Assembly: GCA_036339465.1 (NCBI GenBank) | Contig: JAYZAY010000095.1 | Span: 1 to 48,353 of the forward strand | Reading direction: 5' to 3' | Length of the DNA: 48,353 nt | DNA from: Myxococcota bacterium | GTDB lineage: Bacteria > Myxococcota > XYA12-FULL-58-9 > JABJBS01 | Part shown: piece by piece, positions 1-48,353 of the stretch | How the letters are laid out: every line of letters starts with the position of its first letter | Numbering within the stretch: position 1 is the stretch's first letter | Notes under the pieces: generated by a model | Database searches by the model: none | The model's input: only the letters and a program-made list of their open reading frames with translations | What the model was told of the DNA's origin: nothing | Translations under genes and position numbers: made by a program

Positions 1-2
1 AT

Positions 3-401
3 CATGTGACCCGATTATTAAATCAGGTTCTCACTGGGCAAACCCATTCTTGGTGGATGGAGCAATCTCGACCCTATATTGAGGAGATCACACAGTGTTT
101 TCAGGGCCTCGAAACACTTTTCGAAGAAGAACAGAAAACATACCTAAAAGGTCTCGAGTTGGCCCTTAAAACAAAATTGACCAATTCGCCATCACTCGAG
201 TCCATCGCCCTCAACCTGACGAACTTCTACCCAAAAATTGACCTTACCCTGCTAGGAAGTACCTCAAAAGAGCATTGGGTATCTCAATTAAAGACATGCC
301 AACAACCCCTAACGGAAACCCCAGAACCAATCGTACCCATTTTACGACAACATCGACTCGCCATCAGCAAAGCCTATTCCGTTGACGTGGTTGAACCTTA
401 A
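3..401 (+). CDS. Hypothetical protein, 3' part (start probably upstream of the window)
   Basis: Frame is open from the window edge to TAA at 401 and converges on the 418..1680 gene. No recognisable motif. Confidence 0.55.
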   Translation, partial: HVTRLLNQVLTGQTHSWWMEQSRPYIEEITQCFQGLETLFEEEQKTYLKGLELALKTKLTNSPSLESIALNLTNFYPKIDLTLLGSTSKEHWVSQLKTCQQPLTETPEPIVPILRQHRLAISKAYSVDVVEP

Positions 402-417
402 ACCTATCCCCACACTT

Positions 418-1680
418 TCAGAGAAAAGATTTAATCGCATTGGAAAAGCACCCAGCAACATTTTTGGCAACCGGTATTTGAGCTTTGAGATCCGCACGGA
501 CAAAAGCTTGAGCGGGAACCGCACGATAAAGTTCAACAAGAGCGAGCAGTTCTTCATCGGAAAAATCCCTCAGAGCATAAGTCATCACCGCCAATCCCTC
601 AGCCACATAATTATCTTGATTCTTAAGCAAGATTTCCTTTATTTCATAACCGGTAAACCTCTTCCCCTGAAGCTTTCCTGTCGCCGGAAGTAATACTTTC
701 GTTTGTTCGTTGCGTCTCTCCAAATAACGCGTCACCGCAATCAACCGATAGAGAAGGTCTTGTCGCTTAGCCGTTAATTGTTCAAAATTTCCCTTAAAAA
801 ATGCCACCGCTTTAAGCCGACCATCCACAGTTGACACGGCCCTTTCCGCCTGGGAAGCCCGACGAAACTCCGTACCCGCTGCGATTCTATAAAATGCCTG
901 GGCCTCGACAGACGAGAGATGTTTTTTGTAGGACTCTCGATACCTTGAAATATGTTTATCGACACTTAAGCACCTTGAAACCTTTTGCTCGAAGGCCATC
1001 AACCGCGCTTCTGCCTCACGGGAATCGTCGACTCTACTCTTCGAATCTCCCGAAGTGGCTAGGTCTGTTTTGAATTGGCCACGCCTGCCCAAAACCTCCT
1101 TCAGACGTGCAAATAGAACACGTAACCTGCCAGCTATTCCAAGTACCTTAAAAAGTTTTTCATGGGGTTTCTCAATGGTTTTAGGCGCCCCTTCAGCAAG
1201 ACCCTGGGCCACATTTTGATTTGGAGTTTTAGGCGCCGGTCCCACATCCTTTGCAGAAGCGCCTCCTTTCTTGCTGTTCTTCTTTTTCTGGACTTGTACT
1301 TTAATTCTCTTATCCAGTTTTTCTCCCTCCCCAACCAAAGTAGCCTTCACACCAACAGGTTTACAAACCCTGTCCAGACCAATCCTTGTCACCCAACCCC
1401 TATCTGCCTTCACACTCAAGAAGTAACGTTTTTGATACACTTCTAAGAATCTTACTTTCTCGCCAACTCGAAGTTTCTTTTTTACCTTTTTCAATTTAGG
1501 CTTATAGAAAATATTGATCCGCGCCTTAAGGGTGCAACTATCCCCAACCTTAAAGCTCGCCGCTGAAACCGATATGGGTATTCCCAGGAAGATGGTCCCC
1601 ATCAAAATGATACAAATCCAATTATTTCCCCGATTGATTGAACCATTCAACATGATCTGACGCCCCTTCAAGCTCCACAC
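418..1680 (-). CDS. Exported protein with N-terminal SH3-like domain, Lys/Pro linker and helical DUF2059-like C-terminus
   Basis: 420-aa ORF with signal-like ...ISVSAA, SH3b-like ARINIFYKP...GEKVRFL...RGWV, and C-terminal FSDEELLALVELY. The true start may be a downstream ATG. Confidence 0.6.
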   Translation of the reverse strand: MWSLKGRQIMLNGSINRGNNWICIILMGTIFLGIPISVSAASFKVGDSCTLKARINIFYKPKLKKVKKKLRVGEKVRFLEVYQKRYFLSVKADRGWVTRIGLDRVCKPVGVKATLVGEGEKLDKRIKVQVQKKKNSKKGGASAKDVGPAPKTPNQNVAQGLAEGAPKTIEKPHEKLFKVLGIAGRLRVLFARLKEVLGRRGQFKTDLATSGDSKSRVDDSREAEARLMAFEQKVSRCLSVDKHISRYRESYKKHLSSVEAQAFYRIAAGTEFRRASQAERAVSTVDGRLKAVAFFKGNFEQLTAKRQDLLYRLIAVTRYLERRNEQTKVLLPATGKLQGKRFTGYEIKEILLKNQDNYVAEGLAVMTYALRDFSDEELLALVELYRAVPAQAFVRADLKAQIPVAKNVAGCFSNAIKSFL

Positions 1681-1682
1681 CG

Positions 1683-2771
1683 CTACAGAGCCCAGGAGAT
1701 AAATATTTTATATCCATAGGCCAACCCATGGCCTGGGCTCATTAAAAGAACCTTGTGCATGGCATCCAAACCTGCACGCTTCTGTCCATATTGATACAAA
1801 AACACGCCCAGCCAAAATTGTGCTTTCACAAATTTTGGTTCCCTTTCGAGGGCCTGATGTAAGTAATCGATGGCACCAACAATATTATTGTCAGACATAG
1901 ATTTCATGGCCTTAAGGAAACGTAGACCGTTACTATCTGGGTTCAAATCCTCAATTTTCTTCAGGGAGCGAGCAAAATCCTCCGACTCACCGGTGAGTCG
2001 AAAATGATCTGCGGCAATGCGGTGCCCCTCATACCTCCCAAGCGACTTCCTCAGTAATTTGACTTTCAGCTCTGCTACCATTACCAATTTATCCTCAAGC
2101 TCTTGCTCCATCGCATTAATTGCTTGCTGAACTTCATAACGTAATATTTCGAAATCATCGGTATAGCGCCGAGCCGCTTTTTCTTGAGAAGCGGTCAACG
2201 TCCCCCAAATTAATCCCTCGGCAAATACATCAAATCGCTCCTGTGCGAGGGACAAAAATAATTCATGCAGATTAATCGACTCATAAAGACCTTCTACCCA
2301 AACCAGATAAAGCTGAGCACGCCAGGTAAGATTCGTGACATCTCTCGGATATTTCCTTAAATGGGCCTTAAAAATGGCATCTGCACCCTTATAAAGTCCC
2401 AGATGGTCACTCCGGACAATGTCCTGGGCATTCTTAAGCGTCTTTGGATTCAATAACTCTGGAGAAAAACCTTTGGTGGGCGGCGTATGCGCCCCCCTAA
2501 ACACCGCCCTCAATTCTTCTAACTGCTTTATCACAATCAGTTCATCATTTTTAGTCTCTGGCGACGGTGAAACCTTGAGCGGCGGGCTGGCACAAGCCAT
2601 GCTGCATCCAATAACAACCAAAAGACTTTGTCTAAACTGATTCCAATGACGCAGCTTCGAATTCGTCTCCAGAAATTGCGTTCTAAGAGACCGCCACCCA
2701 CCACCGATTAGCCTTAATTTCTTTGCTCGCCAAACCAAGCCACCAAAAGTGTCCATACGCTTAACCCCCAT
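1683..2771 (-). CDS. Putative TPR-containing lipoprotein
   Basis: Lipobox-like LLVVIGCSMAC; C-terminal TPR pattern AIDYLHQALEREPKFVKAQFWLG...VLLMSPGH. Start uncertain. Confidence 0.65.
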   Translation of the reverse strand: MGVKRMDTFGGLVWRAKKLRLIGGGWRSLRTQFLETNSKLRHWNQFRQSLLVVIGCSMACASPPLKVSPSPETKNDELIVIKQLEELRAVFRGAHTPPTKGFSPELLNPKTLKNAQDIVRSDHLGLYKGADAIFKAHLRKYPRDVTNLTWRAQLYLVWVEGLYESINLHELFLSLAQERFDVFAEGLIWGTLTASQEKAARRYTDDFEILRYEVQQAINAMEQELEDKLVMVAELKVKLLRKSLGRYEGHRIAADHFRLTGESEDFARSLKKIEDLNPDSNGLRFLKAMKSMSDNNIVGAIDYLHQALEREPKFVKAQFWLGVFLYQYGQKRAGLDAMHKVLLMSPGHGLAYGYKIFISWAL

Positions 2772-3072
2772 AAAGCTTCAAAGGTTTGAGTATTCGACGC
2801 CGCGCCTTATAACGATCTCCAAATTTCTCCAATCCATCCGCGCGCTCTTTTTCTGCACACTCCTTTAAAAAAGCGTTCAAATCCCTACAACTATCCACGT
2901 GATAATGAACCACAAAATTGGTTTGTTCCGCCGACGTCTCACCCTCCAATTCAAACCAAGTTGCCCTTAGAAAACCTGGGGCGCTCAATACTTTGAGAAT
3001 AAGGAAATCGAGACAGGCTCTAAAATCCTCAACAATGTCCGCCCTCACTTCTAAATTCAGCTCATAAATCAT
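2761..3072 (-). CDS. DUF4286-family (dimeric alpha-beta barrel-like) protein
   Basis: 103 aa: MIYELNLEV...APGF...FVVHYHVDS...R.DGLEKFGD...RRIL pattern. Confidence 0.75.
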   Translation of the reverse strand: MIYELNLEVRADIVEDFRACLDFLILKVLSAPGFLRATWFELEGETSAEQTNFVVHYHVDSCRDLNAFLKECAEKERADGLEKFGDRYKARRRILKPLKLYGG

Positions 3073-3429
3073 TTACCCACTCCACAAACAGGTTACAAAA
3101 TCTCATACCTTGAATGCCACATCACAAGCAATTGCCGGCAAATCGAAAGAGGTTGATAACCGCCAAAACCATGACGGTGCCCAAACTTTCTGAAACACAA
3201 GGTTTTTCGCCCGATACTCAGGCGCACAAACAGATTGCAGATGACAATCCCTCCTAATTATCAATTCGACACAAGTCGAGAACGACGCTATCTGACTCAT
3301 CCAGACACAAAATAACAAAAATCGAGTAGCGATGAAGCGAGTCAGGTTGAGAGAGGAATTACCGTCGTGTTCGATGACGTTCCTCAAGGCCCAAGTAAAG
3401 TACGCGGAAAAATGTATTCACCTCGTGAT

Positions 3430-4084
3430 GCGATGTAACGGTTTTCCTCACAATAATCTCATTTTGGCATATCTTCCAAAGGGCTTCACTTCCTATAGCA
3501 GTTCAAAGAAATTTAATTTGTAACAGAGTAGGTTCGCCTGACCCAGAGTGGTGATGAGCAACGCTAAAACTCCGAACAAAAATTAAAATCTATGGAACGA
3601 GTACCGGCGCTCTGGCCCGGAGAGATCTGGCTCACGCAAAGCATGGCTATCCTTTACTACCTTGAGGCCAAACACCTACACCCACCATTTTAACCAGCCC
3701 CCCCCTCGAAACGGACCCAAGCCATCCAGCTCGCAGACATTATGAATAGCAGTATCTTCCTCCATCAAAACCTTGGCATCCTGCAAGATCTGAAAAACCG
3801 GCACAACCGCAACAGGAAGCCAGTGCTAGCCTGAGCAAAGCATTGGATTCAACGGGGCTTGCGTGCCCTTGAGACCGCCGTTCACGAAACATCAAAACCA
3901 ACAGAACAGAGGACACAGTGTCTATTTAAGATTTATACCTAGACCACAAATTTATCACACAAGCCGTTTCGGGATTGATATGGGCGCCTTCGAAAATCAA
4001 CAAAAGATCAAAACAAATCTCAATGAGCTTTCTGCATTTCAAGCGCCCCACCCGTCAGTACAATCTCACGGTCTCAAAATTTAA
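3430..4084 (+). pseudogene. maiA: Decayed GST zeta / maleylacetoacetate isomerase (MaiA-like) gene
   Basis: Manual translation: VRLTQSGDEQR*NSEQKLKSMERVPALWPGEIWLTQSMAILYYLEAKHLHPPF*PA...QNLGILQDL...A*AKHWIQRGLRALE, then after a frameshift PQIYHTSRFGIDM...LNELSAFQAPHPSVQ. Several stops and frameshifts; 5' limit approximate. Confidence 0.8.
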
Positions 4085-4765
4085 TTTAAACCAGTTCAAG
4101 TCTTTGAGGCGTTTTATATGTTTTCGATAAATTCCCGACTCATTGGTTTGTTTGACGCGTTTTCGGAAATTCTCCAAGGTCCTCAAAGGAATGTTTCGAC
4201 TGGCCATTCTAGCAAGCCAGACCGGCAGCCACCCTCCAGGATCTGCATCAATGGTATAGCGCACTTGGGTTAGAGTATCGGTCTTAATAGCAAAATAGAA
4301 TTCCCCATTCATCCTCGGCATTCTAACCACACCATCAACCGGTGGTTTTAGAGTTGATTGGGTGGATTTAATCACCACCCGAACCCAACTTTCCGCCCGA
4401 TTAATAATTGCCTTGGTTTTAACCACAACATCTCTATCGCTGATGGGCCATGGCGCTGCACTGCGATTATAAACCAAATGTTCCTTCTCATTATACTTCT
4501 CCAAAAGCGCAGCTTCCCGGCAAGCATGCATCCACTCTGGATTTACATTGACGTCCTGGAGAACCGCCAGAAGTTCGAAAATCCCCGCCTCAATCTCACC
4601 CTCACCTCGAAAAACCGGCATGCTACGGCCCGGTACCGCACGCTGGCTCACAGTGATCCCATTCTCTTCTTTGACAATTTCCCATGCAGCATTGGTATTT
4701 AAGTTGTCTGCGGGTTGTGAAGAGATTAGTAAAGTCAACAGCGTCATCGATTGAACAAGAAACAT
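4055..4765 (-). CDS. START/SRPBCC lipid-binding domain protein, probably exported
   Basis: WEIVKEENGITV, PWPISDRDVV, DPGGWLPVWL motifs; hydrophobic N-terminus; ATG overlaps the upstream TAA (TAATG). Confidence 0.88.
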   Translation of the reverse strand: MFLVQSMTLLTLLISSQPADNLNTNAAWEIVKEENGITVSQRAVPGRSMPVFRGEGEIEAGIFELLAVLQDVNVNPEWMHACREAALLEKYNEKEHLVYNRSAAPWPISDRDVVVKTKAIINRAESWVRVVIKSTQSTLKPPVDGVVRMPRMNGEFYFAIKTDTLTQVRYTIDADPGGWLPVWLARMASRNIPLRTLENFRKRVKQTNESGIYRKHIKRLKDLNWFKLNFETVRLY

Positions 4766-7700
4766 TATGGGCCTGCCTCCAACTCGCCGGTGATGAGTTT
4801 GTGCGTGCTACGACAACCCATCCGCCAAAAGAGTTGCTGTGCATCCTGTAGATAATGACGCCGCAAGCTATCTGTCAATTGCGAATGGTTGGCTAGGTGG
4901 TACATCGCTTGTGCTTCCACCGGCATAACCCCCATTTGGCGACCCAACTCCATTGCTCCCTTAAATTGCTTTGCCGCCCCCTGCAGCTTTTGTTCTACCA
5001 AATAGAAACGACCCAGGAGAAGATGATATGCGGGGTCAAAAAGAACCAATCGCTGCTTGAGCTTTTTCATTGCACCCATGGTCCGTAGGTAACAGTCCCT
5101 GAAAGATCCCTGAATCGCGCTTTCTTCTTGAAACGCTCTCCGGTATAAATGGAGATAAGCATCGGCTAATTTCTCACATGCATAACCTCCCACCCGTCCC
5201 ACCATCGGGTATTCCTCTACCCAGACCAACGCCTCGTGTAAATGAGCAATGCCTTTTCGCATATCCCCATTCATCAATTGATAATTTCCTCGAATCACCA
5301 AGCTAGAAAAATAGCCTTCGGTGTTTTTATGGTCCCGCAGAAATCGATTGTAAGATTCGTACACTCGCGGTGACCAGCGCTTCCCCCCAACCACCAATTG
5401 TATCTTAAGAAGTTGATTAAGTGCATCGAGTTGAAAAGAAAGGTGGCGATTTCGTACGGCCATTTTTCGAAGTTTATCCGCCTCCCCCATTGATTTGGGC
5501 AGCTGACCACTAAAGTAGCAAACATCTGCACTCAAACTGAGAAGTGATTCAATTTGGCGATCATCGGCATAAACCAGCGCTACCTCCATCGTATCTTTGA
5601 TTTTCTTGCGCGAGTCTTCCACGTTCCCCTCCATGAGAAGGTTCTCTGCTTCAAACATCGAACAAAAGATCAATGAGTTAGCCTTAGTTTCATCGGTGTG
5701 GGCTTCACCCGCTCTTTGAAAAAACTTCTGAGCTTCGCTCGCTTTACCCAACCAACCGGCAACCAATCCATTCACCGCTAGGAGCTTACTGCGTTCTAAA
5801 ACATCGCTTGAATGGTTCGAGTAGAGAAAAGAGTCAAAAGCATACGCTCTCGCTGACTTCGGGTCTAAAGCGAGTAGCTCGATCATAGCCAAAACAAACG
5901 CGGCCAAAGCTCGCTCTCCTCGGATCGACTCTAAGTTCGCGCCCTTCTCCTCTCCCACCAACAAACGACCCGCAGTCAACCAGTAATGCTCCAATCGACC
6001 ACCATCGAAATTCCTGAAACGCGAAAGAATCTCTACAGGGCGAGATTCCCCAATAATGTCGATGGAAGTCAAAGCCTTAGCCCGTGCTTCATTAAGTTGG
6101 TCGAGACATAGCAAAGTCTCAGCCCACTTTCGATATCCGGAAGCAAGACGCAACTTTAAATCCGGAGTTTCCTTTTTCTCAACCATCTCCTCCAAAATAG
6201 GCATTGCCAATCGAAACTGCCGGGCCGCTTCGTCATAGGCACCCGCCTCAAGGAACTTGGTGGCGGCAATCTCGAAAAACGCACAAGCCGTCCGCTTTTC
6301 ACCTGCGTGCAATAGGTGTTCTGCCATGCTACTCAAAACCGCAGTGGTTTTCTTTGTCGTATTTTCATTCAGCCATTGAGCCACGACCTTATGCAGCCAT
6401 TTACGTTGCTCCATGAGCATCGACTCATAAACAGCGTCCCTAATCAAAACGTGCGAGAAGGAGTAGTTCAACTCGCCACTGTTACTTTCTTGCTTGAGAA
6501 ATCCCAACGAGCAAAGAGCATCGAGATACTGGCGGACGTTCGGTTTATCCTCCAAAACGGGGTAGACTTCCCTCAACATTCTAATCGTAAATGTTTTCCC
6601 GATGACACTCGCTGTTTTCAACACCAACTGCCGAGCCGGGCTAAGAGAATCCAAACGAGACATAATCAAAGAGTGGATATTATTGGGAACATTCATACGA
6701 GCAAAACCATCCAAAAGTTTCTCGTCTACGACCAATTTCCCATTTTGCACCTTCACTAAGCCTCGGTCCTCAAGCGACATGGTCAGTTCTTTAATAAATA
6801 GAGGATTACCACGGGAATAATCCATAACCATATCAACCAAACCGTCTTCAACGAGCTTAATACCCAAGCAGTGGCCAATCAATTCGGAACAATCACCTGC
6901 ATTTAACGGCTTCAGCACAAAACTCTTCGTCCGGGAATGGTTGTATATCCGCGTAAACCAACGCGGCGGTGGAAGAGGAACTGCTCGACTATTGAGGATA
7001 AAAACGACCCCCTTTACTTGTTTCATCAAATCTGCCGTCAATTCTCCGGAAACACCATCCAACCAATGAAGATTCTCAATCACAACAACAATTTTCTTCG
7101 ACGCAGCAAGTTTGGTCAGCAGATATCCAATAACCTCAGCAATCTTGACCGTACGCGACATCCCCGTAAGTTTCTTCGATAAAGCAGACTCGGGCCACTC
7201 AAGGCCCAAGACATCATTAAGGACTGAAACATAATCCAAGAGCTCCGATCCATCAGCCAAGTGGTGCTCAACGCATGATTGCATCGTCATCGAAGTATTC
7301 TGGATAGATTGCGACAGGATATCCTGAAGAATACTTTGCCAAGCAAAAAACGCGCTTCCTGTATCAAAAGAAGAAATTTCAATACGATAAGCTGAGATTC
7401 CTTTGCTTCTAGCAAACTGCATTGACTTTGCGACCAAATGGGATTTCCCCATTCCAGCATCACCACGAACCAACACCACCCGGCACATCTCTGTCTGCTC
7501 AATACAAGACATGTCATTTTCAATGTGGCCGCGTTCTTCTTTACGACCCACAAAAAAGATACGCGCTACCGACGAGCGCTTAGACCGACTGGTTCCCTTG
7601 AGTCTAAATGCCTCAACAGGCTGGCTTTTTCCCTTAACACGAAGTTTTTGTCCTCGCTCATAAGTAAGATTTTTTAGGGTCAACCCATGGGTTGTCGAAT

Positions 7701-8901
7701 CCACAAGGATCCCTTCACTCGCAGCCTGCATCAATCTCGCGGCAAGATTTACCACATCGCCAATCACGGTATATTCTCGTCTAATTTCACCCCCGATAAC
7801 CCCGCAAAAAGCCCCCCCTGTGGTAACACCCGCAGCAAGCCGTAAACGAAGTTCTGAAAGTTTATTCTGGATCCCCATAGCAGCCCTTACGGCTCGCTCC
7901 CCTCCACCCTCCGCAATACGAGGCGGGATCCCCCAAACCGCAATGACCGACACCCCTTTGTCATCCACACTCAGTTTGTTGACCTCACCATCAAAGGAAT
8001 ACACAACATCTTGGACCAATTGAAAAACAGTTTGGTCCCGGTCCAGGGGTGCTCGCGAATGAATATCGGGTAAATTGAGGAAGAGAACACTAACCGAACG
8101 CAACTCGCCCATATACTGCAGCTGACGCGCATCGATCTTGTTTGTGACGGTCGGTGGCAAAAAAGATCGGAGCTTGGTCAACACCTCGCCGTTCAATTCT
8201 ATGGGATGGGTCACATGCTTGCGAACATTAAACTTCTTATCTCGAAGTAGATAGCACCCCGACGAAAGGGATTTCGCCACCACTCTTGTAGCAATGAGTT
8301 TAAATAGCTTGGGCGACAAAATTATATCACCAGGACTCGCACAACCCTCAGCAAAAACAGCATGCTCAAGTGCCTCACCTTTGATCAGAAATTCCCATTT
8401 TTCGTCAACACCACCCACATAAACTAAATCGAGATCACCCACGGCCAAACCCTGCTTAAACTTCAGGACTTCCCCTAACTTTTTCTCAAGAACCGCCTGT
8501 AATTTTGCAATGTTGGTGGCACATACAAGAACCAATTCGGCTGCTCGGTCCAAACTGGGGATCACCTCAGGACAAGGCCAAATCGCAACCAAGGCATCCC
8601 CGGCAAATTTAACCACCTCTCCACCAAATGAATCGATAATTTTTAGAAGCTCTTCATAATGCTGATTCAAAACCGTACTTATTTTCTCGGCTCCGACCGT
8701 CCCCTCGGCGGCCAACTTCTCTGTAAGGGCTGTGAATCCAGACATATCAAGAAAAAGGGTGCCCCCCTTTGTTCGAACTCTTTTGGGCTCTAGCTCTCGG
8801 TCAAGGGCCTCATGATAATAACGAACCACCGGAGGTGGTAAGAAACTCGCTATCTCCCGAAATACTTCGTCGGTCATGGAAACTGCCACTGTCCCAATCA
8901 A
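4765..8901 (-). CDS. Soluble adenylyl cyclase (ADCY10/sAC-like): tandem class III cyclase domains + STAND ATPase + TPR-like region
   Basis: FLDMSGFT and VKFAGDAL (C1); DDKG and EYTVIGDVVNLAARLM (C2); Walker A GDAGMGKS; IENLHWLD; GNPLF; FSHVLIRDAVY. Probable start at ATG 8877. Confidence 0.9.
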   Translation of the reverse strand: MIGTVAVSMTDEVFREIASFLPPPVVRYYHEALDRELEPKRVRTKGGTLFLDMSGFTALTEKLAAEGTVGAEKISTVLNQHYEELLKIIDSFGGEVVKFAGDALVAIWPCPEVIPSLDRAAELVLVCATNIAKLQAVLEKKLGEVLKFKQGLAVGDLDLVYVGGVDEKWEFLIKGEALEHAVFAEGCASPGDIILSPKLFKLIATRVVAKSLSSGCYLLRDKKFNVRKHVTHPIELNGEVLTKLRSFLPPTVTNKIDARQLQYMGELRSVSVLFLNLPDIHSRAPLDRDQTVFQLVQDVVYSFDGEVNKLSVDDKGVSVIAVWGIPPRIAEGGGERAVRAAMGIQNKLSELRLRLAAGVTTGGAFCGVIGGEIRREYTVIGDVVNLAARLMQAASEGILVDSTTHGLTLKNLTYERGQKLRVKGKSQPVEAFRLKGTSRSKRSSVARIFFVGRKEERGHIENDMSCIEQTEMCRVVLVRGDAGMGKSHLVAKSMQFARSKGISAYRIEISSFDTGSAFFAWQSILQDILSQSIQNTSMTMQSCVEHHLADGSELLDYVSVLNDVLGLEWPESALSKKLTGMSRTVKIAEVIGYLLTKLAASKKIVVVIENLHWLDGVSGELTADLMKQVKGVVFILNSRAVPLPPPRWFTRIYNHSRTKSFVLKPLNAGDCSELIGHCLGIKLVEDGLVDMVMDYSRGNPLFIKELTMSLEDRGLVKVQNGKLVVDEKLLDGFARMNVPNNIHSLIMSRLDSLSPARQLVLKTASVIGKTFTIRMLREVYPVLEDKPNVRQYLDALCSLGFLKQESNSGELNYSFSHVLIRDAVYESMLMEQRKWLHKVVAQWLNENTTKKTTAVLSSMAEHLLHAGEKRTACAFFEIAATKFLEAGAYDEAARQFRLAMPILEEMVEKKETPDLKLRLASGYRKWAETLLCLDQLNEARAKALTSIDIIGESRPVEILSRFRNFDGGRLEHYWLTAGRLLVGEEKGANLESIRGERALAAFVLAMIELLALDPKSARAYAFDSFLYSNHSSDVLERSKLLAVNGLVAGWLGKASEAQKFFQRAGEAHTDETKANSLIFCSMFEAENLLMEGNVEDSRKKIKDTMEVALVYADDRQIESLLSLSADVCYFSGQLPKSMGEADKLRKMAVRNRHLSFQLDALNQLLKIQLVVGGKRWSPRVYESYNRFLRDHKNTEGYFSSLVIRGNYQLMNGDMRKGIAHLHEALVWVEEYPMVGRVGGYACEKLADAYLHLYRRAFQEESAIQGSFRDCYLRTMGAMKKLKQRLVLFDPAYHLLLGRFYLVEQKLQGAAKQFKGAMELGRQMGVMPVEAQAMYHLANHSQLTDSLRRHYLQDAQQLFWRMGCRSTHKLITGELEAGP

Positions 8902-9265
8902 CTACCGTGAACGTAATTGCCTTGATGAATGAATAATGCTCTTCCCAAGGGTAACAGTTGTCAGGGGTGAATGCACTGATTCAAACTTAGATCGGGGTAT
9001 CCCTCTTTTCTATCTAGACCATCAAAAAAATGGTTGGAGGCATAAATAAGGCTTGAAGCTTTAGCAACGGTATATTAGACGCCCCTCGACTGAAAAAGGG
9101 CTTTTACTGGCTCTTTCAGACCCTTGTTGAGTGCGCACTCCGGCTTTAGGTCCCCCCACCTACTGGACGTGTTAGGCTTTCTGTTCCCCCCAATCCCCAA
9201 AGTAGCCGTGCACTCAATAAGGGTATTTATTTTGGCCTTACCCAATGAGCTGCTAGGCTCATACC

Positions 9266-10270
9266 GTGAGACCTCCCCCATCAAGAAGCGTAGAACACCG
9301 TATAACGACACGGGATCACCGTGAACTCTCGATCTATGAATTCAGCCCAGAAATACTCCCCTCACCTTTTCGCCCCTTAATCTTGGTCCATGGGCTGGGG
9401 GCAAACGCCTACAACATGGCCTCACCGACCTACGAGGCAAACCTCGCTGAGTATTTGAGCATTCGTGGACACCATGTGTGGCTTTTAGAGATGCGCGGAA
9501 CACATCGAGCCAAACATGTGGGCAAACATCGCCAAAAACCTCGACATAGCTTCGATGACCATGTCTTTTACGATGCGCCTGCAGGCATCGAATTCGTATG
9601 CCAACAAACACATTCTCCGGAAATACACTGGGCCGGACATTCCTTGGGGGGCATGGTGGCTTATGGATACATCCTCAACGGTCTAGGAGACCACATCAAA
9701 CGCCTTGTCACCTTCGGAGCACCGAGTCTTGGCAGTCCGTTGCCCGTAATCCTCCAGTTAGCCGCGAAAACCAAACCCTTGGCAAGGTTCATCCCACGAC
9801 TTCCAATCACCGGTGCCGCCTTCATTGCCAAGTACACACCTCGACTTTTTCGGTATGTTACGGCAAAATTCTCTAGCCACGGTCAAAACATCTCAAAAGA
9901 AGATGTCTATGGCCTGGCATCCATGGCACTGGAGCCCATAGAAACAACCCTATTGGTTCAGCTTGCCAACTACGGGCACGAAATTCAGTCTGGTTCAAAC
10001 AGCAGCAAGTTTCTTTACTGGAATCACCTAGATAAAATCACTTGCCCCACCATGCTCATCGCCGGAACAAAAGACTATTTGACCCCACTCAAAGAAATAG
10101 AACGCACTTGCGAAGCAATCGGTGCACACCGTAAAGAACTCGTGATTTGTGGAAAAGACAATGGCTTCGAACTAGACTACGGGCATATTGATCTTGTTCT
10201 GGCCCGAAATGCCCGCAAGGAAATCTATCCACATGTGGCGCGCTGGTTTGAAGATCCAAACCTAGCCTAA
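9266..10270 (+). CDS. Alpha/beta hydrolase (PhaC/lipase-like serine hydrolase)
   Basis: LVHGLG oxyanion motif, GHSLGG nucleophile, GTKD, DYGHIDL catalytic His. Confidence 0.88.
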   Translation: MRPPPSRSVEHRITTRDHRELSIYEFSPEILPSPFRPLILVHGLGANAYNMASPTYEANLAEYLSIRGHHVWLLEMRGTHRAKHVGKHRQKPRHSFDDHVFYDAPAGIEFVCQQTHSPEIHWAGHSLGGMVAYGYILNGLGDHIKRLVTFGAPSLGSPLPVILQLAAKTKPLARFIPRLPITGAAFIAKYTPRLFRYVTAKFSSHGQNISKEDVYGLASMALEPIETTLLVQLANYGHEIQSGSNSSKFLYWNHLDKITCPTMLIAGTKDYLTPLKEIERTCEAIGAHRKELVICGKDNGFELDYGHIDLVLARNARKEIYPHVARWFEDPNLA

Positions 10271-10302
10271 AAACCATTCAAACGACGCGTACGCCCCCGT
10301 GG

Positions 10303-12537
10303 CTAATTCATCTGACTTACTTCTTTCTGACTTACTTCTTTGGCCACTGTTTTTTTCGCTGGTCTTTTCTTCAGTCGAAAGACCCGGGATTGTGGAAAGG
10401 TATTCAGCACCTCCTCGAATTTCTCAGAATCAAACCGCCCCAGCATGAAAAGTTGAGTGAAATTGGAACGATAAACAGTTTCATTCACAAGAAATGCATG
10501 ACTCAATTTCCGCGGACCAGTCTCAACCATCAAGAGAGTCTCCTTACTTTCATCGGAAGAAAAAATTCGTTCATCCACCACTTTCCCATGGCGAATCACA
10601 GTAATCCTCCGCAACCGGCTACCTGACTCAGTCTTCCCCACCGAAAGATGAAACTTCAACACACCACAATAAAGGATACCACCCGCTATCCGATTGCAGC
10701 CCAATGGTTTGAAACCCCGTGGCCTTGCGTTGGTTGAGCCACCTTCAGCCAGTGCAGCAATCGAGTGATATTTAAAAGCTAAATCCATAGACAAGTATAG
10801 GTAAAGGGGAATCTTGGCTGACTCGACCACTGGATCGAGAATCGCCTGCCATAAGGTTGTTCGCGACTGGCCATTGTCTTTGATGCCCTGTAGGCCGTCA
10901 CGGGCAAGGAAATTTGCGATGGCCACCAATTCACCGGGATCCGACGAAGAAAGCGCACTTGCCACCAAGGGGGTCTTCTCAGAAACCTGGGAACTCGGGT
11001 CGTGAAAGGTCGCTTTATCCGCGACTGTGGTCAGGGCCGCGCCATAATCCCACCATGCAAAGATGGCTGCGTCCTCGGGCAATAACGACGCCAACCGAGT
11101 AAAATCACGGAATCGCTGGGCATTAATATTAGGGAAAGGCATGTGCTTTAGGCTTTCTTGAGGCACCAATAAACCACCCAAAACAACGACAGTGAGAGAA
11201 AAAATGGACTGCCGGGCAGGACAAGACCAATCCCGACTCACCATGAACGAAAGAAAACCGAAATCTCTTCCCTTTAAAGTCTCCAATGCACCCATACCCA
11301 AACAAAACCAAAAACCAATCCCCATCCCCATGAAGGGGCCTAAATACATGGCAAACCTTCGGGAGGACTGGAATGTCATCAGTCCAAGGGCGAGCAAGGG
11401 AAGCCAAGGAACAGCCAAGCGGAATTGTGAAATACCGAAAATGACAAATCCCAAGAGTGAGAATAAAACCAATCCAGGAGAATCATGAACGCGCTTAAGA
11501 GCATTTCTCCATTCCAGTTTCTTCGTTTCCTGGATGGTCATATAGGTGTTATTAAACCGGGGCGCTTCATCGCCTATTCGGTCTTTTGGAAGTTTTGGTA
11601 TCCCTAAACGAAAACCCTCTTCTTCAGGTGGAGAATACGCATTGGCCTTGGCCTCGCTCACCAAGGAGGGAATCGCCCAATACTTTTGCAGGAAGTCTTG
11701 CACTGAACCACTGGCCACAAGAAAATTGCCCAAGGGGCACGCCAAGACAAAGACCAATCCGCTACCCACCACCTTTTTCAAGTTTTTTCCGTAAAGAGTG
11801 TAGGTCGTAACCAAGACGAGAAAATAAGCCAAGATAAACCCAGGGCGATTGTACCACCAAGTAAAGAGCCACATACTGCCACCAGCCAAAACCGCGTTAC
11901 CCAAAGTAGCCCATATCATTTTGCTACGGGCTCCCAAAAATATAAAAAGTGACGCCATACAGGGGAAAAACAGATTAAGCATATCCGTATCGATGCGCCC
12001 CATGGACGTTCTCAACAAATATTCCGGCGCGAAGGCTCCCATCATCCCTGAGAGCAATCCAACACCAGGGTATCCCGCCACATAGAAGTAGACCCCTAAG
12101 GGAATCATAAAAAGACTCGAAAATAAGAAAAGAAGTGCCGTTCCCGCCAGGTAAAAATCACCATCAAAATACGAAGCTGCCTTCGCAATAAGAAAACTCA
12201 ACAACGGTACTTTTGGTTGCTTATAGAATTCCCCCTCGGGAAAAAATGCCTTGGGGTTTTTCTGGGAATACCCCCCTACCTCATACTCCCTAGCCCACCT
12301 TACCCACAGAAAAGCATCGGCGGTGGAAACCATGGGCGTTTCCCCCACAAAGTGCGTTTCCGCTTTATCAGTCCACGCTAAATATTGTTGCTGCCGAATG
12401 GAAGTGGAGAAAAGCATCGCTAAGACGAGAAGCACGCCAAACAACCACGGAGAAATAACAAACTTCGGCGCAACCATCCTCTGATAGCCAGACCATATGC
12501 GTCTTAGGGCTTCCGCCATGGATTCCTTACCGTCCAT
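10303..12537 (-). CDS. pglB: STT3/PglB-family N-linked oligosaccharyltransferase
   Basis: Multi-TM protein with STADAF, GRIDTDML (DxD), TIQE, RRFAMY and WWDYG motifs. Alternative start ATG 12519. Confidence 0.9.
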   Translation of the reverse strand: MDGKESMAEALRRIWSGYQRMVAPKFVISPWLFGVLLVLAMLFSTSIRQQQYLAWTDKAETHFVGETPMVSTADAFLWVRWAREYEVGGYSQKNPKAFFPEGEFYKQPKVPLLSFLIAKAASYFDGDFYLAGTALLFLFSSLFMIPLGVYFYVAGYPGVGLLSGMMGAFAPEYLLRTSMGRIDTDMLNLFFPCMASLFIFLGARSKMIWATLGNAVLAGGSMWLFTWWYNRPGFILAYFLVLVTTYTLYGKNLKKVVGSGLVFVLACPLGNFLVASGSVQDFLQKYWAIPSLVSEAKANAYSPPEEEGFRLGIPKLPKDRIGDEAPRFNNTYMTIQETKKLEWRNALKRVHDSPGLVLFSLLGFVIFGISQFRLAVPWLPLLALGLMTFQSSRRFAMYLGPFMGMGIGFWFCLGMGALETLKGRDFGFLSFMVSRDWSCPARQSIFSLTVVVLGGLLVPQESLKHMPFPNINAQRFRDFTRLASLLPEDAAIFAWWDYGAALTTVADKATFHDPSSQVSEKTPLVASALSSSDPGELVAIANFLARDGLQGIKDNGQSRTTLWQAILDPVVESAKIPLYLYLSMDLAFKYHSIAALAEGGSTNARPRGFKPLGCNRIAGGILYCGVLKFHLSVGKTESGSRLRRITVIRHGKVVDERIFSSDESKETLLMVETGPRKLSHAFLVNETVYRSNFTQLFMLGRFDSEKFEEVLNTFPQSRVFRLKKRPAKKTVAKEVSQKEVSQMN

Positions 12538-13212
12538 TCACTGCTCTCGTGCTTTCCATTCCGCCAAAAAACGACTCATTTTGGTGCCTCTACCCTCTAC
12601 CTCTCTAAATTACAAAAAGGTTTGACCGGTTCATCGACAAAAAGACCAGTGCTTATCCGCCTATACCTACTTCCACACAAACAACCTAGGGAACCAAAAG
12701 CCACAAGTTAGACGTTGCTGCTAGCGGCACTTCCTCTGATAAACCCAGCACAGGTATCTCAACCACCGTTGCAGGGAACCTTATCATTCTTCACAACCAT
12801 CTTGATGGATATGAGCATCCATATTTTTGTCTTCGAGACCGTTGGTTGTCACAACCCGCCACAACCACCCCGCCCACAGAACAAGATGGCTATATCGAGT
12901 TCTCAAGATGGGAGTCCCAAAAGACTAACTTGAAACTCGGCGGTCATTGGCTTTTTTTTCCGGCAACAAATCCCTGCCCCCAAAGCATGAGCCATTCCAA
13001 ATGAAGCTTTTTTAGGACTTTCGATACACCCCAAGAAGTGGTTGCATTCATCTTTGCTGGATTTTTCGCCTGCAAAAGACGCAATCAAAGTTCTTAGATA
13101 GGATTAAATCCTACAAAGAGAATCGTCGAAAATCATAACGAATAGATAGAGACATAACACAACAAGACCATTTTGGGGCCAAATCCTCAAGATGATTCCC
13201 GTCCACCGCTCA

Positions 13213-14478
13213 TTAGACCTTTCTCAATTTGGCCGCATGCCGATGCCCCATCAGTCCTTCCCGTTCTGCCAACATCATCGTATCATCAATAACTTCTTCC
13301 GAAAGACAACCATCACTTCTCATCCACGTCCGGATCCGCAGAAAATTGTGAACCGAAAGCCCCCCGCTAAACCGTCCCACCCGCCCCGTCGGTAAAACAT
13401 GATTGGGGCCCGCCCCATAGTCACCAAAAACCTCAGCCGCCCCAGCCCCAATAAAAATAGCCCCATAATGCTTCAAAAGTGGAACCATTAACTTAGGTTC
13501 CCCGACCTGCACCTCGAGATGCTCGGGGACTGCTGCGTTGGCCACCGATGCAGCCTCCTCCAGACTACTAACCACCGCGCACCACCCATTCTTCAACGCC
13601 CCCCTCGCCACTTCCGACGTGGGTAAATCGGCCAACTGTTTATTCAATTCAACTTCCACCGCATCCGCCAGCTCCTCGTCCAAGGCAACTAAAAGAGGAA
13701 TGGCATCGGTGTCATGCTCTGCCTGCGCTAATAGGTCGGCCGCCACCAGCGCCGGTGAAGCGCTGGCATCAGCGATCACCAATAATTCAGACGGTCCCGC
13801 CAACATATCGATTGCCACCTCGCCTGCAACCAATTTTTTCGCGGCGGTCACATATCGATTGCCGGGGCCGACAATTATATCGCAAGGTTGAAGAACGCCT
13901 TCCACCCCCCACGTAAACGCACCAATCGCCTGGGCACCGCCAACAGCAATCACTGCGTCAACCCCCGCAACATGGGAAGCTCCCAAAGTGAGAAGTGTCG
14001 GTTTCGGAGAAGCAGCGTAAACACATTCAACACCGGCCGTTCGAGCTGTCACCGCAGTCATCAGCATCGTCGAAGGCAAGGGGAATCGACCACCCGGCAC
14101 ATAACAACCAGCAATTTCTAAAGGCACAATATCCTGGCCAGCGCGCCCCCCAGGAATATCCATGGCAAAGGGTCGAATACTACTCATTTGGCATCGAGCG
14201 AAATTCTCAATTCGCTCTTTTGTTCGAACAAGAAGTGCTTTTTCCGATTCATCCAAGGACTCAAAGACACGAGCCAACTCCACGGGACCAAGAATGAGTG
14301 AGCTCTCACCATCCCAATCCCCCAAGTTTCTTGCCCATCGCTCGAGAGCAGGCCGCCCCTCTGTTTTAATTTCTTTGAGGATCTCCGCAACCCGGGCCAA
14401 GGTATCCTCTTCAAGAGCCGCCGACACCTTTTTCTTTGCATTCTGCGACGAGCATCTTCGCAATAAGTGTTCCGCCAT
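13213..14478 (-). CDS. hisD: Histidinol dehydrogenase
   Basis: GCYVPGG, VGPGNRYV, IDMLAGPSE, DLLAQAEHD, PEHL, GDYGAGPNHVLPT; RBS AGGAG upstream. Confidence 0.97.
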   Translation of the reverse strand: MAEHLLRRCSSQNAKKKVSAALEEDTLARVAEILKEIKTEGRPALERWARNLGDWDGESSLILGPVELARVFESLDESEKALLVRTKERIENFARCQMSSIRPFAMDIPGGRAGQDIVPLEIAGCYVPGGRFPLPSTMLMTAVTARTAGVECVYAASPKPTLLTLGASHVAGVDAVIAVGGAQAIGAFTWGVEGVLQPCDIIVGPGNRYVTAAKKLVAGEVAIDMLAGPSELLVIADASASPALVAADLLAQAEHDTDAIPLLVALDEELADAVEVELNKQLADLPTSEVARGALKNGWCAVVSSLEEAASVANAAVPEHLEVQVGEPKLMVPLLKHYGAIFIGAGAAEVFGDYGAGPNHVLPTGRVGRFSGGLSVHNFLRIRTWMRSDGCLSEEVIDDTMMLAEREGLMGHRHAAKLRKV

Positions 14479-14496
14479 TTCAGACTCCTACCCATT

Positions 14497-15771
14497 CTAA
14501 GTCTTAAGATACCCTGGTTTCGCATCACCACCACGTCGACTTACCTTACGACTGCGGCGATCAAGTTCACCGACCACATCCGAAAAAGAAATACCCTCAG
14601 CAGCCAATCGAACCATGGTAAAATAGAGCAAATCCGCCGCTTCATGTACGACATTCGATGTGCCTTCAGCCGCGACCAATTCATCCACTTCTTCGCGGAT
14701 CTTCGCCGCCAACAAATCAGGTTCTCGATACAATCGCGCCGTGTAAGACCCCTCAGGAGCGGTGGCCTTTCGGTTCAATAACGTCGATTCCAAGTATTTC
14801 AATCCCCGGCCCTCGTCCCAGCAAGAAAATCGTTCTAAATGACAAAATCCACGACCGGCCTGTTTCACCCGAAAAAGCAATGCGTCCGCATCACAATCAA
14901 GACGCACGTCCAAAAGTTCTTGAATGGCCCCCGAGGTAGAACCTTTACGCCAAATCTCTTTACGCGAACGACTATAATAGACACCAGTTCCCGTTTTGAG
15001 TGCCTCTTTCAAACTTTCGGCAGTGGAGTAAACCAAACCCAAAGCTCGGTCCCATTCATCCACCACCACTGTGGTAAAAAGTCCGTCAGCCCGGTCGGTG
15101 TTCAGCATCTCCGCGAGTACATCGGCCACATCAAAATGCCCTTTATAAAGAGCCATCCCCACCTGCGCATCGATGCCCATATCATGAAGCTTTGCAATTT
15201 CAGCTGGGGTAGCAATCCCCCCCGCCACCGTGAGCTGTGCCTCACCTGCAGCTTCTTTCAATTTCTGCACATGGTCAAAATCAATTCCCACCAATCGCCC
15301 CTCCCGCTCCACAAAGGTAACCAAGAACCCAAAAACGTAGGGGGAAAGCTCCCTCAAGCGATCGAGAACCGAAAGACCGGTTTTAGTCTTCCAACCATGC
15401 ACCACGACCTCGCCGTCCACGCCGTCCAAAGCCGCAATGAGGCGACCCTTAGGAAGTTGTTGCAAAAGTTCAGGTTTGGCAGCGGTTCCCAAAATGATTT
15501 TAGATGCTCCACGGTCAAGCCAATTCATGGCTTTTTCATAGGAACGAATGCCACCTCCTACCCGACAGGGCGCCACCTTAAGAAGGGCGTTGATAACCTC
15601 TGTGTTATCGCCATGGCCCATTGCGGCATCTAAATCGATCACAGCGACTTCACCCGTTCGCCCAAAATTCCGCGCGAGAGGCACCGGATCACCGGCATTG
15701 ATTTCGAGCTTTTTGCCACCAATCAGCTGAACCGCATTACCATTTTGAATATCCACCGAAGGTATGATCAT
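14497..15771 (-). CDS. hisAIE: Trifunctional HisA-HisI-HisE fusion
   Basis: HisA barrel (IIPSVDI, VIDLDAA, VGGGIR, ILGTAA, VAGGI); HisI (YYSRSR..W.KG.TSG, DCDADAL, CH...SC); HisE (SYT, KIREE..E, HEAADLLY). ATGA overlap with hisF. Confidence 0.93.
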   Translation of the reverse strand: MIIPSVDIQNGNAVQLIGGKKLEINAGDPVPLARNFGRTGEVAVIDLDAAMGHGDNTEVINALLKVAPCRVGGGIRSYEKAMNWLDRGASKIILGTAAKPELLQQLPKGRLIAALDGVDGEVVVHGWKTKTGLSVLDRLRELSPYVFGFLVTFVEREGRLVGIDFDHVQKLKEAAGEAQLTVAGGIATPAEIAKLHDMGIDAQVGMALYKGHFDVADVLAEMLNTDRADGLFTTVVVDEWDRALGLVYSTAESLKEALKTGTGVYYSRSRKEIWRKGSTSGAIQELLDVRLDCDADALLFRVKQAGRGFCHLERFSCWDEGRGLKYLESTLLNRKATAPEGSYTARLYREPDLLAAKIREEVDELVAAEGTSNVVHEAADLLYFTMVRLAAEGISFSDVVGELDRRSRKVSRRGGDAKPGYLKT

Positions 15772-16526
15772 AATCTGACCTCGCCGCCCAATTCTCGAAG
15801 TTCTTTTTTCAGCCGATCCACGGTATAATCCCCATCATGAAAAATAGACGCTGCCAACACAGCATCCACCCCCACATCAATCGCATCTTTCATGTGTTGA
15901 GGTGAGTTAGCTCCACCGGATGCAATAATGGGAATACCCACCACCGCACGAATCGCCGTGAGCATCTTCAAATCATAACCAGAGCGGGTGCCATCTCGGT
16001 CCCAACTGGTAAGAAGAATTTCACCGCAACCACGTTCCTGGGCTTCTCGAGCCCAATCCGTGGCTTTTTTGGGTAACCTTTCGGTACCCGATCGAACAAT
16101 CACTTCCCAACTACCTAGGTCGTTGTTCCAAGCCGCATCGATGGCTAAAATCGTGCATTGAGAACCAAACTGCTTGGCCATCTCATCGATTATCAAAGGA
16201 TTGATGACTGCCGCGGTATTGACACTCACCTTATCTGCACCCGCATCGAGAAGCCTAGAAGCGTCCTCTAACCTGCGCACCCCTCCTCCACAGGTCAGTG
16301 GGATCCGAAGTCTCTTCCGGACAGCTTTCACCGTGTCGACCTGATGCCCACGCCCTTCAGGAGTGGCGGATACATCGAGGATGATAAGTTCGTCAGCACC
16401 CTGCTTCTCGTAAGCCTTCGACAATTCCACAGGATTGCCCGCATCACGTAGATTTTGGAATTGCACCCCCTTCACCACTCGACCATCGCGACAATCCAAA
16501 CAAGGAATAATTCGTGTGGTCAACAT
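15768..16526 (-). CDS. hisF: Imidazole glycerol phosphate synthase, cyclase subunit
   Basis: RIIPCLD, VVKG, GADEL, GGGVR, GADKVSVNTAA, GEILLTS.DRDGT, IIASGG, LAASIFH. Start reassigned to ATG 16526 (TGATG overlap with hisH). Confidence 0.97.
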   Translation of the reverse strand: MLTTRIIPCLDCRDGRVVKGVQFQNLRDAGNPVELSKAYEKQGADELIILDVSATPEGRGHQVDTVKAVRKRLRIPLTCGGGVRRLEDASRLLDAGADKVSVNTAAVINPLIIDEMAKQFGSQCTILAIDAAWNNDLGSWEVIVRSGTERLPKKATDWAREAQERGCGEILLTSWDRDGTRSGYDLKMLTAIRAVVGIPIIASGGANSPQHMKDAIDVGVDAVLAASIFHDGDYTVDRLKKELRELGGEVRL

Positions 16527-17134
16527 CAAGCCACCCCCAAACCGAGCCAACGCTTTAAAAGAGTTTCGCCCCATTCCCCCGACAGTTCCGGGTGGAATTG
16601 ACAAATCAACTGAGGTCCTCGTTCCATAGCCGCAACGTATTCACCACCATAGTCAAACGTCGCCACGTCCCAACCAACCACCGTCGCTCCAAAGGCATAG
16701 GAGTTGGCAAAATAAGCATAGCCATCCCTAATATATCGATGGTTTGGGGACGAAATAACCTTATTCCAGCCAATCTGGGGCACCGAATAAGTATCAGGTA
16801 AGCGAATGACAGGCCCAGCAACCACCCCCAACCCCTCGGAACCTGGAGATTCTTCACTTTCCTGTCCAGCAAGTTGCATACCCAAGCAAATACTAAGCAG
16901 CGGCTTACCCACCGAAAACCGCTCTCTGAGTGGTGAAACCAGTGCCCGCTTCTCCAAACCTTCCATGCAGGCACCAAAACTACCCACTCCAGGTAGGACA
17001 AGGTAGTCCGAATCCAGGATTTCCTCTTCGACCTCGATCACTTTCCAACCGACATTTAGCCTTTCAAACGCAGCACACACCGAAGCCAAATTGGCCAATC
17101 CCGTTCGTAGAATAGAGACAAAAGGGACACTCAT
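16526..17134 (-). CDS. hisH: Imidazole glycerol phosphate synthase, glutaminase subunit
   Basis: LPGVG, ICLGMQ (catalytic Cys), PQIGWN, YFANSY, QFHPE. Confidence 0.96.
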   Translation of the reverse strand: MSVPFVSILRTGLANLASVCAAFERLNVGWKVIEVEEEILDSDYLVLPGVGSFGACMEGLEKRALVSPLRERFSVGKPLLSICLGMQLAGQESEESPGSEGLGVVAGPVIRLPDTYSVPQIGWNKVISSPNHRYIRDGYAYFANSYAFGATVVGWDVATFDYGGEYVAAMERGPQLICQFHPELSGEWGETLLKRWLGLGVA

Positions 17135-17724
17135 ACAAGCACTCCCTTAGTGCTTGGGACATCTTTTGATCGAGAATCGAGACCGACCGCCCCCCTCAAT
17201 GCCAGCGCGACCGCCTTGAAGGCTGCCTCTGAAATATGGTGGTCATTTTCGCCCTTTATTTGGTCGACGTGTAAACAAAGACGGCCCGCCATGGCCATAG
17301 ACTGAAAGAAGTGAGGTATGTTTTCGGTCGCCAAGTCGCCCAATTTTTCCCTTCGAAAACAAAGCTCGATGCTTGGATGCGGCCGACCAGAAAGATCCAC
17401 AACCGCTCTTACCAGTGCTTCGTCCAGCGGCGCATAAGCACTAAAAAATCGTCGAATACCCTTTCGTTCTCCGAGCGCCTCATTCACCGCGCTCCCAAGC
17501 GCCAATGCACAATCTTCAACCGTGTGATGATCATCAATTTCAATATCACCCTTACAATGTAGCTTCAGATCGATTTTACTGTGTTTTGATAAAGCCCCCA
17601 GCATATGGTCCAAAAAGGGAATCCCTGTATCGATATCGCCTTTGCCCGCACCATCTAGGTCAAGTTCACAAACAATATCGGTCTCCGATGTTGTTCTATT
17701 TACGCTCGCACTTCTCATACTCAT
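17131..17724 (-). CDS. hisB: Imidazoleglycerol-phosphate dehydratase (monofunctional)
   Basis: RTTSET, FLDHML, DDHHTVED, DLSGRP, NDHHISEAAFK, PSTKG; no N-terminal phosphatase domain. ATG 17724 fits the GAGGAG RBS. Confidence 0.97.
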   Translation of the reverse strand: MSMRSASVNRTTSETDIVCELDLDGAGKGDIDTGIPFLDHMLGALSKHSKIDLKLHCKGDIEIDDHHTVEDCALALGSAVNEALGERKGIRRFFSAYAPLDEALVRAVVDLSGRPHPSIELCFRREKLGDLATENIPHFFQSMAMAGRLCLHVDQIKGENDHHISEAAFKAVALALRGAVGLDSRSKDVPSTKGVLV

Positions 17725-19457
17725 ACCCATAGCTCCTCTAATTCAGCCACGTGGTTCAAAACCGCTGCCGCACCTGCCCCAAAAAGGAGGGACTGCTTCA
17801 ACGCAACATTTTCACCAGGAGCCACCACCCCAATGGGGATGACTCTCGCCTCAGACGCCGCCACCAAATCATCGACCGTATCGCCCAACATCCAAGCTCT
17901 CTTGATGGAGAGTTTTTCCAAAGCCAGCAAAACAGGATCAGGGCTCGGCTTCGGGGCCGCATCCTCCATACAAACCGAAATCTCCAAAAGGGAACCAAGG
18001 TCAAAGTGTTCCAAAGTACGTTCGGCGTCCAATCGTGGCCGGCCGGTAACCACCGCCAAAGAGTACCGTTTTTTTAAGGCAACGAGCCATTCGCGTTCTA
18101 CCATCAAGGTCTCATTTCGCCACAACCCTGGCTGCTCTTCAGTACCATGATAAAACGCTTCAAATTTGTGTCGAACCTCCTCAAAACAGACTTCGGTTCC
18201 TTTGGCCAAAATCAATCGATGCGTCACATCCCAGTCGTTGTTGGCGTTACCCTCAGCCTTAATCGTGGCGATATCCTCAAGTGAAATATTCACCCCAAAA
18301 CAAGCCCCTGTTTGAATCATTGCTTGCCTATAAGATCCACTAACATCCACCAAAACGCCGTCCATATCGAAAAGGATACCTTCCGGCGAAAACACGGTTC
18401 TAAGGGAGCGGTCCAACCGTTTCATTAAATCATCTCGTCCAGGACACGAAATTCGCAGAGCTCGGTCGAGGCGCTCATTGTTGCTAAAAGCACGTAGCCC
18501 TATCCCCAATGCCTCCATCCCTCGCTGAACAAATTCTCTATTCTCAAAATAGCCTAAAACAAAATTCGCCTGAGATTCTGGCGTTTTGAAATTGAACTCT
18601 CGCAAACACGATTGTAATTGGCGCCGCTGATTCCGGATCGTCTCGATATACGCGTCTGTGGTTTCTTTCGCTTCCCGTAGCCACAACTTCCCCAAAGAGA
18701 GAGAGACCTGTGACACCGAATACGGACCACTTGCCGCCCGCATCCAGTCAATGACCTCGACACCACCCAAAGCATACCCCAACCTTAAGCCCGGGAGTCC
18801 CCATGCCTTGGAAAAAGTGCGCATCACGACAATGTTGGGAGTGCCCAAAAAATCCTTCGTTGGATCATTATCCGCAAACTCCACATAGGCAAAATCCACA
18901 AGCCATAAAATGCCCGGGTATTTCTCAGCCATGGTGATGATCTTCCTCGGCTCCACCACCTGACCCGTTGGATTGTTAGGAGAAACAATGGTGACCAACC
19001 CCACCGAATCATCGAGAGACTTTTCCAATTCCTCCCACGGAAAAGCCCCATCCCAAAGGACCGAACATAGTTCAGCACCGGTCATTCGAGCATATTGCGG
19101 AATCATCTCAAAAGTTGGAATCGGCATCACCAACTTGCGACCACCCCATAAAACGGCACGACAAGCCCGCTCAATCCCTTCATCAGCCCCCGCAGTCACT
19201 AAAACCTTGTCTGCACCAATACCAAAATGCTCTCCCAAGGCACTTTCGAGCTCACCGGCCTTGGGGTAACGAACCACATTGGACAACTCAATTTCAGCCA
19301 AGCCCCGTCGAAGTAGCGTTTTCTCAGCGTCACTCAAGGTCGCCCGCTCGGTGTTTCCAAGTGGAAGGTCGATTTTTCCACCCATGGGGGGGATTTTATA
19401 GCCACTCTTTCCCACAAACGCAGGATTCCCTTGAAGTTTGGCCGGGGACACTTCCAT
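17721..19457 (-). CDS. hisC: Histidinol-phosphate aminotransferase fused to a C-terminal HAD hydrolase (TIGR01548-like, putative histidinol-phosphatase)
   Basis: SPNNPTG, D.AYVEF, RTFSKAWGLPGLRLGY (PLP Lys), SQANF; then FDMDGVLVD, VTGRP, KP, GDTVDD from about 18390 downward. Confidence 0.92.
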   Translation of the reverse strand: MEVSPAKLQGNPAFVGKSGYKIPPMGGKIDLPLGNTERATLSDAEKTLLRRGLAEIELSNVVRYPKAGELESALGEHFGIGADKVLVTAGADEGIERACRAVLWGGRKLVMPIPTFEMIPQYARMTGAELCSVLWDGAFPWEELEKSLDDSVGLVTIVSPNNPTGQVVEPRKIITMAEKYPGILWLVDFAYVEFADNDPTKDFLGTPNIVVMRTFSKAWGLPGLRLGYALGGVEVIDWMRAASGPYSVSQVSLSLGKLWLREAKETTDAYIETIRNQRRQLQSCLREFNFKTPESQANFVLGYFENREFVQRGMEALGIGLRAFSNNERLDRALRISCPGRDDLMKRLDRSLRTVFSPEGILFDMDGVLVDVSGSYRQAMIQTGACFGVNISLEDIATIKAEGNANNDWDVTHRLILAKGTEVCFEEVRHKFEAFYHGTEEQPGLWRNETLMVEREWLVALKKRYSLAVVTGRPRLDAERTLEHFDLGSLLEISVCMEDAAPKPSPDPVLLALEKLSIKRAWMLGDTVDDLVAASEARVIPIGVVAPGENVALKQSLLFGAGAAAVLNHVAELEELWV

Positions 19458-19468
19458 ATCCAATCTCC

Positions 19469-20344
19469 TTAGGGAATGAGCTGAGAGATTCTTGAAACCG
19501 CAATGTCGGTCCCTCCCAAGGACTTAATCTTGGGAATAACTTCAGGAAGAATGGCCCTCGGAACCGCCGCTTTCACCGCAAACCCCGAATTATCCCGTAA
19601 ATGAGACACCGTGGCCCCTCGCATGCAAGGCATTGCATCCACCACCGCATCGAGAAATTCGTTCGCCACATTTACTTCCACCATCACACGGCGGCGGCCC
19701 TCAATCGCCGAACCTAAGAGCATGGCGAATTGGTCGATAAGTGCTCGTTTTTTGGGATTCTCATAAGCCCTCCGGTTGGCAAAAAGTCGGGTTGATGAAC
19801 GCATCACTTCGTGAACAATCGCCAAATTATTTGCCCCCAAAGTAGCGCCGGTGGCCGTATTATCGACGATACAATCTGCATCTTCCGGTGGGAAAACCTC
19901 TGTCGCTCCATAGGAACGAACAAACCGAGCATTGAGCCCCTCCTCAGCAATCCATTTTTCAGTGAGTGTTTGATACTCAGAAGCAATCAACAATTCCTGA
20001 TTGGGCAGGTGGCCATCTACCAAAATATCATGGGGAGCAGCAGCAACAACCCTCACAGGGTCCATGCCCGTATCGAGAATTTCCACCAAATCCACCTGGA
20101 GTTCACAAACCCAGTCGTATCCCGCAAACCCAAGATCTCTTGAGCCCACATCTAACATCTCGACAACGTTTTGTGGTTTTAGGATCTTGACCTCGGTATC
20201 CGGGAAGTTGATGCTTGGTCGATACCCTCGCTCCGTTCCCTTCAATAGGATCCCCGCGTCTTCCATGAGCTTCACGATCCCCTCGTGCATACGCCCCTTT
20301 GGCAAGCCTAGCTTTAAGCTATGTCGATTCTCTCCTATGAACAT
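19469..20344 (-). CDS. hisG: ATP phosphoribosyltransferase, long form
   Basis: LPKGR, DLGFAGYD, YGATE, ADCIVD.TATG.TL..N.L, plus C-terminal regulatory domain. GGAGG RBS 6 nt before ATG 20344. Confidence 0.96.
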   Translation of the reverse strand: MFIGENRHSLKLGLPKGRMHEGIVKLMEDAGILLKGTERGYRPSINFPDTEVKILKPQNVVEMLDVGSRDLGFAGYDWVCELQVDLVEILDTGMDPVRVVAAAPHDILVDGHLPNQELLIASEYQTLTEKWIAEEGLNARFVRSYGATEVFPPEDADCIVDNTATGATLGANNLAIVHEVMRSSTRLFANRRAYENPKKRALIDQFAMLLGSAIEGRRRVMVEVNVANEFLDAVVDAMPCMRGATVSHLRDNSGFAVKAAVPRAILPEVIPKIKSLGGTDIAVSRISQLIP

Positions 20345-20579
20345 CACCATCCTCCAAGTAGGCACATTTCCCAAATGTTTTAGCTACCTTAAATCGACTT
20401 TCTTTGAGATGAAAGAGACCGACTCAAATTTGCTGGCTTTGGGATGAGTGAGTGGTACGCGATAACTCCCCCGAAAAACCGATAGTGTGACGATGAGGTA
20501 GAACGACGCTTGGCCATACGCAAACGATTCAGTTCTCGAAGAAGATTGCCCACCCCTAGGATAAACCCTTCGCAGTTAG

Positions 20580-22196
20580 ATGCCGGCGGAGTATAGAATA
20601 CAAATGACAAGGATGACCCAAAAAACGCTTTCATACGCCCACGTGGCTGCGGGCCATCCGGAAACCTGCAGAGCAGCCTGTGAAGTTTATGAAGCCGGCG
20701 GTAACGCCATCGATGCAACTCTCGCAGCGATGACCACTGCATTTGCCGTCGAGCCCTTGTTAACGAGCCCCTTCGGGGGGGGCATCATGCAATTGCACGA
20801 ACCGGGACAAAGGGTGCCTCAAACACTACCCATGTTTGCCAGCGTACCCTCGAAGACATTTTCTTCCCGCACCGATTTCCACCCCATCACTGTTTCCTTT
20901 GGAGCCGCCGACCAAGAATTTTATTGTGGCAAGGGCTCTGTCGCTGTGTCTCACCTCCTCCAAGGACTCCTAGATATCCATGCAGAAAAAGGGAATTTAT
21001 CACGAAAACAGGCCTTAGAACCCGCAGTAAAAAGAGCAAAAGATGGTCAAATTCTAACGCCGGCTCTCTCAAACATACTTCAAATCCTAACACCCATTCT
21101 CACCATGACCACACAAGGACGCTCCATCTACGCCCCACGGGGTTCCATCTTAAGGACCGGAGATCGACTCCTACTGCCAGAGCTTGAAAAATTCATTCGT
21201 GAACTCCAATCGCCTAAAACCTCGGGAGAAAACCTCCTATACCAACATTTTGCGGCTCCAGACGGTCTCATCGGTGAATCCGATTGCCGGACTCAGAAGT
21301 TGGTGCACCAGCAAAGCTATAGCGTAAAACTCGATGCCTTCGAGATATTCCTTCCTTCCTACCCGTCCATCGGAGGTATTCTCATCACTTTTGGCCTGGA
21401 ACTCCTGCGAAGGCTCCAACAAGAGATCTCAAAGCGACTCTCGATCACCCAATTGCATATTGGCGTCATGGCGACCACTCAATATTTCAGACAAAAAGAG
21501 ATCATTCCCCGATTGAAATTCGACCCCAATTCATTCGAAGAGACGGACCTTTTAGAGACAATAGATTGGGGCTTCTACCTTAACTGGACACACAATTGGC
21601 TCAAAAATCCCCACCCCCTCATGCACGACCCTCCGTCCTTCGGAGAAACCACCCACCTAAGTATTGTGGACTCCAATGACTGGATGGTCTCCATCACTTC
21701 CAGCAATGGAGAGGGCTGCGGCCATATCATCCCCGGCACCTCCCTTTTCGCGAATAATTTCTTGGGAGAGCAAGATCTTCACCCATTTGGGTTTCATCAA
21801 TATCCTCAGAAAACCCGACTCAATACCATGATGTCTCCGTGTCTCGTGTTTAAGGCAGATAAACCCTTTGCAGTCCTCGGCACGGGGGGCAGCAATCGGA
21901 TCCGCACCGTGCTCCTCCAGGTACTCTCAAGAATAATTTACCAAAAAATCGGCCTCACCCAAGCGGTCGAGGCTCCCCGCCTTCATTTTGAAGGTGGTCC
22001 CATTTACTATGAAGCCACCGGTCCTGACTCACCTCTAAGCCCGGAGGATGAAAAGATAATTTGTCATTTTGGCCTAGAAACTGTTCGCTTCGAAAAACCG
22101 AATATGTTTTTTGGTGGCGTCCATGCCACTTCCTCTACCGGTGAAGTCATTGGAGATCCACGCCGTGGCGGGGCTGCAAAGAGTCTATTGCTCTAA
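20580..22196 (+). CDS. ggt: Gamma-glutamyltransferase family protein
   Basis: GGNAIDA, TTHLSIVD (autocleavage Thr), NNFLGE, GTGGSNRIR, APRLH, FFGGVH, GDPRRGG. Start may be 20604 or 20613. Confidence 0.9.
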   Translation: MPAEYRIQMTRMTQKTLSYAHVAAGHPETCRAACEVYEAGGNAIDATLAAMTTAFAVEPLLTSPFGGGIMQLHEPGQRVPQTLPMFASVPSKTFSSRTDFHPITVSFGAADQEFYCGKGSVAVSHLLQGLLDIHAEKGNLSRKQALEPAVKRAKDGQILTPALSNILQILTPILTMTTQGRSIYAPRGSILRTGDRLLLPELEKFIRELQSPKTSGENLLYQHFAAPDGLIGESDCRTQKLVHQQSYSVKLDAFEIFLPSYPSIGGILITFGLELLRRLQQEISKRLSITQLHIGVMATTQYFRQKEIIPRLKFDPNSFEETDLLETIDWGFYLNWTHNWLKNPHPLMHDPPSFGETTHLSIVDSNDWMVSITSSNGEGCGHIIPGTSLFANNFLGEQDLHPFGFHQYPQKTRLNTMMSPCLVFKADKPFAVLGTGGSNRIRTVLLQVLSRIIYQKIGLTQAVEAPRLHFEGGPIYYEATGPDSPLSPEDEKIICHFGLETVRFEKPNMFFGGVHATSSTGEVIGDPRRGGAAKSLLL

Positions 22197-22221
22197 ACCT
22201 TAGACCAGCCTATGGTGCAGC

Positions 22222-22869
22222 ATGACCCAATCTGGACCAGAAGCAAGCTGTGGCGATTGTCTCGCGTTCATTATTGAAAAACGAGAAGACGACGTAACCT
22301 TAGGAAGATGTCAATTTCGTCCCGAACTACGGACGATCCCCGACACTTTTAATATCTGTTCAAAATTTCACATGAGGAAAAGTCGAAGAGGAAAAGTGCA
22401 GGTACCAAAAAAAAGACCTGTCGCTCGCCCCAGGGGCAGCTCTAAAACCAATGACGATGAAAACCCGTGGCCAGAATACGCAACTCTGAAAAATCCAACC
22501 ACAGGCAACACCGAAGGAGAAATTACCGTGGATCGAGATGGACTTAAGCAAGTACTTCGCGAAATATTAGAAGAAGAAACCATGTACGGCTTTGTAGAGC
22601 TGGGAAAAAAATGGCAGGGTGGAACGGTGCTCATGAAGCCCGCCAATTCCGATCTACAACCTAAAGAAATAGCCATCGAAACATTTTTCCACAAAATTGT
22701 CATGGTCCGCGACCGCCTCAGGGTGCTGGAGGCAAAATTGAATGCCAGCAAAGACCTAGACCAAGCATCGAAAATAGAGATGCAGCAATATGTATCCAAA
22801 GCCTATGGCAGTCTCACCACCTTCAATGTCTTATTCCAAGACAAAGAAGACCAATTCACATCAAAATAG
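22222..22869 (+). CDS. Conserved hypothetical protein with N-terminal Cys cluster
   Basis: CGDC...GRC...C..F N-terminus; conserved-looking KEIAIETFFHKIVMVRDRLRVLE...YGSLTTFNVLF C-terminus. Confidence 0.8.
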   Translation: MTQSGPEASCGDCLAFIIEKREDDVTLGRCQFRPELRTIPDTFNICSKFHMRKSRRGKVQVPKKRPVARPRGSSKTNDDENPWPEYATLKNPTTGNTEGEITVDRDGLKQVLREILEEETMYGFVELGKKWQGGTVLMKPANSDLQPKEIAIETFFHKIVMVRDRLRVLEAKLNASKDLDQASKIEMQQYVSKAYGSLTTFNVLFQDKEDQFTSK

Positions 22870-22959
22870 TGTCAAGAAATACATTCAATATTGTTCTTCG
22901 CTGCCGACACAAAAAGGGGGGGGCAACCATAGACCAATGAGACCCCTTCTACTAAGAAC

Positions 22960-23763
22960 CTATCGAAGTGAATGAAGCATAGAATGCCGTGGAACCGATA
23001 TAATATTCCTGCATTGTTGGCAGGCATAATAATCCACTCCGCCAGTCTCCTGTTTCCAAGGAACAAATTGATTGCATGAAGTGCAGCGTTCGGTGCTTCT
23101 GATGTTATGGCCAACAAACTTTTGAAACTGCCTTTGATTCCTAGATACTTGCTCGAATTTTTCCCTATCCTCGATTCGAAAAATTAAGAGCGGCATATCC
23201 ATCAACAATGCACCATAATTAAGAAAAAGACGCCCCAGGCAACCATTCCCACCGATAAACGGAGAAATATTCTCAAATCGAAAATAGAGCGGGGTCATAA
23301 ACTGAACAAAAACTTTGGGTCTTTCGAAGGTAGGTGCAAGCATGCCCTGCAATGACGCATGATTCATGTCTCGGATCCAGGAGTTTAGTGCACCGCGAAC
23401 ATCCTCTGCGGGTAGATAACCATGTTTCGGATCTGAATAGTCAACGTCCTCGCTTCTAAACTTTCCAACGCCACTTGGGTCGCATGCAAAACCATACTCT
23501 TTATGTTCGTTGACAATCTGTTTTTGCCATTTGGGAATATCATCGAGTTCGAGTGGCTGACGCCCTTTGGCAAGTAACTTTAGCTGGGTCAAGACACCCG
23601 CATAGCCAATATTGGGATTCGGTTCACCTAGAGCCTCGTAGGGTATGGTTGGAATATTGCGAAAACGCTGGATTCCCTTACGCGCTCTCACCAAAGGAGA
23701 CTCAAGAAACTTTAGTCGAGTACTCTCCGTCAAAAACTCAAGTTCGCGTTGTGCCAACGACAT
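22960..23763 (-). CDS. Fic/Doc-domain protein with degenerate motif and C-terminal zinc ribbon
   Basis: GKFRSEDV; FENISPFIGGNGCLGRL in place of HPFxxGNGRxxR; CTSC...CQQC. Confidence 0.8.
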   Translation of the reverse strand: MSLAQRELEFLTESTRLKFLESPLVRARKGIQRFRNIPTIPYEALGEPNPNIGYAGVLTQLKLLAKGRQPLELDDIPKWQKQIVNEHKEYGFACDPSGVGKFRSEDVDYSDPKHGYLPAEDVRGALNSWIRDMNHASLQGMLAPTFERPKVFVQFMTPLYFRFENISPFIGGNGCLGRLFLNYGALLMDMPLLIFRIEDREKFEQVSRNQRQFQKFVGHNIRSTERCTSCNQFVPWKQETGGVDYYACQQCRNIISVPRHSMLHSLR

Positions 23764-23822
23764 GTATCACTCTTCCCCTCGCCCATGAGGGTAACAAAAG
23801 CACGGCACTCATATCAATGTAT

Positions 23823-24926
23823 CTAAGATATTAACGTTTCTTCTGCGCGCTTCTGATGGGACCGCGCTAAAATCGATTGGGCGAGATACTGGGTTGGCAG
23901 ATCTAATGCGTTTAACAAATGATTTAGTTGCGACTCTCTGGAAAGACCCTTTAGAGCCTCCCCCAAAAGGCTGTGAACCACAATGACCCCTCCATCAAAG
24001 CGTGCCCAGTCATCCCCAGCATCCCCCCATTGAAATGGGACTTTATCCCACACCAAACCCAGCGCATTCTTCATCAACTCAGGAACATGTTCCAAAACCA
24101 GATCTCGCACGGCTCGAAGAAATTCGGGATGTAAAGGCGCCCCATTCAACGCATTCTCCGCCAACGCGGGAGAATTGAGGTTACAATTGACTACCTCGCC
24201 ATCCGTGGTGAATCTCGCCATTTCCACCACGGGTTCATTTGCAAAGGTCAGAGCTGCAATCATCTCAGTCCCTTGTAAATGTAGTTGGCGGCACCCCTGG
24301 CGCAAAAAACGTCCTGAAGTATAGCTTCTTCCATTCAAATAAACTTTCTCAATCTGCTTACGGCTTTGAACACACACATCCTTTTGGGGCCATCGCCAAT
24401 GAAAGGGGTTGGGTATAAACTCCAGTGATTTTTCCGCCACCACACCGGTAAGAGAATTCTCTTCAACTCCGGACGTAAATGCGAGTAAACAGTCTCCCAT
24501 CTCTGCGTCACAATCGAAAGATTGCATGAGGGTTTCAAATAAATTCGCGGTGGGATAGGGACCGCGATAAACCATGCTATTTTTGTGCGCTTTATGAGCC
24601 TGACTCGCTAAGAAATTCAAAAGAGCACTGCCAACGCCCAAAGGAAGTTTCCCCGGGCAGTCGACGGCCGGAATACTGGCTGGTTTGTGCCAATCAACAG
24701 AGCCGACGTAAGCAAAAACCGCTCTCGTTTCTTCGTCGCAAATTGCCTGGACTTCTCCCAGCAAAGAGTCTGTCTCTTTGTGGCTTAGGTCGAGATAAAT
24801 TGATTCTAGGGAAGGCAATAGAAAAGACAGACCAAGAAGGGATTCGCCGTCATAGGATGCTCTAACCAGAGCAATCCCAGCTTCATTTTCCAAGAGGGTT
24901 TTGAATCTTTTTTTACCTAAATCCAT
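23823..24926 (-). CDS. Hypothetical protein
   Basis: 367-aa ORF with ATG start, co-oriented with its neighbours; possible conserved YRGPYPTANLF segment; no family recognised. Confidence 0.75.
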   Translation of the reverse strand: MDLGKKRFKTLLENEAGIALVRASYDGESLLGLSFLLPSLESIYLDLSHKETDSLLGEVQAICDEETRAVFAYVGSVDWHKPASIPAVDCPGKLPLGVGSALLNFLASQAHKAHKNSMVYRGPYPTANLFETLMQSFDCDAEMGDCLLAFTSGVEENSLTGVVAEKSLEFIPNPFHWRWPQKDVCVQSRKQIEKVYLNGRSYTSGRFLRQGCRQLHLQGTEMIAALTFANEPVVEMARFTTDGEVVNCNLNSPALAENALNGAPLHPEFLRAVRDLVLEHVPELMKNALGLVWDKVPFQWGDAGDDWARFDGGVIVVHSLLGEALKGLSRESQLNHLLNALDLPTQYLAQSILARSHQKRAEETLIS

Positions 24927-25179
24927 CTAACCATCCCTAAAATCCTTCATAACTGGGCAAGTACGAACCCAGCTCCAAAAGGTCAAGAAGTTGTTCGCGC
25001 GTAACCAAGAGACGAAGATTATGTTGTGTAATGTGCACACTGTCGAGACTCTGGACCAGTCCACACACAGTCGACCCGTGGTATCTCTCATGGCAGAAAC
25101 CACCAATAACCGCCTACTCGCTTTGACCGATCAACCAATAGCTCTAATCCACAGCGGCCAAAAATCCTCGGGGCACACA

Positions 25180-25223
25180 GAATCGGCACAGAATCGGCAC
25201 GGAATCGGCACGGAATCGGCACA
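25180..25223. repeat. 4 x 11-bp tandem repeat GAATCGGCAC(A/G)
   Basis: Read directly in the intergenic sequence. Confidence 0.9.
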
Positions 25224-25257
25224 AAAAGTAACGTTTTCCGAACTTTCTTCCTTAAAA

Positions 25258-26235
25258 TCAGGAATTTTTGTAGAGAACAAAGGTCATCGTTTCCATGACG
25301 CGCTCAGCCCAACGCCGCTTATAGGCCATATCCGTACCCAGATCGTAGTAGCTGATTCCCTGCTCCGAAAGTTCTAGAATATGCTGAAGCTGCAGTAGAT
25401 TACCCAGACCAAGTTCATTGTATCCTTGGTGAAAACTGAATTGCAGACCCCGGTAAGTGTCTCCTAAAACCCCCCCTAAGATAAACCCAATATCTTTGCC
25501 CTCCCAAAGAGCGAAGGTGAGCTTCAGTCCATCCGCCTCCAAAAGACGGGGCAACATGACCGAATAAAACGTCCGCATTTCGCCTTGGTCCACACCAACG
25601 CCCCCCAATCCTTTCCAGCTTTCACTCTCAACTCTGAATATTCGGTCCATCATCAATTCCAACTCTCGGACATCGGATGCAACAGCTGGCTCAAATTCGA
25701 TTCCCAGGTCTCTGGCCTTGCGAGCGCAACGCCTTAAAGCTTTCCGAAGATTCCCGCTTCGCCGTGCTAAGAAACCATCCAGCCCTCCTTCCAAAGACGC
25801 CACACATCTGCCCGTCGCTGGTCCTAAACAAACTCGATAACGTCGATGCAACTGGGCTAAAGCCCTTAGAATCGTCTCAGAAACCCTTAATCCAGAGAGA
25901 ATCAAGGCATCCCACCCCGTCTCCTTACCGAGCGCTTCTTCGAGCTCTTCCATGAGTAATCCTGGCTCGGGCCCCACCAGTGGACACCCTAAAAGCCACA
26001 TAGGTTCAAGAGGCTCCAATACGGTCATCCCTGAATTTTGCTCCTGTAGAGCAAACACCAAGGCACCCGTTTCGCCTACATTGCCCCAGAGCGCACGGTC
26101 CGGATTAAACGCCTCGTGGGCTGAAATCTGCCAAAGTCCGGTGGAACAAAAAGGGTCAGTGTGGTCTGACAAAGGCGCAAAAAGGTTTAAGCTCTCTTCG
26201 GCCAAGCTTATTTCCGACGCGCGCTGCCATTGCAT
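25258..26235 (-). CDS. GNAT acetyltransferase, CelD/BcsL (Acetyltransf_6)-like
   Basis: FLARRSGNLRKALRR, SWK, LGLGNLL, YYDLGT..AYKRRWA. Start placed at ATG 26235. Confidence 0.82.
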   Translation of the reverse strand: MQWQRASEISLAEESLNLFAPLSDHTDPFCSTGLWQISAHEAFNPDRALWGNVGETGALVFALQEQNSGMTVLEPLEPMWLLGCPLVGPEPGLLMEELEEALGKETGWDALILSGLRVSETILRALAQLHRRYRVCLGPATGRCVASLEGGLDGFLARRSGNLRKALRRCARKARDLGIEFEPAVASDVRELELMMDRIFRVESESWKGLGGVGVDQGEMRTFYSVMLPRLLEADGLKLTFALWEGKDIGFILGGVLGDTYRGLQFSFHQGYNELGLGNLLQLQHILELSEQGISYYDLGTDMAYKRRWAERVMETMTFVLYKNS

Positions 26236-26378
26236 ATCAAGCCCCTGCCATCTCTTCAGTTTACAGATTCTAAAGTATGAGTGCGAGACTATTTTGTCTC
26301 TGTAAATAATACACTCCGGGTTTTGAACCAAGTCTGCGATCCGCTACGATATGTAAGGTAACGAGAAATGAAAATCCA

Positions 26379-28613
26379 ATGACCCGGAAACTTAAAGTGG
26401 CTCCATGTAGACGGCGCAAACCCAAAAGTGTGAACAGCTTAACTCACCGAGCTTCTCTATGGCTCTTGATTGGTTTTCTATGCTCTTTTTCGAGTCCCGG
26501 TCTTGCCCAAAAGAATCGGGCCATCGTCTTAAACCCGTCCACAGAAATTGCCAATTTTGATAACGCAATCAGTTATCTCCGAGTCATGGACGGCAGCCTC
26601 ACTTTCGAAGGCCTATATTCGGCCTTAGACAAGATTCAATTTAAGAAACTTTCGGAAAAAGTGCCACATTTCGGATATGACTCTAGTGAATTTTGGTTCC
26701 GCACAGAAATCCACAGTCGTTCCAAAGCAACCCATAAATGGTTTCTCGAAATAGGCTATCCCCTCCTGGATCATGTAGAGGTTTTTATTGTGTCCAAGGA
26801 AATCGGCCTTGTCCGACATTTCAAGAGCGGTGGCTCCGTACCCTATGAAAACCGGCCCATCGCTCACCGAAATATTCTATTTCCACTGGTCCTAGACCCC
26901 AATCAAGACTACTCACTATTCTTAAAGGTTCGCTCCCAAGGATCGCTTCAAGTTCCCCTCAAGATATGGAAACCAGAAATACTGCGAAGTCGCGACCAAG
27001 GTAACTTAATCTTTCTAGGTGCCTTCGGTGGGATCCTGCTCTTCCTAATCTTCTACAACCTTTTTCTCTATACCTTCACGCGCAACGTCTCTTATCTCTA
27101 CTACGTCGGAATCGTCGCTTCGCTTCTCTGCTTCCAGTTTTCCTTCAGTGGCATCGGAGCCGCATTCGCATGGCCAAGTTTCCCCAGCCTCAACGGATTC
27201 ATCGTTCCTCTGAGTATTTTTTCTCTATCCGCAACAGCGTGTGCGTTCACAAGAGCATATCTTCATCTGGATGTGTGGACTCCCAGTACAGACAACTTCT
27301 ACAAACACCTTATAAAGATCGCCCTCATAGGTTCAATTTGCGTCTTCCTTGCCAGTAACAACGCCGTCAACAAAGTTGCTTCATTGCTAGGGGGCCTATG
27401 TTCAGCCTCCTTCATTTTCGTAGGGGTCAAGAGTATTCGAGCTAATCGAGTCGGCGCCTGGTGGTACCTAACAGGCGCGCTTTCTTTAGCATCCGGAACG
27501 CTTATCCTGGGCCTCAGTATGCTTGGTACCATCCCACACAGTATCTGGACCCAACGGGGCATCGGCCTCGCAATCCTTGCCCTGGTGGTCATATTAAAAT
27601 TCGCCTTGAGCCACTGGGTTCGACAAATCCAAGAAGACAAAGACAAAATTCAAGAGGAGCGCCTAAAACAATTCGAATGGCGCAGTCGTTGGTACGAAAA
27701 ACACGCAGAAGAAATCGAAAGAAACAAGATTCTGGCAGTAGAAGACCCCCAATCTCAATCCGCAACCAACGACGATGCTAGAGCAAAAATCCTCACTCTA
27801 CAACGATGCCTATTTAATCAAGATCACGACCATCAATGTGAACAAATCGCCCACGAAAAACTGATCTCCTTAGGCCGGCTGATGCTTCCGGTCATGAAAG
27901 ATTTTGGACACCCCTTAGAGCAAATTGGCGCTGCGGCCGAATCCATAGAGGAGGAGTCTCGGGCTCTGGATGAACTTTTGCGCCAGTTCGAAAATCACGG
28001 GGAATCGCTTCATCTCTCACATGGATTACAGCATCTCCGAAGCCAGGTGGAAAAAGTTGATTCAAACCTACAGAAAATTAATTCAACCATAGATTCCTAC
28101 AAATCCTACATAGCAACAAACCCCGATTCTCATGAACCCATAGATCTCAATGCCTTACTTCAAAACGCCATCTCTGTGGTGCACGCAAGACTCAAACCCT
28201 TCAAGGTCGTTCTCACCACCGAAAAGGTCCCACTCATCCACGGTAATCCCGCCAATCTTACATTCACAGTTATTGCCATTCTCGAAAATGCCATTGATGC
28301 CCTGGACTCAGTCCGTAGTCAGCACAAAGACCGCCGAGCGTTCTTCGATGGTGTGATACGACTAAGTGCAGAAATTCATGTGGAAAACCCAAACCATGTT
28401 TCTATCGCCATCGAAGACAATGGCGGGGGTATCGGCGAAGACAAGTTGGAAAGTTGTACCATGGCATATTCTACTACAGAAAGGGAGGGGCATTCAGGAC
28501 AAGGCCTCGCAATCTCTCAAGCTGTGATGGCGGATCACGGCGGCACCATCAACTTGGCACAATCACTCAAGCTAGGTGGCACGAAAGTCGTATTAACTTT
28601 GCCCATCGACTAA
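26379..28613 (+). CDS. 7TM-DISM sensor histidine kinase-like protein with non-canonical H-box
   Basis: DISMED2 (FGY...FWFR, LEIGYPLLDHV), 7TM block (FYNLFLY...YLYY), ENAIDA, EDNGGGI, GQGLAIS, HGG. Confidence 0.88.
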   Translation: MTRKLKVAPCRRRKPKSVNSLTHRASLWLLIGFLCSFSSPGLAQKNRAIVLNPSTEIANFDNAISYLRVMDGSLTFEGLYSALDKIQFKKLSEKVPHFGYDSSEFWFRTEIHSRSKATHKWFLEIGYPLLDHVEVFIVSKEIGLVRHFKSGGSVPYENRPIAHRNILFPLVLDPNQDYSLFLKVRSQGSLQVPLKIWKPEILRSRDQGNLIFLGAFGGILLFLIFYNLFLYTFTRNVSYLYYVGIVASLLCFQFSFSGIGAAFAWPSFPSLNGFIVPLSIFSLSATACAFTRAYLHLDVWTPSTDNFYKHLIKIALIGSICVFLASNNAVNKVASLLGGLCSASFIFVGVKSIRANRVGAWWYLTGALSLASGTLILGLSMLGTIPHSIWTQRGIGLAILALVVILKFALSHWVRQIQEDKDKIQEERLKQFEWRSRWYEKHAEEIERNKILAVEDPQSQSATNDDARAKILTLQRCLFNQDHDHQCEQIAHEKLISLGRLMLPVMKDFGHPLEQIGAAAESIEEESRALDELLRQFENHGESLHLSHGLQHLRSQVEKVDSNLQKINSTIDSYKSYIATNPDSHEPIDLNALLQNAISVVHARLKPFKVVLTTEKVPLIHGNPANLTFTVIAILENAIDALDSVRSQHKDRRAFFDGVIRLSAEIHVENPNHVSIAIEDNGGGIGEDKLESCTMAYSTTEREGHSGQGLAISQAVMADHGGTINLAQSLKLGGTKVVLTLPID

Positions 28614-28926
28614 TTAGCCACAAACACCGAGGCTTTTACCTGGTTGAGTTGCATAGGCCCATTTTGAATCGTTCTCCGTAATTTCTATCACCTTATACCA
28701 GTCTAATGCCCCGCCACCCAAAACCATTCAGATTAGCGATTCAATCTTTTCGGAGCAAGCCTGGTCCAAAAGCAAGCGCCCGCAGTGAAAAGACCATCCA
28801 CAAGGACTGCTTTGCAGCAATACCATTTTCTATTGAGTGTAAGAAAAGTGCAGCGATAAGGGATCCTTCAGTAACACCTTGCCAATGTACTTTGACCCAT
28901 TGCAACCTTATGATAAGTTACAAACC

Positions 28927-29286
28927 ATGTTTAGAGAAGTTATACGCATCATTGCGTTAATCATAACAACAAGTTGTATGCCAACCACTGGCCCTCAAAG
29001 TACCCCACCTGAAGCGGTAAACGAGCAATCTACTGACACGAGTGACAAAATAAACATGAAAATCACCCCTGCAGACACAACCCCATTTAACCCAACTCAT
29101 ACCGTCCAGGATGAGACGCCCTATTACGCAACCAGCCCCCAACAGGGACGGCCTCCCGAGGGCAACCTGGCCAAAGATACCAAGGTCATGGTTAGCGATG
29201 AATCCACCGGTTCTTATGTTTGGATGGAAGCCGAAAACGGACGCAAAGGATGGGTAGCCGCCAGTGCTCTAAAAGCGGATCCATAG
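28927..29286 (+). CDS. Small SH3-domain lipoprotein
   Basis: Signal with lipobox IITTSC; YY..SPQQGRPPEG.L...TKV...G..GWV. Confidence 0.75.
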   Translation: MFREVIRIIALIITTSCMPTTGPQSTPPEAVNEQSTDTSDKINMKITPADTTPFNPTHTVQDETPYYATSPQQGRPPEGNLAKDTKVMVSDESTGSYVWMEAENGRKGWVAASALKADP

Positions 29287-29299
29287 GGTGTAAACTGCC

Positions 29300-32200
29300 C
29301 TAGAATCCGGCAAGAATCTTCTTATACTCTTTCTTTTTAAGTGGTAAATAATCATTACCACTTAGCCAATAGAGCTGTTCCCGCACCATCGAAGGATCTA
29401 CGCCCTCTTCTTGAAGTTGGGTTTTCAGAAACTTAAAGGTTGAAGTAGTCTCCATTTCCGCCACAACCCGTACAAATAGTGGGCGAGCTGGTGATGCGAG
29501 GTAGTCTTGAAGAACGGCGTATAATTTTTTACCTTCAAACTGTCGCCCTGAGACCAATGATATAGCCGCAACCCCTGCACGGCCTTCGCGACCCGGAATT
29601 TCCACTCCATAAACATTAACGGAATGAACAAAGTCCAACTTTGCGACAACTTGAGAGACTTCCTCAGTGGAAACATTCTCTCCTTTCCAACGAAAAGTAT
29701 CTCCAACTCGGTCAACGAACCAGAAATCTCCATCTTCGTCATATTCAAAGAGGTCCCCGCTAAAAAACCAGGAATCACCCTCCTCAAATACATTCCTTAA
29801 AACCTTGGCATCACTGGCGGTCCGATCCGTATAACCCTCAAAACGTGAATACCACTTCCTCGGATCTATGCGGGCAAGAAGCACCCCTTTCTCATGGGGG
29901 CCACAAGCGACCGCCCTCTGGCTTCCATCACGAATGATTGCCTGATTTGACGAGTCATATTGAACGACTTCACAATCAACGAGATTAAATGGAACCCGCC
30001 CAACAGATCCTATTTTCTCTCCTCTGAGGTTTACGAAAACAAGATTCCCCTCAGTCGCACCGTAGAATTCCAGAACACTGATATTCCCAAAACGGTATTT
30101 TAGTTTATTCCAAACATCGGCACGAAGGCCATTTCCGATAAACAACCGGATTGAATGATTCTTTTCGTCGGATTTTTGTTCTGTATTCACGAGATATCGA
30201 CAAAGCTCTCCCACATAAAAGACCACTGTCACACCTGTGTTATTTACTTCATCCCAAAAACGACTTACAGAAAATTTTCGACTGAGCGAAAGCCGCGCAC
30301 CCCCAACCAAACTCGACCCAACCCCCAATAAAAATCCAGTAGCATGGTGTAAGGGCAAGCAACAATAAACGGTATCTTTCGCCGTTAGTCCAGCTCCAGC
30401 TGCGGCAGCCATCGCTGCCATAAACCACCGAAGGTTCGAAATTTTAGCCGCCTTAGGTAGTCCTGTCGTTCCTGAAGTAAACATGAGAAAAGCGAGGTCC
30501 TTCTCCTCCGAAAAATGAGCATCAAACGACAAAGACGAAAAGGACATATCAGGCTCAGCACAATCCATAAGAGGAGTAGAGCGCTGTCCTATTTCCTTAA
30601 TAACCGCAATTCTTTCCCTCGACATAACGTTCTTGGCAACTTCCAAATGCTTTTGATCCACCAAAAGAAATTCGACCTTCCCTTGGATTAAGGCGTGATT
30701 TAGTACCTCTCGTTTCACATCTGGATTTAACAAAACCGTAACACCGTCCAAAGCATTGATCGCCATGGCCGAGGTGAGAACATCTGGGTGGGTATCCATA
30801 AAAACCCCCACCGAAACTCCCCGAGTAACTCCCCTTTTCCGTAGCTCCTCGCAAAGCTGCTCGATCCGACTGGCTGAGTCGCCATAAGAGTATGCTTTAC
30901 CGTCCCAAAGAAAGAATGTCTGCCCTGGACTTTTCGCTACCCTGTCTCGTAAAATGGCCCATGGCTTAAATCGGTCGGGCTCATAAAATCGTAGAAGACG
31001 TAAGAAACGGGGAAGCTGCGCCCCCCCCCATTCAACTGCGGCGCTCCAGTCTCGAAGTAACTCACCCGATGTCTTCCACGAATCATTCATTAACTCGGTC
31101 AGGAGTTCTCCAATTGAATCGCGATATTTAGTTGGGGTAGCATACTCCCTCACACCGGTCCGCTCTCCACCATCCACCTTGACAATCGACTGAGGTCTAT
31201 CTGCCTTACCTGCATGGTGCTTCACCCACTCAGAAACCGTAGGCCAAACATGTTGCTTGGCCCTAGAACCAACCACCAATCCAAAATGCCCACACGCCAG
31301 TTCCAATTCATATATTTCCTTTGTACGCGCCACTCGACCAATAGCCCGCACTGATTTGGGTCGGGCAAATTCATCGTGGGTTCCCACAAAATAAAGGATT
31401 GGGCAGGTAAGGTCACTAAGAGAAAGCGTTCGATCGGCCACGACAAACCCTCCGGTCACCAACCGATTACTCACCACGACATTGTCGACAAATGACCGAA
31501 ACGCTGGGCCAGGCCAGGCAACAAACCCCTCACCTCCAAGGAACCTTCTCATGGGCTCAAGCTTGCTCAAAGCCTCCCGGTCATCCAAAAGACCAAGCAT
31601 CATGCGAAAATACTGCACTTCCTTCTTTGGACTTACAGCCTTGAAAGCCAAACTCGTAAAAGCGCCGGGCAAACCGGTTAAATTATCAAGGGGCGTGCTC
31701 GCCAGTCCTCTCATGCCCTGTAATATATTTTCGGTTAATTCTCGGTCGAAATCCTTGGGCAAGTTTCTCTGAAAATCCACCGGGCTGCCAAAAGTAATAA
31801 TCGACTTCACATTCTTAGAGCCGCGATATGCAACCGCCAAATAGACAAAAAGGCCGCCTTGGGAATAGCCTGCAACATGAACATCTTTACCTGTCGACTC
31901 TTTAATAAAATCGATGGTCTCCGAAATCGCCACGATATGCTGATCAAGAGTTCGACGCATACCGCCCCGTTCTCTTTCGGGAATACCAAAATCACAAAGC
32001 CACACATCATGACCTTCGTTCCGTAATAGTTCCACAGCGGAAAGAGGCGGTGAAATATCATAAACCTGAGCAGTGACCATCAAGGGCGGCACCAATAGGA
32101 TTGGGCCGCAGTCAAGCTTGGAAACGCCTATCATTTCGGGATAATGTCGTAACCGCGTGAAATCGGCTCGATGAACAACGTCATACGCAGCCTCATAAGG

Positions 32201-32308
32201 TACGGTGAATCGTTGTCCCGTGGCCATTCGAATTGCATTCTTGAGAGTTCGAGCCGTTCGCCGAAACCCCTGTCGTCCTGGTCTGCGACGAGAATTCTTC
32301 TCGGTCAT
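29300..32308 (-). CDS. PhaC-like hydrolase fused to FATP-type long-chain acyl-CoA synthetase (mycobacterial Rv1683-like)
   Basis: LVPPLM, GYSQGG, GHFGLVVGS; then FTSGTTGLPKAA, EFYGATEG, DRVGDTFRWKGENVST. Confidence 0.9.
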   Translation of the reverse strand: MTEKNSRRRPGRQGFRRTARTLKNAIRMATGQRFTVPYEAAYDVVHRADFTRLRHYPEMIGVSKLDCGPILLVPPLMVTAQVYDISPPLSAVELLRNEGHDVWLCDFGIPERERGGMRRTLDQHIVAISETIDFIKESTGKDVHVAGYSQGGLFVYLAVAYRGSKNVKSIITFGSPVDFQRNLPKDFDRELTENILQGMRGLASTPLDNLTGLPGAFTSLAFKAVSPKKEVQYFRMMLGLLDDREALSKLEPMRRFLGGEGFVAWPGPAFRSFVDNVVVSNRLVTGGFVVADRTLSLSDLTCPILYFVGTHDEFARPKSVRAIGRVARTKEIYELELACGHFGLVVGSRAKQHVWPTVSEWVKHHAGKADRPQSIVKVDGGERTGVREYATPTKYRDSIGELLTELMNDSWKTSGELLRDWSAAVEWGGAQLPRFLRLLRFYEPDRFKPWAILRDRVAKSPGQTFFLWDGKAYSYGDSASRIEQLCEELRKRGVTRGVSVGVFMDTHPDVLTSAMAINALDGVTVLLNPDVKREVLNHALIQGKVEFLLVDQKHLEVAKNVMSRERIAVIKEIGQRSTPLMDCAEPDMSFSSLSFDAHFSEEKDLAFLMFTSGTTGLPKAAKISNLRWFMAAMAAAAGAGLTAKDTVYCCLPLHHATGFLLGVGSSLVGGARLSLSRKFSVSRFWDEVNNTGVTVVFYVGELCRYLVNTEQKSDEKNHSIRLFIGNGLRADVWNKLKYRFGNISVLEFYGATEGNLVFVNLRGEKIGSVGRVPFNLVDCEVVQYDSSNQAIIRDGSQRAVACGPHEKGVLLARIDPRKWYSRFEGYTDRTASDAKVLRNVFEEGDSWFFSGDLFEYDEDGDFWFVDRVGDTFRWKGENVSTEEVSQVVAKLDFVHSVNVYGVEIPGREGRAGVAAISLVSGRQFEGKKLYAVLQDYLASPARPLFVRVVAEMETTSTFKFLKTQLQEEGVDPSMVREQLYWLSGNDYLPLKKKEYKKILAGF

Positions 32309-32313
32309 ACAAA

Positions 32314-34026
32314 CTACTCCGCTGTCTTTGATTGCCTAAACATATCGCGAACCGAGGAAAAACGCACGGCCCCCTTAAAGTTACGAGGTATCTGCCCAAA
32401 AAGGACATGATCCGGCCGCGCTCCCTTGCTCAATTCACTCCGAAAATCCCCTTCTAAAAGCGAGCGGATCCTCTCTTGCCGCTCAGATTGGTCGGCGCCA
32501 TCTAATTCAACAAGCACACAACAATCATCGTCGTGTTCACTTCTGATTTTGACGCCAACCACTGTGAGTTCTAAGCTCTCCTCCGCAAGAGACACATCCC
32601 TTCGTAACAAATGTCGGGATATTTCATCCCCCAACTGTGCACAAGAATAATTGACGCCACCTCGAATCAAAAGACCTGCACTTCGGGTCATCCAATAAAA
32701 CGCCCGCCGACTACCAGATTGGAGGAAATAACCAATATCCCCCAGATTCGTATACCACCCATCAACAAATGGTTGGTTCGTAACATTGACATAACCTGTC
32801 ATTGCAGCCTTGCTTCGAACCACCAAATGGCCCGGTTCTCCTTCATCGGCCGCTTCCATAAATTGTACGTGGTCAGGTTCAATCGATCGAACAATCTCAA
32901 CCTGCGTCACTCCGTCATGGGGCTGGCCGATATAGTACCCCTTAGAAGCTCGTCCCTTCCAAACATGGTCATAGCCTTTTTTAAAGGCTGAAAATATTTC
33001 ATCAATGGGTTGGGAACTTTGGATACCAATGGCTTGCAAGCATAGCTCCGTGGAGCCAAACCGAACCAACGGAGGACGCCCAATAACCTTAACGATACGC
33101 TCTACCGTTTGAGGTCCCACTGGAGCTGATCCCAACAGCCACATAATTCGTTCAGAAGTATCGCTACGCTCCATCAACTTTTTTCTCACGACACCATTCG
33201 TTTCGGTAAAAAGGAAATCGATATGCCTGGCCACCAAGGGCATCACAATTCGGTCGGATGTGGTCTCCAACACATGAACAACTCGATTCCATACCCTATT
33301 TGAGAATTTATCCCAAAGTTCCAGATGCGTATTTTTCCGACGAAAACTAAAACGCTGCATCGCTGTAGAATTGGCGTGATAAAGGGGGTTTGTCAGGATA
33401 ATTCTTAGGGCCTGCTGGTCATCACATGAAATCAAATCTCTCAGGGCCAATTCATTGGCATCATAAGCCCCCTTCGACAATAAGACACCTTTCGGCTGGG
33501 ATGTTGTTCCCGACGTAAATAAGATAGTCTCCCCATGCGGAGAGCCTGAGCTGGTTTCAGGAATTTTTCTCTCTGGTAGTATGAAATCCGATGTAATCGG
33601 TACTACGGGCAAGGGAACTCGCTGAAAAAGCGAGTCACCCACTAAATCCTCCGCAAGTAATATTGCTTTGGGCTTCAACAATTCAATCTTGTAAGTAATC
33701 CGCTCCGGACCATCGGCCTGAAGGTTTAGGGGCGAAAAACAGACCTCTAGGTTTCGGCAGGCTTCCCTTAAAAACACCTCTACAGGTGAGTTCCCCCGAA
33801 AACCCAAGACAATACGGTCTCCAGACCTAAAGCCCAGCCGCAACAAAAAAGATTCTGCTCTTTTAACCTTTTGGAAGATCTCCACAGAAGTCCAACTCAA
33901 CTCTTGAACCAAAGCCTCACCTTGAGGCACCATATAAGTAAATCTATCCATAGCAATAGTAGGCATCATTGGTCTCATCTGGTTTGACCCAACGTATCGG
34001 GCAATAAATGCGATAACAGCTTCCAC
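32314..34026 (-). CDS. Adenylate-forming (ANL) AMP-binding enzyme / acyl-CoA synthetase
   Basis: LFTSGTTSQPKG, PLYH, RFGSTE, GW..NLGD, IRGG. Ends 5 nt before the next gene. Start uncertain. Confidence 0.82.
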   Translation of the reverse strand: MEAVIAFIARYVGSNQMRPMMPTIAMDRFTYMVPQGEALVQELSWTSVEIFQKVKRAESFLLRLGFRSGDRIVLGFRGNSPVEVFLREACRNLEVCFSPLNLQADGPERITYKIELLKPKAILLAEDLVGDSLFQRVPLPVVPITSDFILPERKIPETSSGSPHGETILFTSGTTSQPKGVLLSKGAYDANELALRDLISCDDQQALRIILTNPLYHANSTAMQRFSFRRKNTHLELWDKFSNRVWNRVVHVLETTSDRIVMPLVARHIDFLFTETNGVVRKKLMERSDTSERIMWLLGSAPVGPQTVERIVKVIGRPPLVRFGSTELCLQAIGIQSSQPIDEIFSAFKKGYDHVWKGRASKGYYIGQPHDGVTQVEIVRSIEPDHVQFMEAADEGEPGHLVVRSKAAMTGYVNVTNQPFVDGWYTNLGDIGYFLQSGSRRAFYWMTRSAGLLIRGGVNYSCAQLGDEISRHLLRRDVSLAEESLELTVVGVKIRSEHDDDCCVLVELDGADQSERQERIRSLLEGDFRSELSKGARPDHVLFGQIPRNFKGAVRFSSVRDMFRQSKTAE

Positions 34027-34157
34027 AACGGCTACCTAGAGAGAACATTACATTTATGACCATCGAGCCACTTTCCCATGAACTTGCTATTTGACCGTGC
34101 CCTAGAAATGATCATATCGAAGCAGGCCAATCGCTTGCTCTCGACGAAGGTAAATGA

Positions 34158-36068
34158 ATGACCAAAAAAAAGTGGACCATCACCGACAGTCGAAATTTGT
34201 ATCATATCGCCCGGTGGGGTCGGCCATTTTTTGACATCAATGCTGAAGGCAATGTTTCCGTTACCCCCAACCCCAAGAAAAATGGAACACTTGACCTAAA
34301 CTTTCTAATCAAGGACCTTTGTCGACGGGGTATACACCCGCCACTTCTCATTCGATTTAACGACATCCTTCACGCCCGCCTCGAATATATTGGCGAAGCC
34401 TTCGGTAATAGCATTGAGGTTTATAATTACCCAAACGGATATCAAAGTGTCTTACCCATTAAAGTAAATCAACAGCGCCACGTGGTCCAAGAGTTACTCA
34501 GGAAGGACCTACCCTATAAATTGGGACTAGAAGCCGGTTCAAAACCTGAATTGCTCGCCGCGATCTCTATGCTAGATGAGCAAAATCCCTTGATTATTTG
34601 TAATGGTTATAAGGACAACGAATATATCCAAACCGCCCTCGATGCCCAAAAGTTGGGGCTAAAACCTTTTCTGGTCATCGACCGTTTCGCTGAACTTTTC
34701 CAAATAATCGAATTGGGCCGAAAAAACAATATCATTCCTTTCATCGGCGTAAGAGCCAAATTAACCACGCGGGGAAGCGGCAGATGGGAACAATCGTCTG
34801 GGGATCGGAGCAAATTTGGTTTATCGGCCAGCGAGCTTGTTCAGCTCGTTGAAGTACTCAAAGAAGAACAACTTCTAGAAGGACTACAATTACTCCATTT
34901 CCATATAGGCTCACAAATTACAGCAATTCGCTCCGTCAAGAAAGCTGTCCGTGAAGCTGGCTATCTATATTGCCAACTTCGAGAACTGGGTGCCACAAAC
35001 CTCTCCTGCGTCGACGTAGGTGGCGGACTGGCGGTAGACTACGATGGCAGCATGTCGAATGTTCCATCATCTAAGAATTATACCGTCCAAGAATACGCCA
35101 ACGATGTTGTTTCCTCCATGGCCGCTATTTGTGACATGAATGAGGTCCCCCCCCCAACGATTTTTTCCGAATCCGGACGTGCCCTCGCAGCCCACCATTC
35201 TGTTCTCGTTTTCAACATCCTCGGCGTCCACACCTTTCCTGATTGCAGCGACGCCAATGTCAAGAAACCGAGCCCGAACAGCCACCACATACTTTTTGAT
35301 TTTTGGGAAGCATACAGCACCATTCACATAGAAAACCTCCAAGAGATTTATAACGATGTACTGGCTCTTAAAGAGGAAGCTTCAACACTTTTTAGTCACG
35401 GCGTGATCGACCTCGTCACACGGTCACGATCGGAGGACCTATTCTGGGCCACGGTAAACAAGATTCATCGAATGATCCCAGAACTAGAATATATACCAGA
35501 CGACTTCGGGGGCATGGATAGTCTCTTGAGTGATACTTATTATGGGAATTTTTCGGTTTTTCAATCTCTACCCGATTCGTGGGCTGTGGACCACCTATTT
35601 CCAACCCTACCGATTCACAGGCTCAACCAAGAGCCCACCCGTTTAGGGATCATCGCTGATTTAACCTGCGACTCAGATGGAAAAATCGATAAGTTTATCA
35701 ATGTCCACGGTGAAAGAAAGACCCTACAATTACATCCCTTCACCGAAGCCCCCTATTATATTGGCGTATTTCTTGTGGGAGCCTACCAAGAAACCCTAGG
35801 AGATCTTCATAATCTATTTGGAGACACCAACGCGGTCCATGTATCTGTGGACTCAAAAGGTAACTACTCCCTAGAGCATGTAGTCATTGGGGATAGTGTT
35901 GGCGAAGTCCTGAGTTATGTAGAATATGATCAGTCCGAGCTTCTAAGATGTTTTAGGCTCAATGCTGAAAAGGCCGTACGGTCGGGTGCGCTTTCACTTG
36001 AAGAATGCGCTGAAATCCTAAAACGCTATCAGGAAGGGTTACAGGGCTACACCTACCTAGAAGACTGA
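34158..36068 (+). CDS. speA: Biosynthetic arginine decarboxylase
   Basis: PIKVNQ, GLEAGSKPEL, CNGYKD, SKFGL, HFHIGSQ, DVGGGLAVDYDG, ESGRA, TCDSDG, GAYQE.LGD.HNLFGD. Confidence 0.96.
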   Translation: MTKKKWTITDSRNLYHIARWGRPFFDINAEGNVSVTPNPKKNGTLDLNFLIKDLCRRGIHPPLLIRFNDILHARLEYIGEAFGNSIEVYNYPNGYQSVLPIKVNQQRHVVQELLRKDLPYKLGLEAGSKPELLAAISMLDEQNPLIICNGYKDNEYIQTALDAQKLGLKPFLVIDRFAELFQIIELGRKNNIIPFIGVRAKLTTRGSGRWEQSSGDRSKFGLSASELVQLVEVLKEEQLLEGLQLLHFHIGSQITAIRSVKKAVREAGYLYCQLRELGATNLSCVDVGGGLAVDYDGSMSNVPSSKNYTVQEYANDVVSSMAAICDMNEVPPPTIFSESGRALAAHHSVLVFNILGVHTFPDCSDANVKKPSPNSHHILFDFWEAYSTIHIENLQEIYNDVLALKEEASTLFSHGVIDLVTRSRSEDLFWATVNKIHRMIPELEYIPDDFGGMDSLLSDTYYGNFSVFQSLPDSWAVDHLFPTLPIHRLNQEPTRLGIIADLTCDSDGKIDKFINVHGERKTLQLHPFTEAPYYIGVFLVGAYQETLGDLHNLFGDTNAVHVSVDSKGNYSLEHVVIGDSVGEVLSYVEYDQSELLRCFRLNAEKAVRSGALSLEECAEILKRYQEGLQGYTYLED

Positions 36069-36113
36069 TCGGGAGGCTCAGAAAAAAAGAGAATCAACCG
36101 GAAAAGCAAAATA

Positions 36114-36890
36114 ATGAAGGCACAGCCATTTTTCCAGAAAGATTTTTTTGTCGTGGGGCATCGAGGGGCGCGAGGAGAAGCGCCCGAACATACAATGGCG
36201 GGGTTCGCCATGGCCGATAAGCTCGGCATACCCATCGAATTTGACACCATGTTATGCGCATCAGGTGAGCCTGTTGTCATTCATGATAGAAGTGTTGACA
36301 GAACAACTGACGGTGTCGGCCAAGTTCGCTCACTCTCACTTCAAAAACTCAAGTCTATGAATGCATCGGTTCATTTTCCAGGTGGATTCAAACCCCAAAA
36401 AATTCCACTTCTTAGCGAAGTTTTGATGGAATTCAAAAGGATACCCTGGTTCAACATCGAGATTAAATCGCCGGGTTCTTCCAAAGACATTCCGGAGATA
36501 ATTGATACAATCCTTGATACAATCAACAACGCAGGTGTCATCGACAAAGTCATTTGCACATCGTTCAATCCATTCATTCTCGCCAGGCTCTATCAGGTGG
36601 TTCCTGAAATCCCGCGGGGAATACTGAGGACTTCACTTTTTGACACAGATGTTACTTTCCTCCACAAGCTGGTGGTTCAATCTCAATGGCTAGACCGATA
36701 TATCAAGCCCACGTTTTTCTGCCCCCACGAATCATTGGTCACCCCTTCCCTATTGCACAAACAGGCCCAACAAAATCGACGGATATTAAGCTGGACAGTG
36801 AATCAACCCCAAAGGGCCATTCAATTGCGTAACCTAGGCAATCTAGGAATCATCACGGACTATCCGAAACGGATCTTGGGCTACCTCTAG
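36114..36890 (+). CDS. Glycerophosphodiester phosphodiesterase (UgpQ/GlpQ family)
   Basis: GHRGA, PEHT, EFD, HD..VDRTT, NIEIK, WTVN, IITDYP. Confidence 0.92.
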   Translation: MKAQPFFQKDFFVVGHRGARGEAPEHTMAGFAMADKLGIPIEFDTMLCASGEPVVIHDRSVDRTTDGVGQVRSLSLQKLKSMNASVHFPGGFKPQKIPLLSEVLMEFKRIPWFNIEIKSPGSSKDIPEIIDTILDTINNAGVIDKVICTSFNPFILARLYQVVPEIPRGILRTSLFDTDVTFLHKLVVQSQWLDRYIKPTFFCPHESLVTPSLLHKQAQQNRRILSWTVNQPQRAIQLRNLGNLGIITDYPKRILGYL

Positions 36891-36909
36891 CCCATTGCAA
36901 CACACAAAA

Positions 36910-37353
36910 TCAGGAATCTGGTTTGTGGGTTTCTAATACTTCTAATTTAAAATTTAAAGAACGGTCAACCAGGGGGTGATTGCCATCCACCACCACCATT
37001 GCTCGGGTGGTGCGTATCACCGTTACCTCAACACCATCATCCTCATTTACAACAACCCTTCTCTTTTCTCCAAGCTCTGGCAGTGATCCTGGCGGCACTT
37101 TCTCAATCGGTACAGTGAAAACAAGTTGTGGCACGTAGCGCCCATAAGCCTGGTCCGCATTCAATCGCAGCTGCTTAACCTCTCCTGGTTTCATTCCAAT
37201 CAAAGCACCCTCAAGAGCGGGAAGGTATTCATGCTTTCCAACCCATAGTCCAACGGGTTCATTATTCTCATAAGTATTGCAGAACTCGGTCATATCATCC
37301 AACCAACCTCGGTAATGGATGATAACGAAATTTCCAGGTTGAACTTCGCTCAC
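36910..37353 (-). CDS. FKBP-type peptidyl-prolyl isomerase (SlyD/SlpA-like, no His-rich tail)
   Basis: V.IHYRG.L, LE.ALIGM..GE, AYG, VDGNHPL...L.F.LEV. Probable GTG start at 37353. Confidence 0.85.
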   Translation of the reverse strand: MSEVQPGNFVIIHYRGWLDDMTEFCNTYENNEPVGLWVGKHEYLPALEGALIGMKPGEVKQLRLNADQAYGRYVPQLVFTVPIEKVPPGSLPELGEKRRVVVNEDDGVEVTVIRTTRAMVVVDGNHPLVDRSLNFKLEVLETHKPDS

Positions 37354-37667
37354 CCTACCATTAGACGAGAAGCAGTCGCCTAGGGTCAAGTCAGTTGACA
37401 CCATCAATGAATACAATTGAGATTTCCATCGATCGTTGTTCTTTCATTGCCAAAAGATTACCCAAGCAGAGAAATATCGAGAGAGACGGAGCTTCGGTGG
37501 CATCGATTTTTTATTCAAAAGTACAAAGCGAAACAATACAGGACAATCTTGGGAATGAAAGACGATTGGTCACGGAAAGAAGCTTGCGACTATAGATATC
37601 GTTGGTTTGCGGGCAGGAAAACCCACTTAATCGGTGTGAGGAGAACTATCCGAAGACCAAGAATCCA

Positions 37668-38282
37668 TCAAACGATTTGAGAATAGAATTCGACAATGAG
37701 GTTCTCTTGTAAATCGACAGGAATGTCCTCACGGACGGGCTCACCTTTACACATTGCTTCGAATTTAGCTGCATCAATGTCTAAGTAGCTTGGTGATTCC
37801 AGAACTGGATTCTGAGTTGTAGCCTCAACCAACGGAATTTTTCGGCTCTTCTCACGAACAGACACTGTCTCACCGCCAACGAGGTGGTAACTGGGAATGT
37901 TCACACGTTTACCGTCGATCTGAATGTGTCCGTGAGTCACCAATTGTCTTGCAGCAGGAATGGTGGGTGCATAACCACAACGGAAGACCGCATTGTCAAG
38001 ACGGGATTCCACCAACTGAAGCAGCCGAAAACCAGTATCACCCTTAAATGCCATTGCCCGCTTGAAGTAACTTCGAAGTTGCTTCTCAGAAAGGCCATAA
38101 TTAAGACGAAGCTTCTGTTTCTCTTCTAAACGGATCCGATATTCAGAACGCTTACCGCTTCGAGACGTACCGTGCTGTCCCGGCGGATAGGGGCGACGCT
38201 CAGCTGTCTTACGGGTCAGCCCTGGAAGGTGCTGTTGAAAACGACGAATAATTTTTAGCCGTGGTCCACGGTATCGCGCCAT
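37668..38282 (-). CDS. rpsD: 30S ribosomal protein S4
   Basis: MARYRGP, PPGQHG, LEEKQKLR, ESRLDN, ARQLVTHGH, VNIPSY, IVEFYS; AAGGAG RBS. Confidence 0.98.
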   Translation of the reverse strand: MARYRGPRLKIIRRFQQHLPGLTRKTAERRPYPPGQHGTSRSGKRSEYRIRLEEKQKLRLNYGLSEKQLRSYFKRAMAFKGDTGFRLLQLVESRLDNAVFRCGYAPTIPAARQLVTHGHIQIDGKRVNIPSYHLVGGETVSVREKSRKIPLVEATTQNPVLESPSYLDIDAAKFEAMCKGEPVREDIPVDLQENLIVEFYSQIV

Positions 38283-38373
38283 GAGGGAACTCCTTACACC
38301 TGAATTAGCTCATTGCTCTTCGGCTTTCATGTCATAACTAAGACACAACTACGCCACTGCAACTGGTCAGGCG

Positions 38374-38402
38374 CTAGTAATGAAATCGTCCGGACTTGTC
38401 AA
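38374..38402 (-). promoter_or_regulatory. Candidate sigma70 promoter for rpsD
   Basis: TTGACA-N17-TACTAG on the minus strand, about 90 nt upstream of the ATG; the -10 element is imperfect. Confidence 0.5.
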
Positions 38403-38442
38403 TGTTTACCCGGTGAAACCAAGCTAATTATGATCTCTGAAC

Positions 38443-39312
38443 CTAAAGAAGTACCAGCACCAAGCCCAAACTCATGAGTAAAACCATCGCAAACTTAAAG
38501 AAAAGACGTCCCTCAGCAAAAAACCAGCCCCCAAGCCCCACAGCCACCACAGCCCCCAATGCCCTTTTTCCGCACTCCAAGTAGGCCACTGCAACGAGCT
38601 CGAGGGCAATCAGTTGAACCCACTGGGCGAGCAGTGCAATAAAAGCACCTAAGAGCATATGGCGAGATAAGATTCCCTTGGCCAGAAGAGGAAGTACGCT
38701 CCTCCAATAACAAAGCCAAACCCCCAATGTAATCCCCACCGCTATGACCCCACTATGCCAAAGGGGAGAACTCACCTGAACCGCCACTTTGTCGAGAACA
38801 ATGGTGACACTCCAAAGACAAGCGACCCACATCACCAGCACCACACCTCGTTCAAGGGAAAACCTCCCCTTCCCCGAACTTACCCCCAGGACTAGAGCAC
38901 CCAAAACAACCAACCCCACCCCAAACCATTGCTCAAGCTCTAAAACCTCCCCCAACCAAAACCAACTCAAAATTGCGCTAAAAACTGGGACCAGGGCCAA
39001 CATAGGAATACCGGCACCCAAATCCGCCAACCGCAACCCCCAAAGCAACATCAAATTCGCCACAACATTTAGGACAACCGAAGGAATGGCATTCGCCCAA
39101 TAGGTCCCCCAATCCCGTGGAAGACCAAAATCAAGGGCAACAGCCTGGGTTTCCACCCCCAAATAAGGCAGTAAGGCCAACAAAAAGAAAAAAGGAAATT
39201 GCCATAAATGAAGCCCCAAAACCACCTCGTGAGGTTCTGAAGTCATCACCAATTTCTTTCTCAAAAAGTCCAATAGGGCCCATAATACGCTTGATAAAAA
39301 AACGAACCCCAC
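38443..39312 (-). CDS. EamA/DMT-family transporter
   Basis: About 10 hydrophobic segments in two repeats, PVFSAILSWFWLGE, GGWFFAE; GGAGG RBS. Confidence 0.85.
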   Translation of the reverse strand: MGFVFLSSVLWALLDFLRKKLVMTSEPHEVVLGLHLWQFPFFFLLALLPYLGVETQAVALDFGLPRDWGTYWANAIPSVVLNVVANLMLLWGLRLADLGAGIPMLALVPVFSAILSWFWLGEVLELEQWFGVGLVVLGALVLGVSSGKGRFSLERGVVLVMWVACLWSVTIVLDKVAVQVSSPLWHSGVIAVGITLGVWLCYWRSVLPLLAKGILSRHMLLGAFIALLAQWVQLIALELVAVAYLECGKRALGAVVAVGLGGWFFAEGRLFFKFAMVLLMSLGLVLVLL

Positions 39313-39430
39313 AAGAATTACCTCCGTCCTGTCGCGCCCTAACCTAATTTATTAGCACTACCTACCCTATTGACCGAATCATGTCGCAAAAAAACATGAC
39401 AACATCTTACTTTTCGAATTTATTTGGGAT

Positions 39431-39916
39431 ATGGGCCAATCCATGAAACTCGATGAAATTGACCACAAGATCCTCCAAATTCTGCAAGCCGACGCACGCA
39501 CATCGAACAAAGAACTTGCGGCGCAGGTTGGGCTGGCTCCGTCTAGCTGTCTTGAGCGAGTGAAACGACTTCGCGAACAAGAGGTCTTGGAAGGATTTCA
39601 CGCATCGGTGAATCCTAATAAATTGAACATCAGCCTGGAGGCAATGATTTCCGTCCAACTGCAGAAACATTCAAGAAAGCTCGTTGATAGTTTTACAAAC
39701 CATATTCTGTCACTTCCAGAAGTAACCACGATTTACCACGTTGCAGGCTCCCACGACTATCTGGTGCACGTAGCTGTTAGAGATGCGAGCCATCTTCGGG
39801 ACCTAGCGTTAGATGCATTCACCACTCGAGAAGAAGTGGCACATATCCAAACTTCTCTCATCTTCTCCTACAAACGAAAAGCCATCCTTCCAAGTTACGA
39901 AGCTCCAGAACATTAA
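39431..39916 (+). CDS. Lrp/AsnC-family transcriptional regulator
   Basis: LDEIDHKIL..LQ.DAR.SN.ELA..VGL.PS.CL.RVKRL; V.G..DY; divergent from the EamA gene. Confidence 0.95.
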   Translation: MGQSMKLDEIDHKILQILQADARTSNKELAAQVGLAPSSCLERVKRLREQEVLEGFHASVNPNKLNISLEAMISVQLQKHSRKLVDSFTNHILSLPEVTTIYHVAGSHDYLVHVAVRDASHLRDLALDAFTTREEVAHIQTSLIFSYKRKAILPSYEAPEH

Positions 39917-39935
39917 TTCGACTCTTTCTATCCCC

Positions 39936-40604
39936 TCATCGAGGGTCCGGGCCACTCCCTGAATAATGTTTCAAGAAGGCGCTAAAACCCATGTCGGTTT
40001 TTACATGAAAGTCGGGCACGCACTTCAGCTGCTCCTGGCTGAGGGAATATTGTTCACACACCATCGAACATCGCTTCTTCGGAGAATTGAAACTTACCCT
40101 AGTCGGACTCCAAGCACGAACTCCGTGGCATATATGTCCCCGAAAACAAACCATAGAGCCCCTTTTCGCCTTAATGGCCACACGCCCAGTTTCCGTTGCT
40201 AAAATCAGCTCCCCGCCTCTAACCCACCGAAGCTCATTCAAATAAACAACCGAAACCCACTCTGGTAGGACACGTTCCTGGTCAAACAGCGTTCCCAGGG
40301 TCGCATCAATGTGGGGATGCACTTCCCGGTTCGGAGGTACCTCAAGATAATTCAAATAGAAGGCATTCAGCGAAGAGTGCTTCTCTTCCATCGCACCGCA
40401 ATGAAGAAACCAATCGCTTAAAGAAGGAAACATTTTACTCAGTCGCGGAAGACCAGCGAGGGTTAGGTATATACCGAAACCACTGGTCGCCTGAAAACTG
40501 CCTTTGAGCGTACTGGTCCCCACAAAGGATGAATGAGCCAACTCATCCCATAAACCCTGAAGTTCATTCTTGCTCATAAATTGTGTCTGAACCGTATAAG
40601 TCAC
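39936..40604 (-). CDS. 2OG-Fe(II) oxygenase
   Basis: HID (HxD), VVYL, GGEL, FRG...HGV, RCS (RxS). Confidence 0.85.
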   Translation of the reverse strand: MTYTVQTQFMSKNELQGLWDELAHSSFVGTSTLKGSFQATSGFGIYLTLAGLPRLSKMFPSLSDWFLHCGAMEEKHSSLNAFYLNYLEVPPNREVHPHIDATLGTLFDQERVLPEWVSVVYLNELRWVRGGELILATETGRVAIKAKRGSMVCFRGHICHGVRAWSPTRVSFNSPKKRCSMVCEQYSLSQEQLKCVPDFHVKTDMGFSAFLKHYSGSGPDPR

Positions 40605-40629
40605 GCCCCTCTCTTAGCATCATAAACTT

Positions 40630-41236
40630 CCTACGTCGCTCCAGAAAACGCTCTATTCAAGCACAATATCCGCGTACATCTTCCGGCTAAATCCCAAAAC
40701 CGACACGAAAACCCACGCCTTACAGTCGATACCTTGATCTGGGTCGTAGAGTTTGCCGGTGTAGCCAAAATCAACCTGAGCACCTCAGCCAGGGCCGGTT
40801 GTCACGGGAATCGTCACGTCTTTGACACAGCTTCCCTTGGCCTTTTTAAGCTGCGTGCACACCCGTTTAACCGCACCGAGACTGGCTGTGGATGTCGGTA
40901 TTTCAAGCCAAAGGAACTCCTAAATCGCCCGCGCTCTGGCGCCTTTTACGCATTTTTTTTCCATAAAGAGGATCCCAAACAGCGATGCTTGCAGGTCTAC
41001 TCAGATGAAACGCGCTCTTAGAAATCTTTTCTCACCGCTACATAAAGCAGCTCAAGGCTCGGAAGGTCGCTTACATCGCCCTTAAGTTACCCCCCTGTGG
41101 GCAATGCTTCCCGGTAGAAGCGTTCTGTGTTTGCGCCCATGCCGAGCAATCCCGCCATATCCCGATAGCCGCTACCCAGCCTAACAAATCTCACCATGTT
41201 CTGCTGTCGGTGCATGTCTATTCTCTTTACTCCCGT
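40630..41236 (-). pseudogene. istA: IS21-family transposase IstA, decayed N-terminal fragment
   Basis: AAGGAG RBS, then ACG (mutated ATG) GVKRIDMHRQQNMVRFVRLGSGYRDMAGLLGMGANTERFYRE...ASLGAVKRVC...IPVTTGPG*GAQVDFGYTGKLYDP...KAWVFVSVLGFSRKMYA. Several stops and a frameshift; no istB. Confidence 0.85.
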
Positions 41237-41515
41237 GGTAGTGGCTCCTTTCTCAGCAATCCCGGGTGGAGCAACCTGAGGCCAAGCTCCCCCGTGTTCG
41301 TGCGGAACTCTCAGAGCACAAGCAACATCGCTTGGCTAAGACGAGTGAGCCGGTGGCGAGCCCTCGTGAGGCACCCGGGTAGGGCCTGTCACGCTCTGAA
41401 TCTCGCCAAATCAAAAGCGCCGCTCGTGCACCTCATGAAGCGCTTCGGTCAGAGGTAGCGACCGAAGAGATGGAGCACGGAAGAGAAATCGGAAGTTGGC
41501 TCGCCTACACAGGCC

Positions 41516-41545
41516 ACCAAACAACCAAACAACCAAACAACCAAA
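41516..41545. repeat. About 3.75 x 8-bp tandem repeat ACCAAACA
   Basis: Read directly in the intergenic sequence. Confidence 0.85.
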
Positions 41546-41770
41546 GAGCGCTCGTGCCAGAAGCATGAAACATCAAGGAACACAAATATTTCCCTCAGTG
41601 CATCTAAAGCTTTCTTTTCCAGGCGGGGTAGGAATTTGTGCGCAATCCGTATCGGGGCTGCAGGATGGGGAACAATTCCCACTAGTGGCACAAATACAGG
41701 CTATGCTTGCTATTTGGGGGACACATATCCAGGTTACACGTGTCATTCTCAAGGCAAGACTGGTACGCGA

Positions 41771-43300
41771 TTACCCCCCACCTGAACCACCCTGATTGCC
41801 GCCCCCACCACCCATGGCAGATGTATCTGGAGCCCGAGAATAACAGCCCAAAACATGGGGAAACGATCCCGTAACATGGTACGCGTAATTTCCATCGCTG
41901 TCAGTCACCCCGTTGCAGCGGTCCAAGTAGACGAAGCTGTCGGGACCAGCCGCCTGGGCTGTTTCAAAAGTATGGCTACACCAAGAGTAATTCTTGTGGG
42001 CACATTTCTTTGCCACTTCCCGGCCAGTGGATGTTTTGGCCACCACATAGGTGCATTCGTAGATTCCATCACAATCCGAAGAATTCGTGCACGCCTTTAA
42101 TTCATCGGAGAGGGTCTCGACAGATGAATTCCAGGCCTTTAAACCACTATAATACCAGCCGCTTCGAGCTCGCTTAAATGTGTCGTTCCCTGTTTGAACG
42201 CAGGGCCCTTTGATGGGCACCCCATCCAAAGCCCAACCGAGAATAGCCGAAGGCCCGGTACAGTCGGCAGTGAGATAGTCCTCCTGGCTCCAGTTTGAAA
42301 CAGCCGTAGCGTAACCAAAGGTTTCTGGAGCTGACTTCGCTGTCGCGGGATAACATGCTTCGTAAAGACCGTGGTAATGCATATTCGCTTTACCCCCCGT
42401 ATGACCCTGACAAAAATCTAAAACCACCCCTTTGTTATCTTCGAAAGTAGCACCTGCCTGGGCGAACGAAACCGGAACCGGGAAGGCGGGGTTGCCAAAG
42501 GGACTGGGCCTGGTGGCTTCATTGGGCCCATAGACCGGAACACCGTTGATAACCACCCCCACCGCACCCAAACATGAAATCTTATGGTAGTACGCATCCT
42601 CTTCTTTGATGTAACGAGATCCAGAGCCTGCATAACAATACCCTGCGGGTTCCGTTGTATGCACCCAAACAGGGTTGGCCGGCACCAAAGTACAGTTGGA
42701 AGCCGGAGCCCCCGGTGCGAACTTGCTGGCATCGTCGAAGTCGCTACCCACATCGGCAGCAGTAAGAACCGCCGGTGATTTAGGGATTTTCCACAAATGT
42801 GCTTGGGCCGCGATACCATTGGGCGTGGTGGGTGTGGGATTGTAGTGGGGCAGGCCATTGCTAGCAACATAGAGAAAAGCGGAGTCACATTTGGTTAGAA
42901 GACATGGTTTCAAGATCACATCATAATCGTAATGACCCTCATTTTTTTTGTATCCCACAATCGTATAATCATCGGGATAGGCAAAAAAGGACTTGGACAT
43001 GGTCTGAGCGCCGATGCCGCAATTGGTAACCCTCGAAGGAAAAAGAGCTTCCGTAGTACCACAAACAGAAGAAGACGAAGCATGGGCGTCGGTGTCGGTT
43101 GTGGTGCCCATACCCGTGGCGCTGGAATCTGTACTGGTACCCGTGCTCGGCGTGGCATTGGTATTTGTGTTGCCTGAAGCATGGGTGCTGGTGTCGGTTT
43201 GGGTGTTGTTCGCACGACCACCTTCGAATCCCGAAGCGTTCGAATCATCACGGCAGGCAGAAAAAGCCATGAGACAACCCAACCCCACCCATCCAAACAA
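41771..43300 (-). CDS. YHYH-domain, Cys-rich secreted lipoprotein
   Basis: Lipobox FSAC, S/T-rich linker, SNGLP, GV.INGVP.YGP, LD.C.GH, HYH, GWALDG.PI.GP, LDRCNG, YAYHVT..FP. Confidence 0.85.
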   Translation of the reverse strand: MFGWVGLGCLMAFSACRDDSNASGFEGGRANNTQTDTSTHASGNTNTNATPSTGTSTDSSATGMGTTTDTDAHASSSSVCGTTEALFPSRVTNCGIGAQTMSKSFFAYPDDYTIVGYKKNEGHYDYDVILKPCLLTKCDSAFLYVASNGLPHYNPTPTTPNGIAAQAHLWKIPKSPAVLTAADVGSDFDDASKFAPGAPASNCTLVPANPVWVHTTEPAGYCYAGSGSRYIKEEDAYYHKISCLGAVGVVINGVPVYGPNEATRPSPFGNPAFPVPVSFAQAGATFEDNKGVVLDFCQGHTGGKANMHYHGLYEACYPATAKSAPETFGYATAVSNWSQEDYLTADCTGPSAILGWALDGVPIKGPCVQTGNDTFKRARSGWYYSGLKAWNSSVETLSDELKACTNSSDCDGIYECTYVVAKTSTGREVAKKCAHKNYSWCSHTFETAQAAGPDSFVYLDRCNGVTDSDGNYAYHVTGSFPHVLGCYSRAPDTSAMGGGGGNQGGSGGG

Positions 43301-43562
43301 ACAACTCGTAACCTTCAGAAATCCCCTCCGCGCTTTTCAACCATACTCGGCAAATGATAGTCGCTTCACCTCACGAGCACAAATCCTGGGGCGAAAGTCC
43401 GCCACTCATTTAAGAAGTCTTTAGCTGGCAGCACCACCAAGTTAAAAGCATTTAGGCTGAAACTCCGTGTGTGAAGCGCACAATAGCGAGGTTACTCCCA
43501 TCCCCTCATTTGGAAGTGCGGCGAATCTAAACCTTCACAGACGCCCGCTATTCACCGCTCAG

Positions 43563-43603
43563 TCATGACGCACCAAGTGTTGTTGCGTCATGATTTCTTT
43601 TTT
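43563..43603 (+). terminator. Hairpin with T-tract (intrinsic terminator-like, or an operator)
   Basis: TCATGACGCA-N11-TGCGTCATGA followed by TTTCTTTTTT. Confidence 0.5.
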
Positions 43604-43660
43604 GACAATACTCAGTCTGGCTTGTGTTTTGATTACAAGAGCCCTAACCACCCTGCTTAT

Positions 43661-43692
43661 TTAATACTTAATACTTTAATACTCTTTAATGC
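43661..43692. repeat. Four TTAAT(A/G)C direct repeats in a divergent intergenic region
   Basis: Copies start at 43661, 43668, 43676 and 43686. Confidence 0.7.
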
Positions 43693-43799
43693 TTTTGGGG
43701 CGTCGTGAGAGCGGCAAAACAAGCAACCACGGCTTCGGTAAAGGTCGTATGTTGACTTCGCCCCTTTGACAGAAAGATGTGCTTCGATATGTAGGCAAC

Positions 43800-45122
43800 A
43801 TGAAAAATCAACCAGCAATCGGCAAGAAACGCTTCTTCAAACTCGCATCAATGTCCGCAAACATGGCTAGTAACTATGCGAAATCCCGTATTAAGACGAT
43901 TTTTTCTGACGCGGAATCAACGGGCGCAGAAATTTCGAAATTACATGCTGTCAACGGGCAAATGCTTGCCGAGACCCTCGGTGAACTCAAAGGGGCCATC
44001 ATGAAGATGGGGCAGATCGCGTCAGTTGCCTCCGACATTCTCCCCACAGAAATAGCCGACGCCCTTCGAACACTTCAAAAAGATTCCCCTCCCATGGATT
44101 TCGAACTCATCGAGTCCCAAATTGAAAGAGAACTCGGTGCGCCTATCCCTGTCCTCTTCCAAAGCTTTGATCCCAAGCCATTCGCCGCAGCCTCAATTGG
44201 GCAGGTACATCGAGCCCGCATCGACGACGGACGGGAAGTTATTGTTAAAATCCAATACCCCGGTGTGGATGGCGCCGTGGACTCTGATTTACGGCATTTG
44301 AAAGTAGCCCTCGCTGCGAGTGGCCTCATCAAACTTAGTCGAAAGGCCATCGATAATATGCTGGTGGAGTTTCGAAGCCGATTACACGAAGAACTCGATT
44401 ATTGTAACGAAGCAGAAAACGTACGGAAATTCAGGGAAATATTCAAAGATGACCCTCGGGTAGTCATCCCCGACGTCATTGGCGAAAGAAGCTCCCAGAG
44501 GGTCCTCACACTAACCTACGAGCCCTCTATTCCCTTAACCCAAATCACCCCCAAAACATTCTCCAAACACTTCGTTAATCAAGCCGGCAAAACGCTCTTT
44601 GAAATCATGGCCACCCAACTCTTCATTCATCTCTCTATCCATGCCGATCCAAACCCCGCCAACTTTGGGTTTCGAGAAAACGGCAAACTTGTCCTATACG
44701 ATTTTGGTTGCATCAAGATTCTAGACACGGAAACCATCACGATCTACAAGGCTACCATTCGGGCAGCACTTGAAGGAAAGTTCCCCGAAACAGAATCGCT
44801 TCTAATCCAGCTCGGCGCCCGCAACCCAAAAGGGCCAGCACTTAACAATGAATTTTTCAGCAATTGGACAGAGATTCTGTTACGCCCTTTTCAAAACACC
44901 GGTCCTTTCGATTTTGGGCGCTCCACAATCCACCACGATGTCATTAAGAACATTCCAGCCTTCTTAACCAAACATGCCAGCGGCTTTCAACCCGCAAAGG
45001 AACTGGTCTTTGTGGACCGAGTCATCGGGGGGCACTATGGAAATTTATGTAAATTGGGATGTCGCATCGACTCCGGAGCGCTCCTCCGAAAACATCTCTA
45101 CCCAAGCCGCGAAACGGCTTAG
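43800..45122 (+). CDS. ABC1/UbiB/AarF-family atypical kinase
   Basis: KGAIMKMGQ, AAASIGQVHRA, VKIQYPGV, EELDY..EA, HADPNPANF, YDFG. Confidence 0.93.
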   Translation: MKNQPAIGKKRFFKLASMSANMASNYAKSRIKTIFSDAESTGAEISKLHAVNGQMLAETLGELKGAIMKMGQIASVASDILPTEIADALRTLQKDSPPMDFELIESQIERELGAPIPVLFQSFDPKPFAAASIGQVHRARIDDGREVIVKIQYPGVDGAVDSDLRHLKVALAASGLIKLSRKAIDNMLVEFRSRLHEELDYCNEAENVRKFREIFKDDPRVVIPDVIGERSSQRVLTLTYEPSIPLTQITPKTFSKHFVNQAGKTLFEIMATQLFIHLSIHADPNPANFGFRENGKLVLYDFGCIKILDTETITIYKATIRAALEGKFPETESLLIQLGARNPKGPALNNEFFSNWTEILLRPFQNTGPFDFGRSTIHHDVIKNIPAFLTKHASGFQPAKELVFVDRVIGGHYGNLCKLGCRIDSGALLRKHLYPSRETA

Positions 45123-45496
45123 GAACTCGAGGCGTTTTACCGAAATGACTTGGAAAACTGTAGCATTATGCCCGTAAATGACCTCGGCCAAGCATTCAGA
45201 CTCTCAGGCGCTCAGGCGCGGGTATACCCTTGCTGAGTATCGTGCCAATTCCCGAGGCAGCCATTGAGACACTAAAAAAACGCTTCAGCAATTTAGACAA
45301 CATGGTCAAGAATTTTGGATTGGCAGCCAACCGGAAACCGGTGCCGTATTATCAGACACCGATATCAGAGTACGCTCAGGATATGAAGTCTATGGGCCAG
45401 CGCTGGCTTTAGAGTTAGAAAGTTAAGCAACCCTTCACCCAACTTTATTTTTTCCGTTTTTTTGCAAAATGCGCCCAATCGTGATCTTTAACCAGT

Positions 45497-45757
45497 GTGA
45501 AAAACAACGGCGCACCATCAAATGCACTCCACTACTTTCGTAAGTCCACTCGAGCAATTCAAGGGGTCAAGTGGTTTGAATTGGTGCTCCAAAAAAGTTT
45601 GTTTGGAGACACTGATTTGATTTGTCGCTCCGGCTCTATTGGCAGGGCTCGGGTCAAAGAGAAGGTGGAAAGTTTTGCCGACAACAGCTCGGTTTGGAAA
45701 CGTATCGAGAAGATTAGAGCCAAACGACTCTCTGAGGGTTACATTCAAGTTTGCTAG
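45497..45757 (+). CDS. Stand-alone WGR-domain-like protein
   Basis: KWFELVLQKSLFG...L..RSGSIG...F...KRLSEGY matches the WGR pattern, but the WGR signature reads SGS. Confidence 0.6.
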   Translation: MKNNGAPSNALHYFRKSTRAIQGVKWFELVLQKSLFGDTDLICRSGSIGRARVKEKVESFADNSSVWKRIEKIRAKRLSEGYIQVC

Positions 45758-45769
45758 ACCTGAGCTCCA

Positions 45770-46768
45770 TTAAAGCTTGTTGACGATTGCCTCAGCGATT
45801 TCTCGAGTCGTGGCGGTGCCCCCAAGATCATGACTCAACAATTCCCTATCGTTAGCCGCCTTTTCAATGGCCTCGTTTAGACGTTCGGCCGCACTCAATT
45901 CTCCCACATATTCCAACAACAAAACGGCGCTTTGAATTAGTCCCAAAGGATTGGCCAAACCCCGTCCGGCAATATCCGGCGCCGAACCATGAACAGCCTC
46001 AAAAACAGCCATCCTATCCCCAATATTAGCACCAGGTACAACCCCTAAACCGCCCACCAAACCAGCACAGAGGTCTGAGACAATGTCGCCATAGAGATTC
46101 TCCATCAGCATCATATCAAATTGAGTAGGATCTTTGACCAAACGCATACAAAGCGCATCGATGATAGCCTGATCGTAGGTAATATCTGGAAAACCCTTCG
46201 CTACCCCTGCCACCCTCTCTAAGAATAAGCCATCACCGAGCTTCATAATATTGGCTTTATGGACCGCAGTAATGGTCTTCCGTTCGTGTTTTCGCGCATA
46301 TTTGAAGGCTGCCTGGGCAATCCGATCGGTAGCCTTTTCAGTCACAACTTTAATAGAAACCACAACACCTTGCGAAACTTGGTTCTCTAAACCGGCGTAG
46401 AGACCCTCCGTATTTTCACGAAACAAAACAATATCGACGCCTTCATAGCGTGCTGGAATACCTGGAAGCGTCCTTGCTGGTCTCACCGATGCATAGAGGT
46501 CGAGCTCCCTTCGGAGCCGAACATTCGCGCTAACATGCCCTTTGCCAACCGGAGTTGTCGTCGGTCCCTTCAACGCCACCCCATTCTTGCGACAAGAACT
46601 CAAAGTCGCCTTGGGCAATGCATCACCATGCTCCGCAAACGCTTGGAGCCCACATGAACATTCTTCCCAATGAATATTCACGCCCGTTCGTGACAAAACA
46701 TATTTTGTTGCCTCTGCAACCTCCGGTCCAATCCCATCACCTGAAATCAATGATATTGCATGTGGCAT
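45770..46768 (-). CDS. Isocitrate/isopropylmalate dehydrogenase family (probable NAD-dependent IDH)
   Basis: GDGIGPE, KGPTTTP, SANV.LR, RENTEGLY, VHKANIMK, NLYGDIVSD, FEAVHGSAPDIAG; AAGGAG RBS before ATG 46768. Confidence 0.92.
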   Translation of the reverse strand: MPHAISLISGDGIGPEVAEATKYVLSRTGVNIHWEECSCGLQAFAEHGDALPKATLSSCRKNGVALKGPTTTPVGKGHVSANVRLRRELDLYASVRPARTLPGIPARYEGVDIVLFRENTEGLYAGLENQVSQGVVVSIKVVTEKATDRIAQAAFKYARKHERKTITAVHKANIMKLGDGLFLERVAGVAKGFPDITYDQAIIDALCMRLVKDPTQFDMMLMENLYGDIVSDLCAGLVGGLGVVPGANIGDRMAVFEAVHGSAPDIAGRGLANPLGLIQSAVLLLEYVGELSAAERLNEAIEKAANDRELLSHDLGGTATTREIAEAIVNKL

Positions 46769-47016
46769 AACAACTCCTTCATACGAGAAAATTCGACCTG
46801 AGGATTCATTTCTCAACCGCTGTTTAGGTATTTTGCCCTCAAGTACCAGAAAGTCTAACAGCAACCAGAACTTGATGGCGAATTTACGAGAAAATTCTTC
46901 GTGTTTCCCCTGTTATCATTATGGTTTTTCGAAAAGCCAAAAGATGCGATTGTGGTCGATTGGCCATAGGATTATTTTCGTGAAATAATGAGAAGGATGA
47001 GGCACTTAACTTGATT

Positions 47017-47583
47017 ATGTGCAACAAGCACACATTGACCACCATAGCGCTGACTGCTTTGCTTTTGACTCTTTTAAGCTGGAGTGCGTGCCGATCCCTA
47101 ATAGCAACATCACATAACTCTGCCACTTCAACCACTCAAAATGGTAAGGCCCCTAGCTGTCACAATTTACAACCCATCGATGCGGCATTGCTCAAATCTG
47201 TCGTGAATCTAGATCTGGCCGGTGCCCAAAAAGCCATTCTGCAAGGAGCCAATGTAAACGGGTGTGACGGGCTCGGCTTTTCATTCCTCGTCAACGCACT
47301 CGCCACATACGATCTTGAAATCGTCACCTATTTAATAAATCAAGGTGCTACGATGCTACTTCAAGGTTCGGGTTGTACCCAGGCTCAGCCCATCGATCGA
47401 AACTTACTCGACGCCGTTGAACACAAAGACTTATCTACCGTAAGCCAGCTCATTATCAAGGGTGCCAACATCAATGCCTGCGACCAAGATGGCTTCTCAG
47501 TCCTCGTCACCGCAATTGCCAGCTATGAAATGGAAGTGGTGAACCTACTACTCTCCCACGGTGCAATACTATCTGCCAGTTAA
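47017..47583 (+). CDS. Secreted/lipoprotein ankyrin-repeat protein with two duplicated modules
   Basis: Signal ending WSAC; 2 x [C..QPID..LL..V...DL......I..GAN.N.CD..GFS.LV.A.A.Y..E.V..L...GA]. Confidence 0.85.
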   Translation: MCNKHTLTTIALTALLLTLLSWSACRSLIATSHNSATSTTQNGKAPSCHNLQPIDAALLKSVVNLDLAGAQKAILQGANVNGCDGLGFSFLVNALATYDLEIVTYLINQGATMLLQGSGCTQAQPIDRNLLDAVEHKDLSTVSQLIIKGANINACDQDGFSVLVTAIASYEMEVVNLLLSHGAILSAS

Positions 47584-47634
47584 CCCCAAAATCATATTTT
47601 ACTTCACGAATCAAACTCGGCTAGACTACTCACT

Positions 47635-48353
47635 ATGCAAGTTAAGGCAGAGGTTGATGATAGTCTTTGGGAAGAGGTCACTCGAAAAAGCCAACAATCC
47701 GATGAAAATGAAATAATCATTGCTGCCATCAAAGCACTCATCGAAATGACGCCCGAGCCGCCACTGCCCAAACCTGAACCACTGATTCCCGCAGAAGCCC
47801 CTCCCCCTGCTTTACTCCCCCCCCCCATAGCAAGCCCATCCCAATCAAAATTTTTCGGACAATTCATGATATCTCGGGGTATTATCGATGAAACTCAATT
47901 CAATGAAGCGATAAAGCAGGTCCAGCGCGAACATGGACGTGTGGGTGAAATTGCCGTCGACAAAGGGTTTCTATCCTCACAACAAGCCAAAGAACTGAAC
48001 CGCCTACAGCATTCCGAAGACATGCCCTTCGGAGCCCTGGCGGTAGAAAGAGACCTACTCACCCACCACCAGCTCGAAGAAATCCTAAAAACCCAAACCA
48101 CTCAAGGACTCAGAATAGGCGACGCCATTAAGCAGCTGGGCTTTGCGACCGAAGAAGCAATAGAATCCGCTTTTAGGGATTTTGAAAAAGAAGCAGAAAT
48201 AGAAGCCAAAACAGAACACCCCATTCTACATCCAGACCTATTTGGTATTCGGGAAGCAGAACTACTCGTAGACACCTTCCCAAAAATCGTCATGAGACTC
48301 ACAGGACTCCCCTCTAAACTCTCTCGTGGGATTCCTTTCAATCCGAAAGTCAT
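47635..48353 (+). CDS. Partial gene (runs off the window): RHH-like N-terminus, Pro linker, four MshEN-like repeats
   Basis: Manual translation: MQVKAEVDDSLWEE...KFFGQFMISRGII...RVGEIAVDKGFL...PFGALAVERDLL...RIGDAIKQLGF. No stop before the edge, so it is absent from the ORF track. Confidence 0.8.
   Translation, partial: MQVKAEVDDSLWEEVTRKSQQSDENEIIIAAIKALIEMTPEPPLPKPEPLIPAEAPPPALLPPPIASPSQSKFFGQFMISRGIIDETQFNEAIKQVQREHGRVGEIAVDKGFLSSQQAKELNRLQHSEDMPFGALAVERDLLTHHQLEEILKTQTTQGLRIGDAIKQLGFATEEAIESAFRDFEKEAEIEAKTEHPILHPDLFGIREAELLVDTFPKIVMRLTGLPSKLSRGIPFNPKV

What the first reader, a model, noticed from the sequence alone, without database searches (positions are those of the whole stretch)
13213..15771. 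Bacterial HisA-HisI-HisE fusion followed by hisD looks like a pre-fusion form of fungal His4
Seen: one 424-aa ORF carries a full HisA barrel, then HisI and HisE, with hisD 18 nt downstream. Established: HisIE fusions are common, and fungal His4 is [unexplained N-terminal region]-HisI-HisE-HisD. From my recollection of yeast His4, the segment DRADGLFTTVVVD...LGLVYS...GVYYSRSRKEIW.KG...GFCHL...SC...GL..LES.L..R...APE.SYT.RL...KV.RR.GDAKP resembles His4 more than enterobacterial HisIE, including the unusual DRxDGL start and RRxGDAK tail. Inference: this operon type may be related to the donor of eukaryotic His4, and the His4 N-terminus could be a degenerate HisA barrel.
Basis: partly seen in the sequence, partly recalled or inferred. 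Interest (0 to 1): 0.85.

Follow-up and report, generated by a model that had tools for sequence, protein, structure and literature searches.

The report
HisA-HisIE fusion; His4's fossil barrel
This bacterial gene fuses three consecutive histidine-pathway enzymes and is ordinary among bacteria, but its relatives show that the long-unexplained front end of fungal His4 is a dead remnant of the same HisA enzyme barrel.

Summary
ORF 14497-15771 (-) is a 424-aa HisA + HisI + HisE fusion, and hisD starts 18 nt downstream, inside a complete his operon. The architecture is common: at least 483 species-level bacterial genomes carry it.

The HisIE half is as similar to fungal His4 (median 55.8%) as to other bacterial fusions (57.1%). 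The nearest standalone bacterial HisIE reach only 42.4%, and none carry the DRxDGL or RRxGDAK motifs.

The His4 N-terminal domain is very probably a degenerate HisA barrel. This rests on profile comparison, an iterative HMM search with no decoy hits, AlphaFold models with eight strands, and HisA as the top (tied) structural match. Its catalytic and phosphate-binding residues are gone. Intact HisA-IE fusions also occur in Amoebozoa; weaker, diverged HisA-like domains sit before HisIE in a CRuMs flagellate, a choanoflagellate and a diplonemid.

Two parts of the interpretation fail or stay open. Fungal His4's HisD belongs to the standard HisD lineage (it groups with E. coli in the tree; its best solved match is a plant enzyme), not to this operon's hisD lineage. 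The direction of the bacterium-eukaryote transfer is unresolved.

The gene is a new member of a known kind. The His4 inference is the interesting part.

The parts
19469..20374 (-). hisG, ATP phosphoribosyltransferase, long form with the C-terminal domain
   Evidence: Pfam HisG E 1.7e-33 and HisG_C E 7.3e-16.
17721..19463 (-). hisC fused to a HAD hydrolase (TIGR01548 family). The HAD part is the probable histidinol-phosphate phosphatase.
   Evidence: Aminotran_1_2 at aa 59-344 and HAD_2 at aa 363-543. TIGR01141 hisC scores 195 bits. TIGR01548 scores 148.6 bits, above its 140.2 cut-off. The phosphatase role is inferred: hisB here is IGPD only.
17131..17730 (-). hisB, imidazoleglycerol-phosphate dehydratase only
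   Evidence: Pfam IGPD E 2.2e-60.
16526..17134 (-). hisH, glutamine amidotransferase subunit
   Evidence: Pfam GATase E 3.4e-12.
15768..16604 (-). hisF, cyclase subunit. The true start is probably the Met near nt 16526. The stop overlaps the hisA-IE start (ATGA).
   Evidence: TIGR00735 hisF scores 309.8 bits, above its 294.55 cut-off, over aa 27-277. Junction read.
14497..15771 (-). hisA-hisI-hisE fusion gene, 424 aa
   Evidence: It is the only HisA-type and the only HisI match in the 92.8%-complete genome.
15133..15771 (-). HisA (ProFAR isomerase) barrel domain, aa 1-213
   Evidence: PF00977 E 3.1e-42 and 146.4 bits in the genome search. D7, D116, G72-G74 and A183-G185 are invariant in 40 family members.
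14818..15036 (-). HisI (PR-AMP cyclohydrolase) domain, aa 246-318
   Evidence: PF01502 E 2.5e-27. D292, C293, D294, D296, C310, H311 and C317 are invariant.
14554..14799 (-). HisE (PR-ATP pyrophosphohydrolase) domain, aa 325-406
   Evidence: PF01503 E 8.9e-20. TIGR03188 scores 72.5 bits, above its 42.7 cut-off.
14479..14496 (-). 18-nt spacer with a GGAG ribosome-binding motif
   Evidence: Sequence read.
13213..14478 (-). hisD, histidinol dehydrogenase of the fusion-associated lineage
   Evidence: PF00815 E 6.9e-122. TIGR00069 scores 389 bits, above its 243.8 cut-off. It sits in the fusion-associated clade of the HisD tree.

Best explanation
The ORF encodes one polypeptide with three consecutive histidine-pathway activities. 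HisE converts PR-ATP to PR-AMP, HisI converts PR-AMP to ProFAR, and HisA converts ProFAR to PRFAR. The gene sits in a translationally coupled operon, hisG - hisC::HAD - hisB - hisH - hisF - hisA-IE - hisD, which covers every step of the pathway. It is a routine member of a large bacterial family that is patchily spread across phyla.

That family and the eukaryotic HisIE lineage share a single HisA-HisIE fusion ancestor. The eukaryotic lineage includes fungal His4, stramenopile and oomycete forms, Amoebozoa, CRuMs, a choanoflagellate and a diplonemid. In fungi the HisA barrel lost its catalytic and phosphate-binding residues and survives as the N-terminal domain of His4, long described as of unknown function. 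The HisD part of fungal His4 was joined separately and comes from the standard HisD lineage.

Shown here: domain content, family size, sequence relationships, the predicted fold, and loss of conserved residues. Inferred: enzyme activities, substrate hand-over between the domains, a structural role for the fungal remnant, and a single origin of the fusion.
For: Domains.

Sole HisA and HisI source in the genome. The third PF00977 hit is WbuZ/HisF2-like.

Family size and synteny:
- All 120 listed near-length hits have the three domains.
- Of 84 loci, 72 have a hisF-like ORF upstream, 58 have hisD downstream, and 4 have hisD in the same open frame.

Link to His4:
- Identity is 53-60% to the 120 listed His4-type proteins.
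- DRxDGL occurs in 110 of 120 fusions, 71 of 120 His4-type proteins and 0 of 61 standalone HisIE. RRxG[DN]AK occurs in 98, 119 and 0 of the same sets.
- The subfamily splits from standalone HisIE at 100*.

HisA remnant:
- hhalign of 111 fungal N-termini against 119 bacterial HisA domains gives P 3.3e-6 globally over 174 co-linear columns and P 2.2e-6 locally.
- Controls score HisF 2.5e-4, HisD 8.7e-3, HisIE 0.46 and the reversed alignment 0.65.
- The tool's own hhalign extends from the HisIE part back to fungal residue 65, aligned with HisA residue 75.
- The iterative HMM search (Z = 1e6) reaches 7 fungal sequences at iteration 2 (best E 2.4e-6). It ends at 116 of 118 fungal and 356 of 390 N-regions, with 0 of 780 decoys.
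- An AlphaFold2 model built from a fungal-only alignment has pLDDT 87.4 and eight strands alternating with helices at residues 1-215.
- The Ogataea His4 model also has eight strands in residues 1-167.
- The best structural match of the N-domain is HisA 4gj1_A at Z 12.9, rmsd 3.5, 190 residues aligned.
- In fungi D116 becomes S 44% / D 18%, GGG72-74 becomes D/V/R, and AGG183-185 is lost. L85, G88, A89, K91 and R110 are kept.

Intact forms in eukaryotes: Clastostelium is 57% identical over 423 aa and Protostelium 54.6% over 425 aa.

Single fused-HisA clade: SH-aLRT 94.
Against: - The structural match to HisA is tied, within 1 Z unit, with ribulose-phosphate epimerase (12.8) and other TIM barrels. 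Foldseek ranks triosephosphate isomerase and PcrB above HisA/HisF, all at E about 1e-3. The fold alone therefore says TIM barrel, not HisA.
- No single fungal sequence reached significance against the starting bacterial HisA profile at Z = 1e6 (iteration 1: 0 of 118). The link is transitive and could in principle drift.
- The strongest direct signal covers only about 45 residues, the beta3-beta4 region.
- NCBIfam equivalog cut-offs for HisA (148 against 229 bits) and HisIE (147 against 187 bits) are not reached. No activity was tested.
- Most eukaryote labels on representative clusters are inferred. Only 13 of the 30 clusters looked up had a member with an organism name or a eukaryote-collection source.
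- Protist sequences come from transcriptomes, where contamination is possible. Against that, they group with other eukaryotes at 96/90*.
Confidence: 0.82

Rival explanations
1. This operon type (hisA-IE followed by hisD) is the pre-fusion form and donor of the whole fungal His4, HisD part included.
For: hisD follows hisA-IE in 58 of 84 loci and is in one open frame in 4 of 84. Fused bacterial-type HisA-IE-HisD proteins exist: P0125, P0179 and P0490. The HisIE and N-domain links to His4 are real.
Against: In the HisD tree, fungal His4 HisD (9 named sequences plus 6 representatives) falls with E. coli and three standard relatives. A 100* split with a total branch length of 1.3 separates it from all 31 fusion-associated hisD sequences. 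The window's HisD is 33-35% identical to fungal HisD, against 47-50% to amoebozoan HisD. The best solved match of fungal HisD is Medicago HISN8 at 480 bits, while the window's HisD scores 190 bits against the same chain.
Confidence: 0.08
2. The transfer ran the other way. The HisA-HisIE fusion arose in early eukaryotes, was passed once to a bacterium, and then spread among bacterial phyla.
For: In the 141-row tree rooted on standalone HisIE, all bacterial fusions form one clade (97*) nested among eukaryote-type lineages. Most of the top 150 clusters at 50% identity have eukaryote-type architectures. Bacterial members are patchy: within family f1, some genomes have the fusion and others have split genes. 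Fani et al. proposed a eukaryote-to-deltaproteobacteria transfer for HIS7 (PMC1963479, abstract and passages).
Against: In the careful tree of named rows, the 23 eukaryotes form one clade (96/90*) and the outgroup attaches among the bacteria. In the HisA-domain tree, eukaryotic fused HisA sits among bacterial fused HisA (forks at 82-89). Amoebozoan HisD sits inside the bacterial fusion-associated clade (84-90). The gene lies in a tightly coupled, conserved bacterial operon. Bacterial monophyly is not rejected (p-AU 0.208), so neither direction is settled.
Confidence: 0.3
3. The His4 N-domain is an unrelated small barrel or Rossmann-like domain. Its likeness to HisA is convergence or a profile artefact.
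For: Pairwise BLAST finds nothing significant in the N-terminal region. Pfam gives no hit there (precomputed column: 118 of 120 lack PF00977). Many TIM barrels tie in the fold search. PSI-BLAST failed in 2007 (PMC1963479, passage).
Against: The domain has the same position and nearly the same length (median 206 aa against about 222) directly before a 56%-identical HisIE. The profile match is co-linear, with the paralogue HisF second and unrelated controls at P 0.009 or worse. There is a graded series of intermediates hit by both profiles. The iterative search drew 0 of 780 decoys. The M-[IL]-[IL]-P start and the WLDxGAxK motif are visible in oomycete, fungal and protist forms.
Confidence: 0.07

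Closest known systems
Bacterial trifunctional ProFAR isomerase / PRA-CH / PRA-PH proteins, mentioned in the sequence similarity network of Witek et al. 2021 (PMC8102479) and annotated by NCBI as 'phosphoribosyl-ATP diphosphatase'
   Same: Same three-domain order. Identity to the listed members is 56-65%. The neighbourhood hisF - hisAIE - hisD is shared.
   Different: Nothing material. The window's protein is a typical member. Its nearest listed relative is 65% identical.
Fungal His4 / HIS2 'histidine biosynthesis trifunctional protein' (N-domain - HisI - HisE - HisD)
   Same: Same HisIE subfamily: median identity 55.8%, with the DRxDGL and RRxGDAK motifs. The N-domain is homologous to the HisA barrel.
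   Different: Here the HisA domain keeps all conserved residues, while in fungi they are lost. Here hisD is a separate gene with its own ribosome-binding site and belongs to another HisD lineage.
Amoebozoan multi-domain his proteins: Protostelium nocturnum P0464 (HisA-I-E-D-C-HAD, 1501 aa), Clastostelium recurvatum P0365 (HisA-I-E-HisG, 777 aa) and Arcella intermedia P0410 (I-E-D-C, 1242 aa)
   Same: HisA-IE is 54.6-57% identical over its full length. HisD is 47-50% identical, HisG 46%, and HisC-HAD 35% over 546 aa.
   Different: What are separate operon genes here are joined into one reading frame there.
Enterobacterial HisIE (solved: 6j22, 6j2l) and standalone HisA (for example 4gj1, 1qo2)
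   Same: Same folds and the same Pfam families.
   Different: They are separate genes. The closest standalone HisIE found are 39.6-45.7% identical and lack both motifs. Solved HisIE chains score only 74 bits. The fused HisA domains form their own clade, away from standalone HisA.

Membership tests
HisA (ProFAR isomerase; PF00977, TIGR00007) | Full-length His_biosynth barrel domain | tested here: met
   PF00977 covers aa 1-213 against profile positions 1-227 of 228, E 3.1e-42.
HisA (ProFAR isomerase; PF00977, TIGR00007) | Scores closer to HisA than to HisF or to eukaryotic His6 | tested here: met
   TIGR00007 scores 148 bits, hisF TIGR00735 45.9 bits, and hisA_euk TIGR02129 39.5 bits.
HisA (ProFAR isomerase; PF00977, TIGR00007) | Reaches the NCBIfam equivalog cut-off | tested here: not met
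   148.4 bits against a cut-off of 228.95. The fused HisA domains form a divergent clade on a stem of 1.09.
HisA (ProFAR isomerase; PF00977, TIGR00007) | Two catalytic aspartates and the phosphate-binding glycine motifs are conserved (the roles of these residues are recalled, not tested here) | tested here: met
   D7, D116, G72-G74, A183-G185 and G205 are invariant in 40 family members, the window included.
HisIE (PF01502 + PF01503; NF002747) | Both domains present in the order I then E | tested here: met
   PRA-CH at aa 246-318 and PRA-PH at aa 325-406.
HisIE (PF01502 + PF01503; NF002747) | Reaches the NF002747 equivalog cut-off | tested here: not met
   147.2 bits against a cut-off of 187.
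HisIE (PF01502 + PF01503; NF002747) | Metal-binding Cys/His/Asp of HisI and acidic motifs of HisE are conserved (roles recalled) | tested here: met
   D292, C293, D294, D296, C310, H311, C317, E360, E361, E364, E377 and D380 are invariant.
Bacterial HisA-HisIE fusion family | Three-domain architecture with high full-length identity to members | tested here: met
   All 120 listed hits share the three domains at 95-100% query coverage.
Bacterial HisA-HisIE fusion family | Conserved neighbourhood hisF - hisAIE - hisD | tested here: met
   Of 84 loci, 72 have a hisF-like ORF upstream and 62 have hisD downstream or fused. The window has both.
Fungal His4-type trifunctional protein | HisD domain covalently joined after HisE | tested here: not met
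   A TAG stop, an 18-nt spacer and a separate ATG.
Fungal His4-type trifunctional protein | HisIE of the His4 subfamily | tested here: met
   53-60% identity, both motifs present, and a 100* split from standalone HisIE.
Fungal His4-type trifunctional protein | HisD of the same lineage as the His4 HisD part | tested here: not met
   It sits on the opposite side of a 100* split in the HisD tree, at 33-35% identity.
Enzymatic activity (all three domains) | Measured isomerase, cyclohydrolase and pyrophosphohydrolase activity, or complementation | not testable with these tools
   No experiment was possible.

The most novel reading that the evidence does not exclude
Fungal His4 and the HisIE enzymes of stramenopiles, oomycetes, Amoebozoa, CRuMs, a choanoflagellate and a diplonemid all descend from one HisA-HisIE fusion gene shared with this bacterial operon type. 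Eukaryotes acquired it once and early from a bacterium carrying such an operon (Myxococcota-like, Planctomycetota-like or similar). The N-terminal domain of His4, described as unknown in 2007, is the fossil of its HisA barrel, and this has not been reported. Amoebozoan mega-fusions (HisA-I-E-D-C-HAD) would then preserve even more of the operon in a single gene.
Probability: 0.4. Interest if true: 0.75.

Novelty: new member of a known kind. Interest (0 to 1): 0.6.

Why it matters
The gene is routine for bacterial annotation. NCBI names family members only 'phosphoribosyl-ATP diphosphatase', which hides two of the three activities.

The value lies in what the family explains.
- It gives an origin for the His4 N-terminal domain, which Fani et al. 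2007 reported as having no detectable homologue.
- It shows that the HisIE and HisD parts of His4 have different histories.
- It reveals a graded series from active HisA to pseudo-enzyme across eukaryotes, a natural case of domain decay inside a multifunctional enzyme.
- It offers a defined gene set (HisA-IE, hisD, hisC-HAD, hisG) for testing an ancient bacterium-eukaryote transfer of histidine biosynthesis.

Tried and rejected
- Pairwise BLAST of the window protein against fungal His4 found no significant N-terminal match. The best was the 12-residue start MIIPSVDIQNGN against MIIPAFDESNGS at E 0.46.
- phmmer of whole Umbelopsis His4 against solved chains found no HisA hit for its N-domain at E up to 1.
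- The 327-row FastTree was used only as an overview. It flagged long-branch joins, so no conclusion rests on it.
- The control genomes of the genome search give no loci. E. coli hisD and hisA were therefore taken from the K-12 record, and standalone HisA came from split-type relatives.
- Direction of transfer: two HisIE trees root differently and the AU test does not decide. I do not claim a donor.
- Plant HISN2 as a close relative: Medicago HISN2 (7bgm) scores only 62 bits to the window and 50 bits to Umbelopsis, so land-plant HISN2 was not placed in the subfamily here.
- Literature: six searches found no paper that calls the His4 N-domain HisA-derived. Subscription journals are not covered.
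Full report
**Observation**

One search lists a 424-aa ORF at 14497-15771 (-) and a 421-aa ORF at 13213-14478 (-). Pfam finds His_biosynth at aa 1-213 (E 3.1e-42), PRA-CH at 246-318 and PRA-PH at 325-406 in the first ORF, and Histidinol_dh in the second. NCBIfam ranks bacterial-type HisA first for the N-terminal half and HisIE for the C-terminal half. Both fall below the equivalog cut-offs: 148 against 229 bits, and 147 against 187 bits. The junction reads TAG, then 18 nt containing GGAG, then ATG. The hisF stop overlaps the fusion's start codon as ATGA.

The surrounding genes on the same strand are hisG, hisC fused to a TIGR01548-type HAD hydrolase, hisB (dehydratase only), hisH and hisF. One operon therefore encodes every step of the pathway, if the HAD domain is the histidinol-phosphate phosphatase. 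That last point is inference.

The assembly is 92.8% complete. In it, the fused gene is the only HisI match and the only HisA-type match. The third PF00977 hit, on contig C51, is WbuZ/HisF2-like.

**How common it is**

The near-length search returned 7431 proteins at E <= 0.001 among 8000 scored candidates. All 120 listed carry the three domains, at 56-65% identity to the query apart from the window's own copy. The 80 best loci are titled Myxococcota, Planctomycetota/Phycisphaerae, Acidimicrobiia, Geminicoccaceae, Sulfomarinibacteraceae, Bradymonadales, Gemmatimonadales and others. One comes from a cultured strain, Marinimicrococcus flavescens.

Among 31 relatives of the window's genome, 11 have the full-length fusion and others have split genes. 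Across 84 loci, 72 have a hisF-like ORF upstream, 58 have hisD directly downstream, 4 have HisA-IE-HisD in one open frame, and 22 show no hisD, possibly because the contig ends. Forty aligned members keep D7, D116, GGG72-74 and AGG183-185 in the HisA part, the Cys/His/Asp cluster of HisI, and the acidic motifs of HisE. The roles of these residues are recalled, not tested. The gene is thus an ordinary, presumably active member of a known architecture. Witek et al. [quoted passage not shown]

**The likeness to His4 is real**

Searching longer proteins with residues 218-424 gave 944 hits. Of the 120 listed, 118 are His4-type proteins (PRA-CH + PRA-PH + Histidinol_dh), many of them named fungal. 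The other two (P0125, P0179) also carry the HisA domain.

The window's HisIE part compares as follows:

| Group compared | Number of proteins | Median identity | Range |
|---|---|---|---|
| Other bacterial fusions | 119 | 57.1% | 52.5-63.3% |
| His4-type proteins | 120 | 55.8% | 53.2-59.7% |
| Closest standalone bacterial HisIE | 47 | 42.4% | 39.6-45.7% |

These are the top hits of each search, so each group is biased towards the query.

| Motif | Bacterial fusions | His4-type | Standalone HisIE |
|---|---|---|---|
| DRxDGL | 110 of 120 | 71 of 120 | 0 of 61 |
| RRxG[DN]AK | 98 of 120 | 119 of 120 | 0 of 61 |

In both HisIE trees the subfamily is separated from standalone HisIE with 100* support.

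**The His4 N-terminus is a decayed HisA barrel**

Fani et al. 2007 described a fungal N-terminal region of 160-220 residues with no conserved domain and no PSI-BLAST hit, and found no prokaryotic HIS4-like protein (PMC1963479, passages). In the present data the region before HisIE has a median length of 206 aa, against about 222 aa for the bacterial HisA domain.

- **Profile comparison.** hhalign of 111 fungal N-termini against 119 bacterial HisA domains gives P 3.3e-6 in global mode, over 174 co-linear columns. In local mode it gives P 2.2e-6, with fungal residues 49-94 aligned to HisA residues 75-117.
- **Controls.** The paralogue HisF scores 2.5e-4 at the equivalent region, HisD 8.7e-3, HisIE 0.46, and the reversed HisA alignment 0.65.
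- **Whole-protein profiles.** The tool's own hhalign on full-length alignments runs from the HisIE part back to fungal residue 65, aligned with HisA residue 75.
- **Direct HMM search.** The bacterial HisA HMM hits 12 of 111 fungal N-termini at E < 1e-3, with E-values computed for that small set, always in the same register.
- **Iterative search.** A search from the bacterial HisA HMM was run over 390 N-terminal regions plus 780 reversed or shuffled decoys, with Z fixed at 1e6. It finds 0 fungal sequences at iteration 1 and 7 at iteration 2 (best E 2.4e-6). It converges on 116 of 118 fungal and 356 of 390 regions, with 0 of 780 decoys.
- **Intermediates.** Among the 150 best 50%-identity clusters there is a graded series. 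Some have an intact HisA, some a weak one, and some are hit by both the bacterial and the fungal N-domain profiles. The M-[IL]-[IL]-P start and a WLDxGAxK-like motif are visible by eye in oomycete, protist and fungal forms.
- **Predicted fold.** An AlphaFold2 model of a 474-aa fungal-type protein, built from 107 fungal-type sequences only, has mean pLDDT 87.4. Residues 1-215 form eight strands alternating with helices. A model of Ogataea His4 has eight strands in its shorter N-domain (residues 1-167), with no helix called between strands 5-6 and 6-7.
- **Structural matches.** Foldseek lists HisIE first, then TIM barrels at E about 1e-3, including HisAP, HisF and HisA. The Foldseek-independent search puts HisA 4gj1_A first for the N-domain at Z 12.9, rmsd 3.5, 190 residues aligned. 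Ribulose-phosphate epimerase (12.8) and others follow within 1 Z unit, so these count as ties.
- **Residue loss.** In fungi the family-invariant D116, GGG72-74 and AGG183-185 are replaced or unaligned. L85, G88, A89, K91 and R110 persist.

I conclude that the domain is a catalytically dead HisA remnant, with probability about 0.9.

**Eukaryotes with an intact or diverged fused HisA domain**

Pfam and cluster look-ups give the following:

| Protein | Organism | Length | Architecture |
|---|---|---|---|
| P0464 | Protostelium nocturnum | 1501 aa | HisA-I-E-HisD-HisC-HAD |
| P0365 | Clastostelium recurvatum | 777 aa | HisA-I-E-HisG |
| P0410 | Arcella intermedia | 1242 aa | I-E-HisD-HisC |
| P0408 | Rigifila ramosa | 508 aa | weak HisA + IE |
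| P0430 | Salpingoeca urceolata | 859 aa | unknown region + weak HisA (local profile only; no PF00977 hit) + IE |
| P0438 | Sulcionema specki | 911 aa | unknown region + weak HisA + IE |
| P0374 | Phytophthora | 477 aa | N-region + IE |

The window's proteins are 57% and 54.6% identical over full length to the Clastostelium and Protostelium HisA-IE parts. Its HisD is 50% identical to Protostelium HisD, its HisG 46% to Clastostelium HisG, and its HisC-HAD 35% over 546 aa to the Protostelium C-terminus.

**What fails: hisD**

The window's HisD is only 33-35% identical to fungal HisD parts. In a 58-row HisD tree a 100* split separates two groups. One holds E. coli, three standard relatives from split-type genomes, and 15 fungal-type sequences. 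The other holds 31 fusion-associated hisD, four bacterial-type fused forms, the two Amoebozoa and two further representatives, P0477 and P0510. For that tree, fusion-associated rows were thinned at random to 30 plus the window, and L088-L094 were left out.

Fungal HisD is closest to Medicago HISN8 (480 bits) and E. coli (369 bits). The window's HisD scores 190 and 204 bits against the same chains. Relatives with split hisI/hisE carry the standard HisD (497-541 bits to PF00815), while fusion-linked hisD scores 407-449 bits. The HisD of His4 was therefore joined independently. The gene 18 nt downstream is a pre-fusion form of the bacterial and amoebozoan HisA-IE-HisD proteins, not of the fungal one.

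**What stays open: direction**

- The 141-row quick tree was subsampled from 327 rows. Probable fragments P0242-P0295 were dropped, apart from three named eukaryotic ones. It places one bacterial clade (97*) inside eukaryote-type diversity.
- The careful 73-row tree uses named rows only: 23 eukaryotes, 36 bacteria and 14 outgroup sequences. It gives one eukaryote clade (96/90*), with the outgroup attaching among the bacteria.
- Holding the bacteria together costs 16 log-likelihood units and is not rejected (p-AU 0.208).
- In the HisA-domain tree, fused HisA of bacteria and eukaryotes forms one clade (94) apart from standalone HisA, with Amoebozoa among the bacteria. The degenerate rows there have branches of 3-5 changes per site.
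- Amoebozoan HisD lies inside the bacterial clade, at forks of 84-90.

On balance I favour bacterium to eukaryote, at about 0.6-0.7, but it is not shown.

**Verdict**

The gene itself is a new member of a known kind. Six literature searches found no paper that identifies the His4 N-domain as HisA-derived. Subscription journals, figures and the cited supplements were not seen.

Noticed in passing
window 17721-19463 (-): hisC is fused to a TIGR01548-family HAD hydrolase (148.6 bits, cut-off 140.2). hisB here lacks a phosphatase domain, so the HAD part is the likely histidinol-phosphate phosphatase. The same HisC-HAD pair ends the 1501-aa Protostelium protein and a 1586-aa metagenomic protein.
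   Followed up: partly
P0464, P0365, P0410, P0499 (proteins): Very large fused his proteins occur in Amoebozoa: HisA-I-E-D-C-HAD, HisA-I-E-HisG and I-E-D-C. An unnamed 1586-aa metagenomic protein, P0499, has the same architecture as the first. Its HisD is sister to the window's HisD at 96*.
   Followed up: partly
P0436, P0434, P0379; P0436 in the tree: Some G+C-rich, bacterial-looking family members also have a decayed HisA domain; for example GGGIR is replaced in P0436. P0436 sits inside the bacterial clade. Decay of the HisA barrel may therefore not be confined to fungi.
   Followed up: no
G003, G005, G009 against G000, G001, G002: Within one family of genomes, some carry the fusion with the divergent hisD and others carry split hisI/hisE with a standard hisD. 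This suggests replacement of the whole operon type by transfer.
   Followed up: partly
window 10303-12537 (-): A 744-aa membrane protein with a weak STT3 oligosaccharyltransferase N-terminal match (E 2.6e-6) lies directly downstream of the his operon.
   Followed up: no
window 4055-4765 (-) and 4765-8901 (-): A START-domain protein (E 6.5e-14) lies next to a 1378-aa protein with adenylate/guanylate cyclase and AAA_16 domains. START domains are, from recall, uncommon in bacteria.
   Followed up: no
G000 contig C51:26777-27460 (-), locus L101: A third His_biosynth-family gene in the genome is WbuZ/HisF2-like (242 bits to TIGR03572, below the cut-off). It is probably a glycan-amidation paralogue, not a HisA.
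   Followed up: yes
P0420 (Ascoidea rubescens, 1414 aa): A public gene model joins a Na+-dependent nucleoside transporter to His4. This is probably two merged gene models.
   Followed up: no
window 1-48353: GC skew is negative in every 2-kb bin, from -0.04 to -0.24, and most long ORFs lie on the minus strand.
   Followed up: no

Follow-up and report, generated by a model that had tools for sequence, protein, structure and literature searches.

The histidinol phosphatase (HolPase) step is the one most often missing or unassigned when histidine or other amino-acid synthesis is read from genomes: the portion of the GapMind 2026 report used here gives hisN as missing in 42 of 208 prototrophs, and such gaps lead to false predictions of auxotrophy. 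For Synechococcus elongatus, hisN counted as a "novel" gap in 2020; under hisN, the GapMind 2020 supplements have two methanogen rows only. One described system lies particularly close to the locus considered here. Nitrosopumilus maritimus has a HAD gene between hisC and hisB, Nmar_1556, whose product is nmHisN (Kinateder et al., 2024; PMC10804674). According to the sections of that paper drawn on here, nmHisN acts on histidinol phosphate in vitro with a kcat of 0.79 per s and a KM of 73 uM, hydrolysed none of 9 other phosphoesters tested, and is marked by a fingerprint of four residues (Y24, D25, K56 and E64); the D25A substitution cut kcat/KM about 220-fold. The same sections describe a Y-R-K-D pattern in Euryarchaeota and in 22 mostly delta-proteobacterial sequences, the latter termed "likely HolPases"; Arg replaces D25 in cluster II and in the delta-proteobacterial clusters, where the authors rate the assignment as less reliable (PMC10804674). 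In the literature searched we found no description of a HisC-HAD fusion or of a link between the TIGR01548 family and HolPase, cyanobacteria included. Here we describe a gene that, judging from its sequence and setting, quite probably specifies a bifunctional enzyme of histidine synthesis, responsible for both step 7 and step 8.

A fused gene in the his operon

The window (the whole 48,353-nucleotide stretch of DNA that was analysed) comes from a marine bacterium. It contains a his operon in the order hisG-[hisC-HAD]-hisB(dehydratase only)-hisH-hisF-[hisA-hisIE]-hisD, and all features given below lie on the minus strand. The operon begins with a long-form hisG with a C-terminal regulatory domain (19469..20374; PF01634 and PF08029, TIGR00070 and TIGR03455), and an Rfam gathering scan of the window returned no match and so no known leader or riboswitch before hisG. 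After the fused gene comes hisB (17131..17730), which the initial annotation had read as dehydratase-only. That reading holds: the 199 aa IGP dehydratase has PF00475 as its sole Pfam domain, scores best with monofunctional HisB models, and covers no more of the bifunctional HisB model than positions 165-355. Further along are hisH (16526..17134; PF00117 and operon position, with tblastn matches in related operons), hisF (15768..16604; PF00977, E 5e-77; start codon uncertain, the ORF overlapping hisH), a fused hisA-hisI-hisE of 424 aa (14497..15771; PF00977, PF01502 and PF01503 in one ORF) and hisD (13213..14478; PF00815; TIGR00069, 389 bits). Pfam and NCBIfam scans of hisG, hisB, hisH, hisF, hisA-hisIE and hisD found no phosphatase, in agreement with the earlier statement that the operon has no other.

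The open frame of the fused gene spans 17721..19463 (580 aa counted from TTG 19463). With a GGAGA ribosome-binding site 6 nt 5' of an internal ATG at 19457, the likely gene is 17721..19457 (578 aa), the start and extent originally proposed; the 578-aa form is also present in a public protein collection (P0002). Residue numbers used here are those of the 580-aa translation (P0001), and those of the 578-aa protein are lower by 2. The ribosome-binding site sits within the hisG stop region, and the TGA stop (17721-17723) overlaps the hisB start. Contig cover from single runs is absent over parts of the gene, a gap that carries no weight as evidence. Pfam and NCBIfam matches place both domains in one ORF, as first annotated: a HisC-like PLP aminotransferase is followed in a single frame by a linker of about 18 residues (18378..18431; aa 345-362, DLMKRLDRSLRTVFSPEG) and a HAD domain. 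The ESM Atlas model of the whole protein has a pTM of 0.85 and a pLDDT of 0.89.

The window belongs to a 102-contig, 92.8%-complete genome from low-depth marine data, a setting in which an assembly error or a frameshift might join two separate genes. However, contigs from runs of two separate studies show 0 differences over 18340-18730 and 18303-18506; each spans the junction, including the point near 18390 at which the initial annotation had suggested a check of reads, and no indel in the fused gene was seen across the four runs compared. Of the best 120 database matches, the 119 besides this protein all have the same architecture, and in 26 named genome records a single ORF runs across both domains. 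The fusion is not an artefact, and the chance of an error that would mimic all of this is negligible.

The HAD domain compared with known phosphatases

The TIGR01548-type HAD phosphatase domain occupies 17847..18377 (aa 363-539), and its fold continues to about aa 578. A profile search of this part gives TIGR01548 (HAD-SF-IA-hyp1), the family suspected at the outset, at 148.6 bits on the protein and 151.8 on the genome (cut-off 140.2; model positions 3-197 of 197), and Pfam places PF00702/PF13419 at aa 362-543 (E 2e-15). Models for HisB-N (TIGR01261), PHP HisJ (TIGR01856) and IMPase HisN (TIGR02067) have no match on the fused protein. The four HAD motifs reported earlier are all found in the translation: motif I, DMDGV 366-370 (18354..18368), in which by family rule Asp366 would be the nucleophile and Asp368 the acid/base, both Asp being invariant; and, from the sequence and alignments, motif II, VTGRP 472-476 with Thr473 (18036..18050), motif III, Lys505-Pro506 (17946..17951), and motif IV, GDTVDD 527-532 with Asp528, Asp531 and Asp532 (17868..17885). 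The superfamily pattern (DxD; S/T; K; (G)DxxxD) is complete, the motifs are invariant in alignments A1 and A2, and the catalytic residues of both domains do not change among 40 fusions with 36-50% identity. In the AF2 model of the domain (pLDDT 94.3), a C1 helical cap lies between motifs I and II: helices 24-34, 41-49, 56-66, 73-85, 93-96 and 103-110 (domain numbering) precede the motif II strand. A Foldseek search of this model against the PDB gives TM 0.66-0.77 to generic HAD-IA phosphatases, beta-phosphoglucomutase-like proteins and a pyrophosphatase, neighbours that, as far as the modelled fold goes, are uninformative on substrate.

In the cap, S377-Y378-R379 (18327..18335) match Y24 and D25 of nmHisN, with Arg in the place of Asp; Y378 is invariant in A1, nearly so in A2, and corresponds in alignment to the S-Y-D Tyr of nmHisN-like proteins and of the solved structure 6iah. 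Lys402 (18258..18260), nearly invariant here and R in 6iah, matches K56, and the NNDW at 408-411 (18231..18242) puts Asp410 at the place of E64 in nmHisN and D64 in toHisN, with D410 and W411 invariant. The 8 residues from Lys402 to D410 equal the spacing from K56 to E64 in nmHisN. At the fingerprint and accessory places the domain reads V374, Y378, R379, M382, I398, K402 and D410, which gives it the Y-R-K-D pattern described above: it has the Tyr at 24 (Y378), the Lys/Arg at 56 with an acid at 64 (K402, D410) and the hydrophobic residues at accessory 28 and 52 (M382, I398) that characterize nmHisN and toHisN, and it departs from them at 25, where R379 replaces Asp.

Beyond these residues and their spacing, the window domain shares with nmHisN a HAD core, one helical cap that is inserted behind motif I, and a gene position between hisC and hisB, and nmHisN-like proteins match TIGR01548 end to end. 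In a Thermoproteota sample, 20 of 29 loci have a full-length TIGR01548 match (59-94 bits) in the order hisD-hisC-HAD-hisB-hisH, and 4 of 18 extracted proteins read V20-Y24-D25-I28-I52-K56-E64. There are differences too: nmHisN-like proteins have only 20-26% identity to the window domain, and nmHisN itself has nine cap helices (about six in the window-domain model), D25 rather than Arg, and the form of a free monomer rather than a fusion to HisC.

By sequence, the best solved structure is 6iah_A (240 aa, deposited as "Hydrolase"; profile E 4e-26), which we take to be a Thermococcus thioreducens phosphatase; by fold, other HAD-IA structures rank above it (Foldseek). Its S-Y-D and R-x(7)-D correspond to the Y-D-R-D pattern reported for toHisN of Thermococcus onnurineus in the sections used (PMC10804674), and it differs from the window domain in being a free-standing archaeal protein with Asp after the Tyr where the window has Arg. 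Two bacterial systems can be compared as well. E. coli HisB (HisNB) is likewise a step-8 HAD phosphatase fused to another histidine enzyme within a his operon, but it belongs to HAD subfamily IIIA (TIGR01261), which the window domain does not match, its phosphatase is N-terminal, and its partner, IGPD, catalyses the non-adjacent step 6. The SerB-like HAD-IB enzymes (paHisN, PA0335; NF052360) are another case of a HAD enzyme recruited to the same reaction (Price 2018; Kinateder et al., 2024), yet their cap, fingerprint and subfamily differ and their models do not match the window domain.

Gene neighbourhoods and other fusions across phyla

Eighty loci from named genome records were probed with the His proteins of the window, and HAD matches of 85 bits or more were counted as strong (59 loci). 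In 52 of the 59, from many phyla, the HAD adjoins his genes: in 26 it and a HisC-like domain form a single ORF with hisB next in line, in 23 it is a separate gene between hisC and hisB, in 2 it stands beside other his genes, and in 1 locus the 5' end is cut and hisB follows the HAD. The other 7, three of them from Bathyarchaeia, are without a his neighbour and count against a HolPase role. Among the weaker matches, 18 of 21 loci lack a nearby his gene; the other 3 are HADs truncated by contig ends behind his genes.

A fusion census of the best 150 cluster representatives from 1.84 billion proteins gave HisC+HAD in 121 and the HAD alone in 25, several of the latter being fragments. Two are HAD+IGPD proteins in which Pfam calls both domains (P0356 and P0359), a TIGR01548-type parallel to E. 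coli HisB; one is HisD+HAD+IGPD and one is HisA+HisIE+HisD+HisC+HAD. A Phytophthora protein (P0177) was considered as a further HAD+IGPD fusion and set aside: Pfam makes no IGPD call on its 38-residue tail, which BLASTP (a single comparison) aligns to the window HisB with 39% identity over 38 residues (E 4e-06). TIGR01548 family members are also named from Roizmanbacteria and Nanoarchaeota, an occurrence that may speak against the HolPase reading.

Co-occurrence with hisD and the question of substrate

In the window's own genome (92.8% complete) no PHP HisJ was found; the HisB-N-like matches score 62.8 and 40.5 bits, one of them being GmhB, and the IMPase matches reach 125 and 124 bits where the cut-off is 275; the best matches to these models are all below cut-off and lie away from the fused gene. 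Among 41 related genomes, which are not independent of one another and, as MAGs, incomplete, hisD is present in 22 and the fusion in 5, all five hisD-positive, and in these five no other HolPase type was found. Of the other 17 hisD-positive relatives, 13 have a HisB-N, HisJ or HisN-like match of at least 215 bits, 1 has a 174-bit match and 3 (72-88% complete) have none, where HisN-like and HisJ matches are imperfect markers that occur in hisD-less genomes too. Unrelated fusion genomes from Longimicrobiales, Planctomycetota and Gastranaerophilales likewise had none of the three HolPase types. Around the Gastranaerophilales genome, a sample of its phylum has a TIGR01548 member in 26 of 29 hisD-positive and 0 of 52 hisD-negative genomes; of the 3 hisD-positive genomes without one, 2 have the top two HisN-like scores in that sample. 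One Bryobacterales genome counts against the pattern: its his operon contains a HAD that is not fused, and the genome also encodes a HisJ-family protein over the cut-off.

The HAD domain could instead act on another substrate (for example a sugar phosphate, phosphoglycolate or vitamin-B6 phosphate), leaving step 8 to a generic IMPase or to one of two proteins encoded elsewhere in the genome, the C38 GmhB-like HAD-IIIA protein or the C73 HAD-IB protein. The replacement of the fingerprint Asp25 by Arg would fit such a reading, as would the generic HAD-IA phosphatases and pyrophosphatases that are closest by fold, and HolPase activity arises in many families, according to the part of the source used (PMC13759103). 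Both candidate proteins also have some profile support: the HAD-IIIA protein is over the TIGR01656 domain cut-off, and the HAD-IB protein (TIGR01490), the sole HAD-IB relative in the genome, scores 113 bits on NF052360, the Pseudomonas-type model. However, that model has a cut-off of 280 bits, and the HAD-IB protein adjoins recN and has N-S-G at the place of the D16-x-D18 fingerprint of paHisN; the HAD-IIIA gene adjoins an acyl-CoA dehydrogenase gene, and GmhB itself is another protein, C62 (170 bits, cut-off 149.6). In addition, the HAD occurs together with his operons and with hisD in many phyla, and fusions join it to three different his enzymes; the homologue that has been assayed acts specifically on histidinol phosphate, according to the sections of its report used here (PMC10804674). 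We regard a different substrate as unlikely.

The aminotransferase half

A second doubt concerns the other end of the protein. The HisC-like class I/II aminotransferase domain (18432..19289; aa 59-344; PF00155, E 7e-40) scores 195.4 bits on TIGR01141 (hisC), under the NCBIfam cut-off of 276.55, and nearly as well on the CobD model (168 bits). A second hisC, of the canonical type, lies elsewhere in the genome, in a pheA-hisC-aroA cluster (contig C33; 361.6 bits on TIGR01141); its product has 27% identity to the fused domain and could do step 7. This complicates the bifunctional reading, and two other genomes (G012 and G022) likewise retain a canonical hisC. The fused half might then be a diverged paralogue that acts on another substrate or is mainly structural, for example in phosphatase dimerisation. 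Several observations argue against this. The canonical copy is in an aromatic-pathway setting, with pheA and aroA on either side, whereas the fused gene takes the place of hisC within the his operon, flanked by hisG and hisB, both here and in 26 loci. Fused orthologues score 182-275 bits on TIGR01141, and in two fusion genomes no other HisC candidate comes near the fused gene: 233 bits (next 134) in the Planctomycetota genome and 275 (next 153) in the Gastranaerophilales genome.

The residues of the domain point the same way. The PLP lysine, SPNNPTG, D-x-x-Y, S-K and certain arginines are cofactor or substrate positions in the HisC family. The fused half has SPNNPTG at 161-167, DFAY at 190-193 and SK at 218-219, and N164, Y193, S218, K219, R227, R324 and R337 do not vary among 40 fusions. 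Lys219 (18807..18809; TFSKAWGL motif), the predicted PLP Schiff-base lysine by its family role, is aligned to SK in the canonical HisC of this genome and is invariant in 40 of 40 fusions. The domain thus resembles canonical HisC in fold, PLP lysine, SPNNPTG and D-x-x-Y motifs and operon position, and differs from it in its score below the equivalog cut-off, its low identity to the HisC of its own genome and the C-terminal phosphatase that has been added. A fused half that is not a working HisC seems to us improbable.

A proposed enzyme for two consecutive steps

The bifunctional reading is the one we favour. We infer the HolPase activity, including that of the Y-R-K-D variant, because five independent lines lead to it: gene neighbourhood, the IGPD and HisD fusions, the absence of other HolPase types, co-occurrence with hisD, and homology together with the fingerprint. 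The same lines support the initial proposal of a histidinol phosphatase, within an enzyme that would catalyse two consecutive steps. In step 7, the N-terminal PLP domain (Lys219) would convert imidazole-acetol phosphate and glutamate to L-histidinol phosphate; in step 8, the C-terminal HAD domain would strip the phosphate by the usual HAD mechanism, with Asp366 forming the aspartyl-phosphate and Asp368 as the acid/base. Motifs I and IV would hold Mg2+, Thr473 and Lys505 would bind the phosphate, and the helical cap (Tyr378, Arg379, Lys402, Asp410) may set the choice of substrate. Histidinol would then go to HisD. With the HAD counted as HisN, hisG-hisCN-hisB-hisH-hisF-hisAIE-hisD would cover every pathway step. 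The fusion gives equal amounts and proximity of both activities, and channelling between the two sites is a possibility.

The initial annotation also saw in this protein a function for a TIGR01548-like family, and part of that is new. The HolPase activity of a distant homologue and the prediction for delta-proteobacterial relatives are already known, from the sections used of Kinateder et al. (2024; PMC10804674). What is added is that a family named merely "TIGR01548 family HAD-type hydrolase" in NCBIfam is now tied to the HolPase step, because of three different gene fusions, a conserved operon position and co-occurrence with hisD, and that it also connects to one assayed archaeal enzyme. If the Y-R-K-D activity is true, several hundred protein clusters could be renamed, including HisC fusions labelled "aminotransferase" or "HAD hydrolase", and the cyanobacterial hisN gap would have a candidate. 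We think it reasonably likely that the TIGR01548 clade with the Y-R-K-D cap is a major unrecognised HolPase in cyanobacteria, haloarchaea, Acidobacteriota, Planctomycetota, Myxococcota and Gemmatimonadota, that it would close a substantial part of the hisN gaps (seen in about 20% of the prototrophs in the portion of GapMind 2026 used), and that the fused form would hand histidinol phosphate directly from the PLP to the HAD site. The HisC-HisN fusion would be a natural system for tests of channelling between consecutive steps. It also puts hisC among the his genes known to fuse: a 2007 survey of his fusions had five, with hisC in none of them.

Gene, domains and motifs

The aminotransferase and the HAD phosphatase domain share one open frame on the minus strand, from a TTG at 19463 to the stop codon at 17721-17723. 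The stop region of the upstream hisG contains a GGAGA motif 6 nt ahead of the ATG at 19457; the fusion gene therefore most likely spans 17721-19457 (minus strand), the coordinates given in the initial annotation, and would encode 578 aa. A public protein collection holds exactly this form (P0002). Residues are numbered here on the 580-aa translation from the TTG (P0001); 2 is subtracted for the 578-aa protein. In Pfam, aa 59-344 match the class I/II aminotransferases (E 7e-40) and aa 362-543 the HAD hydrolases (E 2e-15). The initial annotation had described both domains in one frame, and the open frame, ribosome-binding site, public protein and Pfam matches bear it out. The HMM search it had proposed for the HAD part assigns this part to NCBIfam family TIGR01548 (148.6 bits against a curated cut-off of 140.2). 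For the N-terminal part the top NCBIfam model is hisC TIGR01141 (195 bits, under its cut-off of 276.55), followed by CobD (168 bits).

The four HAD motifs claimed for the protein are all there: DMDGV (366-370), VTGRP (472-476), KP (505-506) and GDTVDD (527-532). The aminotransferase hallmarks SPNNPTG, DFAY and the pair S218-K219 are also found. Across 40 aligned fusions the predicted catalytic residues are invariant, namely N164, Y193, S218, K219, R227, R324 and R337 in the aminotransferase half and D366, D368, T473, K505, D528, D531 and D532 in the HAD half. The whole-protein ESM Atlas model has pTM 0.85 and pLDDT 0.89; for the HAD domain by itself, AF2 gave pLDDT 94.3.

Near-identical copies of this stretch of the window occur in marine or seawater metagenome runs of ten studies. 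Contigs from two runs of different studies cover 18340-18730 and 18303-18506 with 0 differences, and both span the junction at 18378-18431; no indels were seen in the four runs compared, and the window may derive from one of these. Both domains also recur in each of the other 119 of the best 120 homologues (43-51% identical, 554-629 aa). The proposed check across the junction thus found it bridged without difference or indel in two studies, and the bridging contigs together with the two-domain homologues rule out an assembly artefact as the origin of the fusion. The source labels of fused proteins read “TIGR01548 family HAD-type hydrolase”, “aminotransferase class I/II-fold...” or “histidinol-phosphate aminotransferase”.

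The his operon

The his genes are tightly packed, all on the minus strand, in the order hisG, fusion, hisB, hisH, hisF, hisA-hisI-hisE and hisD. hisG is of the long form with a regulatory C-terminal domain. The stop codon of the fusion overlaps the start of hisB, which at 199 aa holds the IGP dehydratase (IGPD) domain only, and hisA-hisI-hisE is a single fused gene (14497-15771, minus strand; 424 aa; PF00977, PF01502 and PF01503). It had been stated that hisB is dehydratase-only and that the operon has no other phosphatase, and both points stand; with this gene content, the operon supplies all pathway steps but the histidinol-phosphate phosphatase (HolPase), unless the HAD domain provides it. 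Divergent from hisG lies a gamma-glutamyltranspeptidase-family gene (20580-22196, plus strand; PF01019, E 1e-45), and the 205-nt gap between the two gave 0 Rfam matches.

Gene neighbourhood and other fusions of the HAD domain

One genome per species was scanned with a HAD-domain alignment, and the resulting 80 loci from named records were probed by tblastn with the window's own His proteins, a strong HAD match being 85 bits or more. Among the 59 strong loci, 26 encode the HAD and a HisC-like domain in one stop-to-stop frame with hisB next; the carriers belong to Myxococcota/Polyangia, Planctomycetota (including Brocadiaceae and Phycisphaerales), Gemmatimonadota, an acidobacterial Sulfomarinibacteraceae, Aminicenantes, Microgenomates and Gastranaerophilales. 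Another 23, all Acidobacteriota and mostly Bryobacterales, carry the HAD as its own gene between hisC and hisB. In two it adjoins other his genes (HAD-hisB in a Methanosarcinales MAG, and hisIE-HAD-hisH), and one is cut at the contig start with hisB next. The remaining seven, from three Bathyarchaeia, one Rhodothermales, one Melainabacteria and two Acidobacteriota (one of the latter on a 2.6-kb contig), lack a his neighbour. Of the 21 weaker loci, three are truncated at contig ends behind his genes; the remaining 18 hold other HADs that lack his genes in their vicinity and can be used as an approximate negative control.

A search without word index over 1.84 billion cluster representatives gave 241 clusters at E 1e-30 or better, and the best 150 were sorted by BLASTP with the window's His proteins. 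HisC+HAD accounts for 121 of these 150, and HAD alone for 25 (several being N-terminally cut fragments). The rest are HAD+IGPD in two (P0356 and P0359; 464 and 466 aa), HisD+HAD+IGPD in one (P0362, 802 aa) and HisA+HisIE+HisD+HisC+HAD in one (P0289, 1501 aa); Pfam confirmed the domain calls of these four, some of which could stem from metagenome gene-calling errors. The HAD+IGPD forms would fit the older description of TIGR01548, in which several members are reported to have been labelled IGP dehydratase.

Likeness to an assayed archaeal phosphatase

Nmar_1556 (nmHisN) is a formerly uncharacterised hydrolase gene between hisC and hisB of Nitrosopumilus maritimus (Kinateder et al., 2024, PMC10804674). 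Its product acts on histidinol phosphate with a kcat of 0.79 per s and a KM of 73 uM and was inactive on all nine other phosphoesters tested; an alanine scan gave the fingerprint Y24, D25, K56 and E64, with I28 and I52 as accessory residues (PMC10804674). The Thermococcus counterpart, toHisN, reads Y-D-R-D, and Y-R-K-D marks one cluster of Euryarchaeota as well as 22 mostly delta-proteobacterial sequences in two small clusters, which the authors called “likely HolPases” at lower certainty because of the Arg (PMC10804674). A term search of the main text and supplement of that paper found neither “aminotransferase” nor “fusion” with HisC.

As a direct test of the link, 121 genomes of the phylum of the Bathyarchaeota MAG were searched. 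A TIGR01548 match at E 1e-12 or better in 27 of them gave 29 loci, 20 of which have the order hisC-HAD-hisB, mostly with hisD before and hisH after. The HADs of these 20 are about 305-311 aa long, with full-length TIGR01548 matches of 59-94 bits. Eighteen were extracted and numbered with the first motif-I Asp as residue 12: four read V20-Y24-D25-I28-I52-K56-E64, in most of the others the K and E positions are displaced by one residue and the rest agrees, and some carry N25 together with R and D, within an NNDW motif resembling the one in the window. Almost the entire window HAD can be aligned with the nmHisN-like proteins, at 20-26% identity, and it has V374, Y378, R379, M382, I398, K402 and D410 at the corresponding places. 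The Lys-to-acid spacing of 8 is common to both, and the window HAD shows the Y-R-K-D pattern. Among solved structures, 6iah_A is the best sequence match (family profile, E 4e-26; single sequence, E 3e-10) and has S-Y-D and R-x(7)-D at these places.

Other phosphatase types and co-occurrence with hisD

The HolPases in print are of the HisB-N, PHP, IMPase-like and SerB-like HAD-IB kinds, with the archaeal nmHisN and toHisN besides. The window's own genome (4.17 Mb, 102 contigs, 92.8% complete) yielded no PHP-type HisJ, and its IMPase matches, at 125 and 124 bits, stay below the cut-off of 275. Two proteins match HisB-N under its cut-off of 140 bits (62.8 and 40.5); the higher is GmhB (TIGR00213, 170 bits, cut-off 149.6) and the lower a GmhB-like HAD-IIIA protein adjoining an acyl-CoA dehydrogenase. 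A HAD-IB protein on contig C73 reaches the TIGR01490 cut-off but scores only 113 bits on NF052360 (Pseudomonas-type histidinol-phosphatase, cut-off 280), adjoins recN and has N-S-G in place of the D16-x-D18 fingerprint of the Pseudomonas enzyme paHisN.

Counts across genomes are given without statistics because related genomes are not independent. In a set of 41 (the window's own genome, G000, and 40 relatives), hisD occurs in 22, and a full-length TIGR01548 match in a 558-600-aa frame in five (G000, G001, G002, G012 and G022, the last at 130 bits). Each of the five has hisD, and no other HolPase type was found in any of them. The 17 hisD-positive genomes without the fusion include two with HisB-N over cut-off, two with HisJ over cut-off, nine with a HisN-like protein of 215-304 bits (only one over cut-off), one with a 174-bit match, and three (72-88% complete) without any HolPase type. 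The HisN-like marker is imperfect, since a genome lacking hisD (G025) has a 220-bit match. HisJ, HisB-N over cut-off and high-scoring HisN were likewise absent from three other fusion carriers, of the Longimicrobiales, Planctomycetota and Gastranaerophilales. A Bryobacterales genome with an unfused HAD in its his operon also has a HisJ-family protein (175 bits), which is either redundant or a PHP protein of different function.

A second sample comprised 81 genomes of the phylum holding the Gastranaerophilales MAG, which we take to be Cyanobacteriota in GTDB. Of the 29 with hisD, 26 have a TIGR01548 member (25 free-standing, 193-284 bits, and the fused one), against 0 of the 52 without hisD. 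Among the remaining three with hisD, G188 and G233 have the sample's two highest HisN-like scores (250 and 260 bits), and G190 has none of the four HolPase types. All 11 HisJ-family matches fall in hisD-less genomes, and HisB-N over cut-off occurs in 0 of the 81. The named controls Synechococcus elongatus and Haloferax volcanii have TIGR01548 members over cut-off.

A probable bifunctional enzyme

G000 has a second, canonical hisC on contig C33 (12603-13649; 1486-2580, minus strand, in the extracted locus L012), with 361.6 bits on TIGR01141. This raises the possibility of a division of labour, in which the two proteins may serve different ends. The canonical copy is flanked by pheA (chorismate mutase/prephenate dehydratase) and aroA, and hisC copies in such settings are usually read as aromatic or dual-purpose aminotransferases, as this one probably is. 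The fused gene ranks first for TIGR01141 in the genomes of the Planctomycetota and Gastranaerophilales carriers (233 and 275 bits, the next best being 134 and 153). From the invariant PLP residues, the operon position and this ranking in two carriers, we regard the fused half as a functional HisC.

The fusion protein is probably a bifunctional HisC/HisN, in which channelling between the two steps is a possibility. The proposal of one enzyme for two consecutive steps gains support from the neighbourhood, the other fusions, the missing alternatives, the co-occurrence with hisD and the likeness to nmHisN; that of a HolPase function for TIGR01548-type HADs, from the his neighbourhood, the fusions and the hisD pattern (26/29 versus 0/52).

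What is new is the fused form with a Y-R-K-D cap; the enzyme kind itself has been known since 2008 and 2024. A 2007 survey of his fusions lists five, with hisC not among them in its main text, and the part of it covered names hisIE yet gives no hisA-hisIE fusion (PMC1963479). GapMind recorded hisN of S. elongatus as a “novel” gap in 2020 (PMC7311316) and hisN as still missing in 42 of 208 prototrophs in 2026, with no mention of HAD or cyanobacteria in the part of that text covered (PMC13759103). No description of a HisC-HAD fusion, or of TIGR01548 as a HolPase, was found in the literature searched, subscription journals being outside its scope.

Evolution of the fusion

A quick maximum-likelihood tree of 65 HAD domains assigns the window HAD to a clade that has 99% SH-aLRT support. 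Its 22 rows are all fused forms; L033, the sole exception by label, is cut at its 5' end. The clade mixes Planctomycetota, Myxococcota, Gemmatimonadota and one acidobacterium, and hisA-hisIE is fused in one ORF in all 19 scorable operons that also have hisC-HAD; this intermixing and the shared second fusion suggest that a compact operon of the hisC-HAD plus hisA-hisIE type moved between phyla. The fused forms of Aminicenantes, Microgenomates and Gastranaerophilales fall outside the clade. Because the well-supported branches require at least three changes between fused and unfused labels, fusion or fission probably happened more than once.

Other genes of the window

A 744-aa multi-pass membrane protein (10303-12537, minus strand) has a weak match to the STT3 oligosaccharyltransferase N-terminus (PF02516, E 2.6e-06), which hints at protein glycosylation in this bacterium. 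Pfam gave no match for the ORFs at 418-1680 and 1683-2771, or for the 215-aa and 367-aa ORFs flanking a gene for a 267-aa Fic/DOC-family protein (22960-23763, minus strand; PF02661, E 4e-08). An adenylate/guanylate cyclase domain and an AAA_16 ATPase domain occur together in a 1378-aa protein (4765-8901, minus strand), and two neighbouring genes for AMP-binding (adenylate-forming) enzymes (1002 and 570 aa; 29300-34026, minus strand) adjoin an arginine decarboxylase gene (34158-36068, plus strand).
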